Source: Escherichia phage Ptacy1537. Taken from it: a stretch of DNA of 43,020 nucleotides. The DNA lies in the sequence record PQ863254.1; one strand, written 5' to 3'. A program made the position numbers and the translations under genes. Positions 1-43,020 of this stretch are shown here, one piece after another (positions within the stretch are counted from its first letter, which is position 1; each line of letters begins with the position of its first letter). Under the pieces are notes generated by a model. That model was not told the origin of the DNA. It made no database searches and saw only the letters and a list, made by a program, of their open reading frames with translations.

Positions 1-1914
1 ATGGCTCACATCTTCGAGAGTGAAGACGACATCCCGTTGGATTATGTCTTCGAAGAGGATTACGACGCCGACGAGGGTGCTGGAGAATACCTCAGCGACG
101 AGGACTTCGCACAGCTCCCCGCCTTAGAGCAAGAGCGTGTAATCCGAATGGAGCAGCTGAGAGAGCTGCAACGCTACTACAAAGACTTCAACACCTTCCT
201 GCTGGACGCGATGATTCACCTGGGCTTCTCCTTATCGAAGGTCCAGGCCGACATCGGCAAGTTCATGGCATACGGGCCGAAGTACCTGATGGTGCAGGCC
301 CAGCGTTCCCAGGCAAAGACAACCATCGCTGCCGCCTTCTGTGTATGGACCTTGATTCACGACCCGCGACACCGTATCCTGATTATATCAGCAGGGGGCG
401 ACCAGGCCGACGATATCTCCAAGCTGGTTACTGGCTTGATTATGGATATGGACGTCCTGGAGTGTATGCGGCCGGACAAGTCCAAAGGCGACCGCGTAAG
501 CGTTAAAAAATTCGACGTCCACTATTCACTGCGCAAGCTGGATAAGTCGGCGTCAGTATCCTGTTGCGGTATTACGGCAAACTTGCAGGGTCGGCGTGCT
601 GACCTGTTGCTGGCAGATGACATTGAGTCACAGAAGAACTCCCTGACGGCCCTCATGCGTGAGCAGCTGCTGGCGAAGACCCTGGACTTCATCTCCATCA
701 ACCAGTCTGGCCGTATCCTGTACCTGGGTACTCCGCAGTCCTCGGACTCAATCTACAACACACTCGCTGGCCGTGGTTACGCAATCCGTATCTGGCCTGG
801 CCGATTCCCTACTGCTGAGCAGCGTCCGTACTACGGTGAGTTCCTGGCACCGATGCTGGACGATATGTCGAAGAAGCACCCGGAGCTGCTGGAAGGCGGC
901 GGTGCGAACTACGACCAGGGCCGTCCCATCGAACCTTCGTTCCTGGGTGAAGACCTGCTGCAAGCGAAGGAGCGTGACCAGGGGCCGTCTTGGTTCCAGC
1001 TCCAGCACATGCTGAATACCAAGCTGATGGACGCCGAGCGCTATCCTCTGAAGTCAGAGAATATCATCGTGTTGCCTATCCGTATTGGAGACCAGCTCCC
1101 ATATGAGGTAAAACGTGGCTACGCATTCCAAGAATACCAGCTCCTCGGTAAATCTTATCGATTCGCTCTTGCGCACTCAATCAGCCCTGCTGTCGAGTAC
1201 CCAACCGGAATCAACTTCTACATCGACCCAGCGGGCGGGGGTAAAGGCAAAGGCACCCACGGAGGTGACGAAACCGGGTGGGCCTGCACAGCGTTCCTGA
1301 ATGGCAACATCTTCTGCCTCGGGTATGGCGGTGTTAAGGGTGGCTACGATGAGACCCAGCTTGATGAGCTTGCCAAGTTGGTTGCAAAGTTCAAGCCCAA
1401 TACCGTCACCATTGAGAAGAACTACGGCTTCGGTGCGTTCGCTGCTGTATTCCTGCCAATCCTCCGCAAGCACTATACAGATTGTGAGGTGCTTGAGGAT
1501 ATGGTCGGCAATGCGCAGAAAGAGATTCGTATAATCGACACTCTGGAGCCCATCATTGCCCGTGGCTCTCTCATCATGGCAGAGTCGGCTATCAAGGGAG
1601 AGCCTAACACCCTCACCAAACATCCTGAAGTAAACCGCATCACGTACATGCTGTGGCAGCAGATGGGCCTCCTCACCCGTGAGAAGGACTCCCTGGTCCA
1701 CGATGACCGTCTTGATGCACTGGCGGGCTCCTGTGCCCATTGGCAGGAGCAGCTGAAGGTTGACCAGGAGAGGGTGCTTGCGGCCCGTGCAGAGGCTGAG
1801 ATGCAGGCATTCTGGAAAGACCCACTAGGTCACAACCGCTACCGCACCCAGGGCCAAATGGCCAACCAGGGTACAAACAACATGCTGGCATACCGCCGCA
1901 ACCAACGCCGCTGA
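1..1914 (+). CDS. Terminase large subunit (T7 gp19-like)
   Basis: 637-aa ORF. N-terminal region matches the remembered T7 gp19 pattern (FxxF..., RSQAKTT, CVWTL..DPRHRILIISAGGDQADD). May wrap from the window end. Confidence 0.85.
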   Translation: MAHIFESEDDIPLDYVFEEDYDADEGAGEYLSDEDFAQLPALEQERVIRMEQLRELQRYYKDFNTFLLDAMIHLGFSLSKVQADIGKFMAYGPKYLMVQAQRSQAKTTIAAAFCVWTLIHDPRHRILIISAGGDQADDISKLVTGLIMDMDVLECMRPDKSKGDRVSVKKFDVHYSLRKLDKSASVSCCGITANLQGRRADLLLADDIESQKNSLTALMREQLLAKTLDFISINQSGRILYLGTPQSSDSIYNTLAGRGYAIRIWPGRFPTAEQRPYYGEFLAPMLDDMSKKHPELLEGGGANYDQGRPIEPSFLGEDLLQAKERDQGPSWFQLQHMLNTKLMDAERYPLKSENIIVLPIRIGDQLPYEVKRGYAFQEYQLLGKSYRFALAHSISPAVEYPTGINFYIDPAGGGKGKGTHGGDETGWACTAFLNGNIFCLGYGGVKGGYDETQLDELAKLVAKFKPNTVTIEKNYGFGAFAAVFLPILRKHYTDCEVLEDMVGNAQKEIRIIDTLEPIIARGSLIMAESAIKGEPNTLTKHPEVNRITYMLWQQMGLLTREKDSLVHDDRLDALAGSCAHWQEQLKVDQERVLAARAEAEMQAFWKDPLGHNRYRTQGQMANQGTNNMLAYRRNQRR

Positions 1915-1937
1915 AAGGCGGCTATAAGGAATATTAA

Positions 1938-2540
1938 ATGCGAGTATCTGACGTCCCATTCTGCCCGTCCATCCTGGCTGCTGCCCAGCTGCGTGTAGAG
2001 GTTTGCAAACTGTTCAACCACGCTGCCCTGATGAAGGACCGTGGCGGCACCTATGCCACTGACGTACTGGTCCCGTTCTGGACTGCTATTAAGGCCCTGG
2101 CGCAGCTGCCCAATGGCCGCCCGTACGACGGACCGTATCTGGGTGCGGGTATCCGGGACCTGCGGCCGCAGATTTACAAGTGTCTCACCTCCGTACGCAA
2201 GTTCCCACTGACCGCTAAGCCGGAGTTCGAGGCGCTATGTGATTGGGCTATTGCCACCGCTACCGCCTTGGCACCGACTGTAGATGTCACAGGCGTTACA
2301 GTAGCACCGGCCACTACCAGCATCGTAGCAGGTAACACCCGCAAGATTGTACCTACCGTGGCACCTGCTGACGCCACCAACAAGGGCGTTACGTGGACTA
2401 CCAGCGACCCGGCTGTGGCCACTGTTGCCTCTGACGGCACTGTCACTGCTGTTGCTGCTGGCACCTGCACTGTGACCTGTATCACTGTAGACGGCGGCTT
2501 CACTGCCACCACTGCGGTTACTGTAACTGAACCTGCTTAA
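1938..2540 (+). CDS. Hypothetical protein with C-terminal bacterial Ig-like (Big_2-like) domain
   Basis: 200-aa ORF with AAGGA 9 nt upstream of ATG. C-terminal about 80 aa is T/V/A-rich with VTWTTSDPAVATVASDGTVTAVAAGTCTVT, typical of Big_2 Ig-like folds. N-terminal half unrecognised. Confidence 0.55.
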   Translation: MRVSDVPFCPSILAAAQLRVEVCKLFNHAALMKDRGGTYATDVLVPFWTAIKALAQLPNGRPYDGPYLGAGIRDLRPQIYKCLTSVRKFPLTAKPEFEALCDWAIATATALAPTVDVTGVTVAPATTSIVAGNTRKIVPTVAPADATNKGVTWTTSDPAVATVASDGTVTAVAAGTCTVTCITVDGGFTATTAVTVTEPA

Positions 2541-2570
2541 TAGGGAGGCCCGGCGTACCGGGCATAGCTT

Positions 2571-3149
2571 ATGGGTATCAAAACTCGCGTAGGCTACTGC
2601 TCTGTAGCCGTCGTCCTGGCCCTGGTCAGTACCAACCACCCAGGGGAGATTCGAACCTCTAAGGAGGGCCTGGAGCTCCTCTCTGGTTATGAGGACTGCC
2701 GCACACAGGCATACCTGGACATCGTAGGAATCCCTACGTGCGGTATTGGCAGCACCTCCGGTGTCCGTATGGGCACTACCTGGACAGAGGCACAGGTGGC
2801 AGCTGCGTTCGTTAAGGACGTACAGGCGGCAGAGAAGTGCGTCCTCGTGTACTTTAACGGATACGCCATGCCGCAACCGGTGTTCGACTCTGTGACCTCT
2901 CTGGTGTTCAACACCGGATGCTGGGGTGCACGCTGGAACAACAAGCTGAACCGCCCGACTGGCATTGCTCAGTACGCTAAGGCGGAGGACTGGCAGAATG
3001 TGTGTTACAGATTGGGTGACTTCATCTACGCTGGCGGGAAGGTCTCTAATGGCCTAAAGAACCGTCGAGCTAAGGAGCAGGCTCACTGTATAAAGTGGCA
3101 AGTACCACAATCCTATGAGGGTTCCAGATGGACTCCAAATCCCCGTTGA
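2571..3149 (+). CDS. SAR endolysin (T4/P1 lysozyme-like muramidase, GH24)
   Basis: N-terminus is a weakly hydrophobic G/A/S-rich stretch (VGYCSVAVVLALVST) followed by EGLELLSGYEDCRTQAYLDIVGIPTCGIG, matching the catalytic E-D-T region of P1 Lyz / P21 R type signal-arrest-release endolysins. Confidence 0.75.
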   Translation: MGIKTRVGYCSVAVVLALVSTNHPGEIRTSKEGLELLSGYEDCRTQAYLDIVGIPTCGIGSTSGVRMGTTWTEAQVAAAFVKDVQAAEKCVLVYFNGYAMPQPVFDSVTSLVFNTGCWGARWNNKLNRPTGIAQYAKAEDWQNVCYRLGDFIYAGGKVSNGLKNRRAKEQAHCIKWQVPQSYEGSRWTPNPR

Positions 3150-3511
3150 TTAAACTGGCCGTAGTCGGCGCTGTATTGGTCGCTATGGTTATCCCGTCAT
3201 TAGTCGGGTATCACTACTACGGTAAGGTGGCAGTGCTCAAGCAGAGCGTTAAAGACCTCACCGACGACCTCGTCCATACCCAGGATACACTGGAGGCCAC
3301 CCTTGAGGGTGAGCAGCGTGCTAACCTGGCTTTATCCGAGCTTCGCAAGAAGAAGGGCTTAACCGATGCTGAACTTCAAAGTGCAAAATCCGAGCTGGAG
3401 CGTATTCACCTTCGCAACCCAGGCAACAATTGTCCTGTATTGCCTGCTGTCGCTGACAGGCTGCGGGCAGCAAACGACCAAGTACGTAAGAGTGGCTCCC
3501 TACGTCCCTGA
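3128..3511 (+). CDS. Rz-like inner-membrane spanin (i-spanin)
   Basis: 127 aa. N-terminal transmembrane segment (LIKLAVVGAVLVAMVIPSLVGY) followed by a charged coiled-coil region. Overlaps the endolysin stop. Confidence 0.6.
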   Translation: MDSKSPLIKLAVVGAVLVAMVIPSLVGYHYYGKVAVLKQSVKDLTDDLVHTQDTLEATLEGEQRANLALSELRKKKGLTDAELQSAKSELERIHLRNPGNNCPVLPAVADRLRAANDQVRKSGSLRP

Positions 3512-3662
3512 GAGCCTCTATGACCCGTGCACTCCACCAGCCTTACCTGAGGGTGTACTTGACCAGTTAATCATTGAGCAGCACGTCCTGGACCTCTATG
3601 GGACCATCTCAGGCTGCAATGATGACAAGGCTGAAATCAAGAAGCTACTCAGCGGTAAATAG
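3366..3662 (+). CDS. Rz1-like outer-membrane lipoprotein spanin (o-spanin), overlapping Rz in the +1 frame
   Basis: ORF starts inside the Rz gene in another frame and runs past its stop. Hydrophobic signal ends in lipobox LSLTGC; the mature part is Pro-rich (PYVPESLYDPCTPPALPEG). Confidence 0.5.
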   Translation: MLNFKVQNPSWSVFTFATQATIVLYCLLSLTGCGQQTTKYVRVAPYVPESLYDPCTPPALPEGVLDQLIIEQHVLDLYGTISGCNDDKAEIKKLLSGK

Positions 3663-4927
3663 TTGCCCGTTACAGTGCACTCCTCTTCCCGACTGGTGAG
3701 TGTACTGTTGCGGCCCAATTATGGCATAAAATTGTATGACCGGAGCGACCCTCGCGACACCCCTCGCTTCCCCCATAGGCCCTCCGCTTTGCACCATCGT
3801 GGAGCATTGGGCCGCCTCCGGGCACCTGGGCCTGCACTGGCAGGGCCATCATGGGCACCTATCGTGTGAGCTCCTGTAACTCCCTGTGCGACACTGTAGG
3901 CCATCACCGCTACCTACGTATCACCGTCTGGCTAATCGCCAGCCGTAGGGCCGCATAGGGCCATCTATCAGCTACTGGTTATCATCACTACTGCCTTATC
4001 GTTTATCAGAGTCGGACAAGGTAGACTCAAGGGTTATCATAGTCGGTCTGTTTAGCAGAGTGAGTACCATCACTCAGAGATTATAGTGTAGCTGAGTCCT
4101 TACTATAGCCGGGGAGTGAACCAGTGTCAACCCTATCTTATGACTATCTCACTACTCATTGTGTCGGGAGTGTCCTATTGTGTTAGACACGCGCTTAGCG
4201 TGGCTGTGCCCTTCTCTGTGCTCTTCCTATCGTGTGACAAGGGTAAGCCCTATCTCATACCTATCGTGCACTCACATTGCTTTATAGCGGCTCTTATTGT
4301 GTGTACAGGGGCGGGCTATCTGTATCCCTGTTTGCCAGCTCATCACACTGTTAACACATACCGTCTAACCATAGGGATAACCTGAGTCATACCCTACCAG
4401 TGACCTATCATCACACCTATCAAGCTATACACTGTATCCATAGTCTAATCGCCTATGGTAAGCACATAGTGATTCTACCGTTGAATATAAACATATCACA
4501 GATAGTGAGTACCTATCTGTCCACTACTAGCTCCACTGTCTAATCGCCAGTGGCTAACGTCCTATTCGTAGTCCTCCGCTACGCTCCGTACATACTCACT
4601 TCTGATACAGATAGAGAGAATTGTAACATACGTTACTACCTACCTATCCCTACCTGTAAGGCCCATTGCTTCGTTCTGTGCTCATAGAGTATGACGAATC
4701 AAACAGCACAGAGCCTGCACTCACAGTGCCTTAAATATAATCCTATTGAATACATACACTTAGCAATTAATTCGAATTTATTTGCAAATAACGCTTGCGC
4801 TTTTAGTCGGCTATACCCTATCATTCAATCACACCGCAGCAATCAGGCGGCAAGCAGTAAGAAGTACCGCTCTTTAACAATATGGTCATAGTATAGTGTG
4901 TCCTCTCAGGAGTATAGGGGATGATAC
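3663..4927. other. Large non-coding region, probable physical genome-end / terminal region in a circularly opened assembly
   Basis: No credible ORF (only short, overlapping, hydrophobic or low-complexity ORFs). Visibly lower GC, many CCTATC-type short repeats and three CTAATCGCC hairpins. Lies between the lysis cassette and the early promoter, where T7-like genomes have their ends. Confidence 0.5.
3928..4553 (+). repeat. Three hairpins sharing a CTAATCGCC core with different complementary stems
   Basis: 3928-3942 CTGGC-TAATC-GCCAG; 4438-4458 CCATAG-TCTAATCGC-CTATGG; 4533-4553 CCACTG-TCTAATCGC-CAGTGG. Stems are perfect inverted repeats that differ in sequence while the loop core is kept. Confidence 0.6.
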
Positions 4928-5299
4928 ATGACACTAAGCAAAGTACAACAAGCCGCGAACAAACAGGCCCAACGGTTAGCCAAACAGGCAGCCCGACAGG
5001 CCCAGAGTACCACAGAGCGTGCCCGTGCTGTGGCCTTGTGCAAAGCTGGCTCCTCAAAGGCTGGCAAGGCGGAGGCCCGCAGGATGGAGCTTGGAAAGCT
5101 GGCGTATAGTAAGACGGTCGGCGGTATGAATTATGCGGTGGATGCACGCAAGCAGCGCAAGCAGGATAAGCCCGCCGCCGCGAAGTACACTAAGCAAACA
5201 GACTTTGGTACACGTACCGCTACCTACGGTAGCAAGACAGATGCAACGGTTAACAGTTACCGCCGGGCTAAATCAGGCGATAACCTGCCACGTAAATAG
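4928..5299 (+). CDS. Hypothetical basic low-complexity protein (doubtful gene)
   Basis: 123-aa K/R/A/Q-rich ORF upstream of the early promoter. Weak RBS. Could be spurious. Confidence 0.3.
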   Translation: MTLSKVQQAANKQAQRLAKQAARQAQSTTERARAVALCKAGSSKAGKAEARRMELGKLAYSKTVGGMNYAVDARKQRKQDKPAAAKYTKQTDFGTRTATYGSKTDATVNSYRRAKSGDNLPRK

Positions 5300-5312
5300 T
5301 TTAAATAAATGC

Positions 5313-5341
5313 TTGACATTAACGAGGATGCACCATACTAT
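5313..5341 (+). promoter_or_regulatory. Candidate host sigma70-type early promoter
   Basis: TTGACA (5313-5318), 17-nt spacer, TACTAT (5336-5341). Sits upstream of the early gene block on the coding strand. Confidence 0.45.
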
Positions 5342-5868
5342 GACCATACAGACAGCGGAGACCGACACGGCAAACAACGTTAGGTGAGTCTCCAATGTTT
5401 GGGCCTTGCACTCGCAAGCGCTTTTGTGAAAGAGACTTTGATGTACACATTGTGGAAGTACCCAGCACAGAGGAAACTCCGGTGATGGGAAGTGGAAGGT
5501 GCTTAAGTGCGATTGCCACGAGGAACCGCGATGGGGAAGCGTAGTATAGGGACGATAACCCTTTAAAGATATCAGGCCGGGTGAGATGGTAGGTCAGTTA
5601 TAAAATCCATCGATAATAGTGTTTGGCGAGCATTCCCTCCACCGAACGGGAGAAATCGCATCCAGCGTCACTGAGCGGGACAAGTCTCAAACGTATTGGA
5701 TTAACATCTGCTCCTGAGTAGGACGGGTAACGCGGTTAGCGCATGGTGACACTGTGAAGTGGTTCGATGCAATGCTTGACGCCTACCGACGCGAAAGGGA
5801 GCGGGTTAACATATGAGTATTCAATGGTGAGTATTCATACCTTTAACCAAACGATGAGGATTTACAAA

Positions 5869-6429
5869 ATGGCTACTACCAAAACCGCTAAAGCTACCAA
5901 AACCACTTCTGATTTCGTCAAGCTGGCTATGATTCCGGCTGATTTGGATAAGGCGATTGACCGTGTGTGTGTCGCTTCCAAGACGCTGCAATCTGACATC
6001 CACGATGTGGCCGTGGCTATCATGGTTCACACCTACAACCACAACGATTTCAGCAAGGCACAGACCCTTGTCGATGGCCTGGGTGAGGGTGTGCGCCGTG
6101 GTGCTCTGGTTGAGTGGTTCCAGGCCGCAGGTCTGAAGGTAAACGCTGAGGCTGGCGCTTTCTCTGGCTTCAACAAGGCCAAGATGGAAGATAAGTGGGA
6201 TAAGGTTAAATCCACGCCGTGGTATACCATGAAGCCGGAGCGCCCGTTTGCTGGCTTTGACCTGATGGCTGAGCTTGAGCGCCTGCTGTCTAAGGCTGAG
6301 AAGGCGACTAAGAAGAACGCCGACACGCCGGAGGACCAACGTGCTGAGGGTTACACTTTTGTGTGCGATGCCGACAAGCTGGCCGCCCTGCGTGCGATGA
6401 TTCACCCGGCAACGCAGACTGTTAACTAA
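5869..6429 (+). CDS. Early hypothetical protein
   Basis: ATG at 5869 with GAGGA 8 nt upstream (chosen over the 5767 start in the ORF track). 186 aa, no recognised domain. Confidence 0.6.
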   Translation: MATTKTAKATKTTSDFVKLAMIPADLDKAIDRVCVASKTLQSDIHDVAVAIMVHTYNHNDFSKAQTLVDGLGEGVRRGALVEWFQAAGLKVNAEAGAFSGFNKAKMEDKWDKVKSTPWYTMKPERPFAGFDLMAELERLLSKAEKATKKNADTPEDQRAEGYTFVCDADKLAALRAMIHPATQTVN

Positions 6430-6490
6430 GTGCTATCCGCAAGCCTGCTCAATGAGTGGGCTTGATGACTATCACTGAGGAGTTATCACG

Positions 6491-6883
6491 ATGAGCAAAA
6501 CAAAGATTCTTACCTTCCTGCGGGAGTGGTTACAGTATTCCGACGCCTGCATGAAGGCACACAAGGCGGGCGAGGAGAAGCCGCACTCGCAGACGTTCAC
6601 GCCGTATGATGGGTTGTGTGGCAACCTCGACCGCTGGGCGCGTGCTTACGCCCGCCGGGAGCAGCTTAACTTTGATGCGGAGCGCCAATTTAACCGGGGC
6701 TTATGTACGGCGCTGAAAGACCTGTTCCGGGCCGATGGCCTGTGTACCTGTTGGACGTTCGGAGAGCGTAGCTTTAAGATGCGCTTTGACCGGGAGTCTA
6801 ACGCACGGTGCCCTAACCGCCGCCGCTGGGTGAAGAATACTATCGCACAGCTTGAGAAGGAGCTATCCGATGGCAATCACTAA
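6491..6883 (+). CDS. Early hypothetical protein, paralog family member A
   Basis: 130 aa. Shares FL(R/T)xWL...F(T/R)PY(D/T)GLC with the 7166..7489 product. Confidence 0.6.
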   Translation: MSKTKILTFLREWLQYSDACMKAHKAGEEKPHSQTFTPYDGLCGNLDRWARAYARREQLNFDAERQFNRGLCTALKDLFRADGLCTCWTFGERSFKMRFDRESNARCPNRRRWVKNTIAQLEKELSDGNH

Positions 6884-7169
6884 GATATCCTTTCTGGCCC
6901 GCTACCACACGCGGGAAATCAGGGAAGTAATACTATCCCCGTGCTGGCCTACTCTTGAGAAAGAGGTCACGGTACAGCACGATAAAGAGGCCGTGTTCGT
7001 ACTCGGGCCGGGGCCATGTGGCAAGACGGTTGACAAGCTGGATGTACGGTATCAGGAGCACGATATTGTTATCACTCAGTACCACGATGATGGTACACTT
7101 AAAGAATTTGCATACCAGCGCGAAGATGTGCTGGGTCGTATAACTATTGAGCGGAGTGTATTTCAATGA
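6870..7169 (+). CDS. Early hypothetical protein
   Basis: ATG at 6870 preceded by GAGAAGGAG. 99 aa. No recognised domain. Confidence 0.5.
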   Translation: MAITKISFLARYHTREIREVILSPCWPTLEKEVTVQHDKEAVFVLGPGPCGKTVDKLDVRYQEHDIVITQYHDDGTLKEFAYQREDVLGRITIERSVFQ

Positions 7170-7489
7170 CCAAAGAGATGAGAGAGTTTCTCACAGCGTG
7201 GCTTGATTGGGCCACGAGCGGCGACGTTAAAGACCATAAATACGGCTGTATATTCCGCCCGTATACCGGGCTGTGTGCTGCTGCGGATTACTGGACAGTA
7301 GACGATGGCCCGGCGCACTACGAACTCATTAGCGAGTTGGGTGATATGCTGGAAGCCGGTGGGTTGGCCACGGACTATCCTTTTGACACCCCGCGTAGCT
7401 ATGACGCTGCCGCAGAGGCAGGCACACAGCACCTTAACCCGGCCCGCCTGGCGTGGGTACGTGCTAAGCTGGAGGTGTCAGATGAGTGA
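7166..7489 (+). CDS. Early hypothetical protein, paralog family member B
   Basis: 107 aa. EFLTAWLDWA...FRPYTGLCAA parallels TFLREWLQYS...FTPYDGLCGN of 6491..6883. ATGA-type overlap with flanking genes. Confidence 0.6.
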   Translation: MTKEMREFLTAWLDWATSGDVKDHKYGCIFRPYTGLCAAADYWTVDDGPAHYELISELGDMLEAGGLATDYPFDTPRSYDAAAEAGTQHLNPARLAWVRAKLEVSDE

Positions 7490-7898
7490 TATCTTTGTTG
7501 GTTTAAAAGTGCGGGCCCGGAAAGATAGCTTGGGCACTGCGATTGAGAACGAGGGGCGCACTGCGGTGGTGTGTACTGTGGATGCAAATAAGGTATTCTA
7601 CAAATACAAGCACCGCCCGACAGTGTACCAGATTACCACTAACCGCTTTTGGGACCGCTTTGAAAGTGTCGAAGATGATAAACCTACTGGCGTCTCCGCG
7701 ACTGCTGGTCATTGTGCTGGTAATGGTGGTCTGCGCGGGCACAGTGTTGGAGATGTATTCCCTGTGGTCGTTTATCAGCGCGGGACTCCTGGCTTTATAA
7801 CGCACTGGCTACGCCTGCCGGATGGCCGGGACATCGGCCCGTACCATAGCTACGATGATGTACACCGTGCCGCAGCATGGCACAAAGATAACCTGTGA
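7482..7898 (+). CDS. Early hypothetical protein
   Basis: ATG at 7482 overlapping the upstream stop; 138 aa (MSDIFVGLKV...). The longer 7305 start in the ORF track would overlap the upstream gene. Confidence 0.5.
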   Translation: MSDIFVGLKVRARKDSLGTAIENEGRTAVVCTVDANKVFYKYKHRPTVYQITTNRFWDRFESVEDDKPTGVSATAGHCAGNGGLRGHSVGDVFPVVVYQRGTPGFITHWLRLPDGRDIGPYHSYDDVHRAAAWHKDNL

Positions 7899-7908
7899 GG
7901 ATATTACT

Positions 7909-8139
7909 ATGACTGTTAAGATTAAAGAACGTACCCCGGCTAAGACACTGGTTCATTTCCGCAACATAAAGCCGGGCCAGTTCTTCGTGTATTCGTCAGA
8001 ACACAGCGAGCGCAATCTGCAATTACGTACCGACACCGGTGCTGTTATCGTAGAGACCGGGGTACATGACGAGGAGGACATCTACTCTAAAGATGCGGTG
8101 TTTGAAGTTATCCGCGATGTAGATATCTTCTGGGGCTAG
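7909..8139 (+). CDS. Early hypothetical protein
   Basis: ATG at 7909 with GAGGA upstream. 76 aa. Confidence 0.5.
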   Translation: MTVKIKERTPAKTLVHFRNIKPGQFFVYSSEHSERNLQLRTDTGAVIVETGVHDEEDIYSKDAVFEVIRDVDIFWG

Positions 8140-8199
8140 TGGTTTGCCGAAGGGCCTGCACTCGCGGGCCTTTTATCAATATCACTGTGGAGTTATGAG

Positions 8200-8412
8200 A
8201 TGAAACAAGATGTGTGCTTTAACGCCGCATTGAAGGCACAGCTGCGCCGTATTGCTGGCGACTGTGACGAGGAAATGTGGTGGAATATGTCCGAGCTTGA
8301 GGACCGTGCGATTCAGGCCCGTGAGAAACTTCGCCGGATGTACTCCGAACGTGCTGCGGCCGTCGGGATGTCCCTTAATGGCTACTGCGCCCGCTTTGGA
8401 GTGAAGCTATGA
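8200..8412 (+). CDS. Early hypothetical protein
   Basis: 70-aa ORF with GGAG upstream. Stop overlaps the next start. Confidence 0.5.
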   Translation: MKQDVCFNAALKAQLRRIAGDCDEEMWWNMSELEDRAIQAREKLRRMYSERAAAVGMSLNGYCARFGVKL

Positions 8413-8708
8413 ACCAGAACGCTGTAACTGTGGCGATGATGCTGTGGGGATACGTGGAGGCTGAGGTGCACTTCGTAGACAGCCACACCCCAGATGACCC
8501 TACAACATATGAGCTGGCCGGTATGGGTGCTGTCGAGGCCTGTGAAGCGGTGCGGCTGCTGGCCATCGAGCTGTATGACCGCTGGGATAAGCCCGACACT
8601 ATGGAGTGGGTGGACTTCCTGTACGTAACCCTGCCGGATGTGGCGCACATCATTGTGCAAGACTGCATCTTAGGCACGTTCCCAACTCTCGAGGCATTTG
8701 ACATATGA
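8409..8708 (+). CDS. Early hypothetical protein
   Basis: 99-aa acidic ORF, overlap-coupled to its neighbours. Confidence 0.5.
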   Translation: MNQNAVTVAMMLWGYVEAEVHFVDSHTPDDPTTYELAGMGAVEACEAVRLLAIELYDRWDKPDTMEWVDFLYVTLPDVAHIIVQDCILGTFPTLEAFDI

Positions 8709-9106
8709 AACTGAATAAAATGATGGTGCTGGTGTCGGCCGAGTGTTCCGACCTGTGCGACTCCGAGAACGCAGACCGCACCGCAGAGCTGCGACACTGG
8801 ATTGGCACCTCTTACCGCCACCGCTTCAGCTCAGCCCTCGGCAAGTACAACGGCAACACTGAGAACTCCTTCTTGATTCAGGTCGATGACTTCCGGGACA
8901 TCGGCTATATCTCAGACAAGGCCGCTGAGATGAATCAGGAATCCATTCTGATACTGGATGCCCGCGACAAGGCATTCCTGTATTACCCGGCGTCAAAATC
9001 ACTTGAGCCTATTGGGTTGATGCTGAGCTGCCCTATGTCGGCATTCAATGCTGCGCACCACACCGCGTACACAATCATCGGCGATACCGCCTATTATACT
9101 ATCTGA
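8705..9106 (+). CDS. Early hypothetical protein
   Basis: 133-aa ORF, overlap-coupled start. Confidence 0.5.
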   Translation: MKLNKMMVLVSAECSDLCDSENADRTAELRHWIGTSYRHRFSSALGKYNGNTENSFLIQVDDFRDIGYISDKAAEMNQESILILDARDKAFLYYPASKSLEPIGLMLSCPMSAFNAAHHTAYTIIGDTAYYTI

Positions 9107-9116
9107 GGATAACACT

Positions 9117-9584
9117 ATGACACGCAAAACTGTATCTGAACGTCGCATGGCTGGCGCTAACAAGCAAATCGCAGAGCTGACCCAGGCGCTGCACGAGTCC
9201 CGTGAGTACGGTGAGGTTCTGGCCGCCGGTATCAAGGATAAGGATGGCTTAATCCGCCACCTCAAGACAGCCAATAACAGTCTGCGCGTTAAGCTGGCTG
9301 AGACGGACTCTGCCTTGAACGCATCTCAGGCGGACCTTCATGAGGTGACGGCAGCGGCCTCTGTAACAGCTGAGAACCGGGACTTCTATAAAGGGGCACA
9401 CGCCGTTGCAACTCGACAGCTGCGGGACATGACTAATCTGGTAGACCTGGAATACGACAGGGCAGACTCTTACCTTGCGAAGCTTAACTCAGCTGAGAAG
9501 GATGTCCTGTCATGGAAGCGTGGATTCTTTGCGCTGGTGGTTATCACAGTAATTGCACAGGTGGTGAACTATGTCTTTGGTTAA
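9117..9584 (+). CDS. Hypothetical coiled-coil protein with C-terminal transmembrane anchor
   Basis: ATG at 9117 with GAGGA upstream. 155 aa. Long helical charged region, then hydrophobic C-terminus FFALVVITVIAQVVNYVFG. Confidence 0.5.
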   Translation: MTRKTVSERRMAGANKQIAELTQALHESREYGEVLAAGIKDKDGLIRHLKTANNSLRVKLAETDSALNASQADLHEVTAAASVTAENRDFYKGAHAVATRQLRDMTNLVDLEYDRADSYLAKLNSAEKDVLSWKRGFFALVVITVIAQVVNYVFG

Positions 9585-10083
9585 CAGCCGCACCCCGAAG
9601 GCGCACCCGGATGAACAACATCAGGGTACGTACAACCTCAAGCCCGTTTCTGTGTTTATGTATGAGGAGGGGAGTCCACGGGAGACCTTCAATGCCGTCG
9701 AGGTCGGCGAACTTCTGCGTTATTACGGTGTTGATAGCGTCATGGACCTTCCTCCTCAGGAGCCTGCACTCGCAGACGCCCCAACGCACGGATTTGGTGA
9801 GCCCCGGCGCTTTGCTTCGGGTTCGCCGGGATTGCAGAACCTTCCGAAGGAGGGTGCGCGTCGGATGTCTGCCCCGGAGGCGTTCGCTGCGCCGTATGGC
9901 GTTTCCGTATCGCTGGAGCATCCATACGGGGAGGTGCGTAAGGTGGTTAAGAAGCGCGAGACCTCACAGACCGGGGTAGTGGCGTTTGATGCCACACTTC
10001 TGTTACTCAAAGGCCTGAGCACCGAGCAGGCTGACTACGTGTTCCAACTTCTGGCTGAACAGCTGGGCTACGATATCCAATAA
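9571..10083 (+). CDS. Hypothetical protein
   Basis: 170-aa ORF with coding-like composition. No recognised domain. Confidence 0.5.
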   Translation: MSLVNSRTPKAHPDEQHQGTYNLKPVSVFMYEEGSPRETFNAVEVGELLRYYGVDSVMDLPPQEPALADAPTHGFGEPRRFASGSPGLQNLPKEGARRMSAPEAFAAPYGVSVSLEHPYGEVRKVVKKRETSQTGVVAFDATLLLLKGLSTEQADYVFQLLAEQLGYDIQ

Positions 10084-10094
10084 GGAAACCAACG

Positions 10095-10352
10095 ATGAAC
10101 CTGATTACCATTCTGCACAAACTGTTAGACCGCGCATACCGTAAAGCCGCCGCCCGTGCTACTGCCCGCGCTGTTAAAGCGGAGAAGCACCGCGAAGCGT
10201 TAGCCGACGAGGCCCTGGAGCTGGCGGCTCAGCTGGCTGAGGTGCAGCACGAGCACCGCAACACCTTTTATGAAATTCAGGCCCAGCATAATGAAGCTGA
10301 GCGTATCGAAGCCCAGCGCCAGAAAGCCGCTGACCTGTTCGGAGGTATCTAA
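10095..10352 (+). CDS. Hypothetical coiled-coil protein
   Basis: 85 aa, A/E/R/Q-rich helical sequence. RBS-like GGAAAC upstream. Confidence 0.45.
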   Translation: MNLITILHKLLDRAYRKAAARATARAVKAEKHREALADEALELAAQLAEVQHEHRNTFYEIQAQHNEAERIEAQRQKAADLFGGI

Positions 10353-10353
10353 G

Positions 10354-10830
10354 ATGACCAAACGCACCATTAAATTCGACATCTCCGTATCCGGCAGCGC
10401 GGTGGTTGACATCGACCACCTGCTTAACCTGCTGCAAAAGTGCAGCAAGTTCCCGTGGGCCCAGCACTTGCTGGCCGTATATGCCAGCGGTGGCGAGGAT
10501 GAACTGGCGGCGACCTATATCAGGCAGGCGTACGCAGGCGGCTTAAATAACCTGCTGCGTGCCTGGGCTACAGATAGCGTAACGCAGGAGGAGCACGGCG
10601 GCAAGGCCAAGTTCGCCCCGGCCCGCGTCACCGTCGAGGTCAAGCAGAAGCGTGTACTGTATGCCAGCGATGTTGCCATCGGAGGCCGCTACAAGTTCGA
10701 CAGCCCGGACTTCGACGGCTACTACGAGGGCGCGTTCACACGTAACGGTGAGCGCTCTTCTGTCACGGCCGAAGGTGGGCATGTGCCGTGGGAAGGGCAC
10801 GAGACCTGGCCGGTTGTGCTGGTAGTGTAA
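10354..10830 (+). CDS. Hypothetical protein
   Basis: ATG at 10354 with GGAGG 8 nt upstream. 158 aa. Confidence 0.5.
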   Translation: MTKRTIKFDISVSGSAVVDIDHLLNLLQKCSKFPWAQHLLAVYASGGEDELAATYIRQAYAGGLNNLLRAWATDSVTQEEHGGKAKFAPARVTVEVKQKRVLYASDVAIGGRYKFDSPDFDGYYEGAFTRNGERSSVTAEGGHVPWEGHETWPVVLVV

Positions 10831-10881
10831 TAGCTATAGCCTGGGCGCTGCCTGGGCTATGTCGATTACACAGGAGGAGTT

Positions 10882-11562
10882 ATGCAGAAATTAGAGGACC
10901 GTGAGTTCCTTACGATTGCCAAAGGCCTCATGATTGGTGAGGTTACTAAGGTAATCCATAAGGGATGTGGTGCCCGCCCGGCGCTGCACATTGCTAATGA
11001 AGCGGACAGATGGTGGGCGTACTGCCACAAGTGCCGCCGCAGTGGAAGTGTGACTAAGACGCTTCAACGGATTAAAGTGAAAGCGCCAGATAAGACCGGG
11101 TGGGTGCCTGCTGTGTTGAAGCCCGCGCAGGACTTCATCAACGAGCTGGTAGTGAATGACCGTCTGCCGGAGTGGGTATGGGAACACATCACAATCTTGA
11201 AGTACGCACCGGATACGAAGCGCATATACCTTCCAGATTGCGCCGGACACCTCTGGGGATACGATGCCACAGGTGCAGCCACTGCGCGGCTCTACAGCCC
11301 GTACAAGCGGCCTGGTGCGGTGTGGGTGCCTGCTGTGTATAACGGCACCGTGTTCATAACGTCCAGTATAACCCGATATCTGAACCATGTTCGTGAAGGC
11401 GCGCGTGTGTACCTGGTCGGGGCCAATGCGGAGTACGCCCATTGTGTATGGTATGTGGCGGAGCACCCAGGCTTCGACTACGTAATCGACCGCAAAGCAA
11501 ACTTCCATCCGAAGTTTATTCGCAACCTCAAACAATTCGGAGCTAAGTTAAATGGCAGTTGA
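10882..11562 (+). CDS. Putative DNA primase (zinc-ribbon containing)
   Basis: 226 aa. Cys/His cluster (HKGCGARP...YCHKCRRSG). Sits immediately upstream of the helicase, as in phages with separate primase and helicase genes. Domain call is tentative. Confidence 0.45.
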   Translation: MQKLEDREFLTIAKGLMIGEVTKVIHKGCGARPALHIANEADRWWAYCHKCRRSGSVTKTLQRIKVKAPDKTGWVPAVLKPAQDFINELVVNDRLPEWVWEHITILKYAPDTKRIYLPDCAGHLWGYDATGAATARLYSPYKRPGAVWVPAVYNGTVFITSSITRYLNHVREGARVYLVGANAEYAHCVWYVAEHPGFDYVIDRKANFHPKFIRNLKQFGAKLNGS

Positions 11563-12802
11563 TACGCTATTACTCGCCGTGCTGGCCAACCGTTCCAAGT
11601 ACAAGGCGTTGGCCAGCGCCGTACCGAAGGAGACACTCGGCGCACAGACCGGGTGGCTTCTGGATGCTTACGGCAAGTTCTTTGAGCAGAACAAGAAGAA
11701 GGAGCGTGTTGACTTTGACGTGCTCGCCACTATGGTGCGCCTCAAGCTGGATGAAACGGCGGCGGGGCCTGCACTCGCGCTAGTTGAAGCGGCGCGTAAT
11801 TCGAAGGCCAGTGAGGAGCAGGAAAAGCTGGTAATCGCGGAGCTGTACGAGCGCCGACTATCCGGCCTGGCTGCGTCACTGGTTAACCGCTATGAGGATG
11901 GTGATGATGTTGATATCTCATATGAACTTTATCGCGTCGCAATGGAAACACGGAAGCTCCTGGGTACTGCTACAGATGCTCTGTTCAAGGAGCCGGACAT
12001 CCATGAAATCCTGGCTGAGCAAGCGAGCGACACGGGTCTCAAGTTCCCGCTCCTCTGCCTACAGGAGCATGTCAAAGGACTCATGCCGCCCGTTAACGTG
12101 GCCCTGTGCGCCGGTGTCGATAGTGGGAAGACCAGCTTCATTGCCAGAACGGTGGTGCATTGGGCTCCGCAGTGCGCCAAACTATTCCCAGGACGTCCGA
12201 TTCTCTGGTTATCAAATGAGGGTGTGGTGCGTGAAATCTGGCCTCGCGTCTATGCGGCTGCTTTAGATAAGAACAGTCTCAAGATGGCAGAGCTATCCCG
12301 TGATGAGCTGTATGCTCAGTACGAGGCGGCGATGGGGGGCAACCGCTCTATCCTCAAGCTGCTGGACATTCACGGCTGGAGTATGGGTCAGGTGGCCGGG
12401 CTAGTTGAAGAGCTTAACCCCTGTGTCGTCATCCTGGACATGGTGGCTAACGTTCGATGCAGTAAGCCAGTAACGGCCCGCCACGAGATGATGGAGACCA
12501 ACCTCCAGGAGTGGCGTGAGATGCAGGCGCTGCACAACTTTATTGGCTTCTCAACTATCCAGCTGTCGGCAGACGGACTGGACCAGCTTTACCCGGCGAT
12601 GCATCACCTCAAGGATACCAAGATTGGGGCACAGGGTACGCTGGACCTCCAGATTATGATGGGCCGGTTGGATGACCCTCAGCAGCAAGGCCTGCGCGGA
12701 TTCTCTACGCCGAAGAACAAGCGTAAGAAAGTCGGCAAGCCGGGCAACTTTAACGCGCAGGTGTTCTTCACACCGGATACCTGTCACTATGAGGACGCAT
12801 AA
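11552..12802 (+). CDS. DnaB-like replicative DNA helicase (T7 gp4 helicase-domain-like)
   Basis: 416 aa. Walker A-like AGVDSGKTS and a RecA-like core. Position in the replication module. Confidence 0.65.
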   Translation: MAVDTLLLAVLANRSKYKALASAVPKETLGAQTGWLLDAYGKFFEQNKKKERVDFDVLATMVRLKLDETAAGPALALVEAARNSKASEEQEKLVIAELYERRLSGLAASLVNRYEDGDDVDISYELYRVAMETRKLLGTATDALFKEPDIHEILAEQASDTGLKFPLLCLQEHVKGLMPPVNVALCAGVDSGKTSFIARTVVHWAPQCAKLFPGRPILWLSNEGVVREIWPRVYAAALDKNSLKMAELSRDELYAQYEAAMGGNRSILKLLDIHGWSMGQVAGLVEELNPCVVILDMVANVRCSKPVTARHEMMETNLQEWREMQALHNFIGFSTIQLSADGLDQLYPAMHHLKDTKIGAQGTLDLQIMMGRLDDPQQQGLRGFSTPKNKRKKVGKPGNFNAQVFFTPDTCHYEDA

Positions 12803-13002
12803 TGGCGAAGCTGGGACCTGCTGCCCAGCGTTGCAATCAGCGGATGCTGTATATGTTCACCGGGCATGATGGTGGCGGCAGCTTCTGCGATTGGCGCTTC
12901 GGCATTATAGAGGCTGACCACCCTCCAGAGTTGGCGGAGGAGTTGGACAAGCTATTCCATAAACTTGACAAGTTACTTGAACACTGTGGAGCTGAGGCAT
13001 GA
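12802..13002 (+). CDS. Small hypothetical protein
   Basis: 66-aa ORF, overlap-coupled to its neighbours. Confidence 0.4.
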   Translation: MAKLGPAAQRCNQRMLYMFTGHDGGGSFCDWRFGIIEADHPPELAEELDKLFHKLDKLLEHCGAEA

Positions 13003-13178
13003 GTAAGAAATGTACCTGTGGGCGGGGCTATGTCTCCGCGTGGGACGGAGCGTGCGGTAACTGCCGACCGCGCAAGAAACAAAAGGCACACCTGTATGCC
13101 CTATTCAATCTTCCTGAGGGTCTTACGACGGAAGAGGCCAAGCAAGTCTATACGGATTTACGGAGACGCTGCAAATGA
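12999..13178 (+). CDS. Small zinc-ribbon protein (below the ORF-track size cutoff)
   Basis: Manual translation gives 59 aa (MSKKCTCGRGYVSAWDGACGNCRPRKK...) with CxC...CxxC. ATGA overlaps at both ends. Confidence 0.4.
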   Translation: MSKKCTCGRGYVSAWDGACGNCRPRKKQKAHLYALFNLPEGLTTEEAKQVYTDLRRRCK

Positions 13179-14134
13179 GTAAGTTAACGGTCCATAAGGG
13201 GATACCATACGAAGAGAAACGCCTCCGGCAATGGTTGGAGGAGGACGGTAAGGTAGTCCTCCAGATTAAGCGCGACGAGATTCGTTGCGTGGTGGAGATT
13301 CACCACAACGATGCGACGGAACCGCCATTCGTAACGTACACCAGTGCCAGCGGTAAACCGCTATACAATCTGAGCTGCTTCGACCAGCATTGGCTTGACT
13401 TCTCGGCACGCACTGGTAAGCGCAAGATTGACTGCGGCGTGGCCATCAATGACAGCTTCGACCTGACCCGGCGCACGGTGATGGCGAAGACCAAGCAGTA
13501 CGACCTATCTGGCAACACGGCCAACACCATTGCAGGCGAGAAGAAGAAAGACCTGCCGCACTACGTCGGCCCGCTGCGTGCGATGTTCTGGCTGTACGAC
13601 GTCATCGACCACTACGGTACGTATGCAGACCGCCGCCGGGATATGGCCAAGTATGCGCTGGACTTCCCCAAGTTTCTGGCGTGCCCGGAGACGTTCGTTA
13701 TTGAGTCGGGTAACTCTGATACCGTAATCCCTCAGTGTGAAATAGACCGGGCTGTCGCGGAGGTGGAGTCTCACTTCCAGCAGGCTCTGGACTGCAAGCA
13801 CGAAGGGTTAATGATTAAACGCTTCTACCACTTCTGGGAGCCCCGTCGCACCACGAACTGGATGAAGATGAAACCGGAGGCAGAAGTCGATGTTGAAATC
13901 ATCGGATATGTGGAAGGAAAAGGCGAGTTTGCTGGCCTGGTGGGAAGCCTTACCGGGCGTGCAGAGGACGGCAGCACAGTCGATTTTAGCGGGTTCACAC
14001 TTGAGCTTCGACGTGCCATCTCTGCGGATTTTGAAAGCTATCTGGGACGCTGGTGTGAGGTTCAATACATGCAGCGAGACGCCCAGGGCGGCTACCGCCA
14101 CCCGCGCTTCTTCCGCTTCCACCCGGATAAATAA
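13175..14134 (+). CDS. ATP-dependent DNA ligase (T7 gp1.3-like)
   Basis: 319 aa. Lysine motif region QIKRDEIR; HEGLMIKR and NWMKMKPE match the T7 ligase motifs EGLIVK and WWKMKPE. Confidence 0.8.
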   Translation: MSKLTVHKGIPYEEKRLRQWLEEDGKVVLQIKRDEIRCVVEIHHNDATEPPFVTYTSASGKPLYNLSCFDQHWLDFSARTGKRKIDCGVAINDSFDLTRRTVMAKTKQYDLSGNTANTIAGEKKKDLPHYVGPLRAMFWLYDVIDHYGTYADRRRDMAKYALDFPKFLACPETFVIESGNSDTVIPQCEIDRAVAEVESHFQQALDCKHEGLMIKRFYHFWEPRRTTNWMKMKPEAEVDVEIIGYVEGKGEFAGLVGSLTGRAEDGSTVDFSGFTLELRRAISADFESYLGRWCEVQYMQRDAQGGYRHPRFFRFHPDK

Positions 14135-14157
14135 GCAACAACTACTGGAGGACATCT

Positions 14158-14742
14158 ATGAATCCTGTCGTACTGAATACGTTGAAACGCACCCATCTGA
14201 ACCTGGTGACGCTTCTTGGCGTACCCGCGAGCCGTTTGTTTCTGGTGGGTGGCTGTGTCCGTGATTGCGCCGCCGGTGCACAGCCGAAGGACTATGACTG
14301 CGTGGTACTTAACGACGTTGTAGAGGCCTGGGATGACTGCACGTCCTTCGCAATGGCGGAGCGTATAGCCCGCCTGGCACGTGAACTAGGCGCTACGGTG
14401 GCTATCTACCAGGCATATGGTAACGCAGCAGGTGCGGATGCGCACGACCTAACCGGACGTACCCGCGACTTCGACGACAACATCTGGTGCGGTATCCACG
14501 TACAGTTCGGAGAGGATACGCCATACGATATCCTCCTGTCCCGACACCAGGATATCGACGATGTGCTGTACAGCTTCGACTGCAACTGGAATCAGCAGTA
14601 CATCGGAGATAAGATTCACCTTTACTGGCTCGGTAAGAACGAGCTGGTATTCACGGGTAAGCCTCTCCGGGAAGGTCGCGAGGAGTATATCCGCAACAAA
14701 TACAACGAGGTATTCAATGTCCTTAATAGCACTGGTTCATGA
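14158..14742 (+). CDS. Minimal Pol-beta-superfamily nucleotidyltransferase, CCA-adding-enzyme head-domain-like
   Basis: 194 aa. FLVGGCVRDCAAGAQPKDYDCVV closely parallels the class II tRNA nucleotidyltransferase signature (YLVGGAVRD...KDRDWVV). A downstream RTRDFDDNI resembles the RRDxTxN motif. Confidence 0.55.
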   Translation: MNPVVLNTLKRTHLNLVTLLGVPASRLFLVGGCVRDCAAGAQPKDYDCVVLNDVVEAWDDCTSFAMAERIARLARELGATVAIYQAYGNAAGADAHDLTGRTRDFDDNIWCGIHVQFGEDTPYDILLSRHQDIDDVLYSFDCNWNQQYIGDKIHLYWLGKNELVFTGKPLREGREEYIRNKYNEVFNVLNSTGS

Positions 14743-17242
14743 CGTAGAGACAGAAACGAACCCGTGGTACGGACACCTGGCCTCCCCGTATAACCCGCTT
14801 AACTATGTGGTAATGGATGCCTTCGAGCAAGTTACCTTTGGTGGCGGTAAGGTGAGAGTCAGCCCCCGAACCGAACAACGCTTCGCTTCTGTCGAAGACT
14901 TTAAGGCCCGCTGGCCCCAGCCGTTCCCTGACAATGTGAACATCTACGTAGCGCACAACGCCGCGTACGAGATGCAGTGGCAGCTGGAACATAACTTTGA
15001 TAACTTCGTAGCGTTCCTGAAACGGGGCGGAAGGGTGTACTGTACGGCGTATGCGCACTACTTGCTAAGCAACCAGCAGGACACGTACCCGCCGCTTAAC
15101 GAAGTCGCCCCACTGTACGGCGGTACGCAGAAGGTGGATGGCGTTAAGGCACTGTGGGACGCCGGGGTGCTTACCTCTGCGATTGACCCAGAGCTGCTGA
15201 GCGAATATCTGTCCGGCCCGAATGGTGATATCGACAACACCACCCGCGTATTCCTGGGCACCTGGAACCAGCTGGTCGAACGAAACATGCTGACGATGGC
15301 GCTGGTGCGTATGGATAGCCTGCTGTATCTGGCATTCTGTATGCACTTCGGGTTGAAGGTTGACGAGGATAAGGCCCACCGCCTACAGGCGGAGAACGAG
15401 GCCGCACTCGCAGACCTTAACAAGCAGCTTTATGAATACCTGCCTTCGGATATGCCGGAAGAAGCCCGCGAGCAATTCAAGGGCACACGCTTCCAGCTTT
15501 CAGCATTCCTGTTCGGCGGCGCAATGAAGTACGAGAGTCAGGTGCCCCGCACCGATTCGACTACTGGCGAGCTGATTTACAAGAAGGCCGAAGGTCCGGT
15601 GTTCAAGTGGCTCAAGGAAACATACGTCAAAGACCCGGCGCTCTGTGAGTTCGACGAAGAGGCTGGCGGTCTGTGGTATGACCCTGAGCGCAAGGTGCAC
15701 CAGGTTCGGTACACGGCAGGTAAGAACAAGGGACAACCCAAGTTCGACAAGTACGTGACCGACGAGGTTGACACCAAGAAAGGCGAGCTGATTTACCAGT
15801 TCCGGGGTATGATTCAGGGCGCTGTGCGGGATAAGCTGCGAGATGCTATCGAGACCGAATGGGCGGGCAGTCAGAAGCTGGCCGACGGCACACCGGTAGT
15901 CTCCACCGCAGGCGACGTGCTGGAAGTCCTGGCTGCCCACGATGTCCCGGTGGCCAAGCTGCTGGACCTAATCGGCAAGATTGAGAAGGACCTGGGTGCG
16001 TTCTACCTGGTGCAGACGTTCAACAAGGATGGCTCCCTGAAGAAGCAATCAGGGATGCTTCAGTACGTGCAAGAGGATGGCTTCATCCACCACACGCTGA
16101 ACACCACATCCACGGTTACGGCCCGCCTGTCTTCTAACAAGCCGAACATGCAGCAGATACCCCGAGCTGAAGAGGCCAAGCCTGGTGACTTTAAGTCAAA
16201 GGTTAAGAGCATCTTCATATCCCGGTTTGGTGCTGACGGCGGCATACTCCAGGAGGACTACAGCGCACTGGAGACGGTTGGCCAGCAGGTAATGACTGGC
16301 GACCAGAACCTCAAAGAGGCGCTGATTAAAGGCCTGGACATGCACTCAATGCGTCTGGCTGCAATGGAGGAGTTGACGTATGAGTACGTCGTCGCCCGAA
16401 CGAAAGATGGTGCTCATCCTGAGCACGCCGAGTGGGATGTCAAGCGAACTGGTATTAAGCCTGTTGCGTTCCAGTATCAGTACGGAGCCACGTCTTACGG
16501 TATGGCCATGTCCACCGGTAAATCGCAGGACTTCTGTCAGGCGTTTATCGACGCCGAGAAGAAGGCGTTCCCAGGGGTAGAGAGCTGGTACGATAACGTG
16601 GTTTACCCGGCGGTTGAGCAGTCCTCGTTGAAGCGTAAGCCAACACGGGTACAGACAGAGGATGGCCAGTACCGACTGTACCGCACAGGGGTATTCATCG
16701 CTCCGTCTGGCACTACGTATCAATTCCAGCAGTACACCAAGCTGCGCTGGGACCCGGAGAGCCGCACTCGCAAAGAGTTCTCTGAGTTCAAAGTCCCGCA
16801 AATGCGTAACTACCCAATCCAGGGTGAGTCCGGCTTCTTCGTACAGCTGGGCTGCGGTATGCTGATTCGACACTTCATTGCCCGCGACTTCTACGGAATG
16901 AAGGCGCTGCCGATTAACACAGTGCACGATGCTAACTACTTCGACGTTCACAGAGACGTAGTGCAGCAGGTAGCCTGTGAGGTGGAAGTAATCATGGAGT
17001 CAATCCCTGAGATGCTGAACCACCTGTGGCCAGCGTACAATGTCGAAGTGCCATTCCCGGTAGCGGGTGGTTACGGCGACAGTATGGCCGAGGAGAACCC
17101 TGTGTTCTCCAGCAAGAGTAAGAAGGAAGAGCCGGAAGGCTTTAAGGCTGACAAGGCCGCCTGGGTGGTACGGAAGAATCAGTTTAAGACTGACTATCTG
17201 GCCGCTAAGAATATCCAAGTTAAATTCCCATGCACTCAATAA
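14717..17242 (+). CDS. DNA polymerase, family A (T7 gp5-like) with 3'-5' exonuclease domain
   Basis: Start taken at ATG 14717 (MSLIALVHDVETE, exo I-like DxE). Pol A motif A DYSALE. 841 aa. The ORF-track start at 14561 overlaps the upstream gene. Confidence 0.85.
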   Translation: MSLIALVHDVETETNPWYGHLASPYNPLNYVVMDAFEQVTFGGGKVRVSPRTEQRFASVEDFKARWPQPFPDNVNIYVAHNAAYEMQWQLEHNFDNFVAFLKRGGRVYCTAYAHYLLSNQQDTYPPLNEVAPLYGGTQKVDGVKALWDAGVLTSAIDPELLSEYLSGPNGDIDNTTRVFLGTWNQLVERNMLTMALVRMDSLLYLAFCMHFGLKVDEDKAHRLQAENEAALADLNKQLYEYLPSDMPEEAREQFKGTRFQLSAFLFGGAMKYESQVPRTDSTTGELIYKKAEGPVFKWLKETYVKDPALCEFDEEAGGLWYDPERKVHQVRYTAGKNKGQPKFDKYVTDEVDTKKGELIYQFRGMIQGAVRDKLRDAIETEWAGSQKLADGTPVVSTAGDVLEVLAAHDVPVAKLLDLIGKIEKDLGAFYLVQTFNKDGSLKKQSGMLQYVQEDGFIHHTLNTTSTVTARLSSNKPNMQQIPRAEEAKPGDFKSKVKSIFISRFGADGGILQEDYSALETVGQQVMTGDQNLKEALIKGLDMHSMRLAAMEELTYEYVVARTKDGAHPEHAEWDVKRTGIKPVAFQYQYGATSYGMAMSTGKSQDFCQAFIDAEKKAFPGVESWYDNVVYPAVEQSSLKRKPTRVQTEDGQYRLYRTGVFIAPSGTTYQFQQYTKLRWDPESRTRKEFSEFKVPQMRNYPIQGESGFFVQLGCGMLIRHFIARDFYGMKALPINTVHDANYFDVHRDVVQQVACEVEVIMESIPEMLNHLWPAYNVEVPFPVAGGYGDSMAEENPVFSSKSKKEEPEGFKADKAAWVVRKNQFKTDYLAAKNIQVKFPCTQ

Positions 17243-17253
17243 GGTAAATATAA

Positions 17254-18084
17254 ATGACTACTGATACTCAACTGTCCCGCGCCCAACAAATCGCTGCCCG
17301 TGCCGCCGCCGCCGTAGACCGTCATGGCGACCAGAACGAAGTCGTAGCGGGCGGTGGCGGTAACTACACCCCGCCACCGGCTGGTAAAGCTAAGGCGCGT
17401 CTGGTTGGTTACTTTGAGACTGGCCCGCAGAAGAACAAGAACTACCCGGACAAACCGGCGCAGAACTCGTTCATCCTGCAATTTGCACTGTACGGCGAGG
17501 GTTATGCCCGTGAAGACGGCAAGCCGATGACCATCGAAACCCGTAAGTTCGCCGTCGGCCGTGGTGAGAAGTCCAACGCAGTTAAAATCTTCCGCCAGCT
17601 GTGCCCTACCAAAGACGTGCAGCACTTCCTGGGGCTGCTGGGCCGTGCATTCTGGGTTGTCATTGAGCACAACACCCAGCCAGCTAAGGAAGCTGGTAAA
17701 CCGGATGTGGTATTCGCCAACATCAAAGAGAGCGAGCTGAAGCCTGCTCTGCGCGACGTGTTCGATGATGACGATAACCTGATTGGCCAGCGCGAAGTAG
17801 CGGTGCCGGAAGCCACCGACGACCAGTTCAAGGTCTTCGAGTGGGACGTACCGAGCAAGGAAGACTTCGACAGTCTGTCTGGTAAATACCAGAAGATTAT
17901 CCGTAGCTCTGAAGGCTTCGCACAGTCCGCCCTGTTCGCACTGGTAGGCGCGGGCAACCCGGCCACCACCGATGCCCCGGACGAAGGACCGGAGCCGCAG
18001 GATAGTGAAGACGAGCCACAGACCCCGCAGACCCCGGTGACTGACACCCCGGTAGCGGACGCTGGCGCACTGCCGTCGCTGTAA
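17254..18084 (+). CDS. Hypothetical protein with acidic Pro-rich C-terminal tail (possible ssDNA-binding or polymerase accessory protein)
   Basis: 276 aa. C-terminus DAPDEGPEPQDSEDEPQTPQTP. Lies between the polymerase and exonuclease genes. Function inferred from position only. Confidence 0.5.
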   Translation: MTTDTQLSRAQQIAARAAAAVDRHGDQNEVVAGGGGNYTPPPAGKAKARLVGYFETGPQKNKNYPDKPAQNSFILQFALYGEGYAREDGKPMTIETRKFAVGRGEKSNAVKIFRQLCPTKDVQHFLGLLGRAFWVVIEHNTQPAKEAGKPDVVFANIKESELKPALRDVFDDDDNLIGQREVAVPEATDDQFKVFEWDVPSKEDFDSLSGKYQKIIRSSEGFAQSALFALVGAGNPATTDAPDEGPEPQDSEDEPQTPQTPVTDTPVADAGALPSL

Positions 18085-19061
18085 TGTATCAGCCGAATAG
18101 AATACGGGAGCGTGCCGCCAGCGCGGCTCCCATGTTCCACTCGAATGATAAGTGGACGCTGCTTAGTTGCGATGCGGATTCCATCATATACAACGTAGCG
18201 GCAACCACTAACAACATCGAGACGGCGAAGCGGCGCTTTGTGGACAAGGCGCTTACCTTACACTTCCTGGCAGACGCGGCGTTGTCACGGATGCACCTGA
18301 CGCCGAAGCACTGCCGCAAGGCTGGGCGATTCAACATCATCGCACAGAAACCATATCAGGCCAACCGGGAGCCAGGCTTCTTTGAAGACGGCACTCCAAA
18401 GCCGAGTAAGAAGCCTGCCCTGGTCGAGCCTCTGCGCTACGCCGTAGGGCGCGGCAAACTACTACTTCCACCGGAGATTGAGATAGTATTCAACGACGTG
18501 TTCGAGGCCGATGACTCAGTGGTTACTGAGTGTACGACCTACGGAGACGACGCAATCTATTACTCCGAGGATAAGGACTTAGATTGTCTACGAAACAGGA
18601 AGTTATGTCAGAAGACGTTGCAGGTGCTCCCGGCTCTGCCGTCGTCTTTGCTGGGTACTCTGGAGCTGGTCGAGTTATCAGCTTCGAAGAAAGTGGCTGG
18701 TCGCGGCCCTTTGTTCTTCTGGGCTCAGATGTTGATGGGCGACACCGCCGACAACATCAAGGGCATCCTCAAGATGCATGGGAAGCTCTGTGGGCCTGCG
18801 AAGACCTTTGAGGAGCTGGAGGTATTCAGTGGTGCCCCAAGCTACCGAGAGGCGGATGTAGCCCGCGTAGTCTTGGAGCATTACAGAGCCATCGACCAGA
18901 ACCCGTGGCCGGAAGCCTGGCTTCTGTGGCTGTACCCCACACCATCATTCACATTCTACCACTACCTGCTTAGCTTGGGTGTGTTAGACGATTCGGAGTT
19001 AGGACGATGGCTGATGAAGAAAAAGGCGGAGCAGTGGTTCCGCGTCCCGGACAGCGAGTAA
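18084..19061 (+). CDS. 5'-3' exonuclease (FEN-like, T7 gp6-like)
   Basis: 325 aa. Acidic metal-binding clusters (SCDADS, FEADD) and a MGDTADNIKGI helix-hairpin-helix-like motif typical of flap endonuclease family nucleases. Confidence 0.7.
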   Translation: MYQPNRIRERAASAAPMFHSNDKWTLLSCDADSIIYNVAATTNNIETAKRRFVDKALTLHFLADAALSRMHLTPKHCRKAGRFNIIAQKPYQANREPGFFEDGTPKPSKKPALVEPLRYAVGRGKLLLPPEIEIVFNDVFEADDSVVTECTTYGDDAIYYSEDKDLDCLRNRKLCQKTLQVLPALPSSLLGTLELVELSASKKVAGRGPLFFWAQMLMGDTADNIKGILKMHGKLCGPAKTFEELEVFSGAPSYREADVARVVLEHYRAIDQNPWPEAWLLWLYPTPSFTFYHYLLSLGVLDDSELGRWLMKKKAEQWFRVPDSE

Positions 19062-19234
19062 AGATTGTCCGGCACGAACCAGAGGCAAATAATTATTCGT
19101 GCCTAGCCGATTGGGGGCCTGCGTTTTCAGTAGGAACTGAACACACAGTGCACTCTTTACACGGCATTGAAGTTACCCTTAAAGAGCACGAAGTACCGTG
19201 CCTTCTCCTTAGCGAAATTGAGGTATTATCATGA
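19007..19234 (+). CDS. Small hypothetical protein (doubtful)
   Basis: 75-aa ORF overlapping the exonuclease 3' end in another frame. Its stop forms an ATGA overlap with the next gene. Confidence 0.3.
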   Translation: MADEEKGGAVVPRPGQRVKIVRHEPEANNYSCLADWGPAFSVGTEHTVHSLHGIEVTLKEHEVPCLLLSEIEVLS

Positions 19235-19599
19235 AGAACATTATCGACGTTAACCCAATGACTCGTGTATTCCTGGCGAGCGAGCTGGGCGACCAGATTC
19301 AGCGCGGCCTGTTTAAGCAGGTCGGCCAGATTCGCACCGAGTATGTGCAGAAGAACATTGAGGGTGAAGAATCCTCAATCGTACAGCGCAGCGTTACGGC
19401 GGTGATTCACGACCTGCACCTGGACAAGTTCTACGAGATTGAGCAGTATCGTGGCCTGGCCATTCGCGCCGAGATTGGCGACGAGGAGATGCTGGGGCAC
19501 ATCCGGGAGCTGTTGCCTACCCTGGGCGACGACGAGGGCTTCGTGTACGACCAGCGCATTGAGCGCGGCGTGGAGTATCTGGAGAGTGCTGATGCATAA
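19231..19599 (+). CDS. Hypothetical protein
   Basis: 122-aa acidic ORF with GAGG upstream. Confidence 0.55.
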   Translation: MKNIIDVNPMTRVFLASELGDQIQRGLFKQVGQIRTEYVQKNIEGEESSIVQRSVTAVIHDLHLDKFYEIEQYRGLAIRAEIGDEEMLGHIRELLPTLGDDEGFVYDQRIERGVEYLESADA

Positions 19600-20032
19600 A
19601 CTTACCCGCGCCCAGCAGGTAGCCTGGGCGAAGCAGGAGCTGAGCAACGGGCGCGGTTGTCCGTTGTGTCTCCGTAGCTGGCAGACGATTATCGCAGAAG
19701 CTGAACAGCGCGGCAGTCGGCAAGCCCCTTACGTTGTGGACCACGACCACATTACCGGCGAAGTACGTGGCCTCCTGTGTCGTGGCTGTAACGGGGCCGA
19801 GGGAAAGGTAACAAACGCCGTAGCCGCCTGGGGTAAGACCGGGCACGATTACGCTAAGATTCTGGCCTGGCTTGACCGCATGGTTAAGTATCTTAAGGGT
19901 CCCGGCAAGGGTGTTATGTATTCGACGCACGTGCTGGCCGAAGACAAAGCACGCAAGGCAGCAGACCGCCGTAAGGAGCAGGCACAGGCCCGCGCTAAAG
20001 CACGACGTCAACAAATTCAACGAGGTAAGTAA
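19592..20032 (+). CDS. Endonuclease VII-like (His-Me finger) DNA junction-resolving nuclease
   Basis: Start at ATG 19592. CPLC...VVDHDHITGEVRGLLCRGCNGAEG matches the Cys4 zinc / HxH-N pattern of T4 gp49-type endonuclease VII. Basic C-terminal tail. Confidence 0.6.
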   Translation: MHKLTRAQQVAWAKQELSNGRGCPLCLRSWQTIIAEAEQRGSRQAPYVVDHDHITGEVRGLLCRGCNGAEGKVTNAVAAWGKTGHDYAKILAWLDRMVKYLKGPGKGVMYSTHVLAEDKARKAADRRKEQAQARAKARRQQIQRGK

Positions 20033-21066
20033 TGGCTAAGGTAACACTTCGCAATCTATTCACCAAAGAGCAACACACTTTAATCCTGGGCCGCTTTCTG
20101 GATAACGTAACCGCGTCAGACGCATATAACGTGACCGCAGCCTACGGGGAAGTACCTACCTTCAAAGAGCTGGCCGAGTTCACTAAGACTCTGGGCGAGG
20201 CAGAGCAACTGGTATCGCGGCAGCTGGTTCGATTCTGGCGTCAAATCTTTATCGACCACGACGGCAGCCGGGCCAAGACCACTCGCGACATTATCAGCGA
20301 ACGTAAGCTGATTCAGCCCAGCCCCTCCGATGATGTGGGTGAGACGACTGTTCCGAAGGTGGCCCGCCGTATCATGACCATTGGCGATACCCATGCGCCG
20401 TATACCCATCCCGACGCATTGGCCTTCCTGGAGAGCCTGAAGGTTAGCTACAACCCGGATGTCGTTGTCCATATGGGTGATGAGACTGACGGGCATGCAA
20501 TCAGCTTCCACGACAGCGACCCTAACCTGGACAGTGCTGGTGTAGAGTTGGAGAAGGCTAAGACCTGGTTGGAGAAACTCCATGATATATTCCCGGAATT
20601 GTTGGTGTGTGACTCCAATCATGGTTCACTCATTTATCGCCGTGCAAAGGCTCACGGTCTTCCTATCCAGTTCATCAAGAAGTATCGCGATATTTTGTTC
20701 CCAGCACACGGGGCACCGGGCTGGTCCTGGGCTGACGCATGGGTACTTGATACACCGCTCGGTGTTGTGCGTTTCCAGCATCAAGTCTCTGGTGACTTCA
20801 TGCTTAATGCCTCACACGAACGTACCAGCCTGGTCCTGGGCCATGAGCACGGCCGCTTTGAAGTCCAGTATGCAGCTTCAAGCACTGCCCTTTACTTTGG
20901 GGCATACGCGGGATGTCTTATCGACAGAAAGAGCATGGCGTTCGCCTACGGCAAGTTGACGCGTAAGAAGCCAATCCTGGGTTGCTTGGTCATTACCGAC
21001 GGCGCTCCTCAGTTAATCCCAATGCTCCTGGACGACGATGGTCGCTGGGTAGGGCGTAAGAAATGA
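20032..21066 (+). CDS. Calcineurin-like metallophosphoesterase
   Basis: 344 aa. Motifs GDTHAP (D-x-H), HMGDETDGH (GDxxD) and CDSNHGS (GNH-like) in the canonical order. Confidence 0.65.
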   Translation: MAKVTLRNLFTKEQHTLILGRFLDNVTASDAYNVTAAYGEVPTFKELAEFTKTLGEAEQLVSRQLVRFWRQIFIDHDGSRAKTTRDIISERKLIQPSPSDDVGETTVPKVARRIMTIGDTHAPYTHPDALAFLESLKVSYNPDVVVHMGDETDGHAISFHDSDPNLDSAGVELEKAKTWLEKLHDIFPELLVCDSNHGSLIYRRAKAHGLPIQFIKKYRDILFPAHGAPGWSWADAWVLDTPLGVVRFQHQVSGDFMLNASHERTSLVLGHEHGRFEVQYAASSTALYFGAYAGCLIDRKSMAFAYGKLTRKKPILGCLVITDGAPQLIPMLLDDDGRWVGRKK

Positions 21067-21560
21067 ACCGTAAGACGGTAATCGTATGGGACCTAGACGG
21101 CACGCTGCGGGACGGTAAGCACCGTCTCCACCTTCTCCCGACAGGCGACTATAGCAATCCTGATAGTTGGTTGCCCTTTAACATGGCGTGTGGTGGTGAT
21201 TCTCCAATCTGGGACAACATAGAACTTCTTAGAAGCCAGGCGATGGCCGGATATCACATCGTACTTCTAACGTTCTGCGACGACCGTGCTATGCAGACTA
21301 CTAAGGAGTGGCTGGCACGCCATTACATACCGTACAACCGACTTATCATGAGGGACATAGATGGTGGTCGGGATGTAGACTTTAAGGAGCAGCGCCTGCG
21401 CTCTATAGGCGTCAACAATATACTGTGTATGTTCGACGACTCAGAGCATGTAGTAAAGCACGTGCGGCGGATGGGTATAACCTGTCACCAAGTAACCCAC
21501 TACGAAGAGAGTGAGAAACACGCACACCTTAAAAGCAGCGAGGAGCTGAGCAATGAGTAA
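21063..21560 (+). CDS. HAD-family phosphatase resembling the 3'-phosphatase domain of T4 polynucleotide kinase
   Basis: 165 aa. N-terminal VIVWDLDGTL (DxDGT). MAGYHIVLLT and C-terminal FDDSEHVVKHVRRMGITCHQV parallel the remembered T4 Pnk phosphatase sequence. 4-nt overlap with the upstream gene. Confidence 0.6.
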   Translation: MNRKTVIVWDLDGTLRDGKHRLHLLPTGDYSNPDSWLPFNMACGGDSPIWDNIELLRSQAMAGYHIVLLTFCDDRAMQTTKEWLARHYIPYNRLIMRDIDGGRDVDFKEQRLRSIGVNNILCMFDDSEHVVKHVRRMGITCHQVTHYEESEKHAHLKSSEELSNE

Positions 21561-22128
21561 GACGAAGGACATTATCATCCTGAACGGGCCGCCAGGCAGC
21601 GGTAAGGATGCCGTGTGCCGCGAGTTCGTGAAGTTATGCGGCGCGGAGCATCTTGAGGTTAAGGCGCGACTATTTGACCTGGCACTGTCAATTAGTGGAC
21701 TGGACCCTAAAGTGTGGTGGGGGCTGTATAATAATCGGGAGACTAAGGAGAAGCCGTCACCTCTCTTTGGTGGACTTTCCCCACGTGGGTTCATGATTTA
21801 CATCAGCGAGCAAGTTATGAAACCCCTGTTTGGGGGTGACTACTTCGGCAAATACGCAGCTACATCGGCCGCATCCAGCCCTAAAGGATGTGTAATATTC
21901 ACGGACGGTGGATTCCGGGAGGAGGTTAAACTTCTCGCAGAGGTTGGAAATGTGCACCTTGTGCATCTCTACCGGGACGGGTACTCCTTCGACGGCGACA
22001 GCCGAAGCTATCTATCACCGGACGAACCATTCCTGTCCACCTACCTGCGTATCGACCAGGTAGAGGGCGAGCTGGGGTATGCTGTTGGGCAGCTGAAATC
22101 CCACATGCTTGAGTGGTGGCTTAAATGA
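21553..22128 (+). CDS. P-loop kinase (polynucleotide 5'-kinase or dNMP kinase-like)
   Basis: 191 aa. Walker A GPPGSGKD near the N-terminus. 8-nt overlap with the phosphatase gene. Confidence 0.6.
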   Translation: MSKTKDIIILNGPPGSGKDAVCREFVKLCGAEHLEVKARLFDLALSISGLDPKVWWGLYNNRETKEKPSPLFGGLSPRGFMIYISEQVMKPLFGGDYFGKYAATSAASSPKGCVIFTDGGFREEVKLLAEVGNVHLVHLYRDGYSFDGDSRSYLSPDEPFLSTYLRIDQVEGELGYAVGQLKSHMLEWWLK

Positions 22129-22280
22129 CATTCTACGAACTTATCCAATCCGGCGTAATTCGCCATATCGACTGCCTGATGGAAACCGGGCGGGAAGATG
22201 AAGCACTAGCCCTGATTGAAGAATGGGTATCACAGCATCCAGAATTAGTGGATGCATTCCGGGAACACTTTAAGGAGTAA
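22125..22280 (+). CDS. Small hypothetical protein (below the ORF-track cutoff)
   Basis: Manual translation gives 51 aa (MTFYELIQSGVIRHIDCLMETGRED...). ATGA overlap with the kinase stop. Ends just before the RNA polymerase start. Confidence 0.3.
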   Translation: MTFYELIQSGVIRHIDCLMETGREDEALALIEEWVSQHPELVDAFREHFKE

Positions 22281-22282
22281 AC

Positions 22283-24778
22283 GTGGCTACACTCGCAGAC
22301 CAATTGGCGTTTGAAATCAAGCACCGCGACCTCGGCCGTGAACGTATGGCGGCTATTATCCAGTCAGCTGGGGAGCAGGGTAGATTGACAGACACGCCGT
22401 TGGGTACGGGTGTGCTCCGTCGATACCTGCAACGCCTCTCTGAAACCATCTCACTGGACATCACTGAGGAGCTGGGCGTACCGGGCCGCTCTAAGCAGTA
22501 CGCTGTATTGCTGAAGAACATGGACCCGGACGTACTGGCCCTGGTGTCTCTGGATACCGTCATCGAACATCTTGAGATGAGCGATGAGGAGGAGGATTCA
22601 GTACCCCTGGGTAGTATGGCATCTGCGATTGGCCGGGCTATTCACAGTGAGATTATCTTGACGGAGTTCAAGGACATATCGCCGGACTTATACGAGGTAC
22701 TGACTAACAGCCTCAAGTCGCGAATGAGCAAGAACCTCCGGCACAAGATGGCAGTGTACAAGATGCAGGCCGCTGAGCAAGGTCTGGTTCTGCCAGAGTG
22801 GACGACGGCACAGCGTGCACAGGTCGGCTCATACCTCATCGGTCTGCTGATTAACATGGGTGTGCTGGAACAGTTCACACGTTGGATTAAGCGCAAGTCC
22901 GTATACTGTGTCTCGCTGGGTACGGATGTGGTCGAATTGATGGAGGCCATCAGGGAGCGCGTAATTGAGCGCTCAGGCTTCGCAGCACCCTGCCTAATAC
23001 CACCGGAACCCTGGACCGGAGAAGAGGGCGTAGGGGGCTTCCACGGAGCTCTGAAGCTACGTGCCCCTCGCTTCTTCAAAGGAACATCCGAGCAGCTGGA
23101 GATAATGCAGACGGAAGGGTGTGACCTGACCACCACCCTGGCCGCGTTGAATTTCCAGCAGAGGGTAGCATGGAAAGTCAACCCATTCGTGCATAAGCTG
23201 GCCCTGTTAATGCTCCAGTACCGCTACGAGTTGAAGAAGTCAATCACTTCGGTGGCGTACTACCCGAAGCCTGACAGGCCCGAGTGGCTCGACCTCTGCG
23301 ACGATATGTCCAAGATATCGCCGAGGCAGAAGGAAGAGTTCGACAAGTGGAAGCTGGCCACCCGAGACTGGCACACAGAGAACAAGAAACGTGCCCGCAT
23401 TGAGGTGCGTATGCGCTTGGCCCTGGCAGCTGCGCGGGACTTCGGTGAGCTTGAGCGCTTCTACTTCGTATGCCAGGCAGATGACCGGGGCCGGGAATAC
23501 TTCTGCTCCGGGCCGCTTAACCCGCAGGGAAGTGACCTACAGAAAGCCCTGCTGCACTCCGCAGTAGGTGGGCCTGTAGACACTCCAGAGGCTGTGTTCT
23601 GGTTTAAGCTAAACATCGCCACGAAGTATGGCATTGACAAACTGGCTCCGGCCGACTGTATAAAATGGGTGGATGATAACCATGACAACATTATCTCGGC
23701 GGCGGCTGACCCTCTTAATCGCGAAGCATTTGACTGGTGGGCACAGGCCGATAAGCCGCTACAGTTTATCGCGGTGTGCGACGAGTATCGCCGTTGGGTT
23801 GAAGACCCTGTGGGTTTTGAGGCTCGAATCGCAGTCTCTATGGACGGGACGTGTAACGGCCTTCAGAACTATTCCGCGCTACTTAGGGACCCCATTGGTG
23901 GACGCGCTACGAATCTCATTAGCGCCGAATCTGGAATACCTAATGACATATACGGTGACGTGGCCCTCGCCGCTTTTAAGAGGCTCGAAGCTGACGTGGG
24001 CGGAATTTACAGACCCGGCTGGCTACTACACGGATTCAACCGAAAGCTGACGAAGCCGTCGGTCATGACCCAGGTGTACGGCTCGACGTTCGGTACGTGT
24101 CGCAAGTCCATTGTGTCGTACTGTGTAGAGCGGGCGCTGTTTGAGGATGAGCAGTATGAGCACGCTGATTACGCTGCACGTCTGGTCTGGGAAGGGATTG
24201 GAGATGTTGTTGTTGCAGCACGGGAATGTATGGAGTGGCTACGCAAGTGTGCCGGACTCATTATGGCTGAGGGTGCTGAGTTCATATCCTGGCCTGCTCC
24301 TTCGGGATTCAGGGTAGTCCAGGTGTACCGCAAGCCAAAGCTGGTGCAGGTAAGGGCGCACATCGGCAAGAGTGTGTCATATGCAATCCAGGTGGCGGTG
24401 GATGACACCGACGACCAGGACAAGATTCGACACCGAAATGCCTTCCCACCCAATTTCATCCACAGCGTCGACGCAAGCCACTTAGCAATGGTGGCTGTGG
24501 GTATGGGTTCCCTACATGAACAGATGCGCTTAGAGGGCCGCCTATCGAAGATTTGGGCTAATGAAAGTGTGTTCCTGCACTTCATCCATGACGACTTCGG
24601 TGCATTGCCACATATGGCGGCTGACTTGGCACGCATAATTCGTGAGAAGTTTGTTGAAATGCACGAGAATTATGACATTGAGTCTATCAGAAAGGACTAC
24701 TGGTTCCTCCCAGAATCTCCGAAGAAAGGCTCATTAGATATTCGTTGTGTACTCGACAGTATTAACTTCTTCCGTTGA
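22283..24778 (+). CDS. Single-subunit DNA-dependent RNA polymerase (T7 RNAP-like)
   Basis: 831 aa. GTG start with AAGGAG 6 nt upstream. C-terminal region has the T7 RNAP-type motif IHDDFG and the palm-domain FIHSVDASH. Confidence 0.9.
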   Translation: MATLADQLAFEIKHRDLGRERMAAIIQSAGEQGRLTDTPLGTGVLRRYLQRLSETISLDITEELGVPGRSKQYAVLLKNMDPDVLALVSLDTVIEHLEMSDEEEDSVPLGSMASAIGRAIHSEIILTEFKDISPDLYEVLTNSLKSRMSKNLRHKMAVYKMQAAEQGLVLPEWTTAQRAQVGSYLIGLLINMGVLEQFTRWIKRKSVYCVSLGTDVVELMEAIRERVIERSGFAAPCLIPPEPWTGEEGVGGFHGALKLRAPRFFKGTSEQLEIMQTEGCDLTTTLAALNFQQRVAWKVNPFVHKLALLMLQYRYELKKSITSVAYYPKPDRPEWLDLCDDMSKISPRQKEEFDKWKLATRDWHTENKKRARIEVRMRLALAAARDFGELERFYFVCQADDRGREYFCSGPLNPQGSDLQKALLHSAVGGPVDTPEAVFWFKLNIATKYGIDKLAPADCIKWVDDNHDNIISAAADPLNREAFDWWAQADKPLQFIAVCDEYRRWVEDPVGFEARIAVSMDGTCNGLQNYSALLRDPIGGRATNLISAESGIPNDIYGDVALAAFKRLEADVGGIYRPGWLLHGFNRKLTKPSVMTQVYGSTFGTCRKSIVSYCVERALFEDEQYEHADYAARLVWEGIGDVVVAARECMEWLRKCAGLIMAEGAEFISWPAPSGFRVVQVYRKPKLVQVRAHIGKSVSYAIQVAVDDTDDQDKIRHRNAFPPNFIHSVDASHLAMVAVGMGSLHEQMRLEGRLSKIWANESVFLHFIHDDFGALPHMAADLARIIREKFVEMHENYDIESIRKDYWFLPESPKKGSLDIRCVLDSINFFR

Positions 24779-24870
24779 TTCGTAATACTCTATGTACGGC
24801 TGACGATTAGTCAGACGATATACAGTGTTATATTATGTGTTATTAAGTGAGTATAATTAATTAATAATCT

Positions 24871-24895
24871 GATTAGTTATACTCTAAGAACACTG
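24871..24895 (+). promoter_or_regulatory. Candidate phage RNA polymerase promoter (copy 1 of a 25-nt consensus)
   Basis: CTGATTAGTTATACTCTAAGAACAC. Shares the core TATACTCTAAGAACAC (CATACTCTAAGAACAC in the third copy) with 28186-28210 and 39376-39400. Lies 12 nt upstream of a gene start in an intergenic gap. Confidence 0.6.
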
Positions 24896-24907
24896 AACGA
24901 GGTAACT

Positions 24908-25087
24908 ATGTCTCAAGATAAACAAGTCGTGCAGGTTGTCACACATCGGCTGTCGCCGGAAGCGTACATCCAGCTCGAACGTCAATGCCCTGCTCCTGCG
25001 TTAAGCAATAACCCTGATAGTGCCGCGTACAACCTTGGCGTGCAGTTCGTGCTGGCCAAGCTACGCGAAGGGTTTGTGGTGGGCTAA
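24908..25087 (+). CDS. Small hypothetical protein
   Basis: 59 aa. GAGG 6 nt upstream. TAATG overlap with the next gene. Confidence 0.45.
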   Translation: MSQDKQVVQVVTHRLSPEAYIQLERQCPAPALSNNPDSAAYNLGVQFVLAKLREGFVVG

Positions 25088-25509
25088 TGGACGTACAGCT
25101 TAACTTGAAAGAGCCGGGGGATGTTACGGAGGGCATCAACTTCCTGAAACACTCCCACTGGCAGAGTAACCCAAACTTTCAGCATTTCCACAGCTACACC
25201 GGATGGATGCGCCTAGTGCAGGAGCTAATCGAGACCAACTACCGGGCAGAGGGTCTGGTGGTGGGAGTAGACGGTACTGTGCTGGCGGCCACCATATGGT
25301 CTCCAGTTACCGACCTGCACTACGGGGATGTGGCCTACCCAATAGCCCACATGATTGACCCGTTCTGGAGAGGTAACGTGGATATGCTGAGGGCAGTGTC
25401 CAAACTGCGGCGGGCGTGTGTGGCGTCTCTGGGTACTGAATGGTATCTTGACGTGCGGCACACTTCTGAACGTGAACAACGACAACGACTCAGGAGTATC
25501 AATGGGTAA
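25087..25509 (+). CDS. Hypothetical protein
   Basis: 140-aa ORF. In the position of T7 gene 6.5-7.3 class small virion or accessory proteins. Confidence 0.55.
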   Translation: MDVQLNLKEPGDVTEGINFLKHSHWQSNPNFQHFHSYTGWMRLVQELIETNYRAEGLVVGVDGTVLAATIWSPVTDLHYGDVAYPIAHMIDPFWRGNVDMLRAVSKLRRACVASLGTEWYLDVRHTSEREQRQRLRSING

Positions 25510-25891
25510 GGTTTTTAAGAAAATCTCCAAGCCCTTCAGTAAGCTGTTAGGTGCCGTAACGGGTGCCAACGCTACTAAGGCGGCTGCGGCATCTCAGGCT
25601 CGGCAAATGGAGGAGCAGCGTAAGCAGGAGCAGGTGGCGGCGCAAGCGGCAGCACAGAATGCACGTGACCAGGCGGCTGCGGCGCAGGATTCTATTGAGA
25701 ATACCATCGCCAGGGACGCGGCAACAAGGGCGGCGGCAGATGCGCAGGCTCAGGCCCAGCTGGATAACAACCAGCAGGTCGATATTGCTGCATCGCAGGA
25801 CACTACGTCCACGGACTCCAGCGGCCGTAAGCTGGCGTCGCGTGATAAGTTCCAAAGCCGGGGTAACGGCAACACAGGACTGCGCTTATGA
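25502..25891 (+). CDS. Hypothetical A/Q-rich protein (possible small virion protein)
   Basis: ATG at 25502 with AGGAG upstream. 129 aa, low-complexity A/Q-rich. The ORF-track start at 25418 is unlikely. Confidence 0.5.
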   Translation: MGKVFKKISKPFSKLLGAVTGANATKAAAASQARQMEEQRKQEQVAAQAAAQNARDQAAAAQDSIENTIARDAATRAAADAQAQAQLDNNQQVDIAASQDTTSTDSSGRKLASRDKFQSRGNGNTGLRL

Positions 25892-27393
25892 GTAATTCCG
25901 CAAAGCACCGCTACGGCCAGCTACAGGCTAAACGCTCTGGATTGGAGACACGTAGTGAACGCTATGCGGAGCTGACAATCCCGTCTATCTGCCCACGTGA
26001 CGGATACGATGAAGGGACTCAGGAGCTGAACCTGGATTACCAAAGTGTGGGTGCGCAGTGTGTGAACAACCTCGTCAACAAGATGATGCTGGCTCTGTTC
26101 GCACCGTCTCGCCCATTCTTGCGTCTCGACCTTCCGGCCTCAACTCAGAAGGCATTAACTGAGGCGCTGGGTATATCGGATGCTCAGCTTCGTGAGCAGC
26201 TCGCCATAGCAGAGAAGGAGGCCATGAAGGTGCTCGACAAGAGCGCGTCGCGGCCCACTCTGTACGAACTGATGGCACACCTGGCCGTAACAGGTAACTG
26301 CGCCAGGTACATGGAAGACGGCGTTATGCGCATCTTCGGCATTAAGCAGTACGTAGCCCGGCGTAACAACAAGGGCCTTCTGGTGGAGATTATCACCACT
26401 GAGAAGGTCTGCGTGGAAGACTTGCCACAGGAAGTACAGGCATTCGCACGACAGGGTGACAAGGAGGTGTGCTACTACCGTTGGTGGAAGTGGGACGAGA
26501 AGCGGCAGCTGTTCTTCGAGAAGCAGTACGTAGAAGACACCCTGGTGGATATTCCGAAGTACATGGGACAGTACAAGCGCCAGGACATGCCAATCCAGGC
26601 ACACTGCTGGCGGCTGCCTAGCGGGAAACACTACGGCATCGGGATGGTTGAAGACTACGTTGCTGACCTGGAAGGGTTGAGCATGTTGTCCGAGGCAGAG
26701 GTTAACGGTGCTATCCTGGCATCGGAGTTCCGGTGGCTGGTTAACCCCGGCGGACAGACTCGCCCCGAAGACTTCAAGACTACCCGAAACGGCGATAGCA
26801 TCCCCGGCCAGAAGGGTGACGTTGAGCTGGTGGTGGCGGCAGAAGCGGCGGCGGCGTTGCAGATTGTCGGCGGCGTTGCGGAGAAGTACATTCGGCGCAT
26901 CGGTTCTGCATTCTTAATGGCTCAGAGTATTCAGCGGGATGCTGAGCGTGTGACGGCGGAAGAGATTCGCATCCTGGCTAACGAGCTGGAAACCACCCTG
27001 GGTGGCATCTACTCGCGGCAGGCTGTGGACTTACAGCTTCCCCTGGCGTACTGGATGCTTGAACAGGTGGATATGCAGGTGCTCGGTGATTCCGAGCTAC
27101 AGCCAACCATCATCACAGGTCTGGATGCCCTTAGTCGAAATGGAGACCTGGAGAACCTCCAGATGTTCATGAACGACTGTATGCCATTTATCACAATGCC
27201 GCCAGAGTTCGCTGATTACTTCAAGCTACCGAGCATATTCGCAGACCTGGCAGCAGGGCGGGGCATCATGTCCAGTACGTACCTGAACGACCAAGGCACC
27301 GTGGATACTCTGCGGCAGCAACGGCAGCAGCAGCTTACTCAGCAGCAGCAAGACTTAATGGCCCAAGAGGCCGCACTTAAAGGACAGAAATAA
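25888..27393 (+). CDS. Portal (head-tail connector) protein, T7 gp8-like
   Basis: 501 aa. Position and size fit T7-like structural-module synteny (portal, scaffold, capsid). Q-rich C-terminus. Confidence 0.75.
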   Translation: MSNSAKHRYGQLQAKRSGLETRSERYAELTIPSICPRDGYDEGTQELNLDYQSVGAQCVNNLVNKMMLALFAPSRPFLRLDLPASTQKALTEALGISDAQLREQLAIAEKEAMKVLDKSASRPTLYELMAHLAVTGNCARYMEDGVMRIFGIKQYVARRNNKGLLVEIITTEKVCVEDLPQEVQAFARQGDKEVCYYRWWKWDEKRQLFFEKQYVEDTLVDIPKYMGQYKRQDMPIQAHCWRLPSGKHYGIGMVEDYVADLEGLSMLSEAEVNGAILASEFRWLVNPGGQTRPEDFKTTRNGDSIPGQKGDVELVVAAEAAAALQIVGGVAEKYIRRIGSAFLMAQSIQRDAERVTAEEIRILANELETTLGGIYSRQAVDLQLPLAYWMLEQVDMQVLGDSELQPTIITGLDALSRNGDLENLQMFMNDCMPFITMPPEFADYFKLPSIFADLAAGRGIMSSTYLNDQGTVDTLRQQRQQQLTQQQQDLMAQEAALKGQK

Positions 27394-28175
27394 TGCTTTT
27401 CATGAATATCGCACGTAAGTTTGGCGCAGTGTACCAGGAAGAAGCAAGCCCGGAAGCAGGTTCCCCGGCAGCGGTAGCCCCTAGTGAACCAGCGGCCCCC
27501 GCAGCGGCTGCAACGCCAGCGGCACCTGCAACACCAGAAGCAGCGGCTACGGGTTCGGTAGACTATGCAGGCGTTATCTCTGAGTACGCCGAGGGCAAGC
27601 CTGCACTCGCAGTAGCTTTAGGGTTCCTTGGTGAGTGCGGTATCGACCACACCGGCCAGGCATTCGAACTGGCTAAGGGTGGTGACTTTACCTTACTGGA
27701 AGCTGAGCTGGCCAAGCTGGGTAAATCCGGTACTGCTGAGATGGTTGCCATCCTCAAGCAGGAAGTTGAGGCCAACGACAAAGCGGCACAGGAGCACGCA
27801 GCGCAAACGGAGCAGACCTTAACCAACATCCTCGGCGAGAGCAAGGACGTAATTCTGGAGTGGGCCCGCAGCGGTGCCACTGAGCAGGAGAAGTCGGCTA
27901 TCAACGAGATGCTGGACGCGGGCGGCTTCTATGCGCACTGTGCAGCTATCGCACTCCGAGAAGCGTACCAGGGCTCAAATGCCACCATCCCGGCTAAGAA
28001 CCCGATTACCAGCTCGGCGGCGGTACAGGGCGCTGCAACGGCCCTGTCGGCACGTGAGTTTGCCGCAGAATGTGAGAAGTTGTCCCGTGCTAACGGTGGC
28101 GTGGACCCGCGAGGTTTGCCAGGTTATGCACAGCTTCAGACTCGCCGTGCGGTAGGTCGTAAGCAGGGTATCTGA
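27393..28175 (+). CDS. Scaffolding protein (T7 gp9-like)
   Basis: 260 aa. Acidic, A/P/E-rich N-terminus and helical composition. Called by synteny between portal and capsid. Confidence 0.6.
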   Translation: MLFMNIARKFGAVYQEEASPEAGSPAAVAPSEPAAPAAAATPAAPATPEAAATGSVDYAGVISEYAEGKPALAVALGFLGECGIDHTGQAFELAKGGDFTLLEAELAKLGKSGTAEMVAILKQEVEANDKAAQEHAAQTEQTLTNILGESKDVILEWARSGATEQEKSAINEMLDAGGFYAHCAAIALREAYQGSNATIPAKNPITSSAAVQGAATALSAREFAAECEKLSRANGGVDPRGLPGYAQLQTRRAVGRKQGI

Positions 28176-28185
28176 TACCCAAAAG

Positions 28186-28210
28186 TTGATTCGCTATACT
28201 CTAAGAACAC
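28186..28210 (+). promoter_or_regulatory. Candidate phage RNA polymerase promoter (copy 2) upstream of the capsid gene
   Basis: TTGATTCGCTATACTCTAAGAACAC, 45 nt upstream of the capsid ATG. Same consensus as copies 1 and 3. Confidence 0.65.
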
Positions 28211-28255
28211 ACAACGATTTCACGGGCCGCTCAGGCCCAACAATGGAGAAGTACA

Positions 28256-29299
28256 ATGGCTGAAGTAGGCATCTTTGCATCTACTAACGTGCAGTATGAC
28301 ATCACCCGTCCTAACCAGCGCCTCGGTGCAGGCGACGAACTGGCTGACGTTACTGAACAGTTCACTGGCACCGTGGAAGGCACTATCAAGCGCCGCTCCG
28401 TGATGGCAGGCTTTATCCCGGTACGTTCCGTTCGCGGCACCTCTACCATCTCCAACCGTGGTATCTCTCGCGCTAAGCTGAGCAAAATCACCCCCGGTGT
28501 GACTCCAACCCCACAGGTTGAGCCGCACACCTCCAAAATCTTCCTGACCATCGACACCGTTATCATCGCCCGTAACGCCGAGCCAATGCTGGATGAGTTC
28601 CAGACTGACTACGACTACCAGGGCGAAGTGGCGCGTGAGCAGGGTCAGGAAATCGCGAACATGTACGACGAGACCTTCTTCATTCAGGCCGCTAAGGCTG
28701 CGAAGTCGGCAACCTCTCCGTACGAGCGTAACAAGGCTGGCGCTAACGTTGCCGGTGCAATGCCGGGCCACTCTGGCGGTCACGTTGTTAAGCTGGCTGC
28801 TGCGGCAGACGCGAAGGACCCGGCCAAGCTGTACGCTGCGATTGCAGACGTGGTTGAGAAGTTCCTGACCGTTGATGTCCGTCCGAACGAAGAAGACATG
28901 ATTGCTGTACTCCAGCCGTCCGCCTTCACTGCGCTGATGCAGGCTGAGTTCATCACCAACGGCGAGTACGTGACCTCTGCGGGTGTGACTCTGAACACCA
29001 AGTACGAGTTCGCAGCCTTCGGTATCCCGGTAATCACCTCCAACAACGCTGTATGCGGTAAAGAAATTACCGACCACCTCCTGTCGAACACCCGTAACGC
29101 CAACGCGTACGACGGCGACTTCACCAAGGTTGTGGCGCAAATCTTCTCCCCGCGTGCATTGCTGGCAGGTTCTACCATCCCGGTGACTTCCAAAATCTTC
29201 TTCGACGACATCTCGAAGCTGTGGTTCATCGACTCCTGGCTGTCCTTCGGTGTAACCGTGAACCGCCCGGAATACGCAGCTGTAATCGAGCTGCCGTAA
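28256..29299 (+). CDS. Major capsid protein (T7 gp10A-like)
   Basis: 347 aa, similar in length and sequence pattern to T7 gp10A. Flanked by the promoter consensus upstream and a hairpin terminator downstream. Confidence 0.85.
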   Translation: MAEVGIFASTNVQYDITRPNQRLGAGDELADVTEQFTGTVEGTIKRRSVMAGFIPVRSVRGTSTISNRGISRAKLSKITPGVTPTPQVEPHTSKIFLTIDTVIIARNAEPMLDEFQTDYDYQGEVAREQGQEIANMYDETFFIQAAKAAKSATSPYERNKAGANVAGAMPGHSGGHVVKLAAAADAKDPAKLYAAIADVVEKFLTVDVRPNEEDMIAVLQPSAFTALMQAEFITNGEYVTSAGVTLNTKYEFAAFGIPVITSNNAVCGKEITDHLLSNTRNANAYDGDFTKVVAQIFSPRALLAGSTIPVTSKIFFDDISKLWFIDSWLSFGVTVNRPEYAAVIELP

Positions 29300-29306
29300 T
29301 CTAACT

Positions 29307-29334
29307 GGCCTGCCCTTATGGGTGGGCCTTTTTT
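29307..29334 (+). terminator. Rho-independent-type terminator hairpin after the capsid gene (T-phi analog)
   Basis: GGCCTGCCC-TTAT-GGGTGGGCC (9-bp stem including two G-U pairs) followed by TTTTTT. Confidence 0.65.
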
Positions 29335-29349
29335 CGTTGAGACGGTGCA

Positions 29350-29934
29350 ATGATTGATGAACTGAACGTTGTAAACGCTTGTCTCGGCTCTATCGGTGAA
29401 CTTCCTGTAGTAGAGCTGACAGATGACCATCCCCTGATTGGTGGCTGACGCCCTAGTCCAGGTGACGCCCTAGTCCAGGAGAGTCATATCAAGTGGTGGT
29501 TCAACACGGATTGGGAAACCCTCCGCGTAGCTAACGACCACTTCATCTACACACCGGCAGATGCTGTGTCGGTGTACCCATACCGCAGACCGGACCTGAT
29601 TCAGAGGGGCCGCCGCCTGTGGGACCGTATTAACTCCACGTACGAGATGCAGGGGCCAGTGCTCTCCATCATTGTGCGTAATCTGCCGCTGGAGGACTTG
29701 CCTCCGCAGGTGGCCTTGCTGGTTAAGTATGCCGCCGTGCAACTATTCCAGCAGGACTATGACGCCGACGAAGCGAAGAAGGCCGACGTGGCCAGAGCAT
29801 ACCAGAAGGCGTTTATAACCTGCAACGCAGAACATGCACGACAGGTCCAGCTCAATGGGCTTGAGACCCTGTTCACCGGACGTGAGCGTGGCAGACTGCG
29901 ACCACGTCAATCCTCTGGAATCCCTGTGAGGTGA
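29350..29934 (+). CDS. Tail tubular protein A (T7 gp11-like), interrupted by an in-frame TGA at 29446-29448
   Basis: ATG at 29350 encodes MIDELNVVNACLGSIGELPVVELTDD, matching the T7 gp11 N-terminus. The frame hits TGA at codon 33 and then stays open in the same frame to 29934 (the ORF-track 29566..29934 ORF). Total 194 codons, against 196 for T7 gp11. Confidence 0.6.
29446..29479 (+). repeat. Perfect 17-bp tandem direct repeat (TGACGCCCTAGTCCAGG x2)
   Basis: Copy 1 at 29446-29462 and copy 2 at 29463-29479 are identical. Copy 1 begins with the in-frame TGA of the tail tubular A gene. Confidence 0.9.
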
Positions 29935-29959
29935 ATATGATTGGATACGGAGAAGGTTA

Positions 29960-32518
29960 ATGAAGGTTCAAGGCAGTTACCAATCAGTTGTGCTTGGCGT
30001 GAGCCAGCAGGTGCCACATGAGCGCCGTAGCGGTCAGATGTGGGAGCAGGTCAACATGGTGAGTGACCCCGTTCGCGGGGTTGCTCGTCGTTGGGGTTCT
30101 GTGTTCCTGGATAGCCGCGAAGTCCGAGATACAGAGATGTCTGAATCGGACATGAAGAAGGCAGTAAACCTGTACCGGGAAGCCGAGTACACGTGCGATG
30201 GCCGCGACTTAGTTGTGCTGTACGCAAAAGGAGATGTACGACCGTACGGATTGCCACCAGTAATGGCCTACGATATCACTCAGAAGAAAACGCTGAATGT
30301 TGTTGGGGAGGGTAATCTGTACGACGCTCTCCGGGCTAACGGTGCTGCATCTCGCGCTAACGTTGGACGTTTCTTGTACGTGGCGGTAAATAACTTTGTC
30401 ACTACGTTCTCTGTGTCAGACAACATTGGTGCTCCGCTGGCGGCACGTGGAGGGGCTGTATGGGTGCGGCAGGGTAACTTCTCCCGCCCGTATGCAATGA
30501 CCGTGGTAAATACCGACGGCAGTACCCGAACATTCACGTACACAACACCGGCAGCATCCTACCCCGGTAAGCTGGATACGTCGGATATTCCAATCCCAGA
30601 CGTACCGCAGGGCGACCCTTCAAATGCGGACTTGCAGGCGTACCAGAAAGCCCTGGCTGAGTACAACAAGCTCATCAGCGACCGCACCAACGCCTACAAC
30701 TCAGCTGTAACGAGTTGGATTGGTGAGGCTACTGAGAAGATGCAGCCCGCGTACATCGCGAACCAGCTTGCACAGCAGATGACGGATGCCGGGTACACAA
30801 ACGTCTGGCCTAATGGGGCGTACGTAACGTGGAATAATAGCGCAGGTATCGCTGACGTTGTAATGCCGGAGAACAGCGACGGGACGTTCATGCGGGCTGT
30901 GGCTTATCAGGTAGACGAGGCAACTAACCTTTCACCTAAACATTGGGTTGGGCAGGTTGTTAAGGTCTCGGCCAAGAAGCAGGACCAGAAGGACGCCTAC
31001 TACATGCAGGCGTACCGCAAGTCAAGTGACACAGAAGCATTCACGGACGTTATCTGGCGTGAGACCGCAGGGCAGCGGACCAAGCCAGGAGATATCTTCC
31101 TGCACTGCTGGGCAGACCTGAACACCCTGTACATCGGGAGTAGCCCTGCTGGACTGAATGGCCTGGCACCTGACGCCGAGGCTCCGGGGTACGAGGACAG
31201 CTCGGTAGGTGATGCGTTGTCATCACCGGCACCCGGATTCTTTGGCAAGGCTATTAACTACCTGGGCGTGTTCCAGGACCGTCTGCTGATTAGCTCCGGT
31301 GCAGTGGTGTTCGCCAGCCGACCGGGCGATTATCTAAACTGGTTCCGCAAGACTGTTCTGGACGTTATCGACAACGACCCTATGGAGATGTACGCCCTCG
31401 GCTCAGAGGACGACACCATTTCCTGGGACACTACGTTTGACCGCAACCTGGTATTGTTTGGGCGTAAGAACCAATACATTATCCCAGGGCGGCAGACAAT
31501 GAGTCCTAAGTCGCCGTACATTCAGATTATGTCGAGCATCAAGGACACCGTGCTGGCTGAGCCTAAGGCCAGCGGAAGTTATGTGTTCTACGGCAAAGAT
31601 ACCTCTGTGAAAGGTAGTGTGCACCAGATTCAGATTGGTGCCGTATCCGATAGCTCCGACAGCTACGAGATTAGCCAGGCCCTGGATAACTACCTGAGCG
31701 GGCGTCCTGTACAGCTGGTGACTATACAGTCACCCAACAATGTGGTAGTGCGGACAACGGACTACAACTACGGGTTGTACGTGTATACCTACCTTCAGAA
31801 CATGAACGGCGGCGAGCGTGTCTTTGACAGCTGGTCTCGCTGGGAGTGGCCAAAGGCCCTGGGTATGTGTCTGGGTATGTGTGACGACGACGGGGCGCTG
31901 TTGGTATTCAAGCTGCGTAACATTGACGGAAAGACAGCTCTACAGGCGGAGCGCTTCAGCTTCGAGACGGAGTTGCCGGATACCGGGTACTTGGACTGCA
32001 ACCGGCCTATGGACCTGAATGTCCCGAGAGAAGCTGGGCGGGCTGCGCACTACATCGGCGGCCACGAGTATTTCTTGCTGGGTTCCCGTCTGGATAAAAT
32101 TGACAGTAATATGTCCTGGTGGGAGGAGGACCTGGCCTACCTCCGTACGGGATTCGTAACTGATGCCTATGTGGTGCCTACCGCGCCGTATATGCGGGAC
32201 AGAAACGATAACCCCATAACAACAGGCCGCCTGACCCTGGGCAGCTTTAAGGTTAACGTCGAACAGACAGCCGGGCTGTATGGCTCTGTAACGACCGCAG
32301 ACCGCACTTACGAGATGGTTGACTATGGTGGGCGCTTGCTTACCCGTAAGTCGAACCAGGTGGGTCGTGTACCGCTTGTCGATACTTCCCTCTCAGTCCC
32401 GGTGTATCGGGAGATTCGTGAGTTCCAGCTGAAGCTACAGGCACGCGACTGGCTCCCTCTGACCATTACTGGCCTTGAGTGGGTTGGTCAATGGTTCAAC
32501 CGCACTCAGAGGGTGTAA
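29960..32518 (+). CDS. Tail tubular protein B (T7 gp12-like)
   Basis: 852-aa ORF directly after tail tubular A. Size and position are consistent with gp12. Confidence 0.75.
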   Translation: MKVQGSYQSVVLGVSQQVPHERRSGQMWEQVNMVSDPVRGVARRWGSVFLDSREVRDTEMSESDMKKAVNLYREAEYTCDGRDLVVLYAKGDVRPYGLPPVMAYDITQKKTLNVVGEGNLYDALRANGAASRANVGRFLYVAVNNFVTTFSVSDNIGAPLAARGGAVWVRQGNFSRPYAMTVVNTDGSTRTFTYTTPAASYPGKLDTSDIPIPDVPQGDPSNADLQAYQKALAEYNKLISDRTNAYNSAVTSWIGEATEKMQPAYIANQLAQQMTDAGYTNVWPNGAYVTWNNSAGIADVVMPENSDGTFMRAVAYQVDEATNLSPKHWVGQVVKVSAKKQDQKDAYYMQAYRKSSDTEAFTDVIWRETAGQRTKPGDIFLHCWADLNTLYIGSSPAGLNGLAPDAEAPGYEDSSVGDALSSPAPGFFGKAINYLGVFQDRLLISSGAVVFASRPGDYLNWFRKTVLDVIDNDPMEMYALGSEDDTISWDTTFDRNLVLFGRKNQYIIPGRQTMSPKSPYIQIMSSIKDTVLAEPKASGSYVFYGKDTSVKGSVHQIQIGAVSDSSDSYEISQALDNYLSGRPVQLVTIQSPNNVVVRTTDYNYGLYVYTYLQNMNGGERVFDSWSRWEWPKALGMCLGMCDDDGALLVFKLRNIDGKTALQAERFSFETELPDTGYLDCNRPMDLNVPREAGRAAHYIGGHEYFLLGSRLDKIDSNMSWWEEDLAYLRTGFVTDAYVVPTAPYMRDRNDNPITTGRLTLGSFKVNVEQTAGLYGSVTTADRTYEMVDYGGRLLTRKSNQVGRVPLVDTSLSVPVYREIREFQLKLQARDWLPLTITGLEWVGQWFNRTQRV

Positions 32519-32519
32519 G

Positions 32520-33299
32520 ATGGTTTGGGCTCAGATTGCAATGGGTGCTATGAACGCCTTAACTGGTAAGTCTGCAAAGGCTTCCCAGATGAAGGTGGCA
32601 AAGGCCCAGCTCGCTCTTGACCAAGGGCGAGCCAATAATAAAATGCAGATTCAGGTTGCCAACAACTTGCTATCTGCGGCGCAGGCAGAAGTCACCCGAA
32701 GTAACCAGGCTCGCCAGAACCGTAAGGTAATGGAGAACATGGAGAAAGGGTTGGAACAGAATGCCTTCAACCTCGGCAAGCAAATGGACGGGCTTGCTTC
32801 TAACAAGTTCTCCGCACGTCTCCAGGGTGCGGGAGCTTTGGGTACGTTGGCCGCTTCGGCGGCCTCTGCTGGAGTGGGTGGTGCCTCTGTGGATGCACTG
32901 GCCAGTACGGAGATGTTCCGCCAGGAGCTCGCAGACCAGGCAGTAGATAAGCAGGCTAAGGATGCCAGCTATGTTGCCAGTCTGAATAACAGTGCCCTGG
33001 TAGACAACGCGTACAATAACCTTGATGATTCCTATGTGTTCGCCAGCTTCGACTACAGCCCGCGTGACTTTGTAATGGACACGACGGCACAGTATAAGTG
33101 GGGCCTTGGTAATGCAGTCTCCGACTTCGCACAGGGCTTCTCCGGCAACATGAATCAGATGGGTATGAACCTTCAGGATGCAGGCTATAAAGGCGACACA
33201 TCGTTGGCGCAGGCCGGTAGCAACGCCTGGAGTGGATTGAAGAGCGGTGCCTCCAAGCTATTTGGTGGCGGTAATGCAGGTGCGACTTCGAGGTTATAA
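32520..33299 (+). CDS. Internal virion protein (T7 gp13/gp14-like position)
   Basis: ATG at 32520 one nt after the gp12 stop. 259 aa, A/G/N-rich. Called by synteny only. Confidence 0.5.
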   Translation: MVWAQIAMGAMNALTGKSAKASQMKVAKAQLALDQGRANNKMQIQVANNLLSAAQAEVTRSNQARQNRKVMENMEKGLEQNAFNLGKQMDGLASNKFSARLQGAGALGTLAASAASAGVGGASVDALASTEMFRQELADQAVDKQAKDASYVASLNNSALVDNAYNNLDDSYVFASFDYSPRDFVMDTTAQYKWGLGNAVSDFAQGFSGNMNQMGMNLQDAGYKGDTSLAQAGSNAWSGLKSGASKLFGGGNAGATSRL

Positions 33300-35527
33300 T
33301 GGCAGAAACTCCAGTGGTACAGGCTCCTGGGAAGGGGCCTATCCTTCCACAGCCATCTCCGGTACAGGTTCAGGTCCCACTGGCCAGCCAGGTGGCACAG
33401 TCCGGCGTACGTCCAACGGAAGCTCGCTTCAGCGTAGGCGGCTCTAATGGGCGTGAGTCTATGGACATGCTGAATAACATCCGGGCGGAAACCCTCCGCT
33501 CGCTGTCAGCATTCTCCCCGTTAATCGCAGAGAAGTTAAAGCAGGCCCAGGAAGATGAGTTCGCCAATGGCTACATGCGCCAACTTCAAGGTGAGACGGT
33601 TGACGACATTCGGGCTGAGCAGCCCCTGGGCGGCTTCTTTGGTGACGGCAGTGCGGTTCGTGGCGCACAGGCACGGCAGGCCGAGACTGCTGGCCAATCC
33701 ATGTTGCAGTACATCCAGCAGAACCAGGGCGACTTGTCGCGTATGGACCTGGAGTCACAGCGGCGGGCGATTGGTGCCTACGTTGAGGGGTTGAAGACCG
33801 GAGACCCTTCCAGCGACTTAATGATTGCACAGGGCGTCATGAAGATGATGCCTGCTGTGCTGGATAATCTGGCCCGTACTTCGGAGTCAGAGAACCAACG
33901 ACAGGCCCAGGTGCAGCAGGCAGATGCTATGGCCGCAGCGGGCGACAGTCTGCGTTATGCGGAGAGCGCCTTCCGTACCGGGCAGATGGGTGAGACGGCG
34001 TACAACCAGGTCAAGGCCAACTATATTCAGATGGCCGGACCGCTGCCGGGGCAAACTAACGCAAGCTACCGGGCTGCACTCACAGGCCAAATCATGCAGC
34101 TGTCTAAGGATGGCAGTCATGAGATGGCAAATCTCCTGTACGACAACCTCCTTCACGGGCAACTCACCGCCGACGAGCGGTTGCAGATGGAAGGTCAGAT
34201 TAAAGCCAGCAGAGCAGAGTGGCTACTGAACAACCCAACCGCGTACGACTTCACTGAATATCGTGCGACGTTAGGTAGTCAGATTGACGGTGGGCGATAC
34301 TCCACCCAGGCCGAGCTCGAAGCAGATATCGACCGCCAGAACGCAGACTATAAAGCCCAGACGGGTTCCCTGGTTCCACTCATTGACAACAAAGAGAAGG
34401 GCCGCGCAGTATCAAGCTGGCTGGATTACAAGCAGCGTGCAGACGCCGCTAACCAGAAGCTGATGACTGCGGAGATGGACGAGGCCGCTAAGATGGGCCT
34501 GTTCAAAGAGGGGTATGCTAAAGGCAGTCCGAGCCAGATGCAAATGAGCGGCCTGGACAGCAAGCAGAAGTACGCAGTGGAAGCCACCGAGGCTGGCCGC
34601 TTTATGGAAGGTTCGGAAGCCTCTGCACGTGTTCTGGGACGCTTAGCTTCGAATGGATACACCAACCCTGTAATTACCGAGCAAATCGGCAATACTATGG
34701 GAATCCTACGAGGAGGTGGTATCCCGAAGGCTGAGACTCTACAGCAGTTGCAGCAGATTTACGGACAGCTTAAAGCGACCCCTTATGGTGCCGCCGCCAC
34801 GGATGCATACTTCAAAGAGGACTTGCCGCTGATTGAGCGTATGGCCGGAATGGATATGACAGACAAGTCAAACGTCCAAGCTGTGCGTGAGATGGCCAAC
34901 GCCAACCGTACTACTGTCACGGTGCCAAAGGATGTGCAGACCGCAGCAGCTGAGCTTGTCGATGACGAGCTCAAGCCCGGTGTGTTCAGCCGCTGGTTCG
35001 GTGATGGTATTGAGTTAGGTGTCGGCTATGAGGCCCAGCTCAAGGATGAGATGAAGAAGCACGCTGGTGAGATTATGGCGCAATCGCCTAACGCCAACCA
35101 GAAGAACGTGCTGGAGATGGCCAAAGCACGGACACTGCGTAGCAAGGACATCGCCGGGAATATGCTCATCACAGGCAGCAGGCCAGGGCAGTTCGTATCC
35201 GCCGTAAACCAGCATCTCAACATCAAGGTATCCGACCCAAAAGATACCAGAATTAACACGTTCATCACTGACGCTGTAAAGCCGAAGATGCCGAACGGCC
35301 AATCCTTCAACGTAGGTTCGGTGGCTATGCTTCCCAACGGGGAGTCAGTAGTCGTTACTGTAACCCGTGCGAATGGCGGCAACCAGAGCCTGGTGCTCAG
35401 TCTGAAAGATATCGCCGATATCCAGAACAACAAGCGCCAGGATTATACCCGCAAATACCGTGACGCTATGAGTAAGGTGCACCCTGACCCATACGTGCTC
35501 TCCGGTATGGAACGTCCTGAGGAATAG
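33299..35527 (+). CDS. Internal virion protein (T7 gp15-like)
   Basis: 742 aa (T7 gp15 is about 747 aa). Predicted largely helical. Called by synteny. Confidence 0.6.
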   Translation: MAETPVVQAPGKGPILPQPSPVQVQVPLASQVAQSGVRPTEARFSVGGSNGRESMDMLNNIRAETLRSLSAFSPLIAEKLKQAQEDEFANGYMRQLQGETVDDIRAEQPLGGFFGDGSAVRGAQARQAETAGQSMLQYIQQNQGDLSRMDLESQRRAIGAYVEGLKTGDPSSDLMIAQGVMKMMPAVLDNLARTSESENQRQAQVQQADAMAAAGDSLRYAESAFRTGQMGETAYNQVKANYIQMAGPLPGQTNASYRAALTGQIMQLSKDGSHEMANLLYDNLLHGQLTADERLQMEGQIKASRAEWLLNNPTAYDFTEYRATLGSQIDGGRYSTQAELEADIDRQNADYKAQTGSLVPLIDNKEKGRAVSSWLDYKQRADAANQKLMTAEMDEAAKMGLFKEGYAKGSPSQMQMSGLDSKQKYAVEATEAGRFMEGSEASARVLGRLASNGYTNPVITEQIGNTMGILRGGGIPKAETLQQLQQIYGQLKATPYGAAATDAYFKEDLPLIERMAGMDMTDKSNVQAVREMANANRTTVTVPKDVQTAAAELVDDELKPGVFSRWFGDGIELGVGYEAQLKDEMKKHAGEIMAQSPNANQKNVLEMAKARTLRSKDIAGNMLITGSRPGQFVSAVNQHLNIKVSDPKDTRINTFITDAVKPKMPNGQSFNVGSVAMLPNGESVVVTVTRANGGNQSLVLSLKDIADIQNNKRQDYTRKYRDAMSKVHPDPYVLSGMERPEE

Positions 35528-35530
35528 TGA

Positions 35531-38500
35531 ATGGCTGAGTTTAAAGTAGCGCTAGACAAAAGCACGCCGTATGACGAGATGGCCCGCGCCACCGAGGAGA
35601 AATACGGACTGCCAGAGGGCCTGCTAAAGACCACCCTGCTTATTGAGAACAGAAACAACATCAAGAACCGCGTGTCTCCGAAAGGGGCGCGTGGTATTGG
35701 CCAGATTATGCCTGCCACTGCCCAGGGCTTGGGGTACAAGCCGGAGGATGCAGATGACCCGGTTAAGTCCATTGAGATGATGGGCAAGCTGTACTCCGAG
35801 CTGAATAAAACGTACGATGGCGACGTAGGGGCCATGATGGCCCACTACAACGGCGGTACTGCGGCAGGGTCTGCTTACGTTGAGGGTAAGGGTTTAAACC
35901 CGGAGACGGCGGATTACATCAAGTATGCCGCGCCGTACCTGGAGCAGACTGGTAAACCTTCGAAGTACCAGACTCAACTCCAAGGCGCTATGGACGAAAC
36001 ATTGCTGGGAGAGGCACCGAGCGACACCGCCATCTTCAACGAGACCGAAGGGGATGAGGCGTTCGGCCAGGACCTCTCAGCTAAGTTTGAGAAGCAGCTT
36101 CAGGACGAAGCACAGTTCTTCAACATGTCACTGTGGGAAGCGGCTAAGACCGGCTTCCGCAGCACCATGACCGACGCTATCGCCCATGCGTACTCCCGCG
36201 AGGATGATATCGACTTCAACCTGTCACAGTCGCACTTCGACCGTATCCAGCAGGAGTTCCCGAATGGGCTCGACCAGTCATCAACAGATAGACTTTACAA
36301 CTCTCGAAGCGATTCTGACTTTGAGTTCAACCTCGGACGCGTTAGAGATTCGCAGAAGTTTGCACAGACGCTTGGATTCCAATCTGGCCTCGACAAGTAC
36401 GCAGGTTATGCGGCTACGTTCGCAGGCGGCTTGGCTGACCCTGCGGCCCTGCCAGCAGGCACCTTCGGCCTGGCTGGGCGTGTCATCAAGGGCGGTAGTA
36501 TCGCCGCAAGTGCTAGTCGTATGGCTGTTGAAGGTGCTGTTGGTGGTGCCATTGTGTCGCCGGTTACACAGTTTGCAGACAAGGGCACAGTCTCTGCTGA
36601 GGAGCTCATGGAGAACATGGCAGCGTCTGCGGTCATGTCTACGGCAATCGGTGGAATCCTGTCTCGTGTGGGAAATCCAAAAGGATGGCGCGAGGAAGTT
36701 GATTCCTCGGTCACGGGACGAGTGGATGGCAATCCCGACTTTGTGGGTCCTCAACGACCTAAGCCAGTGGATTCTGATGGTGATGCTGTAGACTTCCGCA
36801 ACGCTACGGACACGTCGGTATCCACAGATGGGGCTGTAAGTGGAGTAGGCCCTACGGCTGTTAAGCGTGCTGCTGCGGAGTGGAACGAAACGCCTGAGAT
36901 TGGCACCGAGGCTATCCAGGCACGCCGCCAGAAGTATTACGGAAGCAAGTGGCGTGAGAAAATCTTCGGGTGGTCTGACTCTGAGGGCGTACGTCTCGCA
37001 ACCTCTAAAAGCAAAATTGCACGGTTCGTCGGCGCTATGTGGGCCGGTAACTCAGGTGCGATTGGCAAGGTAGAGGCACGTACGGCTGCTGTGTTGAAGG
37101 ACCAGCTCAAGGAGCAGCTCGACTTCACCTACATCCCGGCGATGAAGGAGATTTATGAGGGATACCTGACACCAGGCCAGAAGTATGACTACATGGCAGG
37201 CGGCTCTAAGGATGCGCAGCAGGCATTCTCCCGTGAGGTGCAGCTGGAGCGCTACCGCCACCGCGAGTACCGGATGCAGAACGAGAACAGCAGCAAGGGC
37301 TACCAGTCTACCGCCCCGGCGGCTATTCAGCGTGCAGCCAAGCTCCTGGACGACCATTACGCTGACACCAAAGCCATGCACATGCAGGCCCAGACAGAGC
37401 ACGCCGCTCAGCTCAAGGACAGTGACCCCATCGGTTACATTGAGCAGCGCCCGGACTTCGTTAAGCTGCAAAGCTCGGATACGGCGACGCGCAAAGCGTT
37501 CTTGGAAATGGTCAAAGATGACTACCGAGCAGAGGCCCAGGCCAAGATTAACAAGATGCGCGGTGAGCGGGAGGCGTGGATTACTCAGGCGTATAAGCGT
37601 GCTGAGCAAGCGCTAGATGGTCAGAAGGGCGAAGGCAAGCCTGCTAACCCGCTGTGGGTTGACGAGTTCCTCAAGAACCCGGACGCCTACTTCGACAAGC
37701 ATATCTCGCAGCTCTCGAAGAAGATTGCAGCGGAGATGGACAAGCGTGCCAGCCACTGGTGGGATAACGCCCTCAGCGACCCTGAGACGCGCTATCAGAA
37801 CTCAGAGGCCTCCTTGCTTAGCCTGGCCAGAGAGATGTCTGACGAGTGGTTTACGGGACGTGAGGTTGACGCTGAGTTGGTCAAGTCGTTCCAGCAGGCA
37901 CTGACCAGCAAGTGGGCAGACACCTCCCGTCGGGAACTGCGCATGACCAATAGCCGCCAGGTTAACGGTGAGCAGGTGTATCTCCTGGACATGTTCCAGC
38001 ATGATGTATTCGGAACTATGTCGAACAACATCGCAGATACAGCGGGCCGGGTAGCAATGGCTAAGATGGGGTGGAAGACGGAGCAGGATATCGCCGACAC
38101 ACTATCAGCCATGCGTGAGGAGGGTGTGCCTACTCGTGAGCTGGAGGCTGCGAAGCATATCAGTGACCTTATTCTTAACCGCGCACGTGGCCTGGATAAC
38201 AATCCCCTGGTTATGGCTGCGAGCAACATCACCCACGCAGCAATGATGGGTAAGCTCGGTACGTCTATTCTGGCGGACCTGCCAACCATTATCGGCAACC
38301 TCGGCATCGGCGGGATGACCCGCGCCCTAGGTGACATGGCCAAGCAGGTGGTTAACGGGGAGCTGTTCGTTAAGAACGGGCGCAAGACTGCCCTGGGTAA
38401 CGACCTGGACGCATACCTGACAGGTCTGAACGGGCACGACCACGAGCTGTGGATTCCTCAGCAGATTAACGCTGACGGGCAAGCTATGGACATGTCCGGC

Positions 38501-39358
38501 TCAATCCTCCGCCGCTCGGCTGCTGCTGCACGATTCACCAACACCCTCAGCTTCGCTAACGCCATCAGCCGCTCTATAGGCACCGCTGTGACACGCACGA
38601 CCAACAAGTCACTGCACAAGTACCTGCGCACCGGTAAGGGCATCAGTGATGCGCGTATGGTGGATGCAGGCATGTCGGCGAAGCTGCGTCAGCGTATTAA
38701 GGCGCAGTTCGACGCCCACGGCGGCAAGAATGACTTCGGCCTGGATAAGTGGACAGACCCGTATGCGAAGGAGAGCTTCATCTCAATCGCACACCGCTTC
38801 ACTAACCAGAACCGCATCGACCACCAATCAGCAGGAGAACTTCCGAAGTGGACCAGAGACAACATGCTCGGCGTTCTATTTGGCCGTTTCCGTACAATTG
38901 GGATTCGAGCCCAGGAGAAACTTCTTGTCCGAAATTTAACGATGGCAGACAGCAACACCCTGGCAATGTTAACCGCTGGGTTGGCTTTCACTACCTTCCT
39001 GGCATACGGTCGTATCTACTTAGACGCTGCCACCTCGAAGGATGGTGCGAAGGTACTGAAAGACCGTCTTACGCCGATGGGCGTGGCAAATACAGTGACC
39101 CGTCTGTCATCGGTAACTGGCCTAGCCTCGGAGGGTCTTGGCCTGCTGGACTTGATGACTGGTGGCGGAGTCAAGGGCGGCGGTGATACACCGCTTACTG
39201 GAGCTATCGGAAACATTACAGGTGCCCTCGGCGCTACTGGTTCGGCGCTTACCGGTAACGGTGAGTGGTCCCAGGCGGGTGCGGCTTCCTTCAAGTTGCT
39301 TCCCGGTGCAAACACTTATCTTCTGATGGGATTGCAGAAATCTATCAGTGACGACTAA
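35531..39358 (+). CDS. Internal virion protein with N-terminal lytic transglycosylase (SLT) domain (T7 gp16-like)
   Basis: 1275 aa. N-terminal region with LLIENRNN...GARGIGQIMPATAQGLGY...MMAHYNGG matches the SLT/goose-lysozyme-like fold signature, as in T7 gp16. Confidence 0.75.
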   Translation: MAEFKVALDKSTPYDEMARATEEKYGLPEGLLKTTLLIENRNNIKNRVSPKGARGIGQIMPATAQGLGYKPEDADDPVKSIEMMGKLYSELNKTYDGDVGAMMAHYNGGTAAGSAYVEGKGLNPETADYIKYAAPYLEQTGKPSKYQTQLQGAMDETLLGEAPSDTAIFNETEGDEAFGQDLSAKFEKQLQDEAQFFNMSLWEAAKTGFRSTMTDAIAHAYSREDDIDFNLSQSHFDRIQQEFPNGLDQSSTDRLYNSRSDSDFEFNLGRVRDSQKFAQTLGFQSGLDKYAGYAATFAGGLADPAALPAGTFGLAGRVIKGGSIAASASRMAVEGAVGGAIVSPVTQFADKGTVSAEELMENMAASAVMSTAIGGILSRVGNPKGWREEVDSSVTGRVDGNPDFVGPQRPKPVDSDGDAVDFRNATDTSVSTDGAVSGVGPTAVKRAAAEWNETPEIGTEAIQARRQKYYGSKWREKIFGWSDSEGVRLATSKSKIARFVGAMWAGNSGAIGKVEARTAAVLKDQLKEQLDFTYIPAMKEIYEGYLTPGQKYDYMAGGSKDAQQAFSREVQLERYRHREYRMQNENSSKGYQSTAPAAIQRAAKLLDDHYADTKAMHMQAQTEHAAQLKDSDPIGYIEQRPDFVKLQSSDTATRKAFLEMVKDDYRAEAQAKINKMRGEREAWITQAYKRAEQALDGQKGEGKPANPLWVDEFLKNPDAYFDKHISQLSKKIAAEMDKRASHWWDNALSDPETRYQNSEASLLSLAREMSDEWFTGREVDAELVKSFQQALTSKWADTSRRELRMTNSRQVNGEQVYLLDMFQHDVFGTMSNNIADTAGRVAMAKMGWKTEQDIADTLSAMREEGVPTRELEAAKHISDLILNRARGLDNNPLVMAASNITHAAMMGKLGTSILADLPTIIGNLGIGGMTRALGDMAKQVVNGELFVKNGRKTALGNDLDAYLTGLNGHDHELWIPQQINADGQAMDMSGSILRRSAAAARFTNTLSFANAISRSIGTAVTRTTNKSLHKYLRTGKGISDARMVDAGMSAKLRQRIKAQFDAHGGKNDFGLDKWTDPYAKESFISIAHRFTNQNRIDHQSAGELPKWTRDNMLGVLFGRFRTIGIRAQEKLLVRNLTMADSNTLAMLTAGLAFTTFLAYGRIYLDAATSKDGAKVLKDRLTPMGVANTVTRLSSVTGLASEGLGLLDLMTGGGVKGGGDTPLTGAIGNITGALGATGSALTGNGEWSQAGAASFKLLPGANTYLLMGLQKSISDD

Positions 39359-39375
39359 TATATAGCCAGGGAAGG

Positions 39376-39400
39376 CTGATTCGTCATACTCTAAGAACAC
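39376..39400 (+). promoter_or_regulatory. Candidate phage RNA polymerase promoter (copy 3) upstream of the tail fibre gene
   Basis: CTGATTCGTCATACTCTAAGAACAC, 25 nt upstream of the tail fibre ATG. Confidence 0.65.
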
Positions 39401-39424
39401 TACACGAACCAATGAGGCTCCGCG

Positions 39425-41680
39425 ATGGACAAGTCTACCCTTGAATGGATGACGTCGGATTCTACAGAACCAGATTACCTTACTATGGTTACGTACACTG
39501 CCGACGGCACTACGGACCAATACGAGTTTAACTTCCCAGGTGGCTACCTGAACAAGGCGGACATTAAAGCGTACATGTTCGACCCAGCAGGCGTTGTCCG
39601 TACGGACCTTACTGTAGCGTTCATTGCTGACAACATTGTTAAGCTGACCCCGGAACAGGCGGCCGGTAACTTAGTCACCATCTACCGCGACACTCCAAAA
39701 GAGCTGCCGCTGGTTAGCTTTACCGACGGCGCTATGATTGAGGCTCGCAACCTTGACCGTAACGCAAAGCAGTGTATCTTCGCCGTCGCTGAAATCCTGG
39801 ACAAGTACAATATCGTGTACAGCCAGGTAGAGCTGGCGGAGCGATATGCAACTATTGCCCGAGACGCGGCGGATACCGCAACAACCCAGGCCGAGTTCGT
39901 CGCCTACATTTACGAGCGGTTTAAGATTACCGACGAGATGATGGCGGAGATTAACCGTGCACGTGATGACGCGCAGTTTGCAGCAGGCCGGTCCGAGCAG
40001 GCCCAAGACGCCGCTGAGCGTGCGCGTGATGCAACGGAAGCTCTGGCCACAAGTGCTGGAATCTTCCAGTCTATTGCAGCGGGCCTTGCAGGCACCTCCA
40101 CCGGCCAATACTTCACGGTAGGGCAGGGTGTGGATTCCGAGACGGCTGCCATCACGTACCTGAACGACAACGGTACGGCTGTGCCTGTATTCAAGACGGC
40201 GGGTACTCAGGCGTATGTAAACCTGAATAAGAGGTTTATGGACGTATTCCTGGAAGGCACCTACGGTAACGCACTCGCCGGTTTCGTGGATGACGAGGAC
40301 AACTCGCCGCTGTTTATCGACGACAAGGGCGAGGTCGTAATCAATGACATCAACTTCCTGAAACAGGTGCAGGACATCATTAACGAATTGGTAGCAATTC
40401 GTAACGTGTTCATCTCTGAATCAGACAGCTACATCCAGAAGGGTGGATTCATGGATGATGAAGGCAAGCTGCCTATCTACTTCGACGAGAAGGGTGATGT
40501 GTGGCTGGGAGATGGCCCGGTTAACCTGACTCAGTTCGTAAAAGAGGGCGACCCCGTTCTGGCTAACCGCGTGCTGGCTTTAGAAACTCAGTATGCACGC
40601 CTGAATGATAAGTTCTTCGAGGCGGATTCAGACTACAGCCAGGTAGCAGGCTTCGTTGATGATGAAGGCAAGCTGCCCCTGTATGTGGACAAGTTTGGTG
40701 ATGTTTGGATTGGCGCAGGTCCGGTTAACCTTAGCGAGTTCGTTAAGAGCGGCGGCGGCATTCCTTCTGAAGAGTTCACTGCATTGAAGGCGCAGGTGGC
40801 CAACCACGAGCGTGCCATCTATGGAACGGGCAACATCGTCTGCGAAGGCGATTCCCTGACTGCCGGTGCCGGTGCGGTATCCCGTACTGGTTATGTAGAG
40901 CGCCTTCGTGCCCGCCTACAGTCCCAGGGCATTGTGGTGACTAAGCGTGCAGTCGGAGGCACGGGCTCTGCATCCATCGCAACCCGACAGGGTGGTTATG
41001 TTAACCTGCTGACGCTGGAGAATAACAGCATCCCAGCTGCCCGCGTCCCGGTTAATATCCTGTCCAGTACGCAAACACCAATCACCAACCAAGGCGGTGG
41101 CCCTATCAAGGGTACTATAATGGGTATTCCTGGTGTAGTTGCTGCTACCTTCTCGGGAACTGAGCGTACCTCCTACACCTTCACTCGCGACGTGGCAGGC
41201 ACCGTGGCCACCTACGTGGACCCGGAGACCCCGTTCATCAAACAGCGGGATGGTATGGAGGGCGACATCGCTATCCTGTGGCCGGGCCGCAACGACACAT
41301 GGCGCACCGATATGGGTGACGAGGTAATGAATGCGGTTGACGCGATGGTGGCTCACCTGGTATCCCAGCGTAAGCAGTTCGTCGTAATGTCCGTGCTCAA
41401 CGGTGAGTATGTTAACGAGTACAAAGGCGGGCCAGTATACGACCGCATCCTGGGCTATAACAACCGCCTCAAGTATAAGTACCCGGAGCAGTATTGCGAG
41501 ATTCGTAATGTCCTGGTACGTGCATACGACCCAAGCAAACCGCAGGACGTGCTAGACTTCCAGCATGATATCCCACCAGCCAGCCTGCGTGCGGACGGCA
41601 TTCACCTGCTGGACCCTGGCTACGACATCGTTGAAGAGACTGTGTATACCCATCTCAAGAACAGAGGATTAGTTAAATAA
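39425..41680 (+). CDS. Tail fibre protein: T7 gp17-like N-terminal adaptor domain, three internal repeats, C-terminal SGNH/GDSL hydrolase domain
   Basis: N-terminus (LVSFTDGAMIEARNLD) parallels T7 gp17 (LVDFTDGSILRAYDLN). Three 68-aa repeats (GF(V/M)DDEGKLP...GDVW(I/L)G.GPVNL..FVK). C-terminal IVCEGDSLTAGAG ... DGIHL matches the SGNH esterase catalytic Ser block and Asp-x-x-His block. Confidence 0.75.
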   Translation: MDKSTLEWMTSDSTEPDYLTMVTYTADGTTDQYEFNFPGGYLNKADIKAYMFDPAGVVRTDLTVAFIADNIVKLTPEQAAGNLVTIYRDTPKELPLVSFTDGAMIEARNLDRNAKQCIFAVAEILDKYNIVYSQVELAERYATIARDAADTATTQAEFVAYIYERFKITDEMMAEINRARDDAQFAAGRSEQAQDAAERARDATEALATSAGIFQSIAAGLAGTSTGQYFTVGQGVDSETAAITYLNDNGTAVPVFKTAGTQAYVNLNKRFMDVFLEGTYGNALAGFVDDEDNSPLFIDDKGEVVINDINFLKQVQDIINELVAIRNVFISESDSYIQKGGFMDDEGKLPIYFDEKGDVWLGDGPVNLTQFVKEGDPVLANRVLALETQYARLNDKFFEADSDYSQVAGFVDDEGKLPLYVDKFGDVWIGAGPVNLSEFVKSGGGIPSEEFTALKAQVANHERAIYGTGNIVCEGDSLTAGAGAVSRTGYVERLRARLQSQGIVVTKRAVGGTGSASIATRQGGYVNLLTLENNSIPAARVPVNILSSTQTPITNQGGGPIKGTIMGIPGVVAATFSGTERTSYTFTRDVAGTVATYVDPETPFIKQRDGMEGDIAILWPGRNDTWRTDMGDEVMNAVDAMVAHLVSQRKQFVVMSVLNGEYVNEYKGGPVYDRILGYNNRLKYKYPEQYCEIRNVLVRAYDPSKPQDVLDFQHDIPPASLRADGIHLLDPGYDIVEETVYTHLKNRGLVK

Positions 41681-42453
41681 TGGGCAATTTCATCAAGATT
41701 GGCACCACCCTGACCAACCCGAACATCACCAAGCTGACTCGGGATTCACTCATTGATGCCAACACCGTATTTATTGCGGACCTGAGCCGCAAGGCATCCA
41801 ACCCGGCGCAGGTGGACCTGTCCAACGGCAATCTTCTGTATAACCTGACTAACGGTGGCCTAAACGCCACCACCATCACGGGCACTAAGATTCCGTTCTC
41901 TGCGGCGGGTAAATATCTCACCAAAGAGGTTGGCGATATCTCGTCCCGTATCCAGCTGCCGGACACCTGTAAGGTGCTCGCTACCGACAACAGCTTCCAG
42001 TTTACCCTGTGGTTTACTGAGCTGGCCGGACAGGATACTACGGGCTCTCAGGGTCTGGCAGGATACGCATCAAACTCCAGCAACCAGATGGCCTTCGCGT
42101 TCTACTGGTTCGATGGCCAGTATTTCCTGGGTTGTGCGGGGAACCGGCACCCAATCGCAACACCTGCTGTAGGCGCAGTAAGCCAGTTGACGGTGGCCTG
42201 TGACCGTAATCTGGGAATCCGTAAGTATTACTACAACGGGGCCCTAGTGCGTTCTGAGACCAATCAGGTTATCAATGATATGCCTATTCCGGTAGCTGGT
42301 TCTAACCCGTGGCTGTTCTACCTGGGCGGTGGCTTCAACTCCCGCCGCAACGTTAAGCTGCACCGTGTATGGTTGGATGTAAACGGCCCCGGCGATAACT
42401 TTGACGCCAAAGTAGTTCGCGACTGGAACGAGAACAAACTTAAATTCGTATAA
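41680..42453 (+). CDS. Hypothetical tail-associated protein (possible lectin-like or receptor-binding accessory protein)
   Basis: 257-aa ORF, TAATG-coupled to the tail fibre gene. Composition suggests a beta-rich fold. No firm domain call. Confidence 0.5.
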   Translation: MGNFIKIGTTLTNPNITKLTRDSLIDANTVFIADLSRKASNPAQVDLSNGNLLYNLTNGGLNATTITGTKIPFSAAGKYLTKEVGDISSRIQLPDTCKVLATDNSFQFTLWFTELAGQDTTGSQGLAGYASNSSNQMAFAFYWFDGQYFLGCAGNRHPIATPAVGAVSQLTVACDRNLGIRKYYYNGALVRSETNQVINDMPIPVAGSNPWLFYLGGGFNSRRNVKLHRVWLDVNGPGDNFDAKVVRDWNENKLKFV

Positions 42454-42459
42454 GGACCT

Positions 42460-42648
42460 GTGATGTGGCTGATTGATGACCTCCTGGACCGGGCGGGGCC
42501 CCTTCCGGGGGTCACGGTATCCGGTGTTACTCTGTTAGGGCTTAACCTACAGACTACGGTGTATGTTCTTACTATCGTATACCTGGTACTGCAAATTGGC
42601 CGCTTTATTTGGAAGTGGCTTGACGAATGGAGAGGTAAAGATGACTGA
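42460..42648 (+). CDS. Putative holin (pinholin candidate)
   Basis: 62 aa. Hydrophobic segment VTLLGLNLQTTVYVLTIVYLVLQIGRFIW followed by a charged C-terminus. Lies just before small terminase, as T7 gp17.5 does. Confidence 0.5.
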   Translation: MMWLIDDLLDRAGPLPGVTVSGVTLLGLNLQTTVYVLTIVYLVLQIGRFIWKWLDEWRGKDD

Positions 42649-43020
42649 CTTCGAAGACGACCTGCCTGAGAAGTCCCCGGACGAGCTCGACAAGATTGCT
42701 GAACAGGAGAAGAAGGATGCTGAGTTCCTCGAAAGACTGTCCAACATGTCTAACGAAGAGTTAGCCAAGCTCCTCCTGAATAATTCCCTGAAGCAGCTCC
42801 TGGTTACTATAAACAAGGGCTGGGCCACTGCGTCGGATATAAACACCGCCCGACAGTTTCTCAAGGACAACAACATCGGCATTGTACCTACCCGCAGTAA
42901 TGCTGCTGGGGCCCTCCAGAAGAAGCTCAAAGAACGTGCAGATGCTGCAAAGGACGGGGCACACCATAACGTTGCTGACCTCGACAACGTGGGTATCGAT
43001 GACTTTATTCAGAGGCACTA
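42641..43020 (+). CDS. Terminase small subunit (T7 gp18-like), 3'-truncated at the window end
   Basis: ATG at 42641 opens a frame with no stop before the window end. The pattern resembles the remembered T7 gp18. Probably continues across the circular junction towards position 1. Confidence 0.5.
   Translation, partial: MTDFEDDLPEKSPDELDKIAEQEKKDAEFLERLSNMSNEELAKLLLNNSLKQLLVTINKGWATASDINTARQFLKDNNIGIVPTRSNAAGALQKKLKERADAAKDGAHHNVADLDNVGIDDFIQRH

Follow-up and report, generated by a model that had tools for sequence, protein, structure and literature searches.

Background

Stand-alone phage nucleotidyltransferases (NTases) of about 165-230 aa form the family phrog_1614, which is the closest described system to the gene analysed here and has members in Klebsiella phage SU503 (gp20), Yersinia phage fHe-Yen3-01 (gp25), Proteus phage PM16 (gp16), Pectobacterium phage PP1 (gp18) and Pseudomonas phage LKD16. 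In a section on this gene as a putative tRNA nucleotidyltransferase, Evseev et al. 2020 (PMC7693777) counted it in 37 of 46 Autographiviridae of Pectobacterium and in 60 of more than 500 others (about 97 of about 550) and left its role open. The literature that we searched held no biochemical or genetic study of any family member.

The cellular enzymes to be compared are those of class II. The CCA-adding enzymes (E. coli Cca; T. maritima, 3H37/3H3A; human TRNT1, 4X4W) share with the phage protein a Pol-beta head with motif A of the form GGxVRD...DxD and the third carboxylate. Motif B agrees in its D and N, the motif D helix in one arginine, and the beta-turn glycine is common to both. The phage NTase is about half their size, however, and has neither the two arginines of motif B nor the ED of motif D; some 18 residues ahead of motif B, motif E with the remainder of the neck, the body and the tail are missing as well. 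PAP I (PcnB; 3AQK-3AQN) matches equally well in head sequence and fold, but it is a basic protein whereas the phage NTase is acidic, and its neck, body and basic C-terminal region have no counterpart in the phage NTase. The split CC- and A-adding enzymes of Aquifex and relatives (3WFO-3WFR, 1VFG, 4WBY-4WC6) are among the top fold matches; in contrast to the phage protein, they keep the full neck, body and tail and are tRNA-specific. Finally, the MNT-like phage NTases (Ho et al., bioRxiv 2022) are also small Pol-beta NTases of phages, with an accessory counter-defence role, but they carry the signature GS-x-AY[GAN]T-x4-SDxD, and their family is absent from both the Pfam matches and the top 50 fold matches of the protein studied here.

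The DNA analysed (the window) is the 43,020-nt sequence PQ863254.1 of Escherichia phage Ptacy1537, which represents an entire, circularly permuted genome (about 43 kb). The analysis classed the phage with those of Klebsiella, in the subfamily Melnykvirinae of the Autographiviridae. Its NTase agrees with the phrog_1614 family in size range, in invariant residues and in its location within a DNA-metabolism module (BFVD TM 0.5-0.76), and differs from it in nothing essential: it is 75-87% identical to its nearest relatives and lies upstream of the polymerase, which is the Melnykvirinae order.

Results

Location of the gene

A preliminary description of the window, made from the letters alone, had reported a 194-aa open reading frame that carries FLVGGCVRDCAAGAQPKDYDCVV, lies between the genes of DNA ligase and DNA polymerase, and overlaps the polymerase start by 26 nt. 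All of this was borne out. The translation has FLVGGCVRDCAAGAQPKDYDCVV at residues 28-50, and the two neighbours were identified by Pfam and PHROG profiles and by the polymerase N-termini of related phages. The features of the locus are as follows.

13175..14134, + strand: ATP-dependent DNA ligase, the upstream neighbour (Pfam DNA_ligase_OB_2 and DNA_ligase_A_M; phrog_114, E=5e-60)
14147..14151, + strand: Shine-Dalgarno sequence GGAGG, 6 nt before the NTase ATG (read from the sequence)
14158..14742, + strand: NTase coding sequence, 194 aa, head-only and of class II type (open reading frame and translation; phrog_1614 family)
14717..17242, + strand: family A DNA polymerase, the downstream neighbour, 841 aa from the corrected start (N-terminal alignment; annotation of relatives)
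14717..14742, + strand: overlap of the NTase 3' end and the polymerase 5' end, 26 nt in different frames (GAGG at 14705-14708)

The mechanical list of open reading frames begins the polymerase at 14561. We take the ATG at 14717 as the true start, since it is preceded by GAGG and since the resulting N-terminus, MSLIALVHDVETETNPWYG, aligns with the polymerase N-termini of GAP227, fHe-Yen3-01 and Atoyac14. The overlap is therefore 26 nt, and an identical overlap is annotated in KYP, GP-4 and P3. A consensus scan found no sigma-70 promoter consensus and no convincing terminator between ligase, NTase and polymerase.

Over the 4.3-kb region from ligase through NTase to polymerase, DNA identity is about 91% to KYP and 87-90% to Y10, GP-4, 6937, K59PH2 and P3. 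The NTase sits in a nucleotide-metabolism module together with a phosphoesterase, a HAD phosphatase and an NMP-kinase-like protein. Examination of the whole window revealed no tRNA genes encoded by the phage.

Homology and predicted fold

The HMM of phrog_1614, annotated as nucleotidyltransferase, matched the protein with E=2.7e-27 and 97 bits, aligning residues 11-184 to profile positions 21-189 of 268. Pfam PolyA_pol (PF01743) matched the window protein alone at 21.8 bits, over motif A only and against a gathering threshold of 23 bits. The same profile was matched at E<=0.01 by 71 of 78 family members, and its cut-off was passed by two of five members scanned individually, one of them over profile positions 3-116 of 126. 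A profile built from the 78 homologues and run against PDB sequences retrieved human TRNT1, E. coli PAP I (E=2.7e-5) and other class II enzymes. We also compared a profile of 214 family sequences by HHalign with an alignment of class II head-plus-neck regions that combined class II repeats with E. coli Cca and E. coli PAP I. The probability was 98.7%, and the aligned span ran from residue 12 to residue 182 in the phage protein and from residue 1 to residue 155 in E. coli Cca. The likeness of FLVGGCVRDCAAGAQPKDYDCVV to the CCA-type motif, on which the preliminary description had been built, is thus no chance match (E=2.6e-4 for PolyA_pol, 1.2e-5 for TRNT1 and 3.3e-16 for HHalign), and the matches to Pol-beta profiles and structures are significant, with the catalytic aspartates present on alignment.

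An AlphaFold2 model computed from the 78-sequence alignment has a pLDDT of 82.9 and a pTM of 0.80. It consists of a helix, a strand, the GG turn and its helix, the DxD strand, a helix, three strands of which the last bears the third carboxylate, and then a short helix, a beta-hairpin and one C-terminal helix, which is an order that fits the head of Pol-beta NTases. In a Foldseek search of the PDB with this model, the best 33 matches were all class II enzymes (CCA-adding, CC-adding, A-adding and PAP I), followed by TUT4 and TENT5, which are likewise RNA 3'-end transferases. Since the superposition is confined to the head, the TM-scores on the query are no more than modest (0.35-0.48). CD-NTase, MenT/AbiEii, MNT and KNT (kanamycin NTase) folds were absent from the top 50 PDB matches, and the defence-system NTase profiles of PADLOC gave no match at E<=10. 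Pfam DUF6932 was matched weakly (E=0.12). A further Pfam entry, PF26128, is precomputed for five homologues; its identity was not found in the literature, and a local Pfam scan of two of those five homologues did not recover it.

Active site and missing elements

The elements of the head that could be placed on the class II enzymes are listed below.

14236..14307, + strand: motif A, residues 27-50 (LFLVGGCVRDCAAGAQPKDYDCVV), made of a strand, the GG turn, a helix and the strand with metal ligands D45 and D47 (PolyA_pol positions 1-25)
14524..14541, + strand: strand YDILLS, residues 123-128, with the third carboxylate D124 (model strand E123-128; conservation; HHalign)
14572..14595, + strand: degenerate motif B, residues 139-146, SFDCNWNQ against RRDxTINA of class II (HHalign)
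14665..14715, + strand: helix at the C-terminus, residues about 170-186, the counterpart of the first class II neck helix with motif D (model helix H174-186; HHalign to EDPLRVLRVARF)

Motif A aligns with motif A of E. coli PAP I and of human TRNT1. Its residues G31, G32, D45 and D47 are invariant in all 214 family sequences, and D36 is conserved in 209. HHalign matched the strand of D124 (204 of 214) to EEYALA, a class II strand in E. coli Cca, and by eye it resembles EVATFR of E. coli PAP I. The two-aspartate metal site that had been read from motif A is therefore present and is joined by a third carboxylate, and the signature of the Pol-beta superfamily can be followed throughout: the hG[GS] turn, the DxD and a third carboxylate on a neighbouring strand. 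The five-stranded catalytic head with its two-metal site (D45, D47, D124) is kept whole, and the catalytic chemistry is predicted to be almost certainly retained. Y87 is conserved in 194 of the 214 sequences, K44 in 186 and the beta-turn glycine G159 in 179. In class II enzymes the turn of this glycine positions the 3' end of the primer.

Beyond the metal site the agreement is partial. The counterpart of motif B (RRDxxxN) is YSFDCNWN, in which D141 and N145 are retained (207 of 214 each) and both arginines are gone. From D124 to D141 there are 17 residues as against 35 in E. coli Cca, a segment shorter by about 18 residues that appears in the HHalign alignment as a gap of about 15 columns. Of motif D (EDxxR) the arginine alone, R174, is conserved (again 207 of 214); the ED is absent, neither E nor D being conserved three to four positions ahead of R174 in the family alignment, and the register of this helix is of low confidence. 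K181 is present in most close members. Motif E and the rest of the neck, the body and the tail are absent, the protein ending near the equivalent of residue 155 or so of E. coli Cca (412 aa). The preliminary description of a head that lacks neck and body is in essence correct: the body, the tail and most of the neck are missing, and of the neck the first helix is present. With no remaining neck, body or tail, the protein therefore has no known means of gripping tRNA or of templating C, C and A. Recognition of sugar, base and tRNA depends in class II enzymes on determinants that the phage protein has not kept. Judged by the defining motifs and domains, the protein is no bona fide CCA-adding enzyme, although it probably shares the chemistry of one.

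Class II enzymes need a flexible loop for addition of the terminal A, and this loop governs the ordered switch from C to A. It reportedly lies in the segment that is shortened here. The split CC- and A-adding enzymes are a precedent in which loss of small elements of the head reportedly alters which nucleotides are added. A protein in which the loop segment is missing, as judged by its position in the sequence, and to which PAP I is as near as the CCA-adding enzymes, could be a poly(A) or oligo(N) polymerase that marks host RNAs for degradation and so feeds nucleotide salvage, which would be a case of RNA tailing and not of tRNA repair. The nucleotide-metabolism module around the gene, with its phosphoesterase, HAD phosphatase and NMP-kinase-like protein, would suit such an enzyme. 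We consider it quite unlikely all the same: the basic C-terminal regions behind the processivity of PAP I (pI 9.7 for the E. coli enzyme) are absent here.

Distribution of the family

By tblastn, homologues were found in 130 phage records, with Klebsiella (54), Aeromonas (24), Pectobacterium (20) and Proteus (10) as the most frequent hosts; further records come from phages of Vibrio, Erwinia, Escherichia (Vectrevirus), Yersinia and Providencia, and several subfamilies of the Autographiviridae are covered. Most of these records are labelled nucleotidyltransferase, tRNA nucleotidyltransferase or poly(A) polymerase, and the relatives at 75-79% identity already carry the annotations nucleotidyltransferase, tRNA nucleotidyltransferase or poly A polymerase head domain. 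The fold matches in BFVD extend to Pseudomonas phages LKD16 and phiNV3, Pantoea phage LIMEzero, Ralstonia phage phiAp1, Acinetobacter phage fBenAci002, Caulobacter phage Cd1 and Dickeya phage Ninurta. The preliminary description knew of no T7-like replication module that normally includes such a gene. Given the match to phrog_1614, the 130 phage records and PMC7693777, the implied claim that these modules normally lack it was wrong, and the orthologs that the description had suggested looking for in related phages are plentiful. The gene occurs widely in the Autographiviridae as an accessory gene that others have annotated and discussed before, and as a finding of a genome scan it offers nothing new.

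A HMMER search over 1.84 billion cluster representatives gave 1474 matches at E<=1e-3, of which 120 reached E<=1e-10; some of the weakest among the 1474 may be class II enzymes of full length that matched via motif A only. Two long matches that had been considered as informative fusions (P0137 and P0159) were rejected for this reason, being tandem arrays of four full class II enzymes matched through motif A. Other longer members (among them P0152, P0157 and P0147) have no recognisable extra Pfam domain. Among the best 150 of the 1474 representatives, almost all are 165-230 aa long, and the minimal architecture is therefore the norm of the family. Close homologues are carried on contigs that are typically 42-46 kb. 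A family-motif scan of 185,579 species genomes found no bacterial or archaeal relatives, the pattern being a narrow one that leaves their absence unproven. The family is large and has so far been found in phages only.

Gene order

In all 14 loci with a detectable DNA polymerase, the NTase lies 0-2 genes from it. The side varies: the NTase is upstream in Melnykvirinae (ligase-NTase-polymerase) and downstream in Drulisvirus, Novosibovirus and Maculvirus, and the annotated records of Eracentumvirus S2 and Axomammavirus PP1 also have it on the downstream side, at a distance of one to two genes. Fri1-like phages carry it after the exonuclease. Cronobacter phage GAP227, also of the Melnykvirinae, has the ligase, 65 nt, and then the polymerase, with no NTase.

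This proximity raises the question of whether the protein is a helper of replication that would act with the adjacent ligase and polymerase, making untemplated additions to DNA 3' ends, nicks or primase products. Such a role would also agree with the 26-nt overlap with the polymerase start and with the lack of a promoter or terminator consensus belonging to the gene itself, and loss of the motif B arginines might loosen the discrimination between ribo- and deoxyribonucleotides. We nevertheless regard it as very unlikely, considering that GAP227 dispenses with the NTase in a replication module that is otherwise identical, that the NTase is far less conserved than the replication enzymes, that in Fri1-like phages it stands after the exonuclease and not beside the polymerase, and that no DNA-specific NTase is found among the fold matches.

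Selection and accessory status

The contrast in conservation was quantified against four close relatives. Protein identity is 75-79% for the NTase as against 96-99% for helicase, polymerase and RNA polymerase and 97% for the exonuclease. For the NTase, dN is 0.14-0.17 and dS 0.70-0.83; the corresponding values of the polymerase are 0.014-0.022 and 0.36-0.41. The NTase has thus evolved about sevenfold faster than the polymerase. Its dN/dS is 0.17-0.22 (0.02-0.07 in core genes), and the gene is therefore under purifying selection. The constraint on this accessory gene is much weaker than that on the replication machinery, which can do without it.

These values also bear on whether the protein could be a remnant that has lost catalysis and serves some structural or regulatory purpose, or no purpose. 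The one observation in favour of a remnant is the extreme truncation relative to any characterised class II enzyme. We find this reading barely credible in view of the metal ligands and NTP-site residues held across 214 diverged sequences, the dN/dS of about 0.2 and the steadiness of the 165-230 aa architecture among the best 150 of the 1474 representatives.

A small, acidic protein that has no nucleic-acid-binding domain and is encoded by an accessory gene evolving faster than the core genes might instead be a counter-defence enzyme with a substrate other than nucleic acid. It would then make a decoy or competitor small nucleotide, or would nucleotidylylate a host protein such as a toxin or an immune effector. 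There are precedents in the MNT-like phage NTases, whose cyclic dinucleotides block TIR-STING, and in the predicted NTase Gad2, which acts against Gabija. These precedents belong to different families, however, the MNT-like catalytic motif being GS...SDxD, and the nearest neighbours of the window protein in sequence and structure are all RNA 3'-end transferases. PADLOC gave no match, and the beta-turn glycine G159, whose turn has a primer-positioning role, is kept in 179 of 214 sequences. We consider this reading doubtful.

Proposed function

The reading that we tentatively favour is that the protein transfers NMP from NTP to a 3'-OH as an active, Mg2+-dependent and template-independent transferase. 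The acceptor would most probably be an RNA 3' end, the reaction serving repair of tRNA tails or RNA tailing; specificity may be relaxed or supplied by a partner; and the benefit would be one of host-dependent fitness or counter-defence, not of core DNA replication. Activity is suggested by the near-invariance of the metal and NTP-site residues in 214 sequences together with the dN/dS of 0.17-0.22, and an RNA end as acceptor by the nearest structural relatives, all of which are template-independent RNA 3'-end transferases. Several immune effectors and toxins, among them Cas12a3, toxSAS and MenT, act on tRNA 3' tails, which makes a putative role in tail repair plausible. The preliminary description had offered three candidate roles, namely repair of tRNA 3' ends, non-templated addition to DNA or RNA ends, and action against a host defence; all three are speculative.

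Several observations count against an RNA end as the acceptor. The protein has no class II element for binding tRNA or for templating C, C and A, the phage encodes no tRNA genes, and the host has a full Cca of its own. The position beside the polymerase could indicate a role related to DNA, and with both motif B arginines lost, sugar and base specificity would appear not to be fixed. We had also considered the acidity of the protein as an argument against work on RNA. Its pI is 4.9 and the family median is 5.0-5.4, but residues 1-150 of E. coli Cca have a pI of 5.5; since the head of E. coli Cca is acidic as well, the argument is uninformative and was dropped. The head and neck regions of class II enzymes are acidic, and we know of no RNA binding by them alone.

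A more far-reaching possibility, which we think unlikely, is that the head-only family constitutes a functionally new kind of enzyme derived from class II. Such an enzyme would repair or tail RNA 3' ends in a manner dependent on a partner or independent of the tRNA body, in opposition to effectors that attack tRNA tails, and possibly together with a kit of 3'-phosphatase, metallophosphoesterase and ligase; or else it would use an acceptor other than RNA. An end-repair kit made of the NTase, a PNKP-type HAD 3'-phosphatase, a P-loop kinase, the metallophosphoesterase and the ligase was examined as a candidate, and functional linkage of its parts was unsupported. The kinase profile matches NMP kinases only, via the P-loop, and not polynucleotide kinases; the phosphoesterase is kept in GAP227, which has no NTase, and is missing from NTase-positive Vibrio phages; and the HAD protein was detected in five of the 25 NTase-positive phage loci compared.

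Conclusions

The interest that remains in this gene is biochemical. If the family were indeed a new kind of enzyme, it would provide the smallest working class II NTase and a new mechanism of counter-defence. An effect on host range would carry practical value, because the gene is common in podophages of Klebsiella, Acinetobacter, Pseudomonas and Pectobacterium that are used in therapy or biocontrol. Knowledge of the substrate of a head-only NTase would establish what the smallest functional unit of a class II nucleotidyltransferase is, and it might show how phages respond to defences directed at tRNA 3' tails, of which a growing number is known.

Apparent mosaic block with phosphatase and kinase genes

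Synonymous divergence (dS) was calculated against four relatives. The block concerned and two of its genes are as follows (positions in the window).

20032-22128, + strand: block of metallophosphoesterase, HAD phosphatase and kinase (dS comparison)
21063-21560, + strand: stand-alone HAD phosphatase of the polynucleotide kinase/3'-phosphatase (PNKP) type, 165 aa (Pfam, PHROG and PDB matches)
21553-22128, + strand: P-loop kinase, 191 aa (phrog_139, dNMP kinase, E=1.8e-39)

Within the block dS is saturated (1.3 to >2.7), whereas against the same relatives the values are 0.2-0.5 for the genes flanking the block, those of the exonuclease and the RNA polymerase. Because of this difference, the block looks like a mosaic segment that would have been acquired from a more distant lineage. 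The HAD phosphatase matches Pfam HAD_PNKP (E=8.6e-13), phrog_415 (E=2.5e-51) and, in the PDB, the Pnkp1 phosphatase domain (E=3.6e-5), and it is labelled either 'HAD hydrolase' or 'polynucleotide 5' kinase/3' phosphatase' among the relatives. Its gene overlaps the next one by 8 nt. With a 7-sequence profile of the P-loop kinase, the only matches were to the P-loop of adenylate and cytidylate kinases; polynucleotide kinases were not matched. As a side observation, the predicted PNKP-type 3'-phosphatase has no kinase fused to it in this podophage genome.

Replication operon

12802-13178, + strand: pair of short genes (66 and 59 aa) in the helicase-ligase interval (presence in relatives)

Each of these small genes occurs in just one of the four close relatives, and by this comparison the helicase-ligase interval is a variable slot of the operon. 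In the relative K59PH2 (locus L011) the DNA polymerase is annotated at 14973-17717, from an upstream in-frame start (compare 14561 in the window), which results in a 245-nt overlap with the nucleotidyltransferase gene. Since both the N-terminal alignment and three other records indicate a shorter start, the annotated one is probably a start-codon misannotation.

Early region

8705-9106, + strand: early protein, 133 aa (phrog_2226; annotations of relatives)
3511-5767: ORF-poor stretch, roughly 2 kb long

The records of K59PH2 and P3 call the early protein a 'SAM-dependent methyltransferase', that of GP-4 a 'SAM hydrolase'. Its size and position seem to favour a putative SAM-degrading enzyme with an anti-restriction role over a methyltransferase. 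The ORF-poor stretch includes a 123-aa ORF (4928-5299, phrog_9286) that is missing from the four relatives. By analogy to the 584-bp repeats of GP-4, the terminal repeat and the early promoter region probably lie in this stretch.

Nucleotidyltransferase homologues elsewhere

L007 3414-3992: 'nucleotide modification associated domain-containing protein' gene of Vibrio phage vB_VpP_HA5 (record annotation)

In Maculvirus, a gene with this annotation separates the DNA polymerase from the nucleotidyltransferase homologue. Two metagenomic proteins from the profile search, P0137 (1455 aa) and P0159 (1347 aa), each consist of four tandem full-length class II CCA-adding-enzyme-like units, some copies having degenerate catalytic or RRD motifs; this four-copy build is an unusual architecture. 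Five family members (P0021, P0029, P0033, P0044 and P0068) carry the precomputed Pfam label PF26128.2. When two of these proteins were scanned against Pfam locally, the label was not among the hits, and the literature searched makes no mention of it. PF26128.2 may have been created recently by Pfam to cover this group of phage nucleotidyltransferases.

Tail fibre region

39425-42453, + strand: tail fibre (751 aa) and following 257-aa gene (comparison with relatives)

Relatives match only the N-terminal 40-50% of the tail fibre, at 44-63% identity, and no homologue of the 257-aa gene was found in the four closest relatives. Judging from these alignments, the divergence probably reflects a receptor-binding/depolymerase swap that would set capsule specificity.

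Follow-up and report, generated by a model that had tools for sequence, protein, structure and literature searches.

The window analysed here, the whole 43,020-nucleotide stretch of Escherichia phage Ptacy1537 (PQ863254.1), derives from a 43-kb phage of the Autographiviridae (Melnykvirinae). A sequence-only reading had placed three overlapping genes at 20032-22128, and open reading frames were found there on the plus strand, each with many homologues. Best E-values were 2e-214 for a metallophosphoesterase (MPE), 1.7e-108 for a HAD phosphatase and 5.6e-101 for a kinase (Table 1). The stop codon of the preceding endonuclease VII gene overlaps the MPE start as TAATG, the MPE/HAD junction as ATGA and the HAD/kinase junction by 8 nt, and the kinase stop overlaps the start of the following 51-aa ORF, again as ATGA. 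GAGG-type ribosome-binding sites lie ahead of the MPE and kinase starts. Such tight overlaps are usual across this phage genome and are not diagnostic alone. No promoter or terminator signals beyond shuffled expectation were found around the cluster, and there are no tRNA genes within the window. The order exonuclease, endonuclease VII, MPE is common to SP6 and its relatives, and the 5'-3' exonuclease is a candidate partner in host-DNA breakdown. A nearby ligase and nucleotidyltransferase, which the earlier reading had drawn into its proposal, are also present.

Table 1 Features of the three-gene cluster and its surroundings (window coordinates)
Feature	Position	Strand	Details
MPE (metallophosphoesterase, phrog_221)	20032..21066	+	344 aa
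HAD phosphatase, standalone, assigned to the Pnkp-phosphatase family (phrog_415)	21063..21560	+	165 aa
dNMP kinase by homology, T4 gp1 / Rao1 DNK family (phrog_139)	21553..22128	+	191 aa
N-terminal helical domain of MPE	20032..20340	+	AF2 helices
Endonuclease VII gene, directly 5' of MPE	19592..20032	+	Pfam Endonuclease_7 9e-12
5'-3' exonuclease gene	18084..19061	+	97% identity to annotated exonuclease of K59PH2, GP-4
Conserved 51-aa ORF between kinase and RNA polymerase genes	22125..22280	+	weak TPR-like match
ATP-dependent ligase	13175-14134		same phage, 6-7 kb upstream of the trio
Nucleotidyltransferase, CCA-adding/poly(A)-polymerase-like	14158-14742		same phage, 6-7 kb upstream of the trio

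Family assignment of the three enzymes

The MPE is recognizable as a member of the calcineurin-like metallophosphoesterase superfamily, as had been proposed. Its Pfam Metallophos match (6.5e-5) is over the curated cut-off, it matches phrog_221 (642 records) at 3.7e-105, and all five metal-binding motifs are kept (G118-D-T-H121, G149-D-E-T-D153, S195-N-H197, H250 and G270-H-E-H273), the corresponding GDxH, GDETD, SNHG, H and GHxH being invariant in 26 homologues. The catalytic domain starts at about residue 110 and follows a helical domain of about 90 aa. Helices at residues 10-50 have a pLDDT of about 90 in the AF2 model, and the alignment shows residues ~38-60 to be variable, an insert missing from many homologues. 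In SP6-type homologues the alignment begins no earlier than residue 61 of the window MPE, and the N-terminal domain is therefore missing or divergent in SP6. This domain has a helix-turn-helix (HTH)-like pattern, which we do not claim as an HTH because Pfam (12 N-terminal domains) and a PDB profile search gave nothing. At the sequence level (single sequence and profile) the MPE had no significant PDB match. It shares the binuclear metallophosphoesterase superfamily with lambda phosphatase and bacterial Pnkp (Clostridium thermocellum Pnkp-Hen1), where an MPE domain is joined to a kinase, but no specific similarity to the CthPnkp/lambda-phosphatase catalytic domain clade was found. A functional precedent at superfamily level is gp48 of the unrelated mycobacteriophage A10ZJ24, an MPE that breaks down host DNA. 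A Pseudomonas putida MPE endonuclease is reported to leave mixed 3'-PO4 and 3'-OH ends (PMC7826289).

The second protein had been likened to the 3'-phosphatase domain of T4 Pnk, and profile comparisons identify it as a homolog of the C-terminal DxDxT phosphatase domain of T4 Pnkp (PseT; residues 148-301). It matches Pfam HAD_PNKP at 8.6e-13 (49 bits; cut-off, 27.6), T4 Pnkp residues 157-299 in hhalign (97.6%, E 4e-12) and, in the PDB, Pnkp1 (4xrp, 3.6e-5). Both its DxDGT motif and the C-terminal FDDSEHVVKHVRRMGITCHQV, which includes the DD....RR.G..C.QV tail of T4 Pnkp, lie within the region aligned to T4 Pnkp. Motifs I, III and IV are D10-L-D12-G-T14, K108 and D125-D126, respectively. At motif II the window protein has T70-F71-C72, whereas the rest of the family has T-G-R in the alignment; the TFC change recurs in P0190, which is 98% identical to the window HAD. 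The phosphatase active site of T4 Pnkp is reportedly made up of D165, D167, R176, S211, R213, K258 and D277/D278, and R213 is said to be essential. In the window protein D10, D12, R21, T70, K108 and D125/D126 are present, but C72 stands at the position of R213 and F71 at that of G212, leaving the set incomplete. With the motif II Gly-Arg (G212-R213 in T4) replaced, activity of the window copy may be altered or lowered.

The HAD family (phrog_415, 1251 records) also has motif I, an HR motif and an NxACxxD cap motif in common with T5 Dmp (WDLDGT....HR and N.AC..D), a HAD-type deoxyribonucleotide 5'-monophosphatase that counters Kongming immunity and co-occurs with phage deoxynucleotide kinases (DNKs). 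The hhalign match to Dmp (85%, E 5.9e-6) is partial, covering only 67 N-terminal columns; the Dmps that have been tested make up a subfamily of their own, with longer HAD proteins (T5 Dmp has 244 aa), and the window protein is nearer to the T4 Pnkp phosphatase. P0254, a close HAD relative, carries a dATP/dGTP diphosphohydrolase domain on the same chain, a fusion that would agree no worse with a 5'-nucleotidase than with a 3'-phosphatase. More distant relatives have a genuine Pnk-type AAA_33 kinase as their fusion partner (P0342). The T4 Pnkp phosphatase cleaves deoxynucleoside 3'-monophosphates efficiently (PMC3592404).

The kinase has the predicted Walker A sequence (GPPGSGK18D), invariant across 44 homologues; R78, E86, K90, D118, E124 and D149-S-R151 are further invariant residues. 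Its predicted fold is that of T4 Dnk (1DEK), the sole PDB entry whose match reaches past the P-loop. It aligns to T4 gp1 over 174 columns (hhalign 95.5%, E 1.5e-8) and matches the phrog_139 profile at 1.8e-39, while only 27 P-loop columns align to T4 Pnk. A Pnk-type 5'-kinase domain (AAA_33-like, with general base Asp35 and Arg126) was looked for in this protein and was not found. Compared with T4 gp1 it is compact at 191 aa, without the ~50-residue insertion, and its gene differs from those of T4 gp1 and Rao1 gp58 in its translational overlap with the gene for a HAD phosphatase. It is 45% identical to Rao1 gp58 (R1DNK, E 9e-42), which acts on dAMP, dGMP, dCMP and dTMP in vitro, is inactive as a K15A mutant, K15 being essential, and whose deletion lowers dATP in infected cells with no measurable fitness cost. 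Identity to the VAC2 DNK (QZE50419.1) is 39%; this enzyme and that of KarlJaspers, both of the phrog_139 family, act as DNKs in vivo. Homology to these tested enzymes thus identifies the protein as a dNMP kinase, predicted to have broad specificity and to convert 5'-dNMPs to dNDPs.

The favoured reading of the cluster had been end healing by a polynucleotide kinase/phosphatase split into separate genes, in which the MPE would open 2',3'-cyclic phosphates, the HAD strip 3'-phosphates from RNA or DNA ends and the kinase phosphorylate 5'-OH ends ahead of sealing by a phage or host ligase, for instance where anticodon nucleases have cut tRNAs. The idea draws on the true homology of the HAD to the phosphatase domains of T4 Pnkp and Pnkp1, on the Pnkp-like adjacency or fusion of HAD and kinase, on the P0342 fusions, and on the nucleotidyltransferase and ligase upstream. 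T4 Pnkp likewise encodes a phosphatase and a P-loop kinase together, although as one polypeptide and in the reverse order of the two window genes. Against this, the kinase is of the dNMP kinase type by its fold, by its profile match over the full length and by its tested relatives, with the P-loop alone common to T4 Pnk; such confident homology is what the sequence-only reading had itself named in advance as speaking against end healing. The MPE has no specific kinship to the Pnkp/lambda-phosphatase clade. Nor does the ligase fit as an end-repair partner: the only one in the window, it has DNA-ligase adenylation and OB domains and is of the usual T7-group DNA ligase type, and the annotation of the closest relative lists no RNA ligase, whereas T4 Pnkp has Rnl as its partner. 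The window holds no tRNA genes either. As a whole we consider split end healing very unlikely.

The three proteins would thus belong to kinds of enzyme that are already known (a T4 gp1/Rao1 DNK-type kinase, a Pnkp-type HAD phosphatase and a phrog_221 MPE). The family assignments indicate that the HAD and kinase pair is a Pnkp-type phosphatase with a dNMP kinase rather than a Pnk. The HAD is labelled "polynucleotide kinase" in hundreds of phage genomes, and the adjoining kinase is in some genomes a "phosphotransferase", "NTP hydrolase" or "hypothetical" protein, so the reassignment would correct a widespread annotation habit.

Recurrence of the gene order in other phages

The order MPE, HAD, kinase is also found in the Drexlerviridae, namely in Rao1 (gp56-58), the Webervirus phages KW1 and VAC2, and Pantoea phage AAS23 (ORF38-40), whose authors listed these ORFs among nucleotide-metabolism enzymes. 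Identity to the window proteins is 39% for the HAD and 39-45% for the kinase. The MPE of these phages belongs to a different family, phrog_704, in which the N terminus is a clear LuxR/sigma-70-region-4-type HTH; hhalign found no homology between phrog_221 and phrog_704, and only superfamily motifs are common to the two (by eye, with Pfam for phrog_704). After dereplication at 90% HAD identity, 32 of the 36 HAD clusters adjoin an MPE and/or kinase gene, always in the order MPE, HAD, kinase. Natural HAD-DNK fusion proteins also exist (P0265 and P0288). These surfaced only in an exhaustive HAD search; among 69 kinase homologues none is fused to a HAD or MPE. Together with P0254, the fusions point to mononucleotide substrates.

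In SP6, a different kinase takes the equivalent place. SP6 gp21-gp25 are an exonuclease, endonuclease VII, the MPE gp23, the nucleotide kinase gp24 and a DNA ligase. The gp23 MPE is a phrog_221 member (46% identity to the window MPE) and likewise follows the exonuclease and endonuclease VII genes. Directly after it comes gp24, a kinase of the T7 gp1.7 type, whose substrates are dTMP and dGMP; it is not a P-loop enzyme and is non-homologous to the window kinase. Unlike the window, SP6 has no HAD beside the MPE. This coupling of a phrog_221 MPE to a gp1.7-type dNMP kinase speaks against end healing, as does the finding that no ligase is annotated in the examined Drexlerviridae records that carry the trio.

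These comparisons also bear on whether the three genes have anything to do with one another. They could be independent accessory enzymes, adjacent only through the tight one-strand packing of Autographiviridae DNA-metabolism genes. Each of the three is found without the other two in many phages, many phages with a phrog_221 MPE are without the HAD and/or a phrog_139 kinase, and 67 of the 82 kinase loci are without MPE and HAD, the partnerless kinases adjoining other replication or nucleotide genes (SHMT, glycosyltransferase, RNase H, RuvC). The genome-wide overlaps and the mosaic character of the cassette against its flanks are compatible with chance adjacency as well. However, siphoviruses of an unrelated family keep the same order, their MPE being of no detectable similarity, HAD-kinase fusions exist, a non-orthologous kinase sits beside the SP6 MPE, and nearly all HAD clusters have an adjoining partner gene. 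We therefore give little credence to the absence of a functional link. Synteny in two phage families and the HAD-kinase fusions argue that the trio is a real conserved module, and on this point the earlier reading held up.

Deoxynucleotide salvage and counter-defence

Because the kinase belongs to a tested dNMP kinase family, the most likely task of the trio is to recycle or reshape the building blocks of DNA, not to mend broken RNA or DNA ends. The sequence-only reading had offered nucleotide-pool enzymes as its simpler option, and this is the better fit; homology establishes it for the kinase, though it does not extend the same proof to the MPE and the HAD. We regard a deoxynucleotide salvage or pool-processing cassette, as opposed to a polynucleotide end-healing enzyme, as the probable function, with substrates for the MPE and HAD suggested by context only. 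The MPE would be a Mn/Fe-dependent phosphodiesterase or nuclease that helps to break host DNA, or the oligonucleotides derived from it, down to mononucleotides. The HAD would act as a Pnkp-type aspartyl-phosphate phosphatase on small deoxynucleotides, most likely ones bearing a 3'-phosphate (3'-dNMP, pdNp or short 3'-phosphorylated oligonucleotides), and its products would enter the kinase step or undergo further degradation. The kinase would then turn 5'-dNMPs into dNDPs, from which host Ndk would make dNTPs for phage DNA synthesis. Gene order would in this way mirror reaction order. The annotation of the closest relative includes neither RNR nor ThyA, and since that phage is without annotated genes for de novo dNTP synthesis, Ptacy1537 would depend on salvage. 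The lack of a measurable cost of DNK loss in Rao1 suggests, on the other hand, that the chief selective advantage may lie elsewhere than in salvage.

Another role that could be considered is counter-defence, in which the MPE and/or HAD would destroy small nucleotide danger signals or their precursors. Such signals would arise from phage breakdown of host DNA or from synthesis by an immune system, the candidates being cyclic nucleotides, pdNpdN dinucleotides, m6-dAMP and 5'-dNMPs (as for T5 Dmp). On this view the HAD would adjoin the kinase to offset a liability, since DNKs of the phrog_139 family trigger Kongming-type immunity, whereas HAD-type Dmp phosphatases oppose Kongming and co-occur with DNKs. 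The motifs in common with T5 Dmp and the nearly constant linkage of the HAD to a DNK and/or MPE agree with such a role. Host-DNA breakdown products activate the defences ApeA (pdNG) and PUA-Cal-HAD (m6-dAMP). In the latter (PUA-Calcineurin-CE + HAD), a host anti-phage system that serves as a functional precedent at superfamily level, an MPE and HAD pair processes dATP to dADP to dAMP, and such pairs can therefore act on nucleotide pools. However, Rao1 has the HAD beside its DNK and is nevertheless sensitive to Kongming; cells that it infects accumulate dAMP, and protection requires T5 Dmp in trans, which suggests that the phrog_415 HAD does not deplete 5'-dAMP. The distance of the window HAD from the Dmp subfamily counts against this role as well, and we think counter-defence unlikely, if less so than end healing.

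A broader and speculative version, to which we assign a low probability, would combine salvage with counter-defence. The MPE, HAD and DNK would form a three-step line that turns host-DNA debris with blocked or unusual ends into dNDPs while clearing danger signals sensed by ApeA- or PUA-Cal-HAD-type defences, and the TFC change would be a specificity switch. If true, debris such as 3'-phosphates, dinucleotides and methylated dNMPs would be handled in at least two phage families, sometimes by fused enzymes, through a salvage pathway that is at the same time a counter-defence not described before. Under the preferred salvage reading, linkage to a validated dNMP kinase gives the very common families phrog_221 and phrog_415 a testable context, namely the processing of host-DNA debris by phages without dNTP-synthesis genes. 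This question carries more weight because several defence systems were recently shown to sense such debris. Rao1, which is genetically tractable and has its HAD and kinase in the same trio order, is a possible test system.

The predicted dNMP kinase and its gene cluster

The three ORFs of the cluster at 20032-22128 each have many homologs, and their overlapping junctions were borne out (TAATG, ATGA, 8 nt and ATGA); since such packing is typical genome-wide, tight overlaps say little alone. The motifs read in the proteins were also real. All five metallophosphoesterase (MPE) motifs are invariant in 26 homologs, the DxDGT motif and C-terminal segment of the HAD phosphatase align to T4 Pnkp residues 157-299, and the third protein carries a Walker A motif (GPPGSGKD).

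The kinase was assigned to phrog_139, annotated in PHROGs as "deoxynucleoside monophosphate kinase". When the PDB was searched with a profile, the T4 dNMP kinase (1DEK) was the sole match extending past the P-loop. Using hhalign, the kinase aligned to T4 gp1 over 174 columns (95.5% probability) and to T4 Pnk over only 27 P-loop columns. Gp58 of Escherichia phage Rao1 (R1DNK) phosphorylates dAMP, dGMP, dCMP and dTMP, depends on Lys15 of its P-loop and adds to the dATP pool of infected cells, and its homologs in the phages VAC2 (Klebsiella) and KarlJaspers act as dNMP kinases (DNKs) in vivo. Pairwise identities of the window kinase are 45% with R1DNK (E 9e-42) and 39% with the VAC2 enzyme, and it contains every invariant residue of the phrog_139 family. 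On the phrog_139, 1DEK, T4 gp1 and R1DNK evidence, we predict with high confidence that it is a dNMP kinase. The kinase decides between the two interpretations in the sequence-only reading, a candidate end-healing module and, more simply, nucleotide-pool enzymes. That reading named dNMP kinase homology as contrary to end healing, and for the kinase, at any rate, this homology is what was found. In a kinase-centered survey of metagenomic viral loci, 67 of 82 had neither an MPE nor a HAD partner, and the neighbors of partnerless kinases were replication and nucleotide genes (e.g., SHMT, glycosyltransferase, RNase H and RuvC), which fits an autonomous nucleotide enzyme.

The kinase family is already characterized, and publications have mentioned the trio. 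Hundreds of genomes carry annotations of its genes, with the HAD gene often mislabeled "polynucleotide kinase". Functions of the phrog_221 and phrog_704 MPEs and the phrog_415 HAD, and the module-level linkage documented here, were not established in the searchable literature.

Coordinates of features in the window and in comparison phage loci
Feature	Location	Coordinates	Strand	Size	Remarks
Nucleotidyltransferase	window	14158-14742	+	194 aa	phrog_1614
MPE	window	20032-21066	+		phrog_221
HAD phosphatase	window	21063-21560	+		phrog_415
Kinase	window	21553-22128	+		phrog_139
51-aa ORF	window	22125-22280	+	51 aa	conserved, also in K59PH2 and GP-4; between kinase and RNA polymerase
ORF-poor region	window	~3660-5770			matches unannotated K59PH2 gap 4043-5370
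MPE with HTH	locus L086 (Drexlerviridae)	2351-3478			phrog_704
MPE with HTH	locus L168 (Drexlerviridae)	36693-37826			phrog_704
MPE with HTH	locus L167 (Drexlerviridae)	17743-18873			phrog_704
HAD and kinase region	locus L085 (T1)	2984-4570			HNH gene inserted

The HAD phosphatase and its likely substrate

The HAD protein scored above the Pfam cut-off for HAD_PNKP, aligned to T4 Pnkp with 97.6% hhalign probability and matched Pnkp1 (4xrp). Its homology identifies it as a genuine, standalone member of the Pnkp-phosphatase family, for which an exhaustive profile search returned 13,305 cluster representatives, nearly all of 145-170 aa. Homology alone is insufficient to read the substrate of this standalone clade. 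The T4 Pnkp phosphatase acts on polynucleotide 3'-phosphates; deoxynucleoside 3'-monophosphates are also efficient substrates (3'-dTMP at 24 per second), whereas ribonucleoside 3'-monophosphates are not hydrolyzed (PMC3592404). The 5'-dNMP phosphatase T5 Dmp is more distantly related to the window HAD (hhalign 85%, 67 columns).

Natural fusions of the HAD to a DNK-type kinase (P0265 and P0288; 403 and 461 aa) follow the gene order from N to C terminus, and one of the closest HAD relatives (P0254, 267 aa) is joined to the N-terminal domain of a dATP/dGTP diphosphohydrolase. In Rao1, the HAD adjoining the DNK (gp57) is 39% identical to that of the window, yet dAMP still accumulates during infection and Kongming sensitivity persists unless T5 Dmp is added, which argues against 5'-dAMP as the HAD substrate and makes 3'-phosphorylated deoxynucleotides the likelier one. 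Both kinds of fusion and the behavior of Rao1 point to a predicted action on small deoxynucleotides. Specificity for 3'-phosphates seems slightly better than an even bet and 5' specificity distinctly less probable, although the diphosphohydrolase fusion fits a 5'-nucleotidase equally well.

At motif II, codons 70-75 of the window HAD encode T-F-C-D-D-R, where T70-F71-C72 aligns with S211-G212-R213 of T4 Pnkp and an Arg lies three residues on; T-G-R or S-G-R is found in 26 of 28 aligned family members. The same change occurs in a 98% identical protein in nr (P0190, "MAG: acid phosphatase [Bacteriophage sp.]") and is thus not a sequencing error. Wang and Shuman reportedly found in 2002 that the T4 3'-phosphatase requires R213. 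Specificity may be altered or lost in the window copy, or its activity reduced, and the Arg at +3 possibly compensates for the changed motif.

Module conservation and a proposed pathway

In a HAD-centered survey of 82 loci, the order phrog_704 MPE, HAD, kinase was found in 36, HAD followed by kinase in 21, phrog_221 MPE followed by HAD in 18 and the full window-type trio in 3, with the HAD alone in 4. After dereplication at 90% HAD identity, 32 of 36 HAD clusters retain a partner, in constant order. In the phrog_704 proteins, an HTH is fused to the MPE; they show no detectable similarity to the phrog_221 MPE, and in Drexlerviridae they are annotated "DNA repair exonuclease" or "putative phosphoesterase".

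The trio, with a phrog_704 MPE, is present in Drexlerviridae Rao1 (gp56-58), Webervirus KW1 and VAC2, and also in Pantoea phage AAS23, in whose published description ORF38-40 appear among the nucleotide-metabolism enzymes. The HAD and kinase genes of T1 are separated by an inserted gene for an HNH homing endonuclease, indicating that the pair tolerates splitting; no phrog_704 MPE was detected within the 8.5-kb stretch examined. In SP6, an MPE of the window family comes after the exonuclease and endonuclease VII and is directly followed by a T7 gp1.7-type nucleotide kinase, which is unrelated to the window kinase, and then by DNA ligase. Kinases of the gp1.7 type act on dTMP and dGMP. The same arrangement with two MPE families lacking detectable similarity and two unrelated kinase families, together with the HAD-kinase fusions, gives good support for a shared pathway whose last step is dNMP phosphorylation.

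The sequence-only reading had instead proposed that the trio heals nucleic-acid ends. Polynucleotide work by the wider HAD family is real, as indicated by a more distant HAD with a Pnk-type AAA_33 kinase fused C-terminal to it (P0342, 318 aa), but it is not suggested by the partners of the window gene. We consider end healing improbable, since an enzyme of dNMP-kinase fold would have to act on polymer ends, the closest relative has no annotated RNA ligase, no ligase is annotated in the examined Drexlerviridae records with the same trio, and the SP6 arrangement is left unexplained.

In the salvage pathway that we consider most probable, the kinase converts 5'-dNMPs to dNDPs, a step supported by its homology to tested enzymes. 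From its position and two precedents, the MPE would act as a phosphodiesterase or nuclease on host DNA or its fragments: a mycobacteriophage MPE degrades host DNA, and a bacterial MPE endonuclease is reported to leave mixed 3'-PO4 and 3'-OH ends (PMC7826289). The HAD would strip phosphates, probably 3', that otherwise block further degradation or kinase entry. RNR and thymidylate synthase are not annotated in the record of the closest relative, so the phage would benefit from salvaging host DNA, but deletion of the Rao1 DNK had no measurable fitness cost. Defense systems sense phage DNK activity as well as debris of host DNA (pdNG, m6-dAMP), which makes a counter-defense role for the MPE and HAD a live alternative.

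The N-terminal HTH of the phrog_704 MPE is of the LuxR/sigma-70-region-4 type, unusual for a phosphoesterase. The AAS23 homolog of this MPE was reported in virion proteomics (PMC8004638).

Genome context

The window is approximately a complete, circularly permuted 43-kb phage genome with every long ORF on the + strand. It shares ~79% nucleotide identity with Klebsiella phages vB_Kpl_K59PH2, vB_KpP_GP-4 and KYP (Autographiviridae, Melnykvirinae). The local order is primase, helicase, DNA ligase, nucleotidyltransferase, DNA polymerase, a phrog_862 protein, 5'-3' exonuclease, two small ORFs, endonuclease VII, MPE, HAD, kinase, the 51-aa ORF, RNA polymerase and structural genes. The trio is only 67-77% identical to the nearest relative, K59PH2, at the nucleotide level (47% in an insert in the MPE N-terminal domain), while identity reaches 88-97% in the flanking genes for DNA polymerase, exonuclease and RNA polymerase, so the cassette looks like a recombinational mosaic. 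A protein of Pectobacterium phage MA13 (81%) is a closer match to the MPE.

In the nucleotidyltransferase, LVGGCVRD...PKDYD is a signature known from the head domain of class II CCA-adding enzymes and poly(A) polymerases. The protein falls well short of genuine CCA enzymes in length, and its Pfam PolyA_pol match (2.6e-4) is under the cut-off. About 180 nt at the 3' end of its gene also lie within the long DNA polymerase ORF, so the polymerase probably starts further downstream. The 51-aa ORF, with an ATGA overlap with the kinase, has only a weak TPR-like match. In the largely ORF-poor region, G+C falls to 0.45 (~0.55 elsewhere) and the GC skew reverses; this region probably holds the physical genome ends and early promoters of the permuted assembly.

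Follow-up and report, generated by a model that had tools for sequence, protein, structure and literature searches.

The window, the whole 43,020-nt stretch of DNA analyzed (PQ863254.1), is a complete, circularly permuted genome of a Klebsiella phage of the Melnykvirinae (Autographiviridae). Gene order is phiKMV-like, with the RNA polymerase (RNAP) gene closing the middle region, and the genome-wide A+T content is ~45%. The encoded RNAP matches T7 RNAP chains using phmmer (E = 7e-85), contains the Pfam domains RNA_pol (PF00940; 1e-84) and RPOL_N, and aligns to T7 gene 1 with 100% probability using hhalign. The N-terminus of the tail-fibre protein contains a Phage_T7_tail domain. Copies of a conserved motif, designated sites A–F, lie near the inferred left end, beside the RNAP gene, and before the capsid and tail-fibre genes (Table 1).

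Table 1. Features of the window that bear on the conserved motif
Feature	Coordinates	Strand	Sequence	Remarks
Direct terminal repeat, single collapsed copy	3745..4318	.		Assigned from the homologous GP-4 repeat (584 bp)
Junction-like signal at right boundary of terminal repeat	4316..4326	+	CTATCTGTATC	
Inverted junction-like signal	4604..4614	-	CTATCTGTATC	69-79 nt downstream of the predicted start of D
Site D	4678..4702 (4702..4678)	-	TTGATTCGTCATACTCTATGAGCAC	PWM 49 bits
Single-subunit T7-type RNAP gene	22283..24778	+		GTG start, 831 aa
Specificity-loop codons, RNAP residues 686-719	24338..24439	+	KLVQVRAHIGKSVSYAIQVAVDDTDDQDKIRHRN	
Site E	24775..24799	+	TTGATTCGTAATACTCTATGTACGG	Overlaps RNAP stop TGA (24776-24778)
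A+T-rich spacer between E and A	24815..24868	.		81% A+T
Site F, degenerate inverted copy	24837..24863	-	TAATTAATTATACTCACTTAATAACAC	
Site A	24869..24893	+	CTGATTAGTTATACTCTAAGAACAC	Before first gene after RNAP (ATG 24908)
Site B	28186..28210	+	TTGATTCGCTATACTCTAAGAACAC	Before major capsid gene (ATG 28256)
GC-rich hairpin, capsid mRNA leader	28224..28238	+	GGGCCgctcaGGCCC	-11.4 kcal/mol, z = -2.15
Intrinsic terminator after capsid gene	29307..29334	+		9-bp stem, 4-nt loop, T6; capsid stop at 29299
Site C	39376..39400	+	CTGATTCGTCATACTCTAAGAACAC	Before tail-fibre gene (ATG 39425)

The core ATACTCTAAGAACAC occurs exactly three times in the window, all on the + strand (24879-24893, 28196-28210, and 39386-39400). 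At ≤2 mismatches, the chance expectation is 0.07, and the observed count was reached in 0 of 100 shuffles. The upstream 17-mer TGATTMGYNAYACTCTA has five exact matches. A position-weight matrix (PWM) scan scored the five sites at 27–53 bits against a shuffle maximum of 14.4 (n = 30), with everything else at ≤8. The total is five full sites and one degenerate inverted site.

The initial annotation listed three 25-nt copies, all on the + strand. Those at 28186-28210 and 39376-39400 are correct, and the first is real but lies 2 nt away, at 24869-24893 and not 24871-24895. Three is an undercount, as D lies on the minus strand, E is a further + strand copy, and F is degenerate and inverted. The listed copies are intergenic, as described, and lie 20–51 nt before their start codons. 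A genome-wide search with mismatches, proposed as a check, found the ~23-nt promoter span (-17 to +6) repeated and intergenic, with only E touching a gene, at the RNAP stop codon. A match at 17255-17271 (+) with 3 mismatches, after the DNA polymerase gene, was rejected as a chance match; it is the start of the next ORF, where the motif is neither conserved nor covarying.

The window was compared with GP-4, KYP, K59PH2, 6937, Kpn1-P3, and Kvc-Y10, which together with it make up a Klebsiella Melnykvirinae clade of seven genomes at ~88% nucleotide identity. All promoter sites are kept at matching places in 6/6 relatives. Phage promoter annotations are absent from the database records of all six, and the authors of GP-4, the closest published relative, ran PhagePromoter and reported zero phage promoters (PMC11486747). 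This null result most likely reflects the training of the tool on T7/T3-like sequences. A motif search of IMG/VR for further relatives returned 0 matches, and a metagenome motif search returned two short contigs, with only site B or only site A. The exact motif was not found in a literature search.

By analogy with T7, TGATT (-17 to -13) would contact the N-terminal AT-rich recognition loop, the specificity loop (residues 686-719) would read positions -12 to -5 (MGYNAYAC) in the major groove, and TCTA (-4 to -1) would be the melted part. RNA would start within the A/T-G dinucleotide that follows TCTA. This dinucleotide is AG in A, B, and C and TG in D and E, with the G invariant, and strict T7 geometry would place T at +1 in D and E. 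One extra base relative to T7 lies between CACT and the first G, and +1 is therefore ambiguous. The predicted start of A is A 24887 or G 24888, and that of D is near 4683-4684. Initiation at the sites, and the nucleotide used, we infer.

The motif covaries with the polymerase. One motif position is C in three relatives (L003, L005, and L006) and T in the window and the other three (L001, L002, and L004), and this T/C switch (ATACTC vs ACACTC) is uniform across all five sites and the relic F. Nine RNAP columns distinguish the promoter groups; five (689, 691, 693, 706, and 709) fall in the 34-residue specificity loop (P = 1e-5; 2e-4 conditional on variable columns). The loop is bounded by the T7-shared anchors YKKP and PNFxHS and equals T7 743-776 in length. 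Q689R, R691K, and H693Y accompany the promoter switch. phmmer places the loop two residues away from the MAFFT/hhalign register; T7 R746 and N748 fall on discriminating residues under either. In the MAFFT/hhalign register, residue 689 corresponds to T7 R746; Gln at this residue goes with template A, and Arg with template G. Aligned via the common CACT, the variable promoter base coincides with T7 -7, the position that we take from the T7 structural literature to be read by R746. A single-sequence structure model of the RNAP reached a pLDDT of 34, and its strands at 687-694 and 698-705 carry no weight.

Constant parts of the promoter and of the enzyme also match. The RNAP region equivalent to T7 85-110 is identical in 7/7 phages, and TGATT is likewise shared, save for a few one-base changes in A and D. 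Positions -6 to -1 are invariant at every site, and +1 to +7 are invariant in A, B, C, and E, across the seven genomes. Around site B, 16/26 upstream-flank columns vary among relatives vs only 3 motif columns, all of them covarying. The covariation counts as a single evolutionary event separating two clades rather than as independent repeats, and three of the six sites (E, F, and A) are physically linked to the RNAP gene.

It is very unlikely that the motif is instead bound by another protein, for example a phage regulator or a terminase, or is a host sigma-70 promoter. The tie between RNAP and motif does come from sequence comparison, and a consensus scan found a weak sigma-70-like match over site B (CTGATA-17-TATACT, 9/12). 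However, the late region contains 8 sigma-70-like matches vs 10 expected from shuffles, and a -35/-10 pair at usable spacing is absent from the sites other than B when the sequences are read by eye. The motif has a T7/SP6-like architecture and T7-syntenic positions, and, of what was tested, only the RNAP specificity loop covaries with it.

A conserved unit acting in RNA, as a shared 5′ leader of late mRNAs or a processing site comparable to the RNase III sites of T7, is most improbable. AACGA does follow the core by ~8–12 nt in all sites, CAnnGGGCC is common to B, C, and D further downstream, and the leader of B carries a hairpin. Yet the strongest conservation and the covariation lie at -17 to -5, upstream of the would-be RNA, and only the B leader folds notably, those of A and C being no better than shuffles. 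The predicted transcript from D shows no compensatory pairs, and the region 3300-5900 contains no Rfam family.

The initial annotation read the copies as promoters for the phage's own polymerase. The encoded T7-type RNAP, the synteny with T7 and phi80-18, the distinct versions of the motif in related genera, and the specificity-loop covariation all support this. Sequence, conservation, covariation, and synteny are direct observations, and they indicate that the motif is very probably the promoter for the phage's own T7-type single-subunit RNAP.

Four promoters were predicted in Yersinia phage phi80-18, P1–P4, before g01, the gene after RNAP, the capsid gene, and the fibre gene (Filik et al. 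2020, PMC7316996), with the consensus TGAT(T/a)(c/g)TCTACCCATATAG (PMC7316996). Both phages belong to the Melnykvirinae, and the two sets, both in silico, share the four locations, the 25-nt length, and the TGAT(T/a) element. They differ in the -12 to -5 core (TCTACCCATATAG vs CGTCATACTCTAAG in the window) and in the left-end site, which lies upstream of g01 in phi80-18 and on the opposite strand in the window. The window additionally carries an inverted relic and another site, across the RNAP stop codon. The counterparts of A, B, and C are phi1.1B, phi10, and phi17 in T7 and P2–P4 in phi80-18; D is excepted by its opposite strand.

Each of phiR8-01, MA13, EspYZU13, and 25AhydR2PP has its own version of the motif at matching places. 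The MA13 version, TTAGGTGCACTTATAGCAAC, resembles the SP6 promoter. Every genus examined has one left-end site and a second site beside the RNAP gene, in either orientation, and the orientation of both flips between genera. At the equivalent of 17255-17271, behind the DNA polymerase gene, a site is present in phiR8-01 and EspYZU13.

The window promoters match T7 class III promoters in the -17 to +6 span and probably in recognition by a specificity loop. The start region is AGAACAC, without GGG, vs GGGAGA in T7, and CTCTA stands in place of CTATA. T7 has 17 promoters, many before middle genes, whereas the window has five and none in the early/middle region.

Late transcription would start from sites A, B, and C and cover the head genes, the capsid gene, and the fibre-to-lysis genes. 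The hairpin noted after the capsid gene in the initial annotation was confirmed at 29307-29328, where a 9-bp stem is followed by T6 (-19.3 kcal/mol, z = -3.2), and the GP-4 record annotates a rho-independent terminator at the equivalent place. T7 phi10, Tphi, and phi17 resemble B, the terminator, and C in the order promoter, capsid gene, and hairpin and in the promoter directly before the fibre gene. A leaky terminator after the capsid gene would make capsid mRNA the most abundant, and the tail and core genes would be expressed by read-through, as in T7. The hairpin in the capsid leader retains its stem with an altered loop in Kvc-Y10, and every related genus has a GC hairpin at this position, each different.

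A restriction of the motif to late genes, as initially suggested, holds only in part: E overlaps the RNAP stop codon and D, near the left end, faces away from genes. Early genes and middle genes, that of the RNAP among them, have no site of their own and must be read by the host polymerase.

Site E, 94 bp upstream of A, scores 26.9 bits vs the shuffle maximum of 14.4 and contains an exact match to the 17-mer. It is conserved in 6/6 relatives, where it covaries and is otherwise invariant. F covaries likewise (ATACTC vs ACACTC) across relatives and forms a 15-bp palindrome with the upstream half of A (24849-24863 with 24870-24884); folding of 24794-24890 gives z = -4.07. Directly after the RNAP gene, tandem phage promoters and an A+T-rich stretch give an origin-type layout. 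E and A form a tandem pair around the 81% A+T spacer in the layout of T7 phi1.1A/phi1.1B, the primary replication origin of T7. The T7 pair is 75 bp apart vs 94 bp for E and A. The A+T-rich stretch of T7 comes after the second promoter, whereas that of the window lies between the two and contains the inverted half-site. Unlike the tandem pair of T7, MA13, EspYZU13, and 25AhydR2PP have an inverted first RNAP-proximal site, with a good inverted copy at the place of F.

Site D lies ~360 bp right of the inferred terminal repeat and points leftward, away from all genes. Its place, orientation, and covariation are kept in 6/6 relatives, while the flanks vary at 16–17 of 26 columns. In GP-4, with mapped ends, the equivalent of D is at 971..947 and is aimed at the left end. 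PhageTerm was used to define the repeat of GP-4 (PMC11486747). A conserved sigma-70-like leftward site is present at 4130..4102.

Downstream of D, a protein gene was rejected because only 20–25 aa ORFs are present and relatives have indels there. A structured RNA was rejected because RNAalifold on six genomes gave a covariation term of -0.05 without a single compensatory pair; folding the single sequence gave z = -0.5, and an Rfam search of 3300-5900, around D, at E up to 1 returned no family. D and E probably do not serve mainly for gene expression, and their start regions are non-consensus; either may have a role in replication or packaging.

The window contains the 11-mer CTATCTGTATC exactly twice, once in each orientation, and the copy at 4604..4614 is inside a 21-nt block invariant in seven genomes. 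The terminal repeat ends at GGGCTA|TCTGTATCC in GP-4 and GGGCTAT|CTGTATCC in phiR8-01, and in T7 it ends at 160 with ATCTGTT beginning at 161. The right repeat boundary lies within or beside TATCTGT in T7, GP-4, and phiR8-01. The class II signal of T7 is defined by pausing or termination of the phage RNAP 6–8 nt downstream. The window signal agrees with it in location, at the right boundary and facing late transcription, but its sequence, ATCTGTA (4318-4324 +; 4612..4606 -), matches the class II ATCTGTT at 6/7 positions and not strictly. In T7 the non-template strand acts, and T7 RNAP reportedly ceases to respond once any base is changed. The RNAP of the window is a different enzyme from that of T7, for which this strict ATCTGTT dependence is reported. 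The inverted second copy downstream of D has no T7 counterpart.

D is probably the left-end counterpart of T7 phiOL and phi80-18 P1, inverted in this clade. Like phiOL, D lies between the terminal repeat, a few hundred bp to its left, and the early host promoters; phiOL reads rightward, D leftward. T7 also has a leftward left-end promoter, A0, read by E. coli polymerase, and the annotations of the T7 record contain no leftward promoter for the phage polymerase.

An improbable alternative is that D, and likewise E and F, are functionless relics of a promoter-bearing segment that was locally inverted or duplicated and that A, B, and C alone are used. The non-consensus start regions of D and E (TGAGCAC and TGTACGG), the flips in orientation between genera, the lack of a credible ORF after D, and the clear degeneracy of F would fit such relics. 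A relic would have drifted, though, whereas D retains all 17 upstream positions and the T-to-C switch between variable flanks, and E is invariant outside the covarying columns. Left-end and RNAP-proximal sites are also retained in every genus examined.

If D is a working promoter, polymerase from it would run toward the terminal repeat and meet the inverted CTATCTGTATC after ~70 nt. A tentative possibility, rather doubtful at present, is that D loads polymerase beside the terminal repeat and sends it into the inverted junction signal and does not serve gene expression. Late rightward transcription would meet CTATCTGTATC at the repeat boundary, and polymerases could stall on either side of a ~280-bp segment (4327-4603) that carries TCTAATCGC hairpins. 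Such two-sided stalling would mark a site of concatemer cutting and packaging, or a replication start. As the orientation of the left-end promoter differs between genera, the function of D would depend on polymerase loading and not on the transcript.

The basic picture of T7-like transcription is unchanged, and phi80-18 already has a homologous set of four promoters predicted in silico; D is less ordinary. For the Klebsiella Melnykvirinae, the analysis provides a predicted transcription map with five phage-polymerase promoters, one terminator, and early and middle genes left to the host polymerase. Two natural polymerases of the clade, 96–98% identical, appear to differ in the base read at one promoter position (Gln/A vs Arg/G) and offer a compact basis for designing orthogonal polymerase-promoter pairs. 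The backward-facing D and the inverted junction-like signal offer a testable handle on how the polymerase may be coupled to replication or packaging in T7-like phages.

The window is a complete phage genome of 43,020 bp, rotated so that position 1 is the terminase large-subunit ATG (1–1914), and its long ORFs are on the + strand without exception. Gene 22283–24778 encodes a T7-type single-subunit RNA polymerase (RNAP; E = 7e-85 vs T7 RNAP; Pfam RNA_pol), which closes the DNA-metabolism genes and immediately precedes the structural genes, the phiKMV-like order. Six Klebsiella phages of the Autographiviridae, subfamily Melnykvirinae (vB_KpP_GP-4, vB_Kpn1-P3, vB_Kpl_K59PH2, KYP, 6937, and vB-Kvc-Y10), cover the tested 7-kb stretch at 85–88% identity by megablast. 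Remoter relatives infect Cronobacter, Pectobacterium, Yersinia, Aeromonas, and Kosakonia. Two short metagenome contigs, OBJT01007404.1 and OBJT01011197.1, carry sites B and A, respectively, of a further relative in the ATACTC form.

The 15-nt core of the 25-nt candidate promoter has exactly three + strand occurrences (sites A–C), against a chance expectation of 0.07, even with two mismatches allowed. The upstream 17-mer TGATTMGYNAYACTCTA has five exact matches. Site D was found by the same search as the core and site E by a weight-matrix scan, in which the five sites score 27–53 bits, the best of 30 shuffles 14.4, and the rest of the window ≤8. Relic F and site A together make up a 15-bp palindrome. 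The three copies of the initial annotation are real but undercounted: the window holds five good sites plus a degenerate sixth. The second and third had been placed correctly and the first 2 nt too high, and site D contradicts the claim that all copies are on the + strand. The genes first assigned to A, B, and C were confirmed, and the terminator-like hairpin noted behind the capsid gene is a typical intrinsic terminator, also annotated by GP-4's depositors.

Promoter-like sites and other features (window coordinates unless another genome is named)
Feature	Position	Strand	Context
Site A	24869–24893	+	before first gene after RNAP
Site B	28186–28210	+	before capsid gene
Site C	39376–39400	+	before tail-fibre gene
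Site D	4702..4678	−	left-end site
Site E	24775–24799	+	overlaps RNAP stop codon
Site F (relic)	24863..24837	inverted	degenerate; just upstream of site A
Inverted copy, MA13	23745	−	RNAP-proximal
Inverted copy, EspYZU13	33251	−	RNAP-proximal
Inverted copy, 25AhydR2PP (reverse-complemented)	20324	−	RNAP-proximal
Capsid-leader GC hairpin	28224–28238		
Intrinsic terminator	29307–29334		after capsid gene
Host promoter equivalent	5313–5341		from GP-4 annotation
Terminal repeat, single copy	3745–4318		inferred by homology to GP-4
CTATCTGTATC	4316–4326	+	
CTATCTGTATC, inverted	4614..4604	−	
Palindromes	3928–3942, 4438–4458, 4533–4553		
Sigma-70-like promoter	4130..4102	−	within inferred repeat
TTCCCCCATAGG	3768–3779		~25 nt from inferred left end
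Tail tubular protein A gene	29350–29934		in-frame stop 29446–29448

Every site is kept in place and orientation in all six close relatives. Positions −6 to −1 are invariant within sites, as are +1 to +7 in A, B, C, and E, and 16–17 of 26 columns differ in the flanks of B and D. The sites vary in concert: all five, and relic F too, read ...AGTTACACTCTA in Kpn1-P3, 6937, and Kvc-Y10 and ...ATACTCTA in the window, GP-4, K59PH2, and KYP. The start region of site D has two forms, TGAGCAC (window, GP-4, Kpn1-P3, 6937) and AGAACAG (K59PH2, KYP, Kvc-Y10). Each promoter/polymerase group contains both forms, a pattern suggestive of recombination or of repeated change there.

The seven polymerases are 831 aa each and 96–99.9% identical. 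Nine columns discriminate the two promoter groups, and five of these (689, 691, 693, 706, 709) fall in a 34-residue stretch delimited by anchors common with T7 on either side of the specificity loop (P = 1e-5; 2e-4 conditioned on variable columns), whose general role is described elsewhere (PMC11617373). Q689/R691/H693 correspond to T7 Q744/R746/N748 in the phmmer register and to R746/N748/M750 in the MAFFT and hhalign register. In both, the two known T7 base-reading residues of that strand land on discriminating positions; the contacts of T7 RNAP residues with promoter bases are reportedly those of Cheetham, Jeruzalmi and Steitz 1999 and Raskin et al. 1992. T7 R746 reads the template G at −7, and alignment via the common CACT places the variable motif base at T7 −7. 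The residue that MAFFT/hhalign align to T7 R746 is Arg where the promoter has C (template G) and Gln where it has T (template A); Arg-G and Gln-A are the usual residue-base pairings. All seven phages share one sequence in the region equivalent to the T7 AT-rich recognition loop; by analogy this region would bind the TGATT element, which is the same in all seven save a few single-base departures at A and D. The promoter/loop covariation is a single, unreplicated evolutionary transition between two clades. The motif is predicted to be the promoter of the phage's own polymerase, as first proposed, and this is strongly supported by comparative evidence (conservation, concerted change with the RNAP, and synteny).

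Each related genus has its own core at the same locations, flanked by the same cTGA(T/A)T. The core is TGAATGTCGACCCTATTAAAG in phiR8-01 and TGATTAGGTGCACTTATAGCAAC in MA13, the latter resembling the SP6 promoter; EspYZU13 and 25AhydR2PP are further genera with their own core. The T7 record follows the same logic: phiOL is at the left end, phi1.1A/B immediately follow gene 1, the capsid gene lies between phi10 and Tphi, and phi17 precedes the fibre gene. The four 25-nt promoters that Filik et al. predicted in phi80-18 lie upstream of g01, g38 (which follows RNAP gene g37), g44, and g50 and, the g01 site excepted, precede late genes (PMC7316996). Since T7, phi80-18, and the related genera share this layout, the element is of an ordinary type. 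No phage promoters are reported for GP-4 in its genome paper (PMC11486747), database records of the six close relatives have no phage promoter annotation, and the motif was not found in the searchable literature; the promoters are previously undescribed for this Klebsiella clade. An extra promoter-like site is located at the DNA polymerase gene stop codon in phiR8-01 (11862) and EspYZU13 (26600), and none was found there in the Klebsiella clade.

By T7 geometry, TGATT would span −17 to −13, the variable core −12 to −5, and the melted TCTA −4 to −1, and transcription would start at A (sites A, B, and C) or at the invariant G one base further. Leaders of A, B, and C are 20, 51, and 30 nt long and contain Shine-Dalgarno sequences. 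The capsid-leader hairpin has a changed loop and retained stem in Kvc-Y10 and a counterpart of different sequence in every genus. Because no site was found between about 5 kb and 24.7 kb of the window, host polymerase would read the early and middle genes, RNAP gene included; the GP-4 annotation has one host promoter. Tail and internal-virion genes, from the terminator to site C, lack a dedicated promoter, so they would be read via terminator read-through.

An in-frame TGA interrupts the tail tubular protein A gene after 32 codons. At ~29441–29480, ~21 nt that in all six relatives encode AAARSRL have given way to a duplicate of the following sequence (TGACGCCCTAGTCCAGG twice), and the gene still totals 585 nt. 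Either the assembly is in error here or an essential gene is defective.

The 584-bp terminal repeat of GP-4 was mapped with PhageTerm (PMC11486747). It ends GGGCTA/TCTGTATCC, and that of phiR8-01 ends GGGCTAT/CTGTATCC, the slash marking the boundary. In T7, position 160 is the last of the repeat and 161 the first of the class II concatemer-junction signal ATCTGTT. The only exact copies of CTATCTGTATC in the window are the two tabulated; the inverted one lies within a 21-nt block invariant in seven genomes, 69–79 nt downstream of D's predicted start. The junction-like sequence matches the class II signal at only 6/7 positions and T7 RNAP reportedly tolerates no change, so it was not labeled a class II terminator; that strictness, however, is T7 RNAP's, and the enzyme here differs. 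This offers a lead: CTATCTGTATC flanks 4327–4603 on both sides and would be encountered by rightward late transcription as well as by leftward transcription from D. TATCTGT is in or beside the right boundary of the repeat in T7 (157–167), GP-4 (581–591), and phiR8-01 (381–391), the corresponding window position being 4316–4326, and looks like a concatemer-junction signal conserved across subfamilies.

Three palindromes share the centre (T)CTAATCG(C), and their arms vary among relatives in a compensating manner (e.g., CTGGC/GCCAG, CAGCC/GGCTG, CAGGC/GCCTG). Within the repeat/packaging region they could act as hairpins or protein-binding sites. TAATCG/CGATTA is not left-end-specific, with 3 of 20 window occurrences in the palindrome stretch. 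The leftward sigma-70-like promoter (TTGACA-17-TATAGT, 11/12) is conserved in all seven genomes; T7 has the leftward E. coli promoter A0 at 224. TTCCCCCATAGG is likewise found at T7 23–34.

Immediately behind the RNAP gene, sites E and A stand in tandem 94 bp apart with an 81% A+T stretch between them. The layout is that of phi1.1A/phi1.1B, the primary origin of T7. Site D, ~360 bp to the right of the inferred repeat, faces leftward, into the repeat. phiR8-01, EspYZU13, and 25AhydR2PP have their left-end site on the + strand; MA13 and the Klebsiella clade have theirs on the minus strand. An RNAP-proximal extra site in direct orientation is found in phiR8-01 and the Klebsiella clade. In MA13, EspYZU13, and 25AhydR2PP this site is inverted and lies back to back with A; the window retains only relic F of the inverted copy. 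The good inverted copies point into the RNAP gene 3′ end and would yield antisense RNA to the polymerase gene. Downstream of D, no ORF, Rfam family, or covarying RNA structure was found. Because the accessory sites are kept and track polymerase specificity whatever their orientation, sequence comparison argues that the polymerase binds them for a purpose other than downstream gene expression. The inverted left-end promoter D and the natural one-base specificity switch merit experiment.

Follow-up and report, generated by a model that had tools for sequence, protein, structure and literature searches.

The gp11 locus and its genomic context

The window analyzed here, a single stretch of 43,020 bp, is the complete genome of a T7-like podovirus (Autographiviridae, Melnykvirinae). 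The gene under study, a gp11-like tail tubular protein A (tail adaptor) gene, occupies positions 29350 to 29934 on the plus strand, between the capsid gene (28256 to 29299) and the gp12/nozzle gene (29960 to 32518). Its 585 nt begin with an ATG at 29350, which aligns with the annotated start in six GenBank orthologues, and end with a stop codon at 29932 to 29934. The frame is open throughout except for one TGA at 29446 to 29448, which disrupts the gene at codon 33. The conceptual product matches the Pfam family Tube (PF17212) with 64.1 bits (cutoff, 22.3), residues 5 to 165 covering profile positions 1 to 166 of 169 continuously across the stop, and it also matches the tail protein family PHROG 446 (E=2e-45). 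In addition, an intact gp11 orthologue matches the solved podovirus adaptors 8vb4, 9s5j, 5mu4, and 7box, the last of which is T7 gp11; two of these entries contain 12 adaptor chains. In the relatives, a Phage_nozzle gene (PF25675) lies directly 3' of gp11. Domain matches and gene position thus bear out a first-pass annotation of this DNA, which had called the gene a gp11-like tail tubular protein A. While the window shares with T7 gp11 and the podovirus tail adaptors both the whole-length domain match and the slot between the capsid and gp12/nozzle genes, it differs from them in one respect: every relative examined is intact, whereas the window's reading frame is broken at codon 33 and its codons 31 to 38 are nonhomologous.

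The gap between the capsid gene and gp11 holds a strong rho-independent terminator (29307 to 29338, plus strand), found by a scan as a 9-bp stem with seven GC pairs followed by a T-run. This terminator, which the annotation of phage GP-4 also lists, probably determines the ratio of capsid to tail protein expression.

The nearest deposited relatives of the window are the Klebsiella phages 6937, K59PH2, KYP, GP-4, Kpn1-P3, and Kvc-Y10, at ~84 to 89% nucleotide identity, with the best relatives ~88% identical. An exact look-up of the window's own proteins in a large protein collection found none of them present. Position 1 of the window is exactly the ATG of terL, and the stop codon of the small-terminase gene (42641 to 43018) wraps onto position 1 (ATGA overlap; 43018 to 43020). 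Because the sequence starts at the terL ATG and the stop of the upstream gene wraps round its end, the window is a processed assembly, circularized and rotated, whose making involved joins and polishing. It shows no terminal repeat; its relative GP-4 was deposited as a linear genome with 584-bp direct terminal repeats.

Structure of the lesion

The TGA, whose next base is C, opens a 17-mer, TGACGCCCTAGTCCAGG, that is present in two perfect tandem copies (29446 to 29462 and 29463 to 29479, plus strand). Both the single in-frame stop and the perfect repeat starting at it had been described in the first-pass annotation and were confirmed. The comparison with orthologous gp11 genes, which that annotation had proposed and which we ran, revealed that the two copies differ in origin. 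Copy 2 is native: its register and frame agree with those of T GAC GCT YTA GTC CAG G in 13 of 13 relatives, and it encodes …A-D-A-L-V-Q-E…. Copy 1 is the intruder: it is identical to copy 2 and has no counterpart in the relatives. The overwritten patch consists of copy 1 and the 6 nt before it, that is, 23 nt on the plus strand (29440 to 29462; GGTGGCTGACGCCCTAGTCCAGG), and it encodes GG*RPSPG where the relatives encode AAARSRLA. The conserved sequence displaced by it is GCAGCAGCACGTAGTCGGTTGGC, and all 13 relatives follow the pattern GCn-nCn-GCn-CGn-AGT-CGG-TTG-GC at this site. Read through the whole region, the relatives' DNA is …CTG ATT GCA GCA GCA CGT AGT CGG TTG GCT GAC GCT TTA GTC CAG GAG… (P-L-I-A-A-A-R-S-R-L-A-D-A-L-V-Q-E), and that of the window is …CTG ATT GGT GGC TGA CGC CCT AGT CCA GGT GAC GCC CTA GTC CAG GAG….

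The gene is 585 nt long both in the window and in 12 orthologues (from six GenBank phages and six Logan contigs), and the alignment of the window's gp11 DNA with that of the relatives has no gaps. With equal length, a conserved AAARSRLA, and no stop in the orthologues, the comparison shows that the 17-bp repeat adds no length and that the event is a length-neutral overwrite rather than an insertion, a point hidden from any reading made without relatives. A plain duplication artifact had already been doubted in the first-pass annotation, on the grounds that deleting one copy leaves the TGA in place and shifts the frame. This argument holds, and the doubt is borne out by the unchanged gene length, which also rules out a plain 17-bp insertion or duplication. 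Similarly, deleting one copy together with a 1-nt indel yields …PLI(G/V)ADALVQ…, but the gene would then be 18 nt shorter than in all relatives, so this arrangement is not ancestral.

In a sliding comparison, shifting the patch by +17 nt brings 22 of its 23 positions into agreement with the reconstructed ancestral sequence, and no other place in the genome, on either strand, agrees in more than 17 of 23. The patch also includes a CC (29452 to 29453) that is private to the window, the relatives having TT or TC. Because copy 1 carries this private CC, the donor is the downstream sequence of the window itself rather than that of a contaminating relative. The three bases of the TGA are distributed over two codons in their native position (GC[T GA]C, encoding Ala-Asp), and the in-frame TGA is a by-product of a copied block that lies out of its native frame. 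The same outcome would follow from losing 17 nt and gaining a 17-nt tandem copy at the neighboring position, plus one extra substitution (29441 G). At the left junction, microhomology is limited to at most "TG," the joint between copy 1 and copy 2 has none, and the interval of the donor shares 6 nt with that of the target.

The lesion appears private to the window and very recent

Perfect 17-nt tandems are expected by chance about 2.5e-6 times in 43 kb. The gp11 17-mer is the window's longest close-range exact repeat; such repeats reach no more than 14 nt in four relatives and no more than 13 nt in shuffled sequence. In the alignment with the 13 relatives, which include one more divergent metagenome contig (L013), the window agrees with them in 206 to 215 of 225 flanking positions but in only 7 to 8 of the 23 positions of the patch. 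At 6% divergence, the probability of at least 15 mismatches in 23 positions is 1.5e-13. Natural lineage divergence at the patch is ruled out by this figure (P ~1e-13 given the flank identity), and the divergent L013 still has the motif.

Neither the stop nor the repeat occurs at the gp11 site in any of the 13 relatives. A search of a database of 5.8 billion proteins did not find the lesion, and the closest proteins that it returned read AAARSRLA at the site, and an IMG/VR protein scan for the lesion or for closer relatives found nothing. At the DNA level, the junction sequence was sought in IMG/VR as well as in the JGI metagenomes and the GTDB genomes, and no copy came to light; the only relative returned by the JGI metagenome and GTDB scans was L013. 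Within the window, gp11 is the sole gene with a stop or frame break among the 43 genes shared with phage 6937. Outside codons 31 to 38, its dN/dS is 0.034 to 0.054 and its amino acid identity to the relatives is 96 to 97%, a combination of low dN/dS and high identity that reveals strong purifying selection and hence a gene functional until essentially now. Together, these comparisons mark the lesion as what looks like a private, very recent, one-off event.

Several other explanations could be set aside. A mosaic or recombination breakpoint at the site is not indicated, as identity declines gradually downstream without a sharp step. Contamination or a chimera with a related phage is ruled out by the window-private CC in the patch, and generally poor sequence quality is ruled out by the 42 other genes, all of which are intact.

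Two further tandems were observed in the window. Within gp12 (29960 to 32518), positions 31859 to 31882 hold two perfect copies of the 12-nt unit CTGGGTATGTGT, encoding LGMC-LGMC, where five relatives have an imperfect LGMC-(V/I)GMC with 3 to 5 nt differences in the second unit. This tandem is length-neutral, in frame, and harmless, and it has the look of a local homogenization akin to the gp11 patch but may be a coincidence. As a sign of a recurrent process in the window genome we rejected it: the gp12 tandem is similar, but repeats of 12 to 14 nt are normal in the relatives. An imperfect 17-nt tandem (two copies of ATCAGCTACTGCTTATC, 83% match) lies at 3967 to 4000, in a stretch of low conservation that follows the lysis genes and near the relatives' terminal repeat and early promoter sites.

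Predicted effect on the tail adaptor

The patch falls in the first half of a helix predicted by AlphaFold2 at residues 30 to 45 (pLDDT about 90). In a 22-member family alignment reaching down to ~35% identity, conservation is 90% or more at both A31 and A33; the patch loses both of these near-invariant alanines and puts two prolines and three glycines into the predicted helix. All seven sense codons around the stop are nonhomologous to those of the relatives, and the uninterrupted reading frame for the conserved N-terminal helices is absent from the window's gp11 owing to the TGA at codon 33. Since the codons around the stop are scrambled as well, an amino acid inserted at the UGA would not restore the protein. 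As written, then, this gp11 is a null allele, and the virion protein that it should encode is essential.

Origin of the lesion

Among the options listed in the first-pass annotation, a local sequencing error is the one that we favor; its suppressor-dependent opal mutation, UGA-C readthrough, and two-piece gene are unsupported. More precisely, we infer that the lesion arose in the making of the record, through an assembly, consensus, or editing error, and that it is absent from the viable phage, an origin that we consider probable, if with considerable reserve. A genome that lacks its dodecameric tail adaptor cannot be the prevailing one in a lysate. This reading is favored because such an adaptor-less genome could not be the majority genotype and because the window is a processed circular assembly. 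A block of ~21 to 23 nt (G-TGGC plus the 17-mer TGACGCCCTAGTCCAGG), native to 29457 to 29479, is present a second time 17 nt upstream, where it overwrites codons 31 to 38. A single register-shift error could have made both the 17-nt loss and the 17-nt gain: a false 17-nt duplication would have formed at a join or during local reassembly in the rotated circular assembly, and polishing or consensus calling would then have added a misplaced compensating deletion of 17 nt. That loss and gain are of the same size (17=17) would suggest one register error rather than two independent mutations.

With assembly and polishing artifacts known from tandem duplications, the window has in common a perfect, short, private tandem, a clean rotated circular assembly, and a broken essential gene. 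It departs from the classic untrimmed overlap, which adds one unit, in that gp11 is unchanged in length and a stretch of the same 17-nt size is lacking immediately upstream, so that a second, compensating error would be required. An untrimmed circularization overlap alone is ruled out on the same grounds, since it predicts an extra 17 nt and the length is unchanged. Since the assembly is otherwise clean, the artifact would need to have occurred once and in isolation, and we know of no standard assembler error that gives a length-neutral, 17-nt shifted copy with an extra substitution.

Alternatively, the lesion might be a genuine complex mutation in the sequenced DNA, produced during replication or recombination either by a one-step direct copy-over or by a 17-nt deletion combined with a 17-nt tandem duplication. 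The genome carrying it would be defective or barely viable, as in a subpopulation, a metagenomic or low-coverage template, or a very recent sweep rescued by coinfection. We regard this as possible but doubtful. The adjacent donor, which is the window's own sequence down to the private CC, is what local slippage or template switching would give, and the remaining assembly appears accurate. T7-like phages are, moreover, prone to recombination between short repeats, a tendency that would favor such an event. The 12-nt unit in gp12, a perfect tandem in the window and an imperfect one in five relatives, could likewise hint at local homogenization, although it falls within the normal repeat range of the relatives. 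Weighing against a genuine mutation, a null allele in a gene with a dN/dS of ~0.04 and no earlier decay could not be the majority genotype of a propagated phage. The junctions of the lesion offer no useful microhomology, the 6-nt overlap between donor and target is awkward for a simple intramolecular event, and hairpin-driven slippage is rejected because no inverted repeat or hairpin is present in the ancestral DNA (z=+0.81).

A published mutational model of comparable appearance is short-range template switching, described in the four-point model of Löytynoja and Goldman as the copying of a fragment in reverse-complement orientation (PMC5453318). The gp11 patch shares with template-switch clusters, a class associated with Ripley, the dense substitutions, the little or no change in length, and the explanation by a nearby fragment. 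However, the model needs an inverted copy (PMC5453318), whereas the gp11 patch is a direct one. An inverted template switch is ruled out by the same-strand donor at +17 (22/23) and by the lack of any reverse-strand match of at least 17/23. It is unlikely that the lesion represents a genuine, direct-orientation, length-neutral copy-over, which would belong to a class outside the published inverted template-switch models; if the lesion were real after all, it would be an example of a direct-orientation, length-neutral templated mutation. Causes that we do not name share the small remainder of the probability.

Readthrough, bypassing, and a split gene are unsupported

An in-frame stop codon inside a perfect repeat can mimic a recoding site until orthologues expose the scrambled flanking codons and the unchanged length. 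If the lesion were functional, the UGA-C might be read through, by near-cognate Trp-tRNA or in a suppressor host, to an extent that supplies enough full-length adaptor. The first-pass annotation had raised this possibility both as an opal mutation in a phage grown on a suppressor host and as programmed readthrough, and we consider it highly improbable. The leaky context that it invoked is indeed present, with UGA followed by C at codon 33, the frame is restored after the patch, and 12 adaptor copies suffice per virion. UGA-C is said to be the weakest termination context in E. coli, reportedly from work by Poole, Brown, and Tate in 1995; a literature search on the leakiness of UGA-C in E. coli returned eukaryotic work only, the UGA-C paper found being concerned with mammalian cells. 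Against readthrough, the stop is found in 0 of 13 relatives, the surrounding codons are scrambled so that the product would carry GGxRPSPG for AAARSRLA in a conserved helix, and the local RNA fold is no better than that of shuffles (z=-0.41). Single-base revertants would, moreover, outcompete such a phage at once.

Programmed UGA readthrough of the kind known from the Qβ A1 protein shares with the window an in-frame UGA, a virion-protein gene, and the UGA-C context. In contrast to Qβ-type readthrough and to reassignment in phages, the stop of the window is unconserved and sits among scrambled codons, and a suppressor tRNA is lacking. No tRNA genes were found in the window. Of 42 conserved genes, 15 end in TGA, and in three of these the TGA is followed by C. 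Reassignment of TGA or a phage-encoded suppressor is excluded by these observations together with the presence of only one in-frame stop in 43 genes. Rescue by a single frameshift fails as well, since stops interrupt both alternatives: the +1 frame at 29434 and 29471, the +2 frame at 29454 and 29463. The argument against frameshifting made in the first-pass annotation, that the other two frames also contain stops across the repeat, is thereby upheld.

A ribosome hop from GGC (29443 to 29445) to GGU (29461 to 29463), skipping 15 nt in frame to give …PLIGG-DALVQ…, is scarcely credible. The layout, with a Gly codon right before the stop and a synonymous but nonidentical Gly codon 18 nt downstream in frame, superficially resembles T4 gene 60 with its take-off and landing codons, but the other elements of gene 60 bypassing are absent: there is no significant take-off stem-loop, and the nascent peptide, which is acidic, does not resemble the gene 60 signal. 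The GGC, the GGU, and the stop follow automatically from the copied block, no relative has the arrangement, and six residues of a conserved helix would be missing from the product.

Equally hard to credit is a two-piece gene, another option of the first-pass annotation, in which a 32-amino-acid N-terminal peptide and a separately initiated C-terminal protein would be made. An AGGAG (29477 to 29481) does lie 6 nt upstream of an in-frame ATC (29488), and a fragment initiated at GTG 29566, the first canonical start in frame, is still recognized as Tube. However, the AGGAG belongs to conserved Gln-Glu-Ser codons and occurs in all relatives, ATC is a very poor start codon, and the Tube domain runs continuously across the stop. 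A restart at GTG 29566 would keep profile positions 80 to 166 of 169 but drop the invariant W49, W50, N52, P69, and D71. The informative homologues are all single chains of 194 to 211 amino acids, as are the solved adaptors.

Even taken together, readthrough, bypassing, and a split gene are improbable. Narrower still is the chance that the lesion is real and fixed and that the phage survives by UGA-C readthrough or a hop despite a Pro- and Gly-rich start to helix 30 to 45, which we judge to be very slight. Programmed readthrough, reassignment, frameshifting, bypassing, and a two-piece gene are all unsupported, and the TGA in gp11 represents no new biological mechanism. Only in the unlikely case that the lesion is real and the phage viable would an essential structural gene be expressed through a leaky UGA. 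In practical terms, the genome as written encodes no functional tail adaptor, and anyone transferring its annotation, compiling a phage-therapy dossier, or rebooting the phage synthetically should first recheck the record.

Other differences between the window and its relatives

Two short stretches of the window have no counterpart in phage 6937. One lies in the gap between the helicase and ligase genes (12802 to 13178) and contains small open reading frames of 66 and 59 amino acids; the other, at about 8410 to 8705, follows the gene at 8200 to 8409. At the places equivalent to both, extra small hypothetical genes are annotated in K59PH2.

The tail fiber/spike gene (39425 to 41680) encodes a 751-amino-acid protein of which only the N-terminal ~263 residues are shared with phage 6937 (67% identity), the remainder having no match to the fiber of 6937. 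For the last gene of 6937 (42396 to 43166), no match was found in the window, where the region noted is 41680 to 42453. This pattern suggests that the fiber module, a receptor-binding or depolymerase module, has been swapped and that the capsule or host specificity of the phage differs from that of its Klebsiella relatives.

Follow-up and report, generated by a model that had tools for sequence, protein, structure and literature searches.

The 43,020-nucleotide DNA of Escherichia phage Ptacy1537 (PQ863254.1), analysed over its whole length and referred to as the window, is predicted from sequence and structure models to belong to a T7-like, Klebsiella-type phage with a single tail fibre, a protein of 751 amino acids whose tip is a predicted acetyl esterase for sugars of the host surface. 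It is very probable that this fibre is built of a T7 gp17-type adaptor, a shaft, a neck and an SGNH acetyl-esterase head, and that its distal part forms an exchangeable specificity cassette together with a lectin-like partner encoded directly downstream (Table 1). This reading is built on the domain composition, the fold, the residue conservation and the homology to a proven enzyme, all of which were observed here.

The fibre gene is the sole fibre or spike ORF of the window. It is located between the gene for an SLT-domain internal virion protein (35531-39358) and the holin gene, and this layout is also found in relatives. The gene order of the window is T7-like (RNA polymerase, portal, capsid, tail tube, internal virion proteins, fibre, holin), placing the fibre behind the internal virion proteins as for a T7 gp17-type fibre. 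A look-up of the exact fibre sequence returned no entry on record.

Table 1. Features of the tail fibre gene and of the adjacent partner gene in the window.
Feature	Coordinates	Strand	Evidence
Tail fibre gene	39425..41680	+	One ORF fills exactly these coordinates, 751 aa (ORF list)
T7 gp17-type tail-attachment adaptor, aa 1 to ~139	39425..39841	+	Pfam PF03906, PDB matches, nucleotide identity
Shaft: long helices aa 112-209, small beta domain aa 229-259, helix aa 261-277	39758..40255	+	AlphaFold2 secondary structure
Exchanged host-range cassette: distal fibre and partner	39842..42451	+	Nucleotide identity to K59PH2 and 6937
Neck unit 1, type A, aa 284-338, GFVDDEDNSPLFIDDKGEVVIN...	40274..40438	+	Motif HMM score 56 bits
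Neck unit 2, type B, extra lineage-specific 68-aa copy, aa 339-406	40439..40642	+	46% aa identity to unit 3
Neck unit 3, type B, aa 407-466	40643..40822	+	Ortholog of the single type-B unit of other homologues
SGNH/GDSL esterase head, epsilon15 petal type, aa 468-751	40826..41677	+	Model, Foldseek, profiles
Block I GDSLTAG, aa 475-481, predicted nucleophile Ser477	40847..40867	+	G475, D476, S477 invariant in 46 sequences
Block II G511-G512, predicted oxyanion hole	40955..40960	+	Nearly invariant in 46 homologues; G512 aligns with epsilon15 G813
Beta-barrel subdomain between blocks II and III, aa ~527-606	41003..41242	+	Model strands, epsilon15 alignment
Block III GRND, aa 621-624, Asn623	41285..41296	+	G621, N623 invariant in 46 sequences; N623 aligns with epsilon15 N937
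Block V DGIH (DGIHL aa 724-728), Asp724 and His727	41594..41605	+	H727 invariant, D724 kept in at least 90% of 46 homologues
Partner gene, 257 aa, stand-alone protein with putative ConA/LamG-like lectin fold	41680..42453	+	Overlap, linkage, family profile

Fold and catalytic residues of the SGNH head

The preliminary description of this DNA had recognised an SGNH signature in the C-terminal region and had proposed structure prediction and a structure search as a check. In the AlphaFold2 model the head has a pLDDT of 93-98 and shows the three-layer alpha/beta/alpha SGNH fold, and Foldseek returned many GDSL esterases at probability 1.00 and target TM values of 0.65-0.80, including sialate O-acetylesterases and acetyl-xylan esterases. 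Moreover, PHROG 11419 matches the head (E 8e-47), and a profile of 34 head homologues found, with homology along the entire head, the petal of epsilon15 gp20 in the PDB (9sij/9sim, E 4.4e-35), which was also reached by the single head sequence (9sij, E 7e-11).

Residue conservation was read from 46 homologues, down to 21% identity. The signature set (GDSLTAG serine, glycine and asparagine blocks, DGIHL aspartate and histidine) is complete and invariant or nearly so, and the conservation of Ser, Asp and His on alignment, on which the preliminary description had made its reading depend, was found for Ser477, Asp724 and His727 alike (Table 1). Ser477 would act as the nucleophile, Gly512 and Asn623 would form the oxyanion hole, and Asp724 and His727 would complete the triad. 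The ~110 amino acids from G512 to G621 are modelled as six strands (527-531, 543-548, 561-565, 568-577, 580-588 and 602-606), and in the alignment they fall on residues 826-906 of epsilon15, the barrel that lines the sugar-binding groove of the petal (bioRxiv 10.64898/2026.07.31.742079). In the head, too, the inserted barrel and the catalytic core might together form such a groove.

The barrel insertion splits the match to the Pfam SGNH families, and both stay below their gathering thresholds for the head (PF13472 (GDSL_2), 30.5 vs 32.9; PF00657, 14.7 vs 23.6). The homologues P0005 and P0012 do pass the Pfam SGNH threshold. As GDSL_2 is 2.4 bits short, the SGNH assignment rests on profile, fold and motif evidence and not on Pfam alone. 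Foldseek also matched PatB; an acyltransferase was considered and rejected for a virion tip that has no acetyl-donor partner and a hydrolase as nearest relative.

Relationship to the epsilon15 petal and proposed mode of action

For the epsilon15 gp20 petal it was shown by NMR and mutagenesis that it is an O-antigen acetyl esterase, which removes acetyl from the O-antigen galactose and loses its activity upon the exchanges S787A and H1038A (bioRxiv 10.64898/2026.07.31.742079). The head belongs to the same SGNH subfamily, with ~32% identity in the part aligned by tblastn (aa 97-262 of the 286-aa head query). Both share the beta-barrel insertion between blocks II and III, both are placed at the C-terminal end of a receptor-binding protein, and G813, N937, D1035 and H1038 of epsilon15 are in register with G512, N623, D724 and H727. 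They differ in block I, which reads GHS in epsilon15 and GDS in the head, and in their carrier: the epsilon15 petal hangs off a beta-helix endorhamnosidase tailspike, whereas here it is a coiled-coil/hairpin fibre with a T7-type adaptor. A beta-helix is absent from the fibre model, as are glycosidase domains from its Pfam matches; coiled coil and hairpin units lie upstream of the head. Furthermore, epsilon15 has no lectin-like partner gene and a terminator follows gp20.

The SGNH fold, the conserved residue set and the homology to the proven epsilon15 deacetylase support the reading, already put forward in the preliminary description, of an enzymatic receptor-binding protein predicted to de-esterify surface polysaccharide leaving the backbone uncut, and all computable tests agree with it. 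However, the epsilon15 esterase is slow and apparently dispensable beside the endorhamnosidase (bioRxiv 10.64898/2026.07.31.742079), so that strong homology is no proof of deacetylation being the key infection step here.

For the trimer state, the substrate, the host and the consequence for infection we infer the following course. The fibre is presumably a homotrimer that would dock on the tail by its N-terminal 130-140 amino acids in the manner of T7 gp17. The adaptor would be followed by the helical shaft, three hairpin-plus-helix units serving as neck and the SGNH head, a monomer-like esterase at the end of each chain. On a Klebsiella-like host the head may bind capsule or O-antigen that is O-acetylated and remove acetyl groups, by which the phage might attach specifically and reversibly and remodel the polysaccharide locally without depolymerising it.

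Adaptor, shaft and neck

The T7 tail fibre N-terminal domain PF03906 covers aa 20-127 with 43.8 bits (Pfam gathering cut-off 25.2), confirming the gp17-type adaptor that the preliminary description had assigned to exactly this ORF, and the adaptor matches in the PDB sequence search are phage tail adaptor chains (9s0y, 9m4c). The confidence of the shaft model is low to moderate (AlphaFold2), which is to be expected of a trimer chain modelled by itself. Since neck and shaft are poorly modelled (pLDDT 33-69), the quaternary arrangement is one that we infer.

In the neck, three 68-aa repeats had been described. Three units do exist, and copies 2 and 3 are clearly alike, with 31/68 amino acids identical and a local score of 169 (24 +/- 5 in shuffles), but the motif copies begin at aa 286, 341 and 409, resulting in spacings of 55 and 68 aa, and copy 1 is of a different subtype (13-15/68 identical; scores 67-82, above the top shuffle score of 53). 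At the nucleotide level the reported repeat was found again, the 20-mer GATGATGAAGGCAAGCTGCC being exact at 40454 and 40658, 204 nt apart (0.01 expected by chance), and a direct repeat of 131 nt (40429-40559 vs 40633-40763) is 70% identical. The copies are too divergent for Tandem Repeats Finder, which did not report the neck array and found nothing relevant in the fibre gene, and BLASTP of the fibre against itself gave the self-hit only; the repeats were thus demonstrated by motif anchoring, shuffles and a motif HMM.

The type A unit occurs once in nearly all homologues. Unit 2 is missing from the homologues P0004-P0013, in which only one type-B unit precedes the GDS motif, at a distance of 58-60 aa. 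When compared with this one unit in P0004, P0005 and P0007, unit 3 scores 176-188, unit 2 only 116-139. Judged from these sequence comparisons, the extra neck unit is a lineage-specific duplication and not a recent one. What had been called recently duplicated is a real duplication, of one extra unit and not of three equal ones, whose recent age did not hold.

The exchanged cassette and the lectin-like partner

The nucleotide identity of 89-90% to the Klebsiella phages K59PH2 and 6937 stops at 39774-39841 and resumes at 42452 (K59PH2, 88%) and 42463 (6937, 73%). As far as can be judged from nucleotide identity, distal fibre and partner are swapped as one 2.6-kb cassette. No break in the GC profile marks the cassette, so that composition gives no evidence of recent import, and a scan for promoters and terminators yielded no more hits than shuffled sequence does on average. 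The ORFs 3' of the fibres of K59PH2 (253 aa) and 6937 (256 aa) were considered as distant partner homologues and dropped, as BLASTP, HMM and hhalign comparisons were all blank; the 256-aa ORF has a weak Laminin_G_3 hint (E 0.07).

The partner gene, which does not appear in the preliminary description, starts with an ATG overlapping the fibre stop codon (TAATG), and translational coupling to the fibre is proposed. In 10 of 11 contexts, on phage backbones unrelated to one another, its homologues directly follow a petal-type head on the 3' side. The partner itself has no Pfam match, and 20 of the 56 family members match Laminin_G_3 (PF13385, best 2.4e-10). Against the PDB the broader family profile found the pentraxin PTX3 (8.5e-5), whereas the narrow one found nothing. 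The partner model has a pLDDT of 54, and Foldseek with this low-confidence model returned lectin-type sandwiches only, at TM ~0.4. The family N-terminus has the consensus LPKLxRD and invariant D22 and D34.

These features would also suit an arrangement in which the lectin-like protein, docked on the fibre neck, is the true adhesin and the SGNH head only an accessory remodeller clearing or editing glycans. The partner accompanies the petal-type head and is exchanged along with it, its family carries ConA/LamG lectin signatures, its N-terminus is conserved in the manner of a docking peptide, and the related epsilon15 esterase is dispensable (bioRxiv 10.64898/2026.07.31.742079). This arrangement has to assume that the partner is a virion protein, and the partner model is poor. 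Moreover, the epsilon15 petal domain binds oligosaccharide in its groove by itself (bioRxiv 10.64898/2026.07.31.742079), which argues that a head of this type can bind sugar alone, and we consider it rather unlikely that the partner is the adhesin proper.

We tentatively suggest, at somewhat less than even chances, that petal-type SGNH heads form an obligate two-protein unit with the ~260-aa ConA/LamG-like protein of the next gene, which might be a virion lectin subunit or a dedicated assembly factor docking on the conserved neck. The unit would be a mobile esterase-plus-lectin cassette of podo-, sipho- and myoviruses, as yet undescribed as a unit, in which case the extra neck unit might lengthen the reach or provide a further docking site. 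If the partner belongs to the adsorption device, host-range prediction and fibre engineering must move both genes together.

Alternative functions of the head

The head might also act on a non-carbohydrate or non-acetyl ester, i.e., on outer-membrane lipids or lipid A acyl chains as a lipase or lysophospholipase, or on O-acetylated peptidoglycan. The Pfam family bears the name GDSL lipase/acylhydrolase, homologues are listed by some sources as 'lysophospholipase L1-like esterase', and Foldseek also matches the TesA thioesterase/lysophospholipase and PAF acetylhydrolase. However, among solved structures the one close relative has been proven to be an O-antigen acetyl esterase and carries the same inserted sugar-binding barrel, all characterised phage SGNH receptor-binding proteins deacetylate polysaccharide (PMC13123978, PMC8471582, PMC7693777), and capsule or O-antigen is the first thing met by a distal fibre tip, making such substrates improbable. 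A catalytically dead, lectin-only module keeping the SGNH fold, as might be suggested by the distance of 12 A between the catalytic Ser and the nearest acetyl ester in the epsilon15 complex (bioRxiv 10.64898/2026.07.31.742079), is highly improbable, since all five catalytic and oxyanion residues are present and stay invariant or nearly so even in homologues of 21% identity, which points to catalysis being selected for.

Comparison with other phage esterase fibres

SGNH esterase fibres are increasingly recognised as an alternative to depolymerases for capsule or O-antigen recognition, especially in Klebsiella phages; they produce no halo and are missed by depolymerase-based host-range prediction. 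The present example adds a lytic T7-like phage with a predicted petal-type esterase as sole receptor-binding protein, an exchangeable unit with bounds at the nucleotide level and a tightly linked lectin-like partner gene, until now unstudied as part of the unit. Fibres combining a T7-type adaptor with an SGNH domain have already been described for the Pectobacterium phages Q19, PP47 and PP81 (PMC7693777) and for Acinetobacter phage Aristophanes, whose gp41 is a proven K26 capsule deacetylase and the sole receptor-binding protein of the phage (PMC8471582). As predicted here, an Autographiviridae particle-binding N-domain is fused to a horizontally acquired SGNH deacetylase. Their SGNH domains are of the G7C gp63.1 type or of another SGNH lineage, whereas the head here is of the epsilon15 petal type, and the hairpin-plus-helix neck and the linked lectin gene, both present here, are not reported for them.

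SGNH esterase receptor-binding proteins deacetylating O-antigen are also found in N4-like phages, namely E. coli G7C gp63.1 and Shigella Moo19 gp82 and B2 gp48/49, tailspikes of other architecture attached via a branched adaptor (gp66). Foldseek found weak matches of the head to such N4-like esterase tailspikes (9d81, E 8e-3; 9d84, E 2e-3), and the PDB profile search with the head found none at the sequence level. The Klebsiella prophage fibres 164_08-KL2 and 174_38-KL55 are proven pNPA esterases and proposed capsule deacetylases (PMC13123978) with C-terminal SGNH heads like here, from the same host genus as the closest cultured relatives of the window; they are temperate myo/sipho-type fibres, likened to the head by description.

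Searching 50,697 GenBank phage records with the partner by tblastn gave no match at E <= 0.01; the partner-family HMM recovers gp55 of Pectobacterium phage PEAT2 (NC_044940), and among cultured phages only PEAT2 was found to carry both head and partner. PEAT2 gp54 ends in a petal-type head with 27% identity to the head here, and gp55, which belongs to the partner family (E 1e-32), overlaps the end of gp54. The pair is located in a myovirus baseplate context, and both proteins are annotated as hypothetical.

Genomic Setting of the Tail Fibre

A single ORF fills 39425..41680 exactly, as the preliminary description had placed the fibre. It lies in a T7-like genome of ~43 kb, which over most of its length shows 86–88% nucleotide identity to the Klebsiella phages vB_Kpl_K59PH2 (K59PH2), KYP and 6937 (Autographiviridae, Melnykvirinae). 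The neighbours of the ORF are an internal virion protein with an SLT domain on one side and the holin on the other, which is where T7-like phages have their tail fibre. The SLT domain is N-terminal, as in T7 gp16; the nucleotide sequence of this gene is ~90% identical to that of the relatives, as far as the fibre adaptor. Among the ORFs of at least 250 aa in the window no second fibre or spike candidate was found. The window opens exactly at the start codon (ATG) for the large terminase subunit (637 aa, 1-1914), and its end (42650-43020) corresponds to a small-terminase or DNA-packaging gene of a sister contig (L003); it therefore has the appearance of a complete genome, assembled in circularly permuted form, and not of a fragment.

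The proposed T7 gp17-type adaptor was recovered: aa 20-127 score 43.8 bits against PF03906, the T7 tail fibre N-terminal domain (Pfam cut-off 25.2), in agreement with phage adaptor chains among the PDB sequence matches.

Features of the fibre region, with protein motifs and neck-unit types
Feature	Position	Strand	Remarks
Internal virion protein, 1275 aa	35531-39358	+	SLT lytic transglycosylase domain N-terminal, aa 17-113, E 5e-12
Tail fibre ORF, 751 aa	39425-41680	+	
SGNH motif GDSLTAG	aa 475-481		
SGNH motif AVGG	aa 509-512		
SGNH motif GRND	aa 621-624		
SGNH motif DGIH	aa 724-727		
Neck unit type A			...SPLFI..G.V.IN.INF; one of the two in nearly all of the homologues P0004-P0013
Neck unit type B			...GKLPLY.D..GDVWLG.GPVNL; one of the two in nearly all of the homologues P0004-P0013
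Partner ORF, 257 aa	41680-42453	+	starts on last base of fibre stop (TAATG)

A Petal-Type Head, Probably an Esterase

The SGNH signature with catalytic Ser, Gly, Asn and Asp/His blocks, noticed earlier in the C-terminal domain (the head, aa 468-751), is borne out by its motifs and their conservation. Across 46 homologues with identities down to 21%, G475, D476, S477, G621, N623 and H727 are invariant and G511, G512 and D724 are conserved to at least 90%. The Pfam family GDSL_2 alone reaches 30.5 bits, 2.4 below threshold, with ~110 inserted residues interrupting the match. An AlphaFold2 prediction from the 46-sequence alignment gave a pLDDT of 93–98 for the head and only 33–69 for shaft and neck, as is to be expected if a single chain of a trimer is modelled. 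The structure search that had been suggested, using Foldseek against the PDB, places the head among GDSL-like esterases with probability 1.00, including sialate O-acetylesterases, acetyl-xylan esterase and the carbohydrate esterase PbeAcXE; Shigella phages Moo19 and B2 contribute weaker matches with their esterase tailspikes.

By sequence, the nearest solved relatives are the chains 9sij/9sim, named “Tail spike protein” (E 7e-11 with the single sequence, E 4e-35 with a 34-sequence profile), and tblastn located the match in Salmonella phage epsilon15, at the C-terminal end of gp20. For the gp20 “petal” domain and for gp20(248-1070), crystal structures are reported in a 2026 preprint (bioRxiv 10.64898/2026.07.31.742079). 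It describes the petal domain as an SGNH core into which a six-stranded β-barrel (residues 826-906) is inserted, with the oligosaccharide-binding groove between barrel and core; by NMR, the domain deacetylates the O-antigen galactose at the 6-O position, and S787A and H1038A abolish activity. We infer that 9sij/9sim are these structures, since the construct lengths are compatible with both chains; the PDB codes are not cited there. In an HMM-guided alignment G512/N623/D724/H727 of the fibre fall exactly on G813/N937/D1035/H1038 of epsilon15, and Block I reads GDS in the fibre as opposed to GHS in epsilon15 and in the Pectobacterium myovirus PEAT2. Being conserved and in register with epsilon15, the catalytic residues therefore hold up in proper alignment, whereas their non-conservation had been named as the finding that would speak against an esterase.

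Fold, conserved catalytic residues and petal homology thus support in silico the earlier reading of an enzymatic receptor-binding protein, and the head is probably active as a carbohydrate acetyl esterase, either as the receptor-binding device itself or as a part of it. Judged from T7 gp17 and coiled-coil prediction, the fibre would be a trimer attached to the tail by its adaptor and presenting three esterase heads. The groove between barrel and core of each head would bind O-acetylated surface polysaccharide, and the acetyl ester would be hydrolyzed by the triad Ser477/His727/Asp724, with Gly512 and Asn623 stabilizing the oxyanion. Since this is the sole fibre of the window, the host range should be set by the recognition of capsule or O-antigen in acetylated form. 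A depolymerization halo would not be expected, as for gp41 of Acinetobacter phage Aristophanes, for which deacetylase activity was proven (PMC8471582).

An Older Duplication in the Neck

Three hairpin-plus-helix neck units (units 1–3; aa 284-338, 339-406 and 407-466), for each of which AlphaFold2 predicts a helix after two or three short strands, had been described as three recently duplicated 68-aa repeats. The underlying 20-mer does occur in exact copies at 40454 and 40658, and there is a direct repeat of 131 nt, 70% identical, with a spacing of 204 nt. However, the GF(V/M)DDE motif starts at aa 286, 341 and 409, resulting in spacings of 55 and 68 aa, and unit 1 is a distinct subtype (scores 67–82, top shuffle score 53); units 2 and 3 are alike in 31/68 residues (local score 169 versus 24 ± 5 in shuffles). 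As the repeat geometry was wrong, the preliminary description was confirmed only in part.

With a motif HMM, nearly all of the close homologues (P0004-P0013) show two units, and only the T7-adaptor lineage (the window fibre and P0001-P0003) shows three. The distance from the GDS motif to the protein end is constant in every homologue (274–276 aa), and each has one type-B unit 58–60 aa ahead of GDS. Unit 3 takes this position in the window, and of the window's copies it also comes closest to the single unit of P0004, P0005 and P0007. These comparisons mark unit 2 as the extra 68-aa insertion from a tandem duplication. The duplication itself thus stands, but it is not recent, because it is common to homologues with just 71–92% identity to the window and the amino acid identity between the copies has fallen to 46%.

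Relation to Known Fibres

Fusions of T7-type N-domains with SGNH deacetylases occur in Pectobacterium phages Q19, PP47 and PP81 (PMC7693777), SGNH receptor-binding proteins are now considered common in Klebsiella phages (PMC13123978; bioRxiv 10.64898/2026.05.12.724579), and the fibre of K59PH2, from the same genus-level group, carries a C-terminal GDSL/SGNH domain (locus L001, 3877-5874; PF13472 46.5 bits, above threshold). This kind of fibre is therefore already known, and the fibre alone is ordinary to specialists. It differs from the known kind in the extra neck unit, in the linked lectin-like gene and in the petal head, which is carried on a fibre here and on a β-helix spike in epsilon15. 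The K59PH2 domain belongs to another lineage (head HMM just 6.7 bits), so that esterase fibres were gained at least twice in this group.

The K59PH2 fibre is annotated as two ORFs (OY757063.1; L001 3501-5877), a 124-aa ‘tail protein’ and a 666-aa ‘tail fiber protein’. They align to overlapping parts of the window fibre (aa 1-117 and 84-370), pointing either to an error in the record, by frameshift or sequencing, or to a genuine split.

No head more than ~33% identical to that of the window was found in 50,697 GenBank phage records, and its near relatives come from metagenomic assemblies only. At 24–33% identity, petal-type heads are present in tail fibre/minor tail proteins of actinobacteriophages (Rhodococcus ReqiPoco6/ReqiPepy6; Gordonia, Arthrobacter and Clavibacter phages), so that the module spans the Gram-negative/Gram-positive host divide.

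A Conserved Head–Partner Cassette

The conserved pairing of the head with the downstream 257-aa partner gene is a modest but real, directly testable lead. Nucleotide identity of 89–90% to K59PH2 and 6937 is lost at 39774-39841, inside the adaptor, and regained at the partner/holin junction (42452 for K59PH2, 88%; 42463 for 6937, 73%), arguing that distal fibre and partner were swapped as one ~2.6-kb block. At the partner position K59PH2 (253 aa, L001 5877-6638) and 6937 (256 aa, locus L002 6074-6844) encode ORFs of similar size, with no detectable sequence similarity to the partner or to each other. These may be analogous, fibre-specific partners of the same fold. The 6937 ORF gives a faint Laminin_G_3 hint (E 0.07).

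A partner homologue follows directly 3′ of a petal-type head in 10/11 contexts on podo-, sipho- and myovirus backbones, mostly with stop/start overlap of the two genes (loci listed for the linkage: L003-L005, L007-L012, L016). These are L003 (the T7-like sister contig), L004 and L010 (SU10-like phages, ~62–71 kb), L005 (a phage whose adaptor is of the Cap_depo type), L007 (a prophage, Mu-type baseplate), L008 (a tail module of siphovirus-like type), L009 (in a Pseudomonas helleri genome), L011 and L012 (contigs found via distant partner-family members) and gp54/gp55 of the cultured PEAT2 (partner HMM E 1e-32). The partner is absent after epsilon15 gp20, where a terminator is located instead, and its match in Stenotrophomonas phage C121 is marginal only.

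The partner family forms 72 clusters at 50% identity, nearly all of 247–289 aa, the stand-alone proteins having ~260 aa. Pfam detected Laminin_G_3 in 20/56 members (best E 2.4e-10), and the family profile matches pentraxin PTX3 (8.5e-5), NTNHA and sialidase carbohydrate-binding modules. The AlphaFold2 model is poor (pLDDT 54, pTM 0.62), and with it Foldseek returned exclusively lectin-type β-sandwiches (TM ~0.4). We read the partner as a putative ConA/LamG-like lectin-fold protein, which could serve as a lectin subunit bound to the fibre, as an assembly factor or in some other role. For Acinetobacter phages fLi-Aba02/03, one paper briefly mentions an SGNH fibre, gp21, together with gp22, a ConA-like protein (PMC11058221); a full-text literature search found no paper treating head and partner together as a unit.

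In the L007 prophage (Logan SRR18507799 contig, 3624-7375) a 283-aa protein and a Caudo_TAP chaperone gene precede the SGNH protein and its partner, which would form a second fibre set beside a standard fibre-plus-chaperone pair. This locus adjoins host GH3 and SIS-regulator genes.
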